DNA of 63,246 nucleotides, the filler included, from Octopus bimaculoides (Eukaryota), in assembly GCF_001194135.2 (NCBI RefSeq). It is 6 parts of 5 records of this genome, joined end to end, with 100 filler letters (N's around TTAATTAATTAA, not from the genome) between each part and the next. Parts side by side here need not be neighbours in the genome. Positions count along the whole stretch, not along the records: positions 1 to 13,055 come from NC_068987.1; positions 13,156 to 27,724 come from NC_069000.1; positions 27,825 to 36,701 come from NC_068986.1; 3 more parts are not named here. One strand, given 5' to 3'. The position numbers and the translations under genes were made by a program. Of this stretch, positions 1-63,246 are shown in pieces. Within the stretch, counting starts at the first letter, position 1; each line of letters starts with the position of its first letter. The notes under the pieces are model-generated. The model saw nothing but the letters and a program-made list of their open reading frames with translations, searched no databases and was not told where the DNA came from.

Positions 1-254
1 ATATATATAAATATATAATTAAAACATAGGGTAAAAAATCATAGATTAATTAATATCGATTTATTACCAGGAAGCTAGATATATATATGTATTTGGAGAG
101 AAGATTTTTTCTCAGAGTTAAGATTGAGAAGAGAACCGTTTTAGAAAGTCGAAAGACACTAACCTTTGGGAAGAGATTTCACAAAATGTGTGTGGGCTTT
201 GCTTTTATTGATGTGCAAGCGCTTTCAGTTCTTAACGCTTTCAAGCACGTGTTA

Positions 255-1440
255 GATTCCCAGACCATCTGATCTTAAATTACTAAGCAAAGACTAAGCA
301 AATTGCTTGACACAATTCTAAAACCTTTATATAAATCTGTCCCTAGGTTTATTAGAGGTGATATGGATTTCCTAAAGCACATTCCAAAAAGAATGAACAA
401 AGAAACTATATTAGTCAGCTTTGATGTAGTCAGCCTCTACACCAATATCCTCCATAACTTAGGACGAGAAGCAGTAGAATTCTGGATACAAAAACACCCA
501 CAAGGAATTCAAGAAAGATTCTCCAAGAAGTTAATACTTGAAGGACCACAGCTAGTACTAGAAAATAACTACTTCTTTTTTGACAACCAACACCACCTAC
601 AAATACATGGGACAGCGATGAGTACCAAGGTAGCACCTACATTTGCCACGCTAGTAATGGGTTATTTGGAAGAAAAAAATCTACTGCTTATCTCAGATTT
701 CTTTTGGCCAAAACTTCCACTCATACCTAATGGGAATCTGGAAAAGATATTTGGATGACTGCTTTATATTCTGGAACAGAAGTAAGGAAGACCTTAAAAA
801 CTTTTTGAAATAATAAACAGCGTCCATAGATCAATCCAATTCACTATGGAAATGAATAAAAGGGAACTCCCCTTCCTAGATGTCTCAATAATTAAATGAG
901 ATTATAACAACTGACTTCTATTACAAAAACACGGACACACACTAATATTTAGACTTCAGATCTTGCCATCCTTCCCATACAAAAAGGAACATACCCTTTA
1001 ATATTGCAAGACGAATATGTACAGTAGTTTCGGAGACAAATAGAAGAGAAAGACGACTTGCAGAACTTAACTTGTTCCTTAAAAAACAAAAATACCCCAC
1101 CAAACTAATAGACCAAGCGATAACTGAAGCTAAAAATATCCCAATCTCTAGACTAAGAAGAAAAAACACTCACACCGAGGATAAACGGAAAAATGAACAC
1201 AAAAATATCCCATTCGTTATCACTCACAATCCCAGAAACCACAATATTCTACAAACAGCCAAATGCCTTCTGCAAATTCTACACCAGTCCCCATGTCTTT
1301 GACAAATAATCGAGGAACAACAAATAATCAACAGCCGAAAGCAACCATCAAATCTTAAGACACTTCTAACCAAAGCAAGATTTGCATCAAAAGAAGAAAT
1401 GATGCAAGTTACCAAATGTGGAGATCTCCTATGTAGGACA
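255..1440 (+). mobile_element. Penelope-like retroelement (PLE) fragment, RT and thumb region, frameshifted, truncated before GIY-YIG
   Basis: Translations: KLLDTILKP...ILVSFDVVSLYTNI...QIHGTAMSTKVAPTFATLVMGYLE (303-758); WKRYLDDCFIFW in another frame (YLDD at 748-759); FLDV; CHPSHTKRNIPFNIARRIC; KNIPFVITHNP; RQPSNLKTLL; ends at KCGDLLCRT where a (TG)n tract begins. Confidence 0.9.
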
Positions 1441-1984
1441 TATGTGTGTGTGTGTGCATGTGTGTGTGTGTGCATGTGTGTTTATGTTTGTGTGTGTGTG
1501 TGTTTGCGTGTGTGTGTGTATGTTTTTGTGTATGTTTGCTCGACTAAAGGTGGTGCTCCAGCATGGCTGTAGTTAAATGGCTGAAACAAATAAAAGAATA
1601 AAAGAATAATACATACATACACATTGTTTTCTCTCTCCGTTTTTATTTACGTTCTTTCTCCATTTTTTTACCTCACAATCTTTTCTGTCGAAGAGCGTAG
1701 GCTTGAAACGCCAAAGACTTCCATTCTCTCCGAGTGTCGAATTAATACATCTGCTTGTTGTTCCTTCACCTGTCTACGTCCTTTGTTTTCCGTAAATTTG
1801 AACTGTATATAATGTTTTGATCCAAGATGTGTCTTCCTGATACTCTGTCTAATAGGTGTTTTACATGTTTTTTCTACATGTACATATTTGTAACTCTTAT
1901 TGAGAAATGAAACACGTGTAATGGGGAGTAAATAATTAAAAAAAAAATTTTTACAGTCTCCTGTTTTATGTGCAAGTAGTATGC

Positions 1985-2203
1985 GTATAAATAAATATCA
2001 TTTCTGCTATTGGGACGAGGCCTGGAATTTTAGAAGATTCATTCGATTATATCGTCTCCAGCACTCAACTGGTAATTATTTCATCGTTTCTGAAAAGGGA
2101 TGAAAGGCAAAGTTGATCTCGGTGAAATTTGAACTCAGAACGTAAGAAATGCTGCTAAGAATTTTGCCCAGCATGCTAACGTTTCTGCCAGCTCACCGCC
2201 TTG
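1985..2203 (-). mobile_element. tRNA-derived SINE, family C
   Basis: Reverse complement GGCGGTGAGCTGGCAGAAACGTTAGCATG...GAGTTCAAATTTCACCGAGATCAACTTTGCCTTTCATCC; homologous to copies at 40045, 43405, 50805, 55625, 55845. Confidence 0.75.
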
Positions 2204-2429
2204 TATAAATAAATAAATATATAAATAAAAGGGCTATTTATACATATAAATGTGTGCCTACGTGCATATATGTGTGTATGTGTGTATGTGTGTATGTGTG
2301 TGTGTGTGTTTGTGTTTATGTGTGTGCGTGTGTGTGTGTATGTGTGTGTGTGTGTAGTTCTTCTACATGAATTAAACGATAAGCGTAGAAATTGAACTAC
2401 ACAATGTATGAGAGTAAGAGACTGGCTGA

Positions 2430-2511
2430 GAACAGAATGAGAGAGGGAGACAGAGAAAGAGAGAGAGGGAGAGAAAGAGAGAGAGAGAGAGAGAAAGAGA
2501 AATACAGAGAA

Positions 2512-2563
<52 letters not shown>

Positions 2564-2580
2564 CGAGAGAGACAAAGATA
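2430..2580. repeat. (GA)n-rich microsatellite
   Basis: Direct inspection. Confidence 0.95.
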
Positions 2581-3358
2581 GAGAGTATAAAAGAGCCAGA
2601 GAGGTCATGATAGTGTGAGCGTAAGACAGAAAGACGAGAGATAGGCAAAAGGTTATATAGCTGACATCTGTTTTCTGTCATTGTTTAGTTATTTCAGTTA
2701 TTTGCCCGACAAATTCTATTTAGATAACTGGCTTTAAAAAAATCTTGTTTTTTTCTTTTGTTTTCTACATGGTGTCTTCTCTTGTTTCTTCACTTGTTGA
2801 ATTTAATTTTATTTTGGTCCTCGGTGAGGTGAAGTGGTCTCTTATCGCTGTTATATCTTATATATTTTTTCTTCCTTTTCCTCCCTTTTTTTTTTGTGTG
2901 TTTACCATGTTCGTCAGAATCCTATCTCCAATAACTTCCGGAAGCGTCCTCATTTGATCCTTAACGATGTCCTTTATCTGTTTTCTTTTTCAAAAATTCT
3001 CTGATTGTCAATCTTTCTGATACCGAGACTGCATAAAATATGTTTTTGTTGTTGCCGTTGTAGTTTGAACCCCGCCCCTACCTACTCCACGTCAACTGTG
3101 GTGCCAAAGGTATTGCACTCCATTTAAAGACATGTAGGCTTACATTATCGAATGCGCCGGTCCCCACCTTTTTTTATACTACGGTATGGCGTATTTCGAG
3201 AGAGAGTTAGCTGCTATTTTTAACACGTGAAATGACCACATAGAAGCGTCCCCGTTGGATCGTGTTATTCTTACTCTTGTTTAACTACAAGTCAACCTCG
3301 ATTCAGTAGACTTATAGTACAATGCGTTAAATTTATTACCAACCCTTGTTTCAATGTT

Positions 3359-3747
3359 GTTGGCCACTCCGTCGCTTACGACGTCGAGGGTTCCAGTTGA
3401 TCCGATCATCGGAACAGCCTGCTCGTGAAATTAACGTGCAAGTGGCTGAGCACTCCACAGACACGTGTCCTCTTAACGTAGTTCTCGGGGGTATTCAGCG
3501 TGACACTGTGTGACAAGGCTGACCCTTTGAATTACAGGCACAACAGAAACAGGAAGTGAGAGTGAGAGTGAGAGAAAGTTGTGGTGAAAGAGTAGAGCAG
3601 GGTTCGCCACCACCCCCTGCCGGAGCCTCGTGGAGCTTTAGGTGTTTTTCGCCCAATAAACACTCACAACGCCCGGTCTGGGAATCGAAACCGCGATCCT
3701 ATGACCGCGAGACCGCTGCCCTAACCACTGGGCCATTGCGCCTCCAC
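3359..3747 (-). mobile_element. tRNA-derived SINE, family A, full length
   Basis: A-box TGGCCCAGTGG and B-box GTTTCGATTCC on the minus strand; 12-bp TSD TGTTTCAATGTT (3347-3358 and 3748-3759); near-identical to other copies. Confidence 0.92.
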
Positions 3748-4194
3748 TGTTTCAATGTTAATCTATTGTAAAACAACGATTTAGCATTGTCGGGTGGAAT
3801 GTTTTGCCGCATTCATAACACCTTTGTGTGTTCTGAGTTCGAATCCTGCCGCGGTCAACTCGCGATTTTATCCTTTCGGAGTTGATAAATAAAGTACTAG
3901 TCTGGCACTAGGATCAGCTCTTCTCTTTCTGTCATCTTACTGGACAAATCAGCTGTGGTCAAACCTAGAGAAGGGTGGCCTACCAGGCTGAAATGCCCAA
4001 GGAACGTTGTATGCCATAACAGCGTCCCTACACATTTGACCATATATACAGGGTCAGTCAGAAGTAGCGCCTAGTTTCTGGGAAGTAATACCTTTCTTTG
4101 TTGTTTTGTAGGATAGGTTGTTACCGATAGTTTTGAAAGTTTCTAAATCTAGATCATATAATCATGTTAATATTTCTTGATATCCTATAGAATA

Positions 4195-4255
4195 TAGGAG
4201 TCAAAAGAATTAGGAGTCAAAAGAATTAGGAGTCAAAAGAATTAGGAGTCAAAAG
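4195..4255. repeat. 16-bp tandem repeat (TAGGAGTCAAAAGAAT) x3.8
   Basis: Three perfect units plus a partial fourth, no spacers. Confidence 0.95.
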
Positions 4256-4312
4256 TATCTCCCAATTTGGGAACTTATACAAATCAACTCTAAAACAGAG
4301 TTTTGACTCACC

Positions 4313-4360
<48 letters not shown>

Positions 4361-5023
4361 NNNNNNNNNNNNNNNNNNNNNNNNNNNNNNNNNNNNNNNN
4401 NNNNNNNNNNNNNNNNNNNNNNNNNNNNNNNNNNNNNNNNNNNNNNNNNNNNNNNNNNNNNNNNNNNNNNNNNNNNNNNNNNNNNNNNNNNNNNNNNNNN
4501 NNNNNNNNNNNNNNNNNNNNNNNNNNNNNNNNNNNNNNNNNNNNNNNNNNNNNNNNNNNNNNNNNNNNNNNNNNNNNNNNNNNNNNNNNNNNNNNNNNNN
4601 NNNNNNNNNNNNNNNNNNNNNNNNNNNNNNNNNNNNNNNNNNNNNNNNNNNNNNNNNNNNNNNNNNNNNNNNNNNNNNNNNNNNNNNNNNNNNNNNNNNN
4701 NNNNNNNNNNNNNNNNNNNNNNNNNNNNNNNNNNNNNNNNNNNNNNNNNNNNNNNNNNNNNNNNNNNNNNNNNNNNNNNNNNNNNNNNNNNNNNNNNNNN
4801 NNNNNNNNNNNNNNNNNNNNNNNNNNNNNNNNNNNNNNNNNNNNNNNNNNNNNNNNNNNNNNNNNNNNNNNNNNNNNNNNNNNNNNNNNNNNNNNNNNNN
4901 NNNNNNNNNNNNNNNNNNNNNNNNNNNNNNNNNNNNNNNNNNNNNNNNNNNNNNNNNNNNNNNNNNNNNNNNNNNNNNNNNNNNNNNNNNNNNNNNNNNN
5001 NNNNNNNNNNNNNNNNNNNNNNN

Positions 5024-5079
<56 letters not shown>

Positions 5080-5987
5080 GAATTAGAAAAGGTTTGAGAC
5101 ACATAGAGGACGCCTCAATGCCTCATTTGTCGGCCGCGGCTCATCCGTTCCTAAATACTGGAATAGAAAATGCATATACAAAATAACACAATGCTCACAT
5201 TCACTTAATTTTTCGTAATACGCCTCAGCTCGCAATTATGAAGTAGCCATGTAATAACATTAATAAAACTCCCGATAGAACTATATCTTTCTAAATGCTC
5301 CATGATCACTTTAGCCGAATTCACGATGAAATGCCAACGATTTCTTTTTACTCAGATTGGGTCAATTATTTCGTAGAATGTATTTTTCAATTTCGAAAAA
5401 TTTGTTCATAAAGGTACATAGTCATAACCTGAACTAAAATTTACTTTAATTTTGGCAGAACGTCATTCGGTTTTCATTCTATAATTATCTTTACACTATG
5501 AGCGAAAGAGACGTAATTCGGAAGTTGTCGCTATTTTTGTAAATTTTCGGCAGTTACAGATCGACCCATTTATAATAGCAGTAATATTTTTTTTTCCTGA
5601 CTATCTTAGTATCTAAGCTTTTCTCTTGAAGATGTTTCGTGATGAATTCAGCCTCATAATCACGGTGCCCACAGGAACATACCTATTCTGGGAGTTTTAT
5701 TGACGGATATATATGATATGCAATTTGATGTTAGCGTTTGGTGTTTTGTATAACCATTCTCCAGAATGACTCGAAGGGGTACTTGTATAGTAAGTGGCTT
5801 GATCAGAAACCATTTGTTGAAACTGAGATAATTTACATTGTGGAGGAGACGTTATAGTAATTAAATAAAATATAAGACTGTTAGATTCATTTTTAAAATT
5901 TATTTCATAAAAGTGCCAAAATTTTCGCTGCACAACTGCGATCTTTTCACTGGCATAGTTCCATAGTGTGTTCTTTGATATTATTAG

Positions 5988-6379
5988 GTGGAGGCGCAAT
6001 GGCCCAGTGGTTAGGGCAGCGGTCTCGCGGTCATAGAATCGCAGTTTCGATTCTTAGACCAGGCGTTGTGAGTGTTTATTGAGCGAAAAAAACCCACCTA
6101 AAGCTCCACGAAGCTCCGGCAGGGGATGGTGGCGAACCCTGCTGTACTCTTCCACCACAACTTTCTCTCACTCTTACTTCCTGTTTCTGCTGTGCCTGTA
6201 ATTCAAAGGGTCAGCCTTGTCACATTGTGTCACGCTGAATATCCCCGAGAACTACGTTAAGGATACACGTGTCTGTGGAGTGCTCAGCCACTTGCATGTT
6301 CATTTCATGAGCAAGTTGTTCCGTTGATTGGATCAACTGAAACCCTCGATGTCGTAAGCGACGGAGTGCAAGCAACAAC
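5988..6379 (+). mobile_element. SINE family A, full length
   Basis: GTGGAGGCGCAATGGCCCAGTGG head to GTAAGCGACGGAGTGCAAGCAACAAC tail; imperfect TSD GATATT(T)ATTA. Confidence 0.9.
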
Positions 6380-6407
6380 GATATTTATTAATTATAAGTG
6401 AAGGCAT

Positions 6408-6725
6408 GTGGCTAAGTGAAAGCACGTGGCTTGGTTGTTAGTGTATTCGGCTCACGTTCTTAAGGCCGTGAGTTCGATTCTCGATGGCGCATTGTCCTCG
6501 AACATTGCTCCGGTCCACTTAGCTGGACAAAAATGAATGGTACCAGTATTTCAAAGGGCTACCATTGATACTTTCTGTGTCACGCTGAATCTCTCTTTGA
6601 GAACTACGTTAAGGGTACGCATGTCTGTGGAGTGCTCAGCCACTTGCACGTTAATTTCATGAGTAAGCTGTTCAGCTGATCGGATCAACTGGAGCCCTGA
6701 TCGTTATAACCGATGGAGTTCCAGT
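6408..6725 (+). mobile_element. SINE with family-D head and family-A-type 3' tail
   Basis: Head GAAGGCATGTGG...GAGTTCGATTC; from ~6570 it matches the family A tail (TGTGTCACGCTGAAT...GAGAACTACGTTAAGGG...CCGATGGAGT). Confidence 0.7.
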
Positions 6726-7431
6726 TACTACTACACTCAACATATATAGGAACATAGAGGTTTGGAGATCTAACAGTGAAACAGAGCGGTAACGCATAAA
6801 ATGTGCATGTACACCCTTGGAGACTTAGCTGCTAATTCGAGTAAAAGCTCCCTTCTTAGTAAATATAGAAAATGCTGATTTCTTACCTTTTACATTTTAT
6901 TTCTCTTTTATTTCTGCTGGAGCATCGTCTTCGAAACGATCTCAAAAATGCACCACTCTGTGAAGCATTGTGAGCCATTGTGACAGCGCAGGCTCATCAA
7001 ACCAGTATCGTCTCAAGCTCAATTTCAGACCGTGACTGGCGGAGAGAACATACTGAGGTCTTCATCCTGCGATGGACTAAACATTGGAAATCCAATCCAA
7101 TTATATAAATATAAAGATGGACAGTTGTTGCTTAACTCCAGGTCAGCCCTGAACGTAGAGGACTCTGGTCAATGGTATTACAACCGTGAAAATCGAGTAT
7201 TTTTCTTGGTATCGTATAACAGTGACTGCATTATTCGATGTGACCTTCAAGGAGTCCTTCAATGTATTTAAAGGTGGTAAAATATGACTCGAGGGAGATA
7301 TCGTCGTTATTTCTCGCATGTTGAGCAGCCACGTAGAACCCCTGATAAACTATTGTATTCGTTTAGTCCCATGTCGATTCTGATCATGTAAAACTATGAT
7401 CAACAACATTCCAGCCATGACTATCTCACAT

Positions 7432-7756
7432 TTTTACCTCCGCCTCACCGAAGGCGGAGGTGTTGTTTTCAGCCCTGTTTGTTTGTTTGTTTGTTTGTTT
7501 GTCCGTGGACAAGATATCTGAAGAACCGCTGGATGGATTCGGATGAAACTTTCATGGATGTTTGGCCTCGTGACTGGCACGAACTGATTAGATGTTGGGA
7601 TCGATCCAGCATCGTACAAGGATTCCAGATTATTTGTTATATTTACTTTACGTGAAGTATTACGATATATTCTCATTTTAAAAATCTCCGGCTAATCATT
7701 GAGGGGACGTTGGTGTTGCGTTGGCGGAGGTTTGCGCTCTCCGAGTGCTCTTGTTT
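7432..7756 (+). mobile_element. Non-autonomous Helentron/DINE-1-like (HINE) element
   Basis: Subterminal ACCTCCGCC (7436-7444) complementary to GGCGGAGGT at 7453 and 7723; internal (GTTT)n; 3' hairpin GCGCTC-TCC-GAGTGC; T-rich flanks. Confidence 0.65.
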
Positions 7757-7909
7757 ATAAATGAAATATAATCGTAACTTCATTAACTAACTTAACCTTA
7801 AGTCTCCTCCAAATCATACCCTTGGAGAATTAGCTGCTGATTTGAATATTTGAAAGACACACGTAAAAGCTCCCTTAGTAAATAATATGAAAACTGCTGA
7901 ATTCTTGCC

Positions 7910-8150
7910 TGTTACTTTTTATTCCTCTTAATCATTGGATGCAGCCTTGCAGGAGCACCGCCTTCGAAGATTTTAGTCGAACGAATCGAACTCAGTACTC
8001 ATTTCTTTTTAAGCCAGTTTCTTATTCCATTGGTCTCTTTTTCCGAGCTGCTAAGTTACGAGACCGTAAAGAAACCAACACTTGTTGGCAAGCGATAGTG
8101 GGGGACAAACGCAAACACAGAATCTCACACACACCGACACCCCTCTCCCG

Positions 8151-8192
<42 letters not shown>

Positions 8193-8322
8193 TATATGTG
8201 GTAGGCTTCTTTCAGTTTCCGTCCAGAGCTATAATAGAATGCACTTGCTTGAGGTGCCATGCAGTGGGACTGAACCTGGAGCCAAATGGTTGGGAAACAA
8301 ACTTCTTACTACGCAGCCACGC
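7910..8322 (-). mobile_element. SINE family B, degenerate
   Basis: Matches the family B body (GGCACC...CAAGTG...GGACGGAAACTGAAAGAAGCC) and tail (GGTGCTCC). Confidence 0.65.
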
Positions 8323-8869
8323 CTAATAACATCGTTGGATTAACTAAAATTATATCATATTGGCGAGGGACAAATTACGGTTACGCTAATGACGTGGGAG
8401 ACAACTTTGTAATTTAAGTTAATCAAAATTAATCAAAAATTGAAAGAGGGCACGTAATGGGGAACGGTTCTGATCCCTAGTTGTTTGACATCTCTTGGCA
8501 AAGGTAAACTAATTCCCACTGAGGCAAGGAGGACCCGTAAGTATAATAATCATGACAAAGAAATGTGAACGAAGAGACATGGTTTTCAGCGTCACCTGGG
8601 GACCACACATTTGTGTCTTTTCTTCTTTGTATACTATTTAGCCCAGCACATTTTGCTTTGTTTAAACATGTAAACATGTAAACATGTATTTTATCAGTTT
8701 TGTTTTTAGCCGGGAGGGGGTGGGAGGGCTTGTTTCTTTTGGTTATTATTTCAGAAATTCCTGTCAGTCTTCACAAAGCGTTCAGAAATGGTGGGGCGGA
8801 GAAAAAATAAAAAGACATAACATTTTTAAATAATATTTTTTCTTTCTTTTATTTTCTTTACGAGCACGA

Positions 8870-8894
8870 CACACAACACACACTCACACACCAC

Positions 8895-8931
<37 letters not shown>

Positions 8932-9732
8932 ATTCTTCATCCCAAGCGCACGCGCACACCCACAGACACATTCACACGATCACATACGTACATACTTTTA
9001 GTTAGGCACAAACTAATCTCTTCTGTATCACACAAAACGTACATGCGTACACTTCACTTCCCTGCATTTTTATTCTATATCACACACACGCACTACACAT
9101 GCTCTCCTTCGTTGTGTCTTATCTCTCTCTCTCTCACACACACACACTTACACGCATACGCGTATGATACTCCTATTACCGGTCTATGTGTTTACTATGT
9201 TTACGCATTCTATCTGACCTGCACGCACACACTGTATCCATCACATATAGATGTAAACACATTCTCTCTCTGTTTAACTATGTCTCACACGTATACCCAC
9301 CATCTCTATTTCTCTTTGACACACTACCTCTACCTCTCTCCTTCACTCGCACACACCCATTCAGTACATGTCTCTCTTTCTCCTTTTCTCATACACACTC
9401 TCATATCGTACAAACATTTTATTTTGTCTCATACACAGTCGCTTTCTCTTTCACCTCCACACATTCTCTCTCTTTCTCTCTCTCTCTTACTACCTCTTCC
9501 TCTTACTCTTCTGTATTTCTAACCCCCCCTCTCTCTCTTATACACATTAGCATTATCACTATCGTTTTCGTACACCGCCTCTATTCGTTGCTCTTCTCAC
9601 TTTTTTACTCTACTCCACACACAAGCCCACGCGTGCGCACACGCGCATACACGCACTCACACTCACGCACACACGCACACACACACACAGACACACGTCA
9701 CACGTACACACTCACACACACACACACACACA

Positions 9733-9782
<50 letters not shown>

Positions 9783-9921
9783 CTTTCTCTCAGACACACC
9801 ATGACTTTCTCTTTTACATATACCCCCACTCTCTCTCTCTCTTTCTCTATCCCTTTCTTTCACACACACACAAGCACAAACACTCTTTTTCTCCAACATA
9901 AATTTCTTCCCCATTTCTCTT

Positions 9922-10006
<85 letters not shown>

Positions 10007-10330
10007 GTTACATTCACCTTTACATTTATCAATTTACTAGCTGACCACGTGCCGTCAATAACGACGGCTAATTGTTGTATTTTATACGTAAAATATGGTA
10101 CAAAATAAGGTACATAATAATCACACATACAAACATTCACATACCTCCCTTGTACACGCACACACATACGCACTACTCACACAGAATTGAAACGCTGAGT
10201 TTTTTTCACCTCTTCCTTCCATATTCATCTATCACCCCTTCCTTTCTCTCATAGCTATTACTTTCTCTCACTCCCTCTCAGTCAGGGCTATTACTCTCAC
10301 TACTTCTCCTTCACTGAATTACTATTTTCT
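8870..10330. repeat. Long compound low-complexity (CT)/(CA)/(TA) region
   Basis: Direct inspection; includes perfect (CA)n at ~9925-10000 and (TA)n at ~9735-9776. Confidence 0.9.
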
Positions 10331-10849
10331 CTCCTCTTCAGCGTCCGGCGTGATTCTGGACAAATACATAAAAACATTACGCTCATTATTATATTAGGAG
10401 ATGGTAATAAATTGCTTGGTAGTGGTGGTGGGCGTTTTAAAGTGAAATGCGTTATTGATTGTTTCGTTAATTGCATAGCAGAGTTTATGTATGTACAAGT
10501 ACGCAGAGAGGTGGAAGAAGAATTAGGTATTCGGGCTATGTAGAACCAAATAACAAGTTAACTGACAACTATGAGCACCCAACCAGAACGATTGACCTAT
10601 AGAGATGATAACAGTTTCTAACACTGAACTATATACATATGCTGACCAACAACCTCAGCTCAAACTGGATGCAGTGGAACTGAATCAATTACTACGAGGT
10701 TGCGGTTGGTGCGAAGAAAATTTTTGCCTTTCAACATTTCAGGGTCGATAAAATAAAGTACCAGTAAAGTACTGGGGTTGATGTAATCGACTAATCCCCG
10801 TGCTTTAAAATTTCTGGCCTTGTGTCATACTTCGAAACTATAGTTGTTT

Positions 10850-11518
10850 GGATCTTGTTCAAAACGGGGGCACCAGTATTTTCTTAACGAAACACTTTCA
10901 AACTTGGGACACTGGTAGAATGTGTCATATAAAACATCTTTTTCTCTTAGTCTTCTTAACACAAAAACGTACATCGCAAGTTATTTCATGTTAAAGTTGT
11001 CGTATTTCTGTAATTTCAACCAATGACTGACGTCCATTCAGCCGATATACATTAAGTGCTGACTACGTAAACAAACGATTCTGGCGGTGATAAAATTATT
11101 ATTTCCTTGTCAAAAAATGGCTGAAGCATATTGGCAGTAGCTAATAAACCTTTCTATTATAGGCACAAGGCATGGTTTTTGAGGGAAGGAGCAAGTCAAT
11201 TAGGGTTAGTGTTAGGGTTAGGGAAAACGAACACACGTGTGTTGCCTCTGCAAAATGTCAGAAGTAATGGAGATTAAATACGCTTTACACCGCTTAAACT
11301 GCCAAAGGAGTAAGTGTCAGCAGCTGAATACTTGTCAGTGATTGGTTGGAATTATCGAAATAAGACAATTTTTTACATGAAATAAATCCGAATACAAAAA
11401 TTTTTTTCTGTTCTATAACACAAAATAGATAAGTATACGAAGTTTGAAAGTCTTTCGGTACCAAAAACACTACATAAAACATAAATGAAAACTGGTGCCC
11501 CCGTTTTGAACAGGATCC
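10850..11518. mobile_element. MITE with 28-bp TIRs starting GGATC and 8-bp TSD (Merlin-like; superfamily inferred)
   Basis: Left GGATCTTGTTCAAAACGGGGGCACCAGT versus reverse complement of right end GGATCCTGTTCAAAACGGGGGCACCAGT (1 mismatch); TSD AGTTGTTT at 10842-10849 and 11519-11526. Confidence 0.88.
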
Positions 11519-11562
11519 AGTTGTTTTTCTTCTATTTCATCATTGTATTGTATAATCATTTT

Positions 11563-11898
11563 TTTATTCTTTTACTTGTGTCAGTCAATTGACTGCGGCC
11601 ATGCTAGAGCACTTCCTATAGTCTAAGAAACCGACACCAGAACTTATTCTTTGTAAGCCTAGTACTTATTTTGTCGGTCTCCTTTGCCACCCCGCTAAGT
11701 TACGGGGACGTAAACTCATCAGCATCGGTTCTATGCGACGGGCTTTTTCAGTTTCCGTCTACCAAATCTACTCACAAGGCTTTGGTCGGCCCGAGGCTGT
11801 AGTAGAAGACACTTGCCCAAGGTGCCACGCAGTGGGACTCAAACCGGAACCATGTGGTTAGGAAGCAAGCTTCTTACCACACAGCTACTCCTGCGCCT
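11563..11898 (-). mobile_element. SINE family B
   Basis: Reverse complement GGCGCAGGAGTAGCTGTGTGGTAAGAAGCTTGC...GGCACCTTGGGCAAGTG...CTCCAGCATGGCCGCAG-like tail. Confidence 0.85.
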
Positions 11899-12765
11899 AT
11901 TGCAGTGTATATGAATTAAAAATATGTAGGGACAGACCTTTAATATACTTCGTAGTATATTATGGTTGCAAAACGAAATACTGTTTAATTGCTAGCAATT
12001 AATATGCACATACAAGTTGCCAGGAATGTGTTTAATATATAAATTGGTCTATCCATTTGTGTTACGCAGCTAAATTTAGTGGGTATTTACGCAATGTGAT
12101 CGTGGATAGTTGATTGTTTGGATGCGGTGCTGATGAAAGAGCAATATGTTTTGAAATGTATATATACACCCATTACATATTTTTTCTATTTTCGATCGCA
12201 TTGCTTACATAAACGTATTCCTTTACGAAACATTGGAACTTGCAGTGCTGGCTCTGAACTCTATATGAAACCTATAGAGATAAACTTAAAAGTGTATATT
12301 TCTAATGTATCATTCTAACCTGAAAAATAACTCTAAAGAATTTAGGTGTACAAAATGCACGGTGACGTCATGTATTTCGCGTTCAACTTCTCTGCTATGA
12401 TACATGACCAGTTATATAATTTTAATTAGCTTTAAACTGCTGTAATACAGAATGCTAAGCGAGGACAATAGCCATAAATGTTTTTCTACATGTAAATAAA
12501 GCGATGGTAAAATAAATTTGAATTTGCGAAAGTAAGACTTACAAAAGCATAAAAACTCTTCGTTTTCCGGAGAATATTGTGAAAAGTGCAGAAAGCGCCC
12601 AGGCATCGCTGTGCTGTTAAAGAATTCACGGTACCTTAAGCAAGTGTTGCTTCTACTATGGCGCCAAGCCAACTGGTGCGTTGTGAGTGCGTTTGCTTGC
12701 CGAAACCTGTGTAAAAGTCTATCTATCTATCTATCTATCGATCTATCTATCTATCTATCTCTTCT

Positions 12766-13055
12766 CACGGACGTGCTGTCACATCGGCTGCGAAGGTAAA
12801 CGTTTATTTGACCTTTTACTGTCCACATTTTGTTGGAATTTTTTAATAATTTTGTTGCGAAGCACCTAGGCTTCATTTGTGTGTATTTTCAAGGGCAGGA
12901 ATTGACCCCCAGGGGCAGTTTCGGCCCTAGCAAAATACAAAAATTTCCTTCTTGACATTTGAAAAATGTCGAGAAACATAATTTTGGAACGCTTGTCTTG
13001 TTCTTTTGACAAGCATTTCCCGAGGCTTCAGATGCCAGAAGAGAAAAAAGAACAG
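12766..13055 (+). mobile_element. 5' UTR and ORF1 start of a second Tx1/L1-type LINE copy, running into a gap
   Basis: Homologous to the reverse complement of 30780-31028 (GACGTG.TGTC.CATCGGCT.CGAAGGTAA; GGAATTG.CCCC.AGGGGCAGTTTC; TTGAAAAATGTCGAGAAA). ATG at 12966 gives MSRNIILER versus MSRNVVIER. Confidence 0.85.
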
Positions 13056-13559
13056 NNNNNNNNNNNNNNNNNNNNNNNNNNNNNNNNNNNNNNNNNNNNT
13101 TAATTAATTAANNNNNNNNNNNNNNNNNNNNNNNNNNNNNNNNNNNNNNNNNNNNAAGTACCAAATTTAAAAATTAAATATTGTCATCGATTTCTTTGTC
13201 TAAACTCTCCACTGTTGTGCCCCAGAGTGGCCGCAGTCCAATGACTGAAATAAGTAAACGATAAAAGATATAGGTGTTGCCCTTCCTCATTTGAGTAACA
13301 AATAAAAACAACTTTATGTCTATTGAGGTTCTTGCAGTGAACGATTTAGTCAAGTAAGATCCGCACACTTACCAGAGTCAGAACAGTTATAGAGTAAGAT
13401 GGCTGCTAAGAATATAACACATTAGATTGTATTACGAACCAAATGAAGGAGCCAACAGGAGGTTCGGTAGAAATAGCAGTGAAATCTCCCTCCAATCACA
13501 TGTTCTACTGTCTTTAAATCAAAGAGCATTGTTTGAATAAAGTAGTCGTAGATATATTG

Positions 13560-13947
13560 GTAGAGGCGCAATGGCCCAGTGGTTAGGGCAGCGGACTCGC
13601 AGTCATAGGATCGCGGTTTCGATTCCCAGACCGGGCGTTGTGAGTGTTTATTGAGCGAAAACATCTAAAGCTCCACGAGGCTCCGGCAGGGGATGGTGGC
13701 GAACCCTGCTGTACTCTTTCACCACAACTTTCTCTCACTCTTTCTTCCTGTTTCTGTTGTGCCTGTAATTCAAAGGGTCAGCCTTGTCACACTGTGTCAC
13801 GCTGAATATCCCCGAGAACTACGTTAAGGGTACACGTGTCTGTGGAGTGCTCAGCCACTTGCACGTTAATTTCACGAGCAGGCTGTTCCGTTGATGGGAT
13901 TGACTGGAACCCTCGACGTCGTAAGCAACGGAGTGCCAGTGCCAACA
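13560..13947 (+). mobile_element. SINE family A, full length
   Basis: 10-bp TSD AGATATATTG (13550-13559 and 13948-13957). Confidence 0.92.
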
Positions 13948-14360
13948 AGATATATTGATACATTCCATGTATGGGAAAGAAAACAAAACAAAAACGGGTT
14001 GGTCAGTACTAGAACGCCTTTAATCATAAGTCTGTTCTATCATAAATAACAACATCAACAACAATAATAATATAGTCACAACAACCATAACAAAATAGTA
14101 TAATTTACCCCATCAGACACAACGGCAACCTACGTGAAGATGGAAACTGCAGACATCAAATGTCGTATATAATTCTCTTTCTAAATGTCAATCAGACTCT
14201 AAAAAGAAAAAAAAAATGGCAGTAAAAAGTTCTTTCTCCCTCGGGGCTCATATCAATTAGATGTATGCAGTTAATTAGAATGCAGTATATTAATTACTAA
14301 ACGCTGTATTTGATATTCTTACTAAGCGATTGTTGGTTTTCGAGAAAAATTGGTGTCTAT

Positions 14361-14760
14361 GGCACAGGCAAGACTGTGGTTATGAAGCTCGTTTTGCAAC
14401 CACGTAGTTTCGAGTTCGATTCCACTATGTGGTAACTACGGCAAGTTTCTTCTACAATAGCTCCGGATCGATTAATGCCTTGTGAGTAAATATGGTAGAC
14501 GGAAACTGTGTGGAAGCCCGTTGTGTGTGTGTGTGCATCTTTGTGTCTGTGTTTGACTTCCACACTACTTGAGAACCGGATTTGGCAATAAGTGGCATAA
14601 ATAGATTTGGCATAGCGGTTCAGTATAAGTGAACGATAAAATAATTACCAAGCTTAAAAAAGAGAATAAGTACTGGTGTTAATTTGTTTCAATCGAATCT
14701 CAGAAAGTGGTGCCCCAGTATGGCCGCAGTTCAGTGACTGAAAGAAGTAAAAGTATAAAA
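14361..14760 (+). mobile_element. SINE family B, degenerate
   Basis: Head with GAGTTCGATTCC, body GGTAGACGGAAACTG, tail CCCCAGTATGGCCGCAG. Confidence 0.7.
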
Positions 14761-15355
14761 GAACGACTAGAGCTAGGCTTATTAAAATAAACTAAACGTT
14801 TAGAAGTGTAAGAATCGGTGGAGTATATGACAAAATACCTTGTGCTATTTGGCTTCGAAAGTTCTTCGAGTTCATGTCTCATCCAGATTAACTAAGCCTT
14901 TCCCCCCCGCTTCTGAGATCGATAAAATAAATACCTGACAAAAATACTGAGATTGACATAATCGACTCTTGAAGATGATACCACAGAATGGCCACGATCA
15001 GTGACTGAAGCCAGTAGAAGAAGAATATGTAATATGTATAAGAATAAAATATAATTTCTATTATATTTTACAGTGGAATAATAAAAATATAATTTCTATA
15101 TAAAATGTGATTTTAAAGACGACGTTTATTTGAAAATAAGAAAACAGATACCTCAAACAATCATTCCAGGTTCTAAATACAAAGTTGATCCTCCCATAAG
15201 CTAATTTTGTCCCTGACGCTCATTTCTTGATTATGCGCTGCTGAAATTCGAGCGCATCTATCATGCCCATGCGTCTTTTGGGGCATCAAATACGGTTACT
15301 ACTCGTAACTACTCTGAAAATTATTATGCTTTTGTGAGCAATATGAATGTTTAAG

Positions 15356-15399
15356 GTGGAGGCGCAATGGCCCAGTGGTTAGGGCAGCGGACTCGCGGT
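15356..15399 (+). mobile_element. SINE family A head, running into a gap
   Basis: GTGGAGGCGCAATGGCCCAGTGGTTAGGGCAGCGGACTCGCGGT. Confidence 0.85.
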
Positions 15400-15499
15400 N
15401 NNNNNNNNNNNNNNNNNNNNNNNNNNNNNNNNNNNNNNNNNNNNNNNNNNNNNNNNNNNNNNNNNNNNNNNNNNNNNNNNNNNNNNNNNNNNNNNNNNN

Positions 15500-15576
15500 C
15501 GAACCGCTAAGTAACGGGGACATAAACACACCAGCATCGCTTGTCAAGCAATGATAGGGGGACATACACAGACACA

Positions 15577-15622
<46 letters not shown>

Positions 15623-15760
15623 CATATATACGACGGGCTTCTTTCAGTTTCCGTCTACCAAATCCACTCACAAGGCTTTGGTCGGCCCACGGCTATAATA
15701 GAAGACACTTGCCCAAGATGCCACGCAGTGGGACTGAACCCAGAACAATGTGGTTGATTC
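15500..15760 (-). mobile_element. SINE family B, partial
   Basis: CGACGGGCTTCTTTCAGTTTCCGTCTACCAAATCCACTCACAAGGC...GACACTTGCCCAAG. Confidence 0.8.
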
Positions 15761-16070
15761 GCACCCCAACAAGTTGTCCTCTGGAAATGACACAGGTCAT
15801 TCATTTTAACTTATTTAAATATAAATGTCTGCCATAAGGGGAAAACTGAGGGCTATATCTTGAAGTACAAGACATGCGATGATCACATGATGCATATGAT
15901 TACATGTATACAAACTAGAACAGTTTTGAATTTCTTGTATTAGCAATAGAAAAAAATGTTAACTAAAAAGTGGTCTGTCCATTATCAAACACAGTTATTT
16001 TCTCAATGAAGAGGTAACATACCGTCGGAGGTATTAACAGGAAATTTGTGAGTTGATGAACATCACGAGT

Positions 16071-16230
16071 GAAGGCGTATGGCCAAGTGTGATTGACGTG
16101 TTGCACTTCCGGTCACAAGATCGTGGTTCCGATTCTCGGAATCAGGCGGGCGGTTGCGTTCTTGAGCAAAGCACTTCAGTTCACGTCGCTCCAGTCGACC
16201 CAGCTTATAAATGAATAATCCTGCCACTTA
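16071..16230 (+). mobile_element. SINE family D
   Basis: GAAGGCGTATGGCC...TTCTTGAGCAAAGCACTTCAGTTCACGTCGCTCCAGTC; shared with copies at 18005, 33335, 36403, 48684. Confidence 0.7.
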
Positions 16231-18004
16231 CTCTATCGTTTTCTTAGGCCGAGCTGCTAAGTTACGGCAACCAAAGCAAACAAACACTGATTGTCAAGTA
16301 GTGGGGTGACAAATACAAACATCAACACACACACACACACACACTCACACACACACACACACACACACATACACACAAACACGCACACACACATTAACAC
16401 CAACACACATAGACACACACATACACACACATTAACACCAACACACACACACGCACGCACGCATTCACACATTAACACCCCCACACGCATTCACACATTA
16501 ACACCCCCACACGCACACACTCACGCTCACACACACAGAGTCAATACAAGCGTGGACATGGCAGAAACGGTAGTGCGACCTTCTGTATGTTTCACAGACT
16601 TTAGGTTCTTCAACCCAGGTCCTGAGTCTAAAATGATCTGAAATCAAGTTTACTTTGTTACCATTTAAGCGACTCATAAGCACCCACTTCACAACCAAAT
16701 GTGTTTCATGTCGTTTAAATAAAAGAAACCGTTAACAACAAAGCGAAAACTATAGCCTGCTGCTGATTTTAAATCTGTGAATGCGCAATCCATTATCTTA
16801 TTCACGATAATGTCGCCCCGTGTAAGGAAGTGAAATGGCTTCGACCGGATGCAGAAAGCTAATGTCTCGGACGCCATTTTCACTGAGCGCTTCAACTTCT
16901 TTATTTCTACTGCCATGACAAGATACTCATCTACGTACACGAGAGTGTCTTCCTCGTCTGACAGTTTTAGTGGCTTTCTCTAACATAGGAACATTTCTGT
17001 CAGAGAAACATTTGTCAAAATCTGGTATTGATTTGCACTTTTAAAATCAAAGCTAACAACACCGGTTTAAACGACATGTGCGAACACACGCACACCACTA
17101 AAAGAAAACTCTTACGCATATGAACATATTCACACATACACATGCACACATACACACATACTCACACAAAATCACACTCACAACACATATTCGCAGAGAG
17201 AAAGAGAAAACCTCTATACTATGTAGAGGCTTGCTAGATATAGCAGCTAAATCTCCCGAAAATCTCATTCGCTACGTTAACAAAGGAGCGTTTTGTCTAC
17301 GTCTTCTCACTTAAATCTACCTACCGGAAGTGAGCAAGGCTATATGGGAACACACACACACATTCACACGTAGGTACACACTGACACACACAAACAATCA
17401 CACAGACAAACACACACACACACGCATACGCACACACACATGCACAAACACACATGCACACTGAAGTATATGCAAGCACACGCACGAACGTACAGTTTCT
17501 TCTTTCGACCATCATAGACCTTTGCACACGAACACCTTTTCAGCTGATATTTTTGTTATTCTCGCAAGCACATGCAATAACATATTCACAGACAGACACG
17601 CATACACACATATAGATACCGTTTAAACTCGTCAATCTTACACGAAACTCGCTCGTTCCAATAGCTTTTACATCTACATTAACACAGAAAGAAACTTACT
17701 TTAAGATTCACACATACGTATTGTTTATGTCTCATTCAAAGATTCAAACATATTTACACATACAGACACATGATCCCACACATACTTTCCTTAGATAGAT
17801 ACACATTCACTATCACTCTCTTTCTCCTCTTCCTCCTCTCTTTCTTCTCCCCCTCTAACACTTCTCACTCTTCCTCTCTGACTTCCTCTCTCGTGCACTT
17901 TTATTTTTCTCTTTTCAGTAACCCGTTGCATGTAACTCTTTCACGCGTCACCAATATCACCATAAAATATACGTCTAACTTCTTCTAACAAGTGGAGCGC
18001 GTGA

Positions 18005-18180
18005 CTTAGTTGGTGAAGGGGTTGCATTTCACGGGTGTAAGATTATGGGTTCGATTCCTAGACCGGACGATGGATTGTGTTCTTGAGCAAAACACTTCAT
18101 TTAACGTTGCTATTGTCCACTCAGCTTGCAAACGTGAGTAATATGGTGAAGTCATGACAGCCCTGGTCAGGCTGTGATGG
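18005..18180 (+). mobile_element. SINE family D
   Basis: GGTTCGATTCC B-box and GTGTTCTTGAGCAAAACACTTCATTT body. Confidence 0.7.
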
Positions 18181-18239
18181 ATGATGAAGCTTCCAACAAA
18201 ACAAACAGAAGGCCTCGGTATGGAAGGGAAAGTCGAGAC

Positions 18240-18541
18240 CAGTGGTTCCCCAAGTGGGCAGCACTGCTTCACCCCCCTTTGGGAGAGGGGGGGCTGTGGA
18301 AAAATCCAGGGAGCGTTGAAGAAAATTGGGGCAATAATGAGGTGGCTAAAATGGGGGACGGATGTAAAAAAACCTCTCAAAATAATGGATTAATTCGATT
18401 AAGTTTTATTTGTGAAATACTATCGTTTTGAATTTGTCGTAGAAAGTGGTCTATATTTGTGGTGGTGAGTGGAGAATGGGGCACTAGTAACGTGGCCTGG
18501 TGCCAAGGGGGCGGCAGTCTGAAAACGTTTGGGAGCCACTG
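18240..18541. mobile_element. hAT (Charlie-like) MITE
   Basis: Ends CAGTGGTTCCCCAA...TTTGGGAGCCACTG; flanking octamers GTCGAGAC and GTCTATCC resemble the NTCTAGAN target. Confidence 0.75.
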
Positions 18542-18549
18542 GTCTATCC

Positions 18550-18736
18550 CAGTGCTCCGCAACCTTTTTTCACTTGCGGTACACTTATTTCTTTTTCAAA
18601 ATTTAGCGGCACACCTGAACTAAAAATATAACTAAAAGTATAAGGGAAAAAAATTATGTTCGGGTTACACTGCGGCACCCCTAGCATCGTCTCGTGGCAC
18701 ACAAGTAAGCCGCGGCATACGAGTTGCGGGACACTA
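18550..18736. mobile_element. Second hAT MITE
   Basis: Ends CAGTGCTCCGCAACC...GAGTTGCGGGACACTA; right flank GTCTAGAT. Confidence 0.7.
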
Positions 18737-18972
18737 GTCTAGATTGACAGGCCATAAGCCTACCCGGTGTTTGGTGTTACACTTTTACTTATTTTATCAC
18801 GCAGAAAGGGGGAGAGGCGGAGAAAGAAAGAGAGAGAGAGAGAGGAAGAGAAAAGGGTGAGTGTGAGAGACAGAGAGATAGCGGCGTACATTCGTTTGCA
18901 CAATTACATTTGTACGAACAGCTTTTAATGTCCGTCTATTTAACTATCTATTTATCAATTTATGTATGTGTA

Positions 18973-19010
<38 letters not shown>

Positions 19011-19400
19011 GTATGTATGTATATCTAAATCTCTTTATCTGTTTCTCTATGTATGTATGCATGTCAGTATGTATGTATGTATGTATGTATGTATCTATCT
19101 ATCTATCTATCTATCTATCTTCCTACCTAACCACCGTCCGTCTGTCTGTCGTCTGTTTATGTCTCAGACTCATTCATATAGTCACACAGAACCAAACACA
19201 CCTTCAAAAGTGTTCTCTCCCATTTCACACAAGCATACACACACATACACAGGTAATCGCACAAGTACACCACATTTTTTTGAAACGAACACTTAACATC
19301 GTATCTAGACACATTTTATATATTTTTTCTGTCCATCTTCATTCCTCTATCGCTTGCTTTCTCACACACAAATATACACAAGCACGCGCACTCATACAGA

Positions 19401-19434
<34 letters not shown>

Positions 19435-20139
19435 GTCATACATTCACACATACAGTCGCAAACGTATTTACAAACGTTATCATATGCAATCACTTATAAA
19501 TACACATTCGTTCGAATACACAAACACACACACACACACATAAAGTCACAACCATCTCTTTGTTTTCTCATGCACACAAACGTATATATATATATATNNN
19601 NNNNNNNNNNNNNNNNNNNNNNNNNNNNNNNNNNNNNNNNNNNNNNNNNNNNNNNNNNNNNNNNNNNNNNNNNNNNNNNNNNNNNNNNNNNNNNNNNNNN
19701 NNNNNNNNNNNNNNNNNNNNNNNNNNNNNNNNNNNNNNNNNNNNNNNNNNNNNNNNNNNNNNNNNNNNNNNNNNNNNNNNNNNNNNNNNNNNNNNNNNNN
19801 NNNNNNNNNNNNNNNNNNNNNNNNNTATATATATTTATATATATATACATATATATTTATATATATATACATATATATATTTATATATATATACATATAT
19901 ATATTTATATATATATATACATATATATATTTATATATATATACATATTATATATAAATATACACATACATATTATATATATATACATACGTACATATAT
20001 TATATATATACACACATATTACATATATATATATTTATATATATATATACATACATACATATATTATGTATATACATACATATTATATATATATGCATAT
20101 TATATATATATATACATACATATTATATATATATGTGTG

Positions 20140-20183
<44 letters not shown>

Positions 20184-22005
20184 CACATATACATACACAC
20201 ATAGATATATACAAAAGCTTACACGCACACAGACACGCACATACACATTCATATGCACACAGAGACAAAACGTTTTCTTCATCATACACGCTTATACATA
20301 TACAGACGCATATTTTGACAGAAATTAACTTTTATTGAATCTGTAGAGAACTAAAATTGATGGCTGTTTCAGTTGTATTACTGCCCTCCCCACCGACACC
20401 TGCTCTGAGTACGAAACTTTTTTCCTGTCACAGCTATTTATGGCTTCCGTATGCACACCCATATGGCTGTTATCAACTATATATAACTACCCGTACATTC
20501 ATACATTTATACTTAGGTACATGTAAATGCATCTACTTAACCATCACACGTCAAAATGTATCTTCGGATCAAATCGGAAACATGAAGCAAAGAGCATCTT
20601 AAGAAACGGAAAGGTACTCCTCCAAACGGAATATGAAGTGTTTCGGAGCAGCTGTTTAGCGCCGCTTAACTGGCGTCACTGATTCGGCGCTGACTTATTT
20701 AACGTTTTAATGTTTCAACTGTTTTTATGTTTCTCTTGTTTTTTCCTTCCCCCACTCTCTCTATTTATGTGTGTGTACATTTTTCTTTTTATGTGTACAA
20801 GGAGACAGAAAGTGTTTATGTCGATCGTGTTCAACTAATACATTGTAACGTCTTCCTCCCGCCCTCACTCTTCCTCTGTCTCTGTCTCTCTCGCACACTT
20901 TTTCCCTCTATGTCTATATTTTTGCGCGTGCGTATTTAGGTGAGTGTGTGTGTGTCTGTAGTTGTGTATTTGCCTCCTACGCCAACAAGTAATCGTCAAT
21001 AGAGGCTATACTTTCATTCAGACAACCAGAAAAAGTACAACTAATTAGAAATATCCAGTTACAATCCATTAACAGAATAGTAGAGATATGTAAAACATTC
21101 CAGAAGTTTAGACTATCGCGCATTCACATAAATACGTATATGTTCTCATACATACATACATACATACATACATACATACATACATACATACATACATGCA
21201 TGCATACATGCATATATACATGCATACATACATACATACAAAAGTCAAACGTACAAATATATACAAGTTATGTTATACGTCCATGTAAACCACCTGCATA
21301 TGCATACATATATACATGCCTATATATTGAGTTAGATACATACATACATACATACATTACATTACATATATAGAGGGAGATAAACACAGTTAAGCTTGAA
21401 ATAAATATATTTGCATGGAGTACAAAAAATGCAGAATAAGGTTAAAAAAATATGTAATTTCATAACTCAACAACTGTTTCAGGAAGCTCGGAGTTACGTA
21501 CTAATAATAATAATTTAATAATAATCATAAATTGCCGATGAAATATGCAAAATGTCATAGACATGTAACCGGTAACCAGTCGCATGAGGTATTTACCAAA
21601 TTCTTCTTGATGAAGGGAGCAAGACTTATTGTAATATCTTCATGTGAGTGATTACTGTTTATACACCCATGACATTTTGCACATTTCATCTGCGATTTAT
21701 GATTATTATGGTTATTACGTAAATCTGAACTTCCTCAAACAGCTGTCGAGTTTTGAAATTACATATTTTCTTATCTTATTCTGTATTTTTTCTGTGCTCA
21801 ATGTAAATATATTTATATCAAGCCTAACTTCGTTTGTTTCAATTTCTAGCTGCATAGCAGCTTTATATTTTATCGTCATTCTTGACGGTACGCACCTTGC
21901 AGTTTAGGTTCAAATTCTTTCGAGCACTACTATATGTTTCTTATACTGAGCATTCCCAGCTCCCACCTATTGTCTGTATACATTACATACATGAATACAT
22001 ACTAC

Positions 22006-23189
22006 ATGGCGTCGAAGTCAGTCAAGTCAGCACAGGAGAATATTCAAACTTTCGTTCAGTCAGTATTATCTCCGAATCTTTTGCTATTAACACAAGTCTG
22101 AGGACGGAATGGATTATTTTTTGCGTATAAACGTAAATAAGAGTCTGTCTAGAGAAAACAGTAGCAATAGTATTAAACGATAGAATTAAGCTGGTATGTA
22201 ACACGACCCTTATTAATACATATGCCATAACAAGAAACGAAACCACGGATAAGCTTTCGCAGGTCGCACAACTATTAAGAGAAATTGCAGTGAAATTTGA
22301 GCTGAATCTAGAACAGCACCAATTATACCAGGACGTTATATAAAATCCCTCAACCGGTTACGTGAAGAGGGATAATAGTTACCGGCATAAAAAGCATCCA
22401 GAATACTTGGATTTCTTACTTAAATTTCTGCACGAAGTCTTTGCGCCATAAAGCTGCAATCGTTAAGAAGAAATATGCAAATATCTCTAGTAAAACCAAT
22501 CATTCATGATGTATAGTAAAAAAACGTGAGCCCCGACTAAAACAGTGACACAGAACAGGATTGCCGTCATTGCATGGTCACACTGTAGACGCTTAAGAAC
22601 AAATAGAAATGAGTAAAGAATAGAAGCAGTACGGACGCATTTCACAGTATGACTTCAGTATTTGCATCGACACACCATTAAATGAAGGAACTATTATAGC
22701 ACGACTTCGCGGAAAACCTACTGACTTGATGTTATCAGTGATCGATCGAATTGCCAAAGAACACTTAGCATAAATTGAAACTCTGTTTTTGAACAATATT
22801 GAGTGCCTTACTGTATTTTGTTACAATTACTATTCGGCAACAGATGGGAGGATCTGAGATCGGACGAGATGATAACATAGAAACAAAATGGATTCTCTTT
22901 AAAAAAAAACAAAAAGCAAAAAAGAAAAGAGAAAAGAACAGTCATCGAAAGACTACGGCAAAACATTGATCAGTTGGATACTTTCATTAGAGGTGAAGTC
23001 AATAATGGATTCATAAACCTCCAGCTAAGACATTTTGACAGACTATCGAAAATCTACGGGAACTGTCTACAGGAAACTCTCAAAGTTAAACTAATAGCTC
23101 TTAAACACGAAGTCGAAATTTCTTTATCAAACCGAATTACAAGAACGCAGAACTATCAACTGCAAGTTTCCGCTACACCCACAACCTGA
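22006..23189 (+). pseudogene. Possible decayed intronless ORF of unrecognised family
   Basis: Long near-open frames: MASKSVKSAQENIQTFVQSVLSPNLLLL (22006); VCLEKTVAIV...FLHEVFAP (22143-22448, one internal stop); KQYGRISQYDFSICIDTP...ATDGRI; KRTVIERLRQNIDQLDTFIRGEV...(~22932-23189). Confidence 0.35.
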
Positions 23190-24164
23190 ATATCACAGCA
23201 TGAAAGGCCATGCTAGCTATGTTGTAAATTGTTATCCCTAAGATGTTCTCGAGTTATTCTGGAGGAGGATGGATTTGAAATTCAAATAAGCAGCACAACT
23301 GCAATGATTTAAATTAGTTCAGAAGGGAATAATGTACAAGAACCAATCCTAAAACATACGGCATCTTTGGTGATACTCTCTTGCTACTTGTTGCAAAACC
23401 GTCGAAATGGATGGGTGTCGCCTAATAGCTGGATATTGGGTATAAAAAGCTCTTGTTAAAATGTCAAAAAAAAAAAAAAAGCTTAAAAGAAAACGAAAAA
23501 AATTGGTGCTTAGCTTGATGTTATAGATAATAGTATTTAATTACCAAGAAACAATGAAACAGTTTAGAAAAAACACAAGCCTACAGTATATTTAAAGATT
23601 ATATATTAAACTTTAAGTGGCTTGAGTATGTTTCTTCAAGGTCACTACGAAACAAATAACATAGCAGTTCATGAGTACTATGTTATTTGACGTTACTACG
23701 AAGTAACTAAAGTTTTAAAACTAACAATATATTATTCATTATGGAAGAGAGGGAGGAAGAAGGAAATAATTTGGATAAGAGAAAGGTGAGAAGGTGAAAG
23801 AATTTTACTAAGAGGAAACCATTTTTTGTTTATACTTCATTAGTTGGGCTGAACGAGAAGTAAGCTTAATTTTATATTTACTTATACATTGTTAAGTACA
23901 TTTCCAAGTTATACTTTTATTCCAGCGAAAATAATTATCGCAGCGTAAACAAGATCAATTGGGTGTGATGGTCCATTCTTGTCAGAACTTCTGTCTAGGC
24001 CAAAGATGCTCTTACATAAAGCTTGATGATCGTGCAGCTTCTGGTCGTCCTAGACAATGCTGGGCCACCGGGAGAGAAACTGTTATTTGAAAAGCGAGTG
24101 CAGATCTGTGTACACTTCATTCACTATAATCAACTTTACGCTGAGTATGAAGCAGTGAGCCTGT

Positions 24165-24355
24165 AGAGTCGTTACCGTGCCGGAAAAATTCTTAGCAGCA
24201 TTTCTTCCGACTTATCTGAGTTCAAATGCCACCGGGGTCGACATTGCCTTTCATCTTTTCAGGGTCGAAAAATAAGTACTAGTTGAACACTGGGGTTGAT
24301 GTAATCGACTTGTCCTCACCACCGAAATTGCGGGCCTTGTGCCAAAATTTGAAAT
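24165..24355 (+). mobile_element. SINE family C
   Basis: GAGTTCAAATGCCACCGGGGTCGACATTGCCTTTCATC...CTGGGGTTGATGTAATCGACT. Confidence 0.7.
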
Positions 24356-24744
24356 CAGTTTTACGTTGAGTAACTTCTTTGGTGAACACTTTATGGATAA
24401 GCAAAGTTCGGCGGCGATGGAGTCAGAGAAACACACAGGCTCCTACATGAATGTAGTTGGTTTGGGGTACGTAGTGTTTCTTTTTCAAATTGTGGCGATG
24501 GCGAAACTCGGTAGTTCTTCGAATGAATGACTAGCATTTTTTAAATGATCCTACTGCTCACCTGTTAGTCAGGAAAAACATCATAAAGGTGATCTGCAAA
24601 ACAAAGCTTACCTAATTCTGGAAATGACCAAGAACTTTGCAGCTGACCGTTGTTCTTTCTTTGCGGGTTCCATAGTTACACCCAAGAAAAGTACCACTTT
24701 CCAAGAAGTGATCGTACTTGGGTACAAGCTGTCTTCCGCCATTT

Positions 24745-24915
24745 ATGTATGTATGTATGTATGGATGGATGGATAGATGGATGGATGGATGGATAGATGG
24801 ATGGATGGATAGATGGATGGATGGATAGATGGATGCTTGCATGCATGTATGTATGTATGTATGTATGTATGTATGTATGACGGCATGTATGTATGTGTGT
24901 ATGTATGTATGTATG
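24745..24915. repeat. Compound (ATGT)n/(ATGG)n microsatellite
   Basis: Direct inspection; forms the 3' flank of the R4-like stack. Confidence 0.95.
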
Positions 24916-26060
24916 TCGTTGTTCAGTTTTATTTCAAGATTTCATGCCAATAGAGAAAGAGTCGGTTTCTAACCTAGATCCAAGGCTCCTTCATTGGAAT
25001 TTCAACATCAACAACAGCGTATTTTTGCTTTTTTTATGTATGTATTTTTCTTCTATTTTTTAATTATTATAAATCTTCCACTGACGAGGGAGCCGGTTTC
25101 CAACAAAGATACAAAGATATCTTTGGGATATAGTTAACAGACAAATTCCATTTGGAACTTGAGAAAAATTTTGCATATTTTTACTGTTCCATTCACATAT
25201 TGCTCTTGTAATGTACGAACCAGCCAGTCGATTTCTCTCTCTGAAAATCCCAGTTTATCCAGATTCTCCTTTAAGCATTTACTAAGAAAACATAGTGCTC
25301 CAATTATTATTGGTATTAATATGAATTCATATTCCGGATATAGAAGCTGGAGGTTTCGAAGCAGTTGTCCATAGGTGTCCTCTTTTTCTTTGATTTTCAA
25401 AGAGATATTTATGTCTCTGGGGCAGCTGACCTCTATGACGATACAAACCTTTGCCCCTCTGTCCCAAACAAAAATATCCGGACTGTTATGCTTACATCTG
25501 ACAAAAGTTTTGATGGGAATATTCCACCAGTATTCCTTTCAGTTTGGGAGTGAGTCGTCATCACATGTCACTTAGTCGCAAACACATATCATATAGCCGC
25601 AATAGAATGCTGTACCATCAACAATAATGTGATTTATGTAAGACATCACCCAGTAATCTATCAAGTCCATTTACACATTTCTCAATACAAACTGCTGTTA
25701 TGACTCCCCACCCACCTCAGTTTTTGCCTCCATAGTAGATGGGTAGATTCGCTAGTATACTTAAATGATAAACTTCTGGAAAGTTCTACAGATTTTTACA
25801 GTTCTAGTGATAAATTGGATCTGTAGTCTTCGAACCAGCTTTCTCCTTTTTGGTTCTGAGAAGCCTAATTTCTGAAGATTGGTATTTGGGCAGTGTGTTA
25901 CATATCCCAGTGCCCCAATAATTACAGGTATATACCTGAACCTGTAATCCGGATAGAGTTACTGCAGATTTCTCAAGTGTTCAGCGTAGATATTCTCTTT
26001 TTCACTGATCTTAAGGTTTATCTTAACATCCACTGGGCAGCTAATTTCTACTACTTACAC
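24915..26060 (-). mobile_element. R4/Dong-like RLE-LINE 3' fragment, subfamily 2, interrupted by a subfamily 1 fragment
   Basis: 26056-25761 translates to VEISCPVDVKINLKISEKENIYAEHLRNLQ*LYPDYRFRYIPVIIGALGYV...TVKICRTFQKFII*. The tail at 25020-24915 matches the tail of the 52-53 kb copy (AAATTCCAATGA...TTTC.CTATTGGC...GAAATAAAA). Confidence 0.8.
25040..25560 (-). mobile_element. R4/Dong-like RLE-LINE 3' fragment, subfamily 1
   Basis: KEYWWNIPIKTFVRCKHNSPDIFVWD...EVSCPRDIN.SLKIKEKEDTYGQLLRNLQLLYP...IIIGAL...GTVKICK: PD..E-type restriction-like endonuclease domain. Confidence 0.88.
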
Positions 26061-26092
26061 ATGTATGTATGTATGTATGTATGTATGTATGT

Positions 26093-26770
26093 ATTCCAGA
26101 AGATATAGAAACCCTCGCTTCAGATCGAGTTGGATGGCGAACAAAAGTGTGGAATGGAATGAAAGCGTTTGAAGAGGCCAGGATGACGCAAGCAGGGCTC
26201 AAGAGATATTTAANNNNNNNNNNNNNNNNNNNNNNNNNNNNNNNNNNNNNNNNNNNNNNNNNNNNNNNNNNNNNNNNNNNNNNNNNNNNNNNNNNNNNNN
26301 NNNNNNNNNNNNNNNNNNNNNNNNNNNNNNNNNNNNNNNNNNNNNNNNNNNNNNNNNNNNNNNNNNNNNNNNNNNNNNNNNNNNNNNNNNNNNNNNNNNN
26401 NNNNNNNNNNNNNNNNNNNNNNNNNNNNNNNNNNNNNNNNNNNNNNNNNNNNNNNNNNNNNNNNNNNNNNNNNNNNNNNNNNNNNNNNNNNNNNNNNNNN
26501 NNNNNNNNNNNNNNNNNNNNNNNNNNNNNNNNNNNNNNNNNNNNNNNNNNNNNNNNNNNNNNNNNNNNNNNNNNNNNNNNNNNNNNNNNNNNNNNNNNNN
26601 NNNNNNNNNNNNNNNNNNNNNNNNNNNNNNNNNNNNNNNNNNNNNNNNNNNNNNNNNNNNNNNNNNNNNNNNNNNTTTAAAAAGCCACATCAGACGCCAT
26701 GAAGGTGCCAAGGTGTAGGTACAGAAGGTGGTCAAACTCTGTGTAAGGAGTAGACAACGAAAAAAAAAAA
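26093..26770 (+). mobile_element. RTE-clade LINE 3' fragment, split by a gap
   Basis: IPEDIETLASDRVGWRTKVWNGMKAFEEARMTQAGLKR before the gap; FKSHIRRHEGAKV* and an A-rich end after it. Confidence 0.75.
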
Positions 26771-27075
26771 GACATGTAAGTATGTATGTGCATGTACGTA
26801 TGCATGTATATATGACTGCAAGTGTATGTACGGTGTTTTCATATGTCTGCATGTGTATATATGTATGTGCTTTTATATATATCTGTCTGAATGTATGTGC
26901 CTGTATGCGTGAGTGAAAGTGTTGGTGCATCTCGTCCTCTGTCTCGAGCTGTTACAATCTAGACTTTCCACTGGGGGCTGAGGCCAAGAGACACGTGACT
27001 ACATAGGCTCCTCCTTGTCTGTATGTACGAATATGCGTTTGTGATTTAGAAGCGGAGCCGTTGCATATTGAATAT

Positions 27076-27146
<71 letters not shown>

Positions 27147-27668
27147 ATGTGCTTGCATGAGTGTGTGTTCGGTATGTATATGTGTGTGCAGGTGTTTGTG
27201 TGTGTCGGTGTATGTATGTGAATGTGTGTGTGCATGAGCGGGGGTGTGTGGATATGTGTGCATGTTTGTCGAGGTGGCTGTTAAATAATTATGCATATGT
27301 GTATTGCGTCCGTATGTGCCTCTGTGTGTCCATGGGTGTATGTGTCTGCGTGTGTATATGTTTGTATATGTGCATAATATCCATGTGTGCCTATGGATGT
27401 GTGTGTGCTTGTTCGTGCATTGGGTGAGGAGTTAAATAAATATGTTTATGATGTGTGTGTGTGTGTGTATTTTTGTGTGAGTGTATTCGTGTGTTTAAGT
27501 GGAGATTAAATGATACAAAATATCTGTTGGTAATTTCGGATTTGAGTAAAAAAAAAAAAAATTCCTCAAGAGCAACATCGCAAAACAATTTTCTGCAATC
27601 TCTCTGCTCCACCTCCTCCTCCTCCTCCTCCTACTACTACTACTACTATATAGTAATATGACGATAAC

Positions 27669-27724
<56 letters not shown>

Positions 27725-27824
27725 NNNNNNNNNNNNNNNNNNNNNNNNNNNNNNNNNNNNNNNNNNNNTTAATTAATTAANNNNNNNNNNNNNNNNNNNN
27801 NNNNNNNNNNNNNNNNNNNNNNNN

Positions 27825-28860
27825 CCTGACAGCACACCCTTCGTGTTTGGCGTTGAAGTGTTGGTCGAGGGCCAACGTCATCGCCAAAACGTCGGATGCG
27901 ATGCCGCTTCTTATTGCCTCTTCTAACTTCTTCATTAGCTCACTCTCTACTCTGTTTCTATCTACGACTAGTGCCTTACTATATCTAATTACTTCCGCTT
28001 TTATTGCTCTCTTGAGAGCAAAGCACCATTTGTTGTTGATGATGGCTCCCGTCAAAGCCCTCTTTACTAACGTGCTAATTCGGTCTCTGAAAACCTGTCT
28101 CGACGGGAAAGACGCGTTCAGTTTCCAGTAACCAGGACCCTGCTTATATGCCTTATCTAAGTCTAGCGTACACGTCACGAGTTTGTGATCCGTGTAGCTG
28201 ACTGTGTGGAATTGTGGACATCCTAAGCTATCCCTATCTACTGTCCTACACAGTATCCTATCTAGATACGATCTCGACGACCCAATGCGGTTGCTCCGTG
28301 TCCACGTTGGCGCATTTGGGTGATCGAATCGGTACCTGTCAGACAGTTGAAAGCGTCTAAGTAGGTCTCTGAAGCCTTTGCATCCCCGTCTAGTTCTGTC
28401 TCTCCCCACGTAGTCTAGATGCGTGTCCAAGGTAGCATTCCAATCTCCCACTAAAAGGACGAGACGTTCCCAGGAATACTTCTAGACGTCGAAAGAAATC
28501 CGGCCGACCTGTTAAAGGCTGTGCATAGACTGCTAGAAGTCGAAAAGCGCACCCATCGCTGCCGTCGACATCCAGGACAACCAGTCTACCCTCCGGGTCT
28601 ACGGATATCGTCTTTACTTCGAGATCCAGACTCTTGCGAAAAAGTACCGCCGTGCCACAACCGCCCATCTTCGGCAGACAGGGAGAAAAATAAATGTTAA
28701 ACTGTCTGCCAGATATGGACTTTAGGGCCCGTGGCTCATGGAGTCTGGTCTCACTTATGGTTATGATTCCCAAATCGTGTGACTTTATGTCATTTAAGAA
28801 GTGCCCTTGTTTCGAAGGGGACCCCAATCCACGCGCATTCACACAACCAATCTTGACCAT
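27825..28860 (-). pseudogene. LINE ORF2 apurinic-like endonuclease domain, frameshift near 28440
   Basis: VKIGCVNARGL, ISETRL, GDWNATL, SYLDRIL, YTDHKLV, GPGYWKLNAS motifs. Confidence 0.93.
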
Positions 28861-28910
28861 GATCCTATTCAGTTGTGTGCTTTAAAACACAAAATGAAAC
28901 GAACAGAGCG

Positions 28911-30829
28911 TTACTTACCGTTCGAAAGTTCAGTTGTTTCCTCCTTTGATTTTTCATCACGGAGACTGTTGTAGAGTTTTTCTGATAGGTATTTATGTCA
29001 TCCTCCTACCGCATTGGGATAGAGGGATTTTAGTGTGTGGTGCAATATTGGTGTAAGGTGGTAAATCTTGATGTGTTCTGGTGGTGTTGTGTATGGGTGC
29101 TTGCTCGTTTTAATGTTGTTTTCTGTAATGTTTATTTTTGTGTTGATGTATTTCATCAACTCTGTGTTTGTAGTGTCAATTGCTGTGAGCATATTTCCTG
29201 TATGTATTTTCGTGGTGATGATGTTGGTGTTGATGTTGTATGTGGTAGGTTTTGAGATGTCTTCGGGAGATGTATACGCTTTGTTCGCGTTTGCATTAGG
29301 TTTGCTTCGTTTTTTGCTCCTTTTCCTCCTTCCTTTTCTGGCTATTTGCCATTCCTCACTGCTTTCGTCTTCCGAAGAAATTTCTGAGGAATCGGAAGTG
29401 GGTAGGGGCATGTTGTATGCTTCTGTGTTTGTTTGTGTAAGTGGTTGTGTTGTTGTTTTCGTTGTTATTGATTGTTGACTCTCTGGTTGTGGTGTATGTG
29501 ATGTGGGGGAAGGGGAATTAGTTTTTGCATTGTCTTTTGGTTTTACTGTTTCTTTAGTTCTTGCTGTTACAGTTGGTGTTTTTTCAGATGCTGTTGTATG
29601 TTCATTTGTTGGTGTTGACGGGTTTGGTTGGTGTGTTTCTTTTGTGGTACTCCCTTTGCTTGTCCTCTGTGCTGATGGTGGTGTGTGTAGTAAGGGTTCT
29701 TTTTCCTTGTATTTTTTCCTTGTGGTTGTTGTTCATGTTCTTGTTTTTGTTGTGTTTTTGCTGTTGGGCAATCAGTTCTTAAGTGCTCTTCGCTGCCACA
29801 CAAGTAGCAGCGAAGCCTCCTACCTTCTACCACCACGTAGAGATTATGGCCGTCTGGCAGCTCAATTTGGTGTGGGATGCTATTAATTTGATTTTGATTA
29901 ATTTGCAACAAGAACTGAATCGTTTTTGCCGACCAGTTCTGTTGCTCCAAAGAAGCAAACTCGAGGATATTGATGTTCTCCTCCATGTTGTAGCAAATGG
30001 CTGACAAAAACCATTGTGACTTTACCTCAGGAGAGACATTCTTGATCGAAACTTTGGTCACACGTTGACCAAGGTAGGTCGGAATTAAAATCAGTTTTTC
30101 CGACTGTAGGGTGAGTGTCGACAGTTCTTTTGCTTTTTCTTCGCTGTCGAAGCAAACCTGTATTGTGGCATATTTGTTCCACCAGTTTACATAGTTCTTA
30201 AAAGCCCATATCGGGCGCAAAGGTTTTTCTATAAATTCTTGTGGTGCTTGTTCTGGTCTGCGTGTTTTTGCGTTAATAATTTTGTACACTATTGTTCTCT
30301 ATTGTGTGGTCTCTATGATGTTTTGAGGAATGTTCAGGTGTAGATTTGAGCCCTCTTGAGTTAAGAGGGCTTTTGTTTGTTTTATTTGTTCTGGTGTGAA
30401 ATGTAGAACGGTCTTTTTTTGTTTCAAGGCTTCTGCGAAATTGGATTTGTTTTTGGTGGTAGTGTTGGCGGCAGAGGTGTCCGTTTTTGCTGTAGAAGGT
30501 GAAGTTTTAGTGGTAGTGATGGTCTTTTCTTTCGCACAGGCTGACGGCTTGGCGACGGTATCGCTGTTGTTGCTGGTTTTGGTGGTGGTGGTGGTGACAG
30601 GGCTGTTAACGGTCGTGGTTGCAGTATCCATGACGTTGACAGCGTTCACTTTTAAGTCTGTAATATTTGTCTTTGATTCATTTTGTTCCATATGTTTCAT
30701 AGCTGTAGTAGTTTTCGTGTGTGTGCGCGTGCAGGAATCATTCTTGTTTTCTCCTAGCGTTTCAAGGCTAAGAAAATGCTGGTCCATGAAAGAATTTGAC
30801 CAGCGTTCTATAACAACATTTCTCGACAT
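28911..30829 (-). pseudogene. LINE ORF1 (gag-like, RRM-like region plus CCHC knuckle) with two premature stops and one frameshift
   Basis: CYLCGSEEHLRTDC zinc knuckle. 30829-30299 and 30289-29567 are the same frame. The frame of 29411-28998 continues past TGA as HKYLSEKLYNSLRDEKSKEETTELSNGK* (stop at 28911-28913). Confidence 0.85.
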
Positions 30830-31028
30830 TTTTCAAAGTCGAGAAGAAAATATACTAATTTAATTAGGGTTGAAACTGCCCCTAGGGGCCAATTCCTCCC
30901 TTGGAAACACACTCAAACGAAAGTTGGGTGCTTCACACACCTTATGTGCAAAAATGTAAACACAATATGGGCGATAAATGGTAAAAAAAAAAACGATTAC
31001 CTTCGGAGCCGATGCGACAACACGTCAG

Positions 31029-31083
<55 letters not shown>
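31029..31083. repeat. (TAGA)n microsatellite abutting the LINE 5' end
   Basis: Direct inspection. Confidence 0.97.
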
Positions 31084-31084
31084 G

Positions 31085-31411
31085 CATCTTGGGCACGAGT
31101 CTTCTACTATAGCCCCAGGGTGAGCAGAGCCTTATAAGTGGATTTGTTAGACGGAAACTGTGTAGAAGTCTTTCGAGTATACGTGTGTATGTTTCTGCAA
31201 GTGTCTTTGAGTTTGTCCCCTTCCACAATCGCTTGACAACCGAGGTACGTTAGTTTACATCCCCTTAGCTTAATAGTTCTGCAAAAGAGACCGTTATGAT
31301 AACCACAGCACTTTAAAAAAATAAGTACTGGAGTTGATTTGCTCGGCTAAAACCATTCAAAGCGGAGCTCCAGCATGGCCACACTCCAATGACTGAAACA
31401 AGTAAAAGAAA
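31085..31411 (+). mobile_element. SINE family B, 5'-interrupted
   Basis: CTTGGGCACGAGTCTTCTACTATAGCC...GACGGAAACTG...GCTCCAGCATGGCC. Confidence 0.75.
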
Positions 31412-31595
31412 GATACGCAAGGAAAATATCTAAAAGAATAATACACGAAATGGGAACAATAATGCACATTATCAGATGTCTTTGTCTTTTTCATACAAAG
31501 TAACTCACAGTTTGCCAACTTTTCATGTTTACATAGGAATGATGCAAAGTCTAAAAGTATATTTTTTTATGCCATGACAGTTATACTAGGAATCT

Positions 31596-31979
31596 TGTTG
31601 GCACTCCGTCACTTACGACGTAGAGGATTCCAGTTGATCCGATCAACGGAACAGCCTGCTCGTGAAATTAACGTGCAAGTGGCTGAGCACTCCACAGTCA
31701 CGTGTACCCTTAACGTAGTTCTCGGGGATATTCAGCGTGACACAGTGTGACAAGGCTGACCCTTTGAATTACAGGCACAACAGAAACAGGAAATAAGAGT
31801 GAGAGAAAGTTGTGGTGAAAGAGTACAGCAGGGTTCGCCACCATCTCCTGCCGGAGCCTCGTGGAGCTTTTAGGTGTTTTCGCTCAATAAACACTCACAA
31901 CGCCCGGTCTGGGAATCGAAACCGCGATCCTATGACCGCGAGTCCGCTGCCCTAACCACTGGGCCATTGCGCCTCCACT
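31596..31979 (-). mobile_element. SINE family A, full length
   Basis: 10-bp TSD CTAGGAATCT (31586-31595 and 31980-31989). Confidence 0.93.
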
Positions 31980-32159
31980 CTAGGAATCTAACTACAAACC
32001 TTACATTTAGTAACTAAACCTTTATGTCAGACATCTAAGCCGTTTCGTGCTCCACGTCCAAAGGAAACATCGTTTATTTTGTCAAACTATACTCATTTTA
32101 TCAATTTCTTGTAAGATATTCAAAAACAGATGTACGCTAGATTTTCTTTTTACCGTTTT

Positions 32160-32248
32160 TTAACCACTACGCCATATGTCCACGGGTGTATGGCGTAGTG
32201 GTTAAGAGCGCGGGCTACTAACCCAAAGATTCCGATTCCAAGCAATGA

Positions 32249-32290
<42 letters not shown>

Positions 32291-32440
32291 CATCGAAAAA
32301 TACCTTAGGAATGAGAACCCAGATTCGAAATTTCCCCAAGACACCTGATGAAGGCTGGAGGGTATATCAGCCGAAACGTTGTATTAACAACAAGCAAAAT
32401 GAGGACAAATATCCATCAAATGTAAATATTGTATAAAATT
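32160..32440 (+). mobile_element. tRNA-headed SINE-like element with (AAT)n and a 3' hammerhead motif, copy 1
   Basis: Head TATGGCGTAGTGGTTAAGAGCGCGGGCTACTAACC; (AAT)n; body homologous to 49195-49437 (minus). Confidence 0.8.
32340..32385 (+). ncRNA. Putative minimal type-I hammerhead ribozyme
   Basis: CTGATGA (32345-32351), stem II GGCTG/CAGCC, GAAAC, GTT triplet (32378-32380), stem I GACAC pairing with GT(A/G)TT. Activity not demonstrated. Confidence 0.6.
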
Positions 32441-32449
32441 TTTAATTTG

Positions 32450-32660
32450 AATTATAGGCACAACAGAAACAGGAAGTAAGAGTGAGAGAAAGTTGTGGTG
32501 AAAGAGTACAGCAGGGTTCGCCACCATCCCCTGCCGGAGCCTCGTGGAGGTTTAGGTGTTTTCGCTCACTAAACACTCACAATGCCTGGTCTGGGAATCG
32601 AAACCGCGATCCTATGACCGCGAGTCCGCTGCCCTAACCACTGGGCCATTGCGCCTCCAC
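32450..32660 (-). mobile_element. SINE family A, 3'-truncated
   Basis: Head through GTGCCTATAATT; near-identical to 31596-31979. Confidence 0.88.
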
Positions 32661-33272
32661 TATGATTCTAAAACAATGTGCAAAACATATGTTCTTACAA
32701 TAACTGATTCCCTCGCCAATGGAGTAAACTATAGAAATTGTGTATCAGCTGGACAGATAATTTTGATTCAACATTAACAGAAAAACCATTTATTGTATTG
32801 TAAGAGCATAAAGAGCTGCTCGTAGAGAAACGAAAATCCATGAAAAATAGGTGTAAAATGTATATTATTAAAAGTAATGTATGTTTCGAAGGAATGAAGA
32901 CATTAAAAATGAATAGAAGGACATTCATAAAAACTATAACACAAACGGATAAACAGATCATGAAGAGTCACCTACATTTACGAAAACATGTGCGCGTACA
33001 TGTATAATGTGCCTATATGTATGTATAGATGCGTGACGGTAATGTGCCGGGTAGGTGGGGGAGGCTCTATGTGCATGTGGGTGGGTGTACGCGCGTCTAT
33101 GACATATACATATACGCACAACTGTATATATAATACTGTATATCTATGTGTGTATACATACATACATACACATACACACATATACATACACGCATACATA
33201 CATTATGTGTGTGACAGTGCACGCGCATGTGTGTGCACGTCTGTGCGTGTGTGCGTGTATTGAATAAATTGC

Positions 33273-33324
<52 letters not shown>

Positions 33325-33334
33325 GAAGGAAGGT

Positions 33335-33655
33335 GCTAATTAGTTTGGTAAGTGCGGCTTTTACTTAGAGAAAGTAATTACTAAAGTTTACACTATCTAG
33401 AAGACTTTTATAAATTCCAAACTGTTAAGTAATGAGTTCGATTCCCTGACTGGGCTGTGCGTTGTGCTCTTGAGAAAGACACTTTATTTCATGTTGCTCC
33501 AGTTCACTCAGCTGTAGAAATTAGTTGCGACATCACTGGTGCCAAGCTGCACCAGCCTTTGCTTTCCCTTGGATAACATCTGCAACGTGGAGAGGGGAGG
33601 CTGGTGTGCATGGGAGACTGCTGGTCTTCCATAAGCAACCTTACCCGGACATAAA
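33335..33655 (+). mobile_element. SINE family D
   Basis: GAGTTCGATTCCC; GTGCTCTTGAGAAAGACACTTTATTTCATGTTGCTCCAG. Confidence 0.65.
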
Positions 33656-35439
33656 GACGGACGAAATACCGCTAAGCATTCCGCCTGGCGTGTTAACGAT
33701 TCTGTCAGCTTACCGCCTTAACATTGATTATAAACATTAAAAGGATAATAATCCGGAGGAGATTCTTGCAGATTAACAACAGCTAACGTAATATGAGACA
33801 TAAAATATAGTGCGCTAGAAAACTTCGATCAACTGAGACTATCCAAGCGATTAGTAAATTACAATTTCATGTGGAGTTATTTAAAACTTTAAAAAAAAAC
33901 AATAAGCAAGGCTGCTAACTCCAGTAGGGTCACTTGTAATTTTGGACAATAAGGTAATTTCAGTGAATCTGATCTTTAAAATGAACAGGTGAAAGCAACG
34001 AAAATATTTCGGTTTATAGGACATTGTCAGGGAAGCATCTTTCATTCAGCAGCAACGCTAAGTGCAATCGATTTATATATGGAAAGAGAGAGAATGTAGT
34101 GGCGTAGAAGTGTAATTTCATGTAACCTTGTTAATATAAAAGCTAACAGGAAATCTTTTCTTTAGTCGATTTCTATTGAAGAACTAAACAAGAGGACATC
34201 GCTAAGACATAAGAGAAAATACATAACTTCTTTAATTTTTAAAAAATGTTAACGTGACTTTGTGAATTTAGCAGTCTGTTCCTCTTTGTATATAAGAACG
34301 AATCTCAATCGAATTAGCTGCCCAGATTCAAGAATATGTGTACAGAAATGCAGTTCACAGGAATTTTTTTGCTTTTCGGCACATTCATGTGCCTGCCAAC
34401 CCTCTACGGTAGATATATTATATATTTAAATTTACCTTCGTTGTTTTCTTGTGCGAACAATAGCTGCAGTTAATAATAGTCTATGTTTTGATATGTAAAG
34501 AATGATATCATTGCCAACATATTAGAAATACAATTTTCAATTATTCTCTTGAAAAACTTAAACACTTAAACTGCTAAAATCTGAAAATATTTTAATTATT
34601 TCCTCTTTTAATTGTTCCAGTAGTATTGTAGTAATGATCGTTTTTGATTGAAAATATATCTAATTTGATTTTTTAAAATTAATTTTACTTATTTAGGGTC
34701 AGTGGAATCACGTAAATAGTTTAGTCTCCAGCTAAGTACCTGCCAATGTTTTGTTTGGAGTTCAAACTCTGCTTTTCGTTTACCTCTAGAGTTGGTGAAA
34801 GTAAGCTGCAGTAATGAGCTGTGGTCAATTCAATCGGTTATAACTCTGTCCAACAAATGTCCGCGGTTATGACTCTAAGGCAGATCATAGGATCACACAC
34901 TCTATTTGAAATATCAACCAAATAGACTTCAAATCACACACCACCCGCTTTAAAAAAAAGCACCTTGTACAACGTAATTCTATAGAGACAGGATTGTTAT
35001 GGTGGCCCTTATCACCTTTGTTTACTGGTCTGTTCAATGAAGGCTTGCCTGGGGTTAAATGACAACAATGTATATCTCTATGTTAAAAATCAATGATTTC
35101 GTACATTTAAAGAATTTTACAGCATATTTCATAGTTACTTACATCCGGTATTATTATATAATTATTATATAAATTTTATTGATTGTGTTTATCGTAGCAA
35201 AATGTAATACGAATCATATTTTACTTAATTTGATTTGATTAAAGCAACTGGTTGAGTTCTCTATTTATTCCTTTATTATTCCGACAGTTGCTTGAAGCCA
35301 ACAAACTTGGGATATGAACTATTGTGCAGTTAATTCAATTTTTTTATATATTATTTAGTATGTTCTTTTGTTTTTATTTTTTTAATCTCTGAATGTAAAT
35401 GTGTAAACTGATTAACAAAATTCTTTTTACTTACTTCAG

Positions 35440-35484
35440 CATCTGTCCTGCCCTCGGGAGAGGAGATGGATTTTATACATGCAA
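35440..35484 (+). CDS. Candidate 45-nt internal exon, product unknown
   Basis: Acceptor TTCTTTTTACTTACTTCAG with upstream CTGAT branch-like motif; donor CAA/GTAAGT. All three frames are open (HLSCPRERRWILYMQ, ICPALGRGDGFYTC, SVLPSGEEMDFIHA). Confidence 0.35.
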
Positions 35485-35499
35485 GTAAGTTTTCCTACG

Positions 35500-36270
35500 A
35501 TATAATTCTAGAGAAAGGTTTAGCCAATTAATCATACGCTCCAAGTACACAGAAGAAAGAGAATGGTAGACAAGACCAAGGCCCTGTACGACCAACTGCA
35601 ATATGATAGGAAACTTTTGACCCAAGAGATGAAAGATGGACGGAGCCTAGAGAGGGAAATTTCGATCGGAGACTCACATGGGACACATGGTCGAAAACTT
35701 CACTGATCTCATCTGCGTATGCGGATGTTTATATGCTTTGAGTATTGTTGTGTCGACGACCCCAAGTGAAGAAGTAGGATCGCCCAAGACATATAAATAG
35801 AGGTAGTCTAGCCGTGGTATAGGAGTTGAGTGACTGTTGACTTGGGTTGAGTAACTGACGAGGAGCAGTCGAGTAGCGGTTGAGTAGAGATCATCCGAAG
35901 GTGCTAGATAGCAGTAGCTTGAGACATAACAGAGTAAATGGAGGAGATTCGTACAGGAACAGGCTGATTCTTGTGGTGCACCAATCAAGAAAATGAGAAT
36001 TTTGACTTCCCGACAAGTTGTTTGGGTGTACCTAACGTTTTGTGTTATTTCTTTGGCGTTGAGCAATTTATGTATAAGTGGATAGCGAAGAGGAATAGAG
36101 TCGAAATATTTTCACATACCGATGGCAATTAGAATTGTATTTGTTGCTGTTGTTGAAGCCGTCTGTATCCTCTAATTTAACTTTGTGATCAGTTTAGTGA
36201 TTGAACGTAAATAGTATAGATCCATGTTGTGGACTTGTGGGAGAAATATATAGTTTAGTAATGACAAGGA
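35500..36270. mobile_element. Possible solo LTR or other TE remnant
   Basis: Higher-GC block with TATAAATAG at ~35792 and ending ...TAATGACA. No matching 5' TG end or TSD identified. Confidence 0.2.
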
Positions 36271-36402
36271 TGAGTCTTTTCAAAATATTTTGACGTGTCC
36301 ATACGAAATTGATGAGTCAATCTGATGTAACTTCACTTGATGAAATCAATGAGCTTCAGAACAGAATTTCAAGATTTAAGGAAATTTTAATATACGAGTG
36401 TG

Positions 36403-36650
36403 AAGGCGCGTGGCTTAGTGGTTAGGGTGTCAGCATCATGATCGTAAGATTGTGGTTTCGATTCCTGGGCCGAGCGACGCGTTGTGTTCTTGAGCAAAAC
36501 ACTTCATTTCACGTTGCTCCAGTCCACCCAGCTGGCAAAAATGTGTAACGCTGCGATGGACTGGCGTCCTGTCCGGCTGAGGAATACATACGCCATTGAA
36601 ACTAGGAAACTGGGCCCATGAGCCTGGCTAGGCTTTAAAAGGGCGCATTT
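36403..36650 (+). mobile_element. SINE family D
   Basis: GAAGGCGCGTGGCTTAGTGGTTAGGG...GGTTTCGATTCC...TTCTTGAGCAAAACACTTCATTTCACG. Confidence 0.8.
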
Positions 36651-36854
36651 ATTAATTTTTTTTTTAATATACGAGTAGTCACCGATATTTGTGAGTGCAG
36701 TNNNNNNNNNNNNNNNNNNNNNNNNNNNNNNNNNNNNNNNNNNNNTTAATTAATTAANNNNNNNNNNNNNNNNNNNNNNNNNNNNNNNNNNNNNNNNNNN
36801 NTGTATGTATGTATGTATATATATATATGTATATATATATGTATATATGTATGT

Positions 36855-36885
<31 letters not shown>

Positions 36886-36905
36886 CATACATAGGTGTAT
36901 GTATG

Positions 36906-36936
<31 letters not shown>

Positions 36937-37362
36937 GGTGAAACAAACAGACAGACAGACAGATAGACAGACAGACAGACGGACACTTTCGTTTGGAGCA
37001 CTATATTATTAGTTAAAGTTGGTTGACAATTCTCTCTCTTACTATGTCTTCATATTCATATTACGAGTGAATAAAACAGAAAAGCACTTTATCCTTCGAT
37101 GCCTGACTGTAGTTGAATATACGTTAATACTAGGAATAATTCAGGCACGAATGAAGTCAATCTATAGTAATCGATACTGAACATATTGAATTAGGAATTC
37201 TAACTTTGGCACATTGCCAGAAATATGTAATATAGGAAAGACGTGATTAAATTGTCGCCAGTACTATACAGGTACATATTATAAAAAAGGACTGGAGACA
37301 ATCTGTGTGTGTTTGCAAGTATGAACTATTATAGATGAATATATATGTGTGTGTGTACACGC

Positions 37363-37408
<46 letters not shown>

Positions 37409-37510
37409 NNNNNNNNNNNNNNNNNNNNNNNNNNNNNNNNNNNNNNNNNNNNNNNNNNNNNNNNNNNNNNNATATATATGCGTATGTGTGTGTGTGTTTG
37501 TGTTTGCGCA

Positions 37511-37670
37511 CGCGCAGGTGTAGCTGTGTGGTTAGACATTTGCTTCCAAACCACATGGTTCCAGGATTAGTCTTACTGCGTGGCACGTTGAGTAAGTGTT
37601 TTCTACTGTAGCCTCGGGCCGACCAAAGTCTTGTCAATGGATGCGGCAGACAAAAACTGAAAGAAGCCTG

Positions 37671-37714
<44 letters not shown>

Positions 37715-37890
37715 TTGACAACAGGTGTTGTTGTGTTTACATCCCTGTAACTTAACAGTTCAGCCTAAGATAACCGATAGAATAAATACCTGGTTTTAAA
37801 AATTTAGTATTGGCGTCGATTCGTTCGACTAAAATTTTTCCACGTGCTGCCCCAGCATGGCCGTATTCTAATGACTGAAAGAAGTTAAAT
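37511..37890 (+). mobile_element. SINE family B with internal (TG)n
   Basis: GCGCAGGTGTAGCTGTGTGG head to CCCCAGCATGGCCG tail. Confidence 0.82.
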
Positions 37891-38616
37891 AGGTATGATG
37901 GACTCCCCCGTCGGTATCGACGTATGGCAGGATATATTGTCACCGACAACCTACTTTTTCTTTATCAGTCATAATGCTTTTGTCGAATGTGACAATATAT
38001 CCCGCCAACGATTTCCAAAAAAAGCCCAAAAGAAGCATGTAGCAAAAGAATAGGTATTGGTGGTGACTGCTGACTTCTAGAGCATCTAGAGTGGATTATG
38101 TGACATTTCAGCGCAGCCGTTTGTCGCCGCTTATTTGACGCTGCTGATTCTCTATTTATGGCTGTGAGTATATCTTTTTTTTTATGCATGAGAAGGGAGG
38201 AAAGTGTTTGTCAATAGTGTTCAATCAAATTATAATGACTCTCTTTCTCTCACACTTTCTATCTCCTTGTATCTCTGTTTCTCTCTCTCTCTCTTTCTCT
38301 CTCCTTGTATCTCTCACTATTTCTAGCTGTATGTGTACATTTCTGCGCCCGTGTGTTTATGTATGTGTGAGAGAGAATGTATGCGTGTGTGTATCAGTGT
38401 GTGTTTTTCTCCAGCACCAAAATGTACAGTCGCTAAAATAGGCTGGATGTCCAGCCAAATTGTCTACGTCTAAACAGCACGCCAAATCGTCACATTCCGT
38501 CAAGAATGTGACGATCCATCCCAGGAATATAATAGTGATGACATGTGCATGTATGTGTTTGTGTTAGAACGTATCGCGTCATTTTATAATCAGGTGTTCT
38601 GGTAAATATATATGTT

Positions 38617-38654
<38 letters not shown>

Positions 38655-40044
38655 AACAGTTTTCTGTAAATACACACTCCTCGAATATTACATAATGAAG
38701 GCTTTGAATATTATCAACCTCTAATGTCTAATGCACTGGAACTAATTCTTTTCTTAGATTCAGATGTTACTTAAATTCAGTGCTGTTTAACAGAACACAT
38801 TTATGTAGCTAAGGAAAAAGAGTTATTGTAAATTAATTTCTTAATGCAACATTACAACATTATTGTTTAAACAGTTCTAATTGGAGTAAATTGCTTGGCT
38901 GTGAGGAAGTAAAAACACTGACATTGCTAACAGAGCCCTTCGTTTGGATAATGATACAGAATCGTTTGATGGTAATAAATTGGTTTAATTACAATATCGG
39001 GTTTCCATACCAGACAGAAGACTGAGCGTTAATCCTGCTTTTATAAACATTGTAGAAACGATGAAGAAACGTTGATTGTTCACTTTCAAAACGAATAGCT
39101 TAAACCTAAATACACCATGCAGTAAATTGCGCCACTTGTGTTTATGTAAACATACTTAGTCAGTGAAAGGTTAAGGACCCAAGTTGTTAATAAGAGCACG
39201 TGATAAGGAAGTAAACTGTCAGATAATGTCTAACTAATGGATGCAATCAAATGCCTAGAACTAAATTAAAAACCAAAAAGTCTGATATCTTCCTTAGTTG
39301 GCTATTACTCTACAAGTGTTATAAAATGGGAAATTTAAGATAACTTGGTTTTAATTTTGTTTTATTTCTTTTTCTGTTAGATATATATATATAATCAAAA
39401 ATATCGGTGTCTTTAGTTCAAAGAAATACTTAACACGATCGTATCTCGACGCTGTTTATTACTTCCTATCGTGATGAGATGTGCAGAAGATCAATAGGAC
39501 ACGATTTGAACGCTATGCGTGACAAAGTAGTCTAGCGATAATTTGGTATTTTAAAAAGAATTTGAAAGGAAAATAATAATAAAAAAAAAAGAAGCAATAC
39601 TTGCGTATTTGCATCACGTTTATTTGTTGGCATTGAGTAGGAATTTTGTTTGCTTATCGTTCTGGGAAGTTTTCTTCTAAGAAGTTGACTATAACAGATT
39701 TTGACCTTTCACTGACATTTTGTCTTCAATTTAAAGTTATTTGTAAACTCTCCAAATTTTCAAATGATCTAGAGCAAATATTGTAGCTACATGACAAAAC
39801 CTTGATTCAAACGGCTCCGCTGAGAGATATTCGGTTAACCGTTTGTGATATTCAGCCAGTTGCTTTTAGTTCAACAACTTACTTTTAGTTTGATTAATTA
39901 TTCCTAGTTCCGGCAATAAATATTAGTAACACAAGAGAATGGAACAAGTTTCTAGAAGATGGTATGTTTGTGTGCTTTTTCTTTTAAATGTTGGGAAGGA
40001 GAGAGAAAGCTGGTAGTTCAATGACTTGATATTTAGAGGAAGAC

Positions 40045-40220
40045 AGGCGGTGAGCTAGCAGAATCGTTAGCACGCCGGACAAAATGCTAAGCGACATTTC
40101 GTCTTTCCTTACGTTGTAAGTTCAAATTCTGCTGAGCTCGACATTGCTTATCATCCCTTTCGGTGTCAATGGACTCGACTTAATCCATCCCCCGAACTAA
40201 TTGGCCTTGTACCAAAGTTA
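40045..40220 (+). mobile_element. SINE family C
   Basis: GGCGGTGAGCTAGCAGAATCGTTAGCACGCCGG...AGTTCAAATTC. Confidence 0.75.
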
Positions 40221-40371
40221 GAGGAAGGACTGAAACGAAAGAGGTTCTTTGTTTGAAGCTGGCAATGATTTTTACATTGATAAACTAATTGGCCGTCAGC
40301 ATTAGTAACATTGTGTTAACATTTTTGATATTAACCCACCTGTGACCGCCCATGGTTCTTTTGCTTTAAAG

Positions 40372-40754
40372 CTGTTGGCACTCCGTCGCTTACGACGTCG
40401 AGGGTTCCAGCTGATCCAATCAACGGAACAGCCTGCTCGTAAAATTAACGTGCAAGTAGCTGAGCACTCCACAGACACGTGTACCCTTAACGTTGTTCTC
40501 GGGGATATTCAACGTGACACAGTGTGACAAAGCTGGCGCTTTGAAATACAAGTACAACAGAAACAGGAAGTGAGAGTGAGAGAAAATTGTGGTGAAAGTG
40601 TACAGCAGGGTTCGCCACCATCCCCTGTCGGAGCCTCGTGGAGCTTTAGGTGTTTTCGCTCAATAAACACTCACAACGCCCGATCTGAGAATCGAAACCG
40701 CGATCCTATAACCGCGAGTCCGCTGCCCTAACCACTGGGCCATTGCGCCTCCAC
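40372..40754 (-). mobile_element. SINE family A, full length
   Basis: 9-bp TSD GCTTTAAAG (40363-40371 and 40755-40763). Confidence 0.92.
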
Positions 40755-41530
40755 GCTTTAAAGTAACCAAAATTAAAACTTTCCGTTAAAATATCCGGAA
40801 CCTTTGATTCCGCAAGCCTTACAAGATTACCGATTTTTTTTTCCGAACTAGGGGTAATTACCTGTGGTCAGCACACTCTAAATTAAGCAAATATTGAATT
40901 TATTCAATTACATAAAATACAATTACTTATACATTAGCCTAAATTGGTGCAGATCATAAGGGGTTTGGGATATCAGTACTCGGGAAGTTAGTGTTGTACC
41001 TGTAATTCATGTTCCCAATAACAGTTTAATAATCTCAAAATTATTTTTCTAAATTCTTCAGGATTTTCAAAATAGTTTTCAAAATTAAAGAAAATTATAG
41101 AAAAGTTTATAAATGCTTTAATTTTTCAATTTGTACAAAACATAGTTTTTTTTTTTAGACATCCAGCCTTCTATCACACCTAAACCTGGTTCATCATCAT
41201 GTGATCCCTTCACTTTTCATGTTTATATTATTACTTAAACCATTTCGGTCATCTGAACGCACCAGCTACAGTCCACCTTCGTTCAAAAGTATATTTTGTA
41301 ACTCTCTTACTGCCGCTTACTCTTCTTCTCTCACTCCCACTCTTATATTCTCTCTATCTTTCTTTCTTGCTTTCTTTCTCTCTCTCTCTCTCCCTCTCTC
41401 TCCCTCTCTCTCCCTCTTTCAGTCGCTCATTCTTGCATTAAAAATTGCATTGTTGAACTGCCATTTTATGTAGTTGTATAATTTTCATCATTGCACAGTT
41501 TCGAGGTTACTGTTACTGAATTATGTGTGC

Positions 41531-41592
<62 letters not shown>

Positions 41593-41772
41593 NNNNNNNN
41601 NNNNNNNNNNNNNNNNNNNNNNNNNNNNNNNNNNNNNNNNNNNNNNNNNNNNNNNNNNNNNNNNNNNNNNNNNNNNNNNNNNNNNNNNNNNNNNNNNNNN
41701 NNNNNNNNNNNNNNNNNNNNNNNNNNNNNNNNNNNNNNNNNNNNNNNNNNNNNNNNNNNNNNNNNNNNNNNN

Positions 41773-42100
41773 AAGGTCTACAGCACAGATGACAAATGTT
41801 CAAGCCTCTTGATCCTTGCTCGCTGGTATCTGATTCTAAGGAAACGCTTCTGTGAACCAGCATATGTCTCTTAAGTCCGGGTATTGTTTTACAAACCTTG
41901 TGACATATGCCACAGGTCGCAGAAGGCGGTTGGTATTTAGGGTGTCTGGAATTTCTACCCTCATGTGTTTTCATGTGATTCACATATCCTGCTTTTGACA
42001 GAAGAACGCGATCACACACAATACACATCCTATACTCTCCATTGTTTACAATTTTTCCCTTTCGACATAGACAGTCAGGCACATGGACAGACACTAAGAG
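41773..42100 (-). mobile_element. RTE-like LINE C-terminal fragment with C2H2 zinc fingers
   Basis: CIVCDRVLLSKAGYVNHMKTH and CGICHKVCKTIPGLKRHMLVH; a third finger CHLC is cut by the gap. Confidence 0.7.
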
Positions 42101-42279
42101 ACACGCCGAATCATGCAAAACAGGTTGCGGTGACTTCTCACGTATCAAATCTAACAATCTCTCTAACAGAACAATGAGACAGGTGTTTTATGGGACAATA
42201 TGGTTATAACGTATCGCTAGAAAGCATGGGAAACATCATACATTCCATGAAGTAATTACACCAATTGTATACCACTATA

Positions 42280-43129
42280 CGAGGTCTCATCAATAAGTAT
42301 CCGTACTGTTGTCATAATAATGAAGTCAAAGCACGCAGAGAGAAACCTCTTAGCAAAGATTGACTCTGCTGTGCATGCGCACTAAGTTTTAACGTTCTAG
42401 CTCCCTTCCGCTGTTTACAGCAGTGCTTGGAAGGAATGTGGGTATCGCGTGATCGTTACATTGACCATGAGAGAGAAAGTAGTCATGGCGATACCTGCTC
42501 AGAGGCCTACGCAAAGTTGCGGAAAGTGTATGGAGAGGATTGTATGAGACGCACACAAGTGAACGAGTGTTTCAGATGTTTCCAAGGTGGCCGCAAAAAT
42601 GTCGATATGGACGAACGTTCTGCAGAATTGAGAAAAACATCGCAGATGTGAGAGCAGATGTGAGGTGAAATCGTCGAATCACCTTCCGTGAGATTAGTGC
42701 ACATTAGTTACGGTTCAGTTCAGTACGTTATCACTGAAGATTTGGGTATGAGACACGTTCCTGCCAAATGTGTGCCAAAACTGACCAAAAAGACCCTCGG
42801 GTTTCAGTTTCACAAGATCTCCTTGATTGTGTCGAATGCGATGAAAACTTTTTGAAAACTTTACGTTGGCCTCTGAGCATGTCCCGCCAAGCTTTTGGCA
42901 AAAGTTGATGCAGATTTTCTGCTCAACTTTCTCTGCCATGGTCAATGTGACGCTCACACGCTACACCTTCCTTCCAAGCACTGCTGTAAACAGCGGAAGT
43001 GAGCTAGAACGTTAAAACTTGGTGCGTTTGCACAACGGAGAAAGGTCAGTGTGTACCAAGCGGCTTTACTCTCCGTGCTTTGGCTTCGTTACTATAGCAA
43101 CAGTCTGGATACTTATTGATCAGAATACG
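42280..43129. mobile_element. Mariner-derived non-autonomous foldback element
   Basis: TA flanks (42278-42279, 43130-43131); TIR CGAGGTCTCATCAATAAGTATCC versus CGTATTCTGATCAATAAGTATCC; transposase remnants DTCSEAYAKLRKVYGEDCM, CVPKL, ENFLK. Confidence 0.9.
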
Positions 43130-43404
43130 TAATAATTATTTGGAGTGCAGACGATATAATTTAGAGAAATAAACTTTGATTCTTTCTTTATTCTTGATGC
43201 AACGCCATAGCCTCTTTTCTAGAAATGTTAGTCATATTTTTTTGATTTTGAAAAACCACAACAGAAGTGTTTGGAGTTTTTTTTTTTACGAGGGCTTTTC
43301 TTAGTTTTTTTTTTTTTAATTGTTGTCTTACGGAATTAGGACATTGAATTGATAGGTTTTTTTGTCATGGCTTGCTCTGAGAAAGAAATGCAGCGCCAAT
43401 GTTC

Positions 43405-43532
43405 TTTATCGACCCCGAAAGGATGAAAGGTAAAGTCGACCTCGGCGGAATTTGAACTCAGAACGTAACGGCAGACGAAATACCGCTAAGAATTTCGCCC
43501 GGCGTGCTAACGTTTCTGCCAGCTCGCTGCCT
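43405..43532 (-). mobile_element. SINE family C
   Basis: Reverse complement GGCAGCGAGCTGGCAGAAACGTTAGCACGCCGGGCG...GAGTTCAAATTCCGCCGAGGTCGAC. Confidence 0.85.
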
Positions 43533-44569
43533 TTCTGCTATGTTGTCATCTGAGGTCAGTGTAGTTTGCATTATTGTAAGTGTACAATAATGTATATTGT
43601 TTAACATAGTAAAATAGAACTGTTCAGAGATGAATATATCGTCCGAAGTGATTTATTTTCCGTACAATTAATATACTGATGTCGATTCAATTAACTCCAC
43701 ACACTTCTTTGAAGACATCTTGTACCGAGTCAAAAGAAATTATATTATATCGCCTTAGGTATTCAAGTATATTTTCGTGCTAGAGAAACCACTCGCTCGA
43801 TTATAATTGATATTAAAATATTGTAATTGGTTTTATTATATCTGATTCTTCATTTAATATTACGTTCTGCTGGGTAGGTTGGTTCCTTATTGAAGCAAAA
43901 TAACATACCTCTTATTTGAATTCATCAAGCTCACTGTAACCTCTATTTGAGTTCATCATATCAATTATTTGAAATCATTGGATCGAAATCTTCAACTCAG
44001 TAGTTTGTTTACGAACGATATTTATATCCAATACTTAAGCACACAGTCACGTTAAGAACATACTGTTCACCTGATCACAATCAGTATTATGAATCTAATA
44101 TATGACTTAATAAGCTCAGTCACGCGACGAAATTCGTAGAACGTTGAACAATCAACCAAAATGCCAGCAGTTCGCATCGCGTCACAAGCGGTATTGTCTT
44201 TTTATATCTTGTGTATTGAAGCTTTGACTATAGGTCGTGTGTTATAGCATGTGTAAATAGTTCTCTCTCACGTCCACTCGTAACTCAGTGACATTAATCT
44301 CAGTAAATTTCCTTCTTTTTTAATCTTCATGGCTTAGCGAAAGGAGGAAGAGTAGCATATATGACACTTCTCAGGAACTCCATGTCCAGAGGAGAAAAGC
44401 TATAAATTTTTCCTCACACAAAGATCTGGTTAGAATGATTGCGACAGAGTGGACTCCGTTAAAAGCATCCAAACCTTGATGGTAGCATTAAATCAGATGA
44501 TGGCTTAGTCACATGTCAAGAATATTAACTTGGCTGAGACTCTACTATGCTGTCCTAAATATATCAGAT

Positions 44570-44770
44570 GCGCTCAGCAAATACATGGTTGTGGTGTTAC
44601 GTAGTTCGTTTTGCAGCTACATGGTTTCGGGTTCAGTCTCACAGCACGGCACTTTGAGCAAATTTCTTTTTAGTAAAGCCCTGGGCCGACCAATGCCTTA
44701 TGAGGGAATTTGATTAATAGAAACTGTATGGAAGCCCTTCGTGTGTGTGTGTGTGTGTGTGTGTGTGTTG
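44570..44770 (+). mobile_element. SINE family B, partial
   Basis: GGTTTCGGGTTCAGTCTCAC...GGGCCGACCAATGCCTTATGAG...GAAGCCC. Confidence 0.7.
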
Positions 44771-44885
44771 TATATTTCGACTTAGTCATATATACATACA
44801 ACTTTCGCTAACAACGAATTTTCCGACCTGGAGCTTTAGTAAAAGACAATCTGTTGCAAAAAGAGCTTCTAATTCACACAGTTCC

Positions 44886-44968
44886 TAGCATGAGTGGGGT
44901 TCGAATCCACGCGGACGACTGTCCATTAGAATTTAAGTCCAACGCCTTAACTACTTGGGCATCGTACT
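44886..44968 (-). tRNA. tRNA-Leu(TAA), degenerate, probable pseudogene
   Basis: AGTACGATGCCCAAGTAGTTAAGGCGTTGGACTTAAATTCTAATGGACAGTCGTCCGCGTGGATTCGAACCCCACTCATGCTA: 83 nt, anticodon TAA (plus-strand 44933-44935), long variable arm. A-box, B-box (GATTCGAA) and acceptor stem carry mutations; TTTTT lies ~25 nt downstream. Confidence 0.85.
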
Positions 44969-45832
44969 CCTCTAGGTTTACTCGTTTTCATTATTTAATT
45001 ATTGGTTTATTACGAAGCTATGATGCCACACGTTGAGAGGAGCGGTTCTTGATTTTATGGTTTATTAGCATCAGAGGGGTGAAACCCGTCTAAGAGACAG
45101 TATATGTAATGTTATTGATCTAAAGATATATTCGAATATTTCTTTCATTTCTCGAAGCAGAAAATTCATATATTTTATCGAAGAGGAGTGGAAGAATACT
45201 GGATTGGGGTGGTTAGTTTATGTCTATCTCAGAAGTATTAACAACACAACCAAAGTGATAAAATTAATCAACACCATAACGGCCTCCAGTTCACACAAAA
45301 TCTATCTCGTTCAGTAAGGCCATAATTAATTAAATTAGGTATTGATTAAATTAGTTTTAACTTAAAGTTATGAAATGCGTCATAATGGATACAAGTATTC
45401 AATTACTTTTTCTCTTTCTTATCAAAGTAGAACAAATACGATCCATTATCAATATGCTGTATTAATGAGCATTTGTAATATGTTGTGTTAATGTAGTAGT
45501 TGAGGGCAAACATAATTTTTACACTCTTCCTCTCTATCTCGCAATATATATGTGTGTGTGTAAGTGTGCGTGCGTGTGCTTGTATGTGTGTATGTGTGTG
45601 TGTATTTAGGTATAAATATGTATATGTATGTATTTACGTACTTACATACATATATATACACACACATATATATATGTATGTATATGTGCGCGCGCGTGTG
45701 TGTATGTATTTGTACAAACCAGAGAGAAAAGATACGTTCGTTTATTCAATACATGGGGATCTGTAATTTTAATCTAACGTTACGAGATTTTTTTCCTATA
45801 TCTGTACCCTAAGACCTAGAAAAACGTATTTA

Positions 45833-45894
<62 letters not shown>

Positions 45895-47525
45895 CACACT
45901 TCTGAAAGTAATATTTTCTTGTGTTTAATCCCTATAATCAATGTCGGTAGCATATTTCACTAATACTTATCGGCATCATTCTTTCTAAACTGCCTCAATC
46001 GAAAAGATTTTTGAAAGCGTTTGAATTCGGATTTTGCTCAACGTCATAACTCGTCAATATAATTCAGACGTAGGAGCTATCTTGACCAAAATAAAGTTTC
46101 CGTCTTCATCTTCGACGAAACGTTTTAGCTAATTTGGCAGGATCGGTAAAAACAGAGAAGCGTGAGCTTTTGTACACCCAGAGTAAGAATTTTTGCAAGG
46201 TTTCACCCTCGTAATAACAATGACTCTTTTATTGAACACAATGATTTTCGCTACGACTTGGCTGGTAAAATATCCTCTTAACAATCTATATTTTTGTTTT
46301 CTTTTTCTTTTCTGTATGCAATTTCATTCGATCCTCCCATAGATCAGTGTTGGTCATCGGGGACGAGAAAAATATTGAACCTTTCGAAAAGAAAATATTA
46401 AGAAAGATTTCTAGGTGATTTTTCATTGAACAGTTAATGAAATTGCTTTTCTTTGTAAGTGTTTTATCATTTATATCTTTTTGTTTCTTTCAGTAGCTGA
46501 GGCTTTTGGCTATCAACCGTATTATGAAATTCTGGATTCTTTCGGAAATTTTCAATGGCGTGCTTGGCACGTTATTTTGTTTTACGATCATTGTGTTATC
46601 ACTCTAACTCGGAGCCTTTTGTCGGCTGAATCCCATTTTTTTCTGACCATTAGCTTTTGATTGAAATATAGATTATTTCGTGTGCGACGGTTAATGGAAT
46701 GACTAGTTTTATCTATATTTCATTTTAATAGTTCAATAGCACTAGCCTTCATCAGGAGACGACAAAAGCCATTTCACACTTGGAATTTAATACATATACA
46801 TACATACAGAGAGAGAGATGTATACATATATGTATATATATATATATATATATATNNNNNNNNNNNNNNNNNNNNNNNNNNNNNNNNNNNNNNNNNNNNN
46901 NNNNNNNNNNNNNNNNNNNNNNNNNNNNNNNNNNNNNNNNNNNNNNNNNNNNNNNNNNNNNNNNNNNNNNNNNNNNNNNNNNNNNNNNNNNNNNNNNNNN
47001 NNNNNNNNNNNNNNNNNNNNNNNNNNNNNNNNNNNNNNNNNNNNNNNNNNNNNNNNNNNNNNNNNNNNNNNNNNNNNNNNNNNNNNNNNNNNNNNNNNNN
47101 NNNNNNNNNNNNNNNNNNNNNNNNNNNNNNNNNNNNNNNNNNNNNNNNNNNNNNNNNNNNNNNNNNNNNNNNNNNNNNNNNNNNNNNNNNNNNNNNNNNN
47201 NNNNNNNNNNNNNNNNNNNNNNNNNNNNNNNNNNNNNNNNNNNNNNNNNNNNNNNNNNNNNNNNNNNNNNNNNNNNNNNNNNNNNNNNNNNNNNNNNNNN
47301 NNNNNNNNNNNNNNNNNNNNNNNNNNNNNNNNNNNNNNNNNNNNNNNNNNNNNNNNNNNNNNNNNNNNNNNNNNNNNNNNNNNNNNNNNNNNNNNNNNNN
47401 NNNNNNNNNNNNNNNNNNNNNNNNNNNNNNNNNNNNNNNNNNNNNNNNNNNNNNNNNNNNNNNNNNNNNNNNNNNNNNNNNNNNNNNNNNNNNNNNNNNN
47501 NNNNNNNNNNNNNNNNNNNNNNNNN

Positions 47526-47566
<41 letters not shown>

Positions 47567-47942
47567 TATTTATATACACACATATATATACATACATATA
47601 CACACACACATATATACACACACACACACTCTTTTGGTTGAGCCCCCAGTCATAAAACAGACAGACATCTTACACCATATATTACATTGAAGAAAAAGAG
47701 CAAAAAAAACAATAATGCTTTCTATAGTTATTTTCATTGTGTGGTCGACATTTTATGCAGCCATACACGTTCTTTATGTTCATTCTTAAATCATACTACA
47801 AGAGCAATCCTATGTTGGGCAACTGTCAGATGACTCGTGACTTAAAATCTTCAACAGTCACAGAAAAAGTATTCTACATTAGATCCTATTTCACTCTGGA
47901 CTTTTAGTTAGGTCAAATCTAATACCATTTCTACTTACTCGT

Positions 47943-48320
47943 AGGCCCAGCCATGGCTACGTGATTAAGAAGCTAGCTTTGCAGTCATGTGGATTCGGGT
48001 CACCTTAGGCAAGTGTTTTCTACTTTAGCCCTAGGCCTACCAATGCCATGGGAATGAATTTGGTAGATGGAAACTGTGGAAGCCTGTCGTGTGAGCGTGT
48101 ATGTGTGTATGCCTTCATGCCAGTGTTTGTCACCGAGACTCGCCACCGCTTAACAACCAATGTTGATTTGTTCATGTCTCCGTAACTCAGCGGTTCAGCA
48201 AAAAATACCGATAGAAAACATAAGTACTGGGCGTCAATTTGTTCGTATAAAACCCTTCAAGGTGGTGTTCCAGCATAACCGCAATCCAATGACCGAAACA
48301 ATTAAATGATTAAAGATAAA
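47943..48320 (+). mobile_element. SINE family B, degenerate
   Basis: CACCTTAGGCAAGTG...TTGGTAGATGGAAACTG...TTCCAGCATAACCGCA. Confidence 0.72.
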
Positions 48321-48683
48321 AGATTAGTCCGTGTGAACTCCAAACGCTTTGAAAATTTTTCTGCTGATTTATATTTTATCTCTCTGGTAATAGTAAAATA
48401 TTTACGAATCTTTCCTTCCATAATTATAATTGTATGTACGTAGGTTCTTCGTCACCATTTGTAGAACCAATGGATATCATGAAGATTTTTACCTTTCTTT
48501 TCTTTTTTCTTCCACTTGAATCTGTTTTGTATTGGTGATATCCGTAGAATGGATGGCTCTTGTTAAATATTTGGTCTTGTTTTTCAGCTTTTCTAAGAAA
48601 TATTTCTGCTACCATTCGGTGGACCAATACCAACCAATGAGTAAAGACTACAAGTCTATATTGGTATGTCTTGTAGAGAATGT

Positions 48684-48885
48684 TGAGGCGCATGGTTGAG
48701 TTATTAGGGTGTTGGACACGTGATCGAAAGATTGTGGTTTCGATTTCTGGACTGGGCAATGTATTATGTTATTGAATAAAACCATTCATTTCACTTCCTC
48801 TAGTCCATTCTGCTGGCAAAAATGAGTAATCCTGCGACGGACCAGCAGGAGTGGGGCAGTATATGTGCCAAAGAAACCGTGAAAA
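48684..48885 (+). mobile_element. SINE family D, degenerate
   Basis: GAGGCGCATGGTTGAGTTATTAGGG...GGTTTCGATTTC. Confidence 0.6.
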
Positions 48886-49194
48886 CAGCCTTATAAGTCT
48901 ATATGACTGATGAAAGATGTTTATCTTAGTCCTATGCTTGTAGAGATAAGCCGCCGGTATAGAAATGGTCTAGAAACAAGAGGTTGTATGCATACAGCAC
49001 AACACAGAGATAACTGCATAGCCTTGATAAGCCACCCCCACTGGACACAGAGAGAGCACCTAGCTGATGATAAATAGATACACCCCAGCTGGAGACGATG
49101 TCTCTTGGGGCAACATTCGTCCTAAACCAGGACTGCCATGTTGTTGGCAAATAATCTTTACTCCAAAGTACTGTTGCTGAATATCTCTCGCTGT

Positions 49195-49437
49195 GAGATT
49201 TACAAATAGTACATTATTTACATTATTTACATTCGACGGATATTTGTCCTCATCTTGTTTGTTGTTAACACAACATTTCGGCTGATATACCCTCCAGTCT
49301 TCTTCGGGTGTCTTGGGGAAATTTCGAACCTGGGTTCTCATTCCTAAGGTATTTTTCGATGTTATTATTATTATTGTTATTGTTCAGGTCACTGCTTGGA
49401 ATCGAACTTGGAATCTTGGGGTTAGTAGCCCACGCTC
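49195..49437 (-). mobile_element. Hammerhead-motif SINE-like element, copy 2, head in gap
   Basis: Reverse complement GACACCCGAAGAAGACTGGAGGGTATATCAGCCGAAATGTTGTGTTAAC; tail (TGTAAATAA)n. Confidence 0.8.
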
Positions 49438-49537
49438 NNNNNNNNNNNNNNNNNNNNNNNNNNNNNNNNNNNNNNNNNNNNTTAATTAATTAANNNNNNN
49501 NNNNNNNNNNNNNNNNNNNNNNNNNNNNNNNNNNNNN

Positions 49538-49598
<61 letters not shown>

Positions 49599-49617
49599 GT
49601 AACAATGATGATGATGG

Positions 49618-49656
<39 letters not shown>

Positions 49657-49898
49657 CAATAAATATAAATGAAATTACACAAATAGCTCGAGACTGTAAA
49701 GTACACTGTCAACAGATAACTATGCAAATAGCTGTAGAGGATTAATCGGTCTGAAAGAAGACACGGCACTAGAAACATTGTGTCATTGGTATACGTTACA
49801 TTCTTACATAGTCAAAAACGCATACACTCTCCCGTGTACATACAAACATACATACATACTTACATACATACACACATCATACATACATACACACAAGC

Positions 49899-50080
49899 TG
49901 ATTCGTAAATTACAAGTCCAGTCTGTGAATTGAACAGTAAAAATGTGCAAGACTTTTCTGAAGTTCCAAATGTGAATTTGTCTCTGTTAACTCTATCCTA
50001 ATATCTTTGTTGGAAACCGATTCCCTCCTCAGTGGAAGATTTATAATAATTAAAGAATAAAAGACACACATACATATATG
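49899..50080 (+). mobile_element. R4/Dong-like LINE extreme 3' end, subfamily 1
   Basis: IRKLQVQSVN*TVKMCKTFLKFQM*, then a 3' UTR matching 25130-25060 (GGAAACC..TCCCTC.TCAGTGGAAGATTTATAATAATT). Confidence 0.85.
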
Positions 50081-50240
50081 TGTTTGCAATCCAGGTTCAG
50101 AAAATGTCAACCAAGTACCTGATGCAAAAAAGGGAAAGAGATGCAGGAAAAACAGTAAAATATGTATATAAATATATATGACTGTGTGGTTGCATGTATG
50201 TATATATATATACACATATATATATATATATATATATATA

Positions 50241-63246: not shown

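Follow-up and report, generated by a model that had tools for sequence, protein, structure and literature searches.

Does a LINE whose 5' end sits directly against a (TCTA)n microsatellite insert into such tracts, or does it bring the tract with it? Two diverged copies of one element raised this question in the window, by which we mean the whole 63,246-nt stretch of Octopus bimaculoides DNA analyzed here, a pack of six genomic stretches joined by filler. From two 5' junctions, the sequence-only reading had proposed a (TCTA)n/(GATA)n specialist. Both junctions were as it described them: in copy 1 there are 10.8 TCTA units with one G among them and then CTTCTCACGGACGTGCTGTC, and in copy 2, on the minus strand, 13.8 units and then CTGACGTGTTGTC. 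The 5' regions of the two copies are indeed homologous (76% over 342 nt, BLAST). They had been taken to lie 18 kb apart on opposite strands, but copy 1 is on C7 at 63.51 Mb and copy 2 on C6 at 25.83 Mb, and because the window is a pack, distance and orientation between them are meaningless; an adjacent or inverted pair was ruled out by the different chromosomes. Both 3' junctions had also been placed in gaps. An assembly gap does close each of the two stretches (6,152 N for copy 1 and 2,070 N for copy 2), but their 3' sides can be read past it. On the far side of copy 1 lies an element 3' end that runs into a degenerate CCTA/TCTA tract, and a second copy could hide in the gap; copy 2 breaks off within its own 3' UTR, and the tract is absent at its 3' side. 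Three further TCTA runs in the window have no neighboring element.

Features of copies 1 and 2, in positions of the window
Feature	Position	Strand	Basis or remark
(TCTA)n tract, 5' half of likely target site, copy 1	12718..12760	+	sequence
5' UTR of copy 1, young subfamily	12761..12965	+	95-100% identity to 39 others among matches listed
ORF1 start of copy 1, cut by pack joint	12966..13055	+	6,152-N gap follows in C7
Pack joint, filler, non-genomic	13056..13155	.	parts come from different chromosomes
(TCTA)n tract, 5' half of likely target site, copy 2	31029..31083	-	sequence
5' UTR of copy 2, older subfamily	30830..31028	-	80-90% identity to other copies, 94% to a single short piece
ORF1 of copy 2	28999..30829	-	stop at 30299-30301, frameshift near 29600
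CCHC knuckle in ORF1 of copy 2	~29765-29812	-	zf-CCHC E 4e-4, 20.7 bits, cut-off 20.8
ORF2 5' part of copy 2 (APE endonuclease + linker), cut by pack joint	27825..28860	-	frameshift near 28470
Fragment of common short interspersed repeat	31085..31190	.	directly adjoins copy 2 tract

The LINE is present in roughly a thousand or more copies in the genome, most of them within TCTA/GATA microsatellites, and full-length copies measure ~5.3-6.6 kb, gaps included. Copy 1 belongs to a young subfamily, with 95-100% identity among the matches listed. In copy 2, ORF1 is broken and contains one CCHC knuckle; ORF2 is of APE type and frameshifted, and its Exo_endo_phos match came in two pieces below the cut-off. 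RT motifs were present in other copies, and homologues bear PF03372, PF00078 and PF13966. For the ORF2 of an open-frame copy, human L1 ORF2p was the top match among solved structures (PDB; E 3e-17), and the closest named RT among the matches was that of the octopod Argonauta hians (67%). With a predicted N-terminal APE and an RT in ORF2, the element classes as an L1-group (APE-type) non-LTR retrotransposon, and it shows two further traits of that group: truncation of copies at the 5' end and target-site duplications. A profile search of copy 2 ORF1 returned the knuckle just short of the cut-off and no Transposase_22 or RRM match. ORF1 variants with CCHC are called consistent with Tx1 in the available part of PMC5203782, and named Tx1 references (Tx1L, Keno, Kibi, Koshi) were absent among the protein-search matches and cluster members.

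A poly(A) tail of the mammalian L1 type is absent. The 3' end consists of AATAAAGAAA plus two subfamily-specific bases, then target, and AATAAA lies only 6-7 nt from the element end. A stem-loop forms at the 3' end of the young TCTA type, but it folds only weakly in the TTA ends of a sister lineage described below. Rfam gave no match at the gathering score, nearly all sub-threshold matches fell in flanking simple repeats, and no ribozyme was found at the 5' end. Several different 5' UTRs occur across the family. Unlike 5' UTRs were seen on closely related bodies in L198, L201, L209, L210, L212, L216, L219 and L271, each beginning at, or a few bases past, a TCTA tract; we read them as the product of repeated 5' UTR replacement.

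We examined the 5' flanks with a query that held just two tract bases. A TCTA-type tract adjoined 29 of 30 full-length 5' ends (30 of 41 matches fetched, copy 2 itself among them), 28 of them scored by rule and one (L014) by eye, with L013 negative. The background, drawn from loci of the TTA lineage and the remainder of the window, had a tract ending just upstream of 83 of 36,110 positions (0.23%). Copy 1-type 5' ends gave 30/30 with tract, but that query contained tract and the result was discounted as unbiased evidence. Head-to-tail arrays with intervening tract were common; many 5'/3' pairs span assembly gaps, where tandem copies could be concealed.

At the opposite end, an element-internal 24-mer located 972 exact 3' ends in the genome, and a reversed-pattern control located 0. 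TATCT follows 832 of the 972 (86%), compared with 0.17% background per position; the sequence is TATCTA in 753 and TATCT plus a non-A base in 79. The proposed specialist would fall if the 3' flanks were not (TCTA)n, and these counts show TATCT/(TCTA)n flanks at the great majority of ends. Another 42 ends have a non-A base at position 2, and of 30 viewed, most still run into TCTA-like tracts. Among the first 30 of the 972, 29 flanks start with TAT, 25 with TATCT and 24 with TATCTATC, and a tract is present at 25. ATC comes after TATCT at 24/25 insertions versus 63/448 background sites (14%), so more than the pentamer appears to be favored. A family is treated as target-specific in the accessible text of PMC4494074 when one sequence type makes up >20% of its flanks, a share that TATCT exceeds here. 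TC or TTTC runs follow a minority of 3' ends, and the family does not qualify as a (TC)n, (TTC)n, (TTCC)n or (TTTC)n targeter.

Three flank-free searches provided a truncation set of 90 loci, with the 3' end locatable in 82, of which 46 were lost to a gap and 2 to the edge of the locus. Of the 34 scorable truncation junctions, 22 adjoin the tract and 12 lack it, compared with the 0.23% background. Copies off the tract have target-site duplications in a summary range of 4-16 nt, starting at TAT(CT), with no tract added: 14 nt in L288 (starting TATCT), 9 nt in L308 and about 4 nt in L304, while the duplication in L042 is TATTA. We picked 14 further stretches for their non-repeat 3' flanks and found duplications in six (L373, 6-7 nt; L375, up to 12; L378, 14-16; L379, 8-10; L381, 12-18; L384, 8); gaps prevented a reading in four others, and the remaining four had none >5 nt. 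Duplication length was inconsistent, being at most 5-7 nt in L106, L278, L292, L301 and L383, with at least 18 nt suggested in L123; those in L144 and L261 were ambiguous because the targets are periodic. Since the off-tract insertions have duplications without added tract, the tract behaves as target and not as part of the 5' UTR.

If the tract were made by the element and brought to random sites as a fixed 5' leader, a 3' tail or both, one could account for ten truncated copies with tract at the 3' side only, for the (TCTA)10 that separates the apparent duplication from the 5' end in L123, and for the copy 2 tract, which begins directly against another repeat. No convincing duplication was found in those ten, and only about five have an evident cause or a neighboring repeat; one adjoins an inverted repeat, one seems joined to another repeat, two are near repeats and the rest are unexplained. 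However, a 5' leader is impossible at the 22 truncation points with tract, and L288, L304, L332, L373, L375 and L379 occupy non-tract sites with tract on neither side. Full-length L384 has its duplication and no additional leader, and the tandem copies in L382 are spaced 9 nt apart. A tract fixed in the 5' UTR, the outcome that the sequence-only reading had named as fatal to its proposal, is thus ruled out by the truncation junctions and the off-tract copies, where the tract is absent when the target has none; the element-made tract in general is largely refuted and keeps a very slim chance. Fainter still, to the point of being scarcely credible, is insertion at random, followed by retention or tract growth, or an assembly artefact. 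In favor of such an account, the genome is microsatellite-rich and gappy, and young element bodies are mostly N. Yet the register is fixed at the 832 TATCT ends, the sister lineage has a different repeat at 30/30, young copies 98-100% identical are already in tract, and contigs from independent runs span both junctions of L332, the one locus where we looked for an empty allele, finding no skipping joint in 4 DNA runs. The flanks at both ends, together with the truncation points, support the specialist genome-wide, and on this sequence evidence we consider it very likely that the family targets pre-existing tracts.

A sister lineage, at 57-65% APE identity, is flanked by (TTA)n. TTA units follow 30/30 sister 3' ends found with a flank-free 3' UTR query, one of them short. 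A quick IQ-TREE analysis of the APE region retained all 62 rows, with TCTA as the default label for some whose flanks were weak or off-target. In this tree, 34 rows that include all copies seen with TCTA junctions formed one clade (SH-aLRT 97), and six rows, including the three TTA copies, formed its sister (SH-aLRT 93). The TTA lineage implies what would be a switch of target around a common TAT core. A young TTA lineage (L223, L226, L228, L231-L260; 1,073 candidates) ends CCAATAAAACGAATTAA and is inserted in (TTA)n, which at several loci is the TTA end of a different interspersed repeat. A related 3'-end motif in L275 (minus strand, ~3389 on the reversed locus) is followed by (ATC)n and then (TTA)n, and is possibly a third target lineage. 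L229, L230 and L220 comprise remoter relatives (55% APE) and a further 3'-end variant, and no microsatellite was seen in their flanks.

We propose that copies are inserted at TAT(CT) in (TCTA)n by target-primed reverse transcription into existing tracts, a likely route in our estimation, with the endonuclease probably the main selector. The first nick would cut the (GATA)n strand immediately 3' of ATA; priming would take place at the tailless RNA end, aided by 1-3 nt of microhomology with the target; the second nick would fall at a variable position; and successive insertions into one tract would build head-to-tail arrays. Some results weigh against this account: 12 of the 34 truncation junctions have no tract, copy 2 has none at its 3' side, the duplications vary in length, the hairpin loop of the endonuclease does not differ between a TTA copy and TCTA copies, and no empty allele appeared at the one locus looked at. 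In its favor, every clear duplication has TAT(CT) as part of the target itself, and both duplication copies in L378 and L379 read TATAT, which argues that the RNA does not impose the C. The Tx1L endonuclease is sequence-specific on its own, according to the available part of PMC1950540.

The RNA could instead select the site. With AATAAA near the end, cleavage in the downstream tract would yield a UAUC-ended RNA able to pair with the nicked (GATA)n strand, and a loosely TA-cutting enzyme would then suffice for tract-specific insertion without poly(A). The lack of poly(A) at genomic 3' ends fits this account, as do TATCT at 27/27 young-copy junctions followed by decay, and the stretch that lines up with the L1 betaB6-betaB5 hairpin, which is identical in L223 (TTA) and L196 (TCTA). 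At five loci (L110, L273, L287, L309 and L315) the two copies of the duplication disagree at position 1 or 2, where TA is present in the 3' copy and absent from the 5' copy, a pattern suggestive of RNA-templated bases. RNA reads (217 and 183) continue into TATC, and insertion of R2Ol is improved by target sequence in read-through RNA, as reported in the accessible portion of PMC6795142. Nevertheless, off-tract 5' duplication copies are natively TAT(CT) with no extra units, the TATAT junctions of L378 and L379 stand uncorrected to TATCT, and 24 positions outside the hairpin, including some beside YAP and after GDWN, differ between the TTA and TCTA clades; the RNA reads look unstranded, have no discrete end among those listed and could come from passive read-through. 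We would rank selection led by the enzyme, with 1-3 nt of microhomology, ahead, and selection by the RNA seems to us unlikely. We are equally doubtful of a wider idea, in which tailless LINEs switch microsatellite target (TTA versus TCTA) with the hairpin unchanged, guided by read-through RNA in a self-perpetuating, RNA-programmed loop.

The presence in a single genome of two closely related lineages that differ in target makes the choice between enzyme and RNA 3' end testable by swaps; what sets the target of microsatellite-specific APE elements is described as 'not well understood' in the part of PMC3812793 available to us. The share of GATA microsatellite loci flanked by LINE sequence matters for marker design and repeat annotation. 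An abundant SINE-like repeat (L031, L052, L095, L116, L143, L159, L200, L211) has the last ~45 nt of the LINE at its 3' end, followed by TA.. instead of TCTA; this repeat is a possible partner SINE of the TCTA LINE, and RNA-dependent targeting would be favored if the LINE's ORF2 mobilizes it. A repeat of ~400 nt has a tRNA-like-looking end and is probably a SINE; it occurs in the window as five copies with 90-96% identity (3346-3755, 5988-6377, 13560-13951, 31591-31979 and 40361-40762) and as fragments at 6540, 15356 and 32446. The window also contains a ~450-nt self-inverted element at 21382-21835 (75% identity, MITE- or foldback-like) and another inverted pair at 42285-43124. At L092, ~1190-1231, a short perfect inverted repeat, likely a later MITE insertion, occupies the point where a LINE copy breaks off on its 5' side.

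With this family, TCTA/GATA joins the list of microsatellite-specific LINE targets. We found no TCTA/GATA-targeting LINE in the openly accessible literature searched; Repbase or subscription papers could list one. The available parts of PMC4640811, PMC3747384, PMC4758252, PMC5203782 and PMC5786205 contained no TCTA target, and an annotation of Octopus vulgaris with 80 L1-Tx1 families never uses the word 'target' in the text available (PMC13282606). Tetranucleotide targeting itself is already published (PMC4494074, as far as available); it is the TCTA/GATA unit that was not found in the searched literature. Xenopus Tx1L is likewise an APE-type element with a sequence-specific endonuclease (PMC1950540, in part), but it targets transposon sequence, and the RDGH tip of its hairpin is absent here.

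Waldo, Mino and Dong belong to other clades (R1 and R4), whereas the ORF2 described here matches L1 ORF2p best among solved structures. They have in common with our family the targeting of microsatellites, (ACAY)n, (AC)n and (TAA)n respectively, including a 4-nt unit in Waldo and TAA in Dong (PMC3812793, available part). Closer in kind are Kibi at (TC)n and Koshi at (TTC)n, of the teleost Tx1 clade, in which microsatellite-specific insertion of Tx1 type is also found and relatives differ in repeat unit (available parts of PMC4494074 and PMC3812793); the unit and phylum are different here. Crocodilian Tx1 families (Tx1-1_Crp and others) target (TTCC)n/(TTTC)n and are, like ours, APE-type L1-group LINEs favoring a tetranucleotide microsatellite (PMC4494074, same portion). 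Compared by target and not by phylogeny, the octopus family differs in having a TCTA unit that is not purely pyrimidine, an invertebrate host and a TTA sister lineage. By analogy, the family appears to work like the microsatellite-targeting Tx1 elements, a likeness in mode of insertion rather than formal clade membership.
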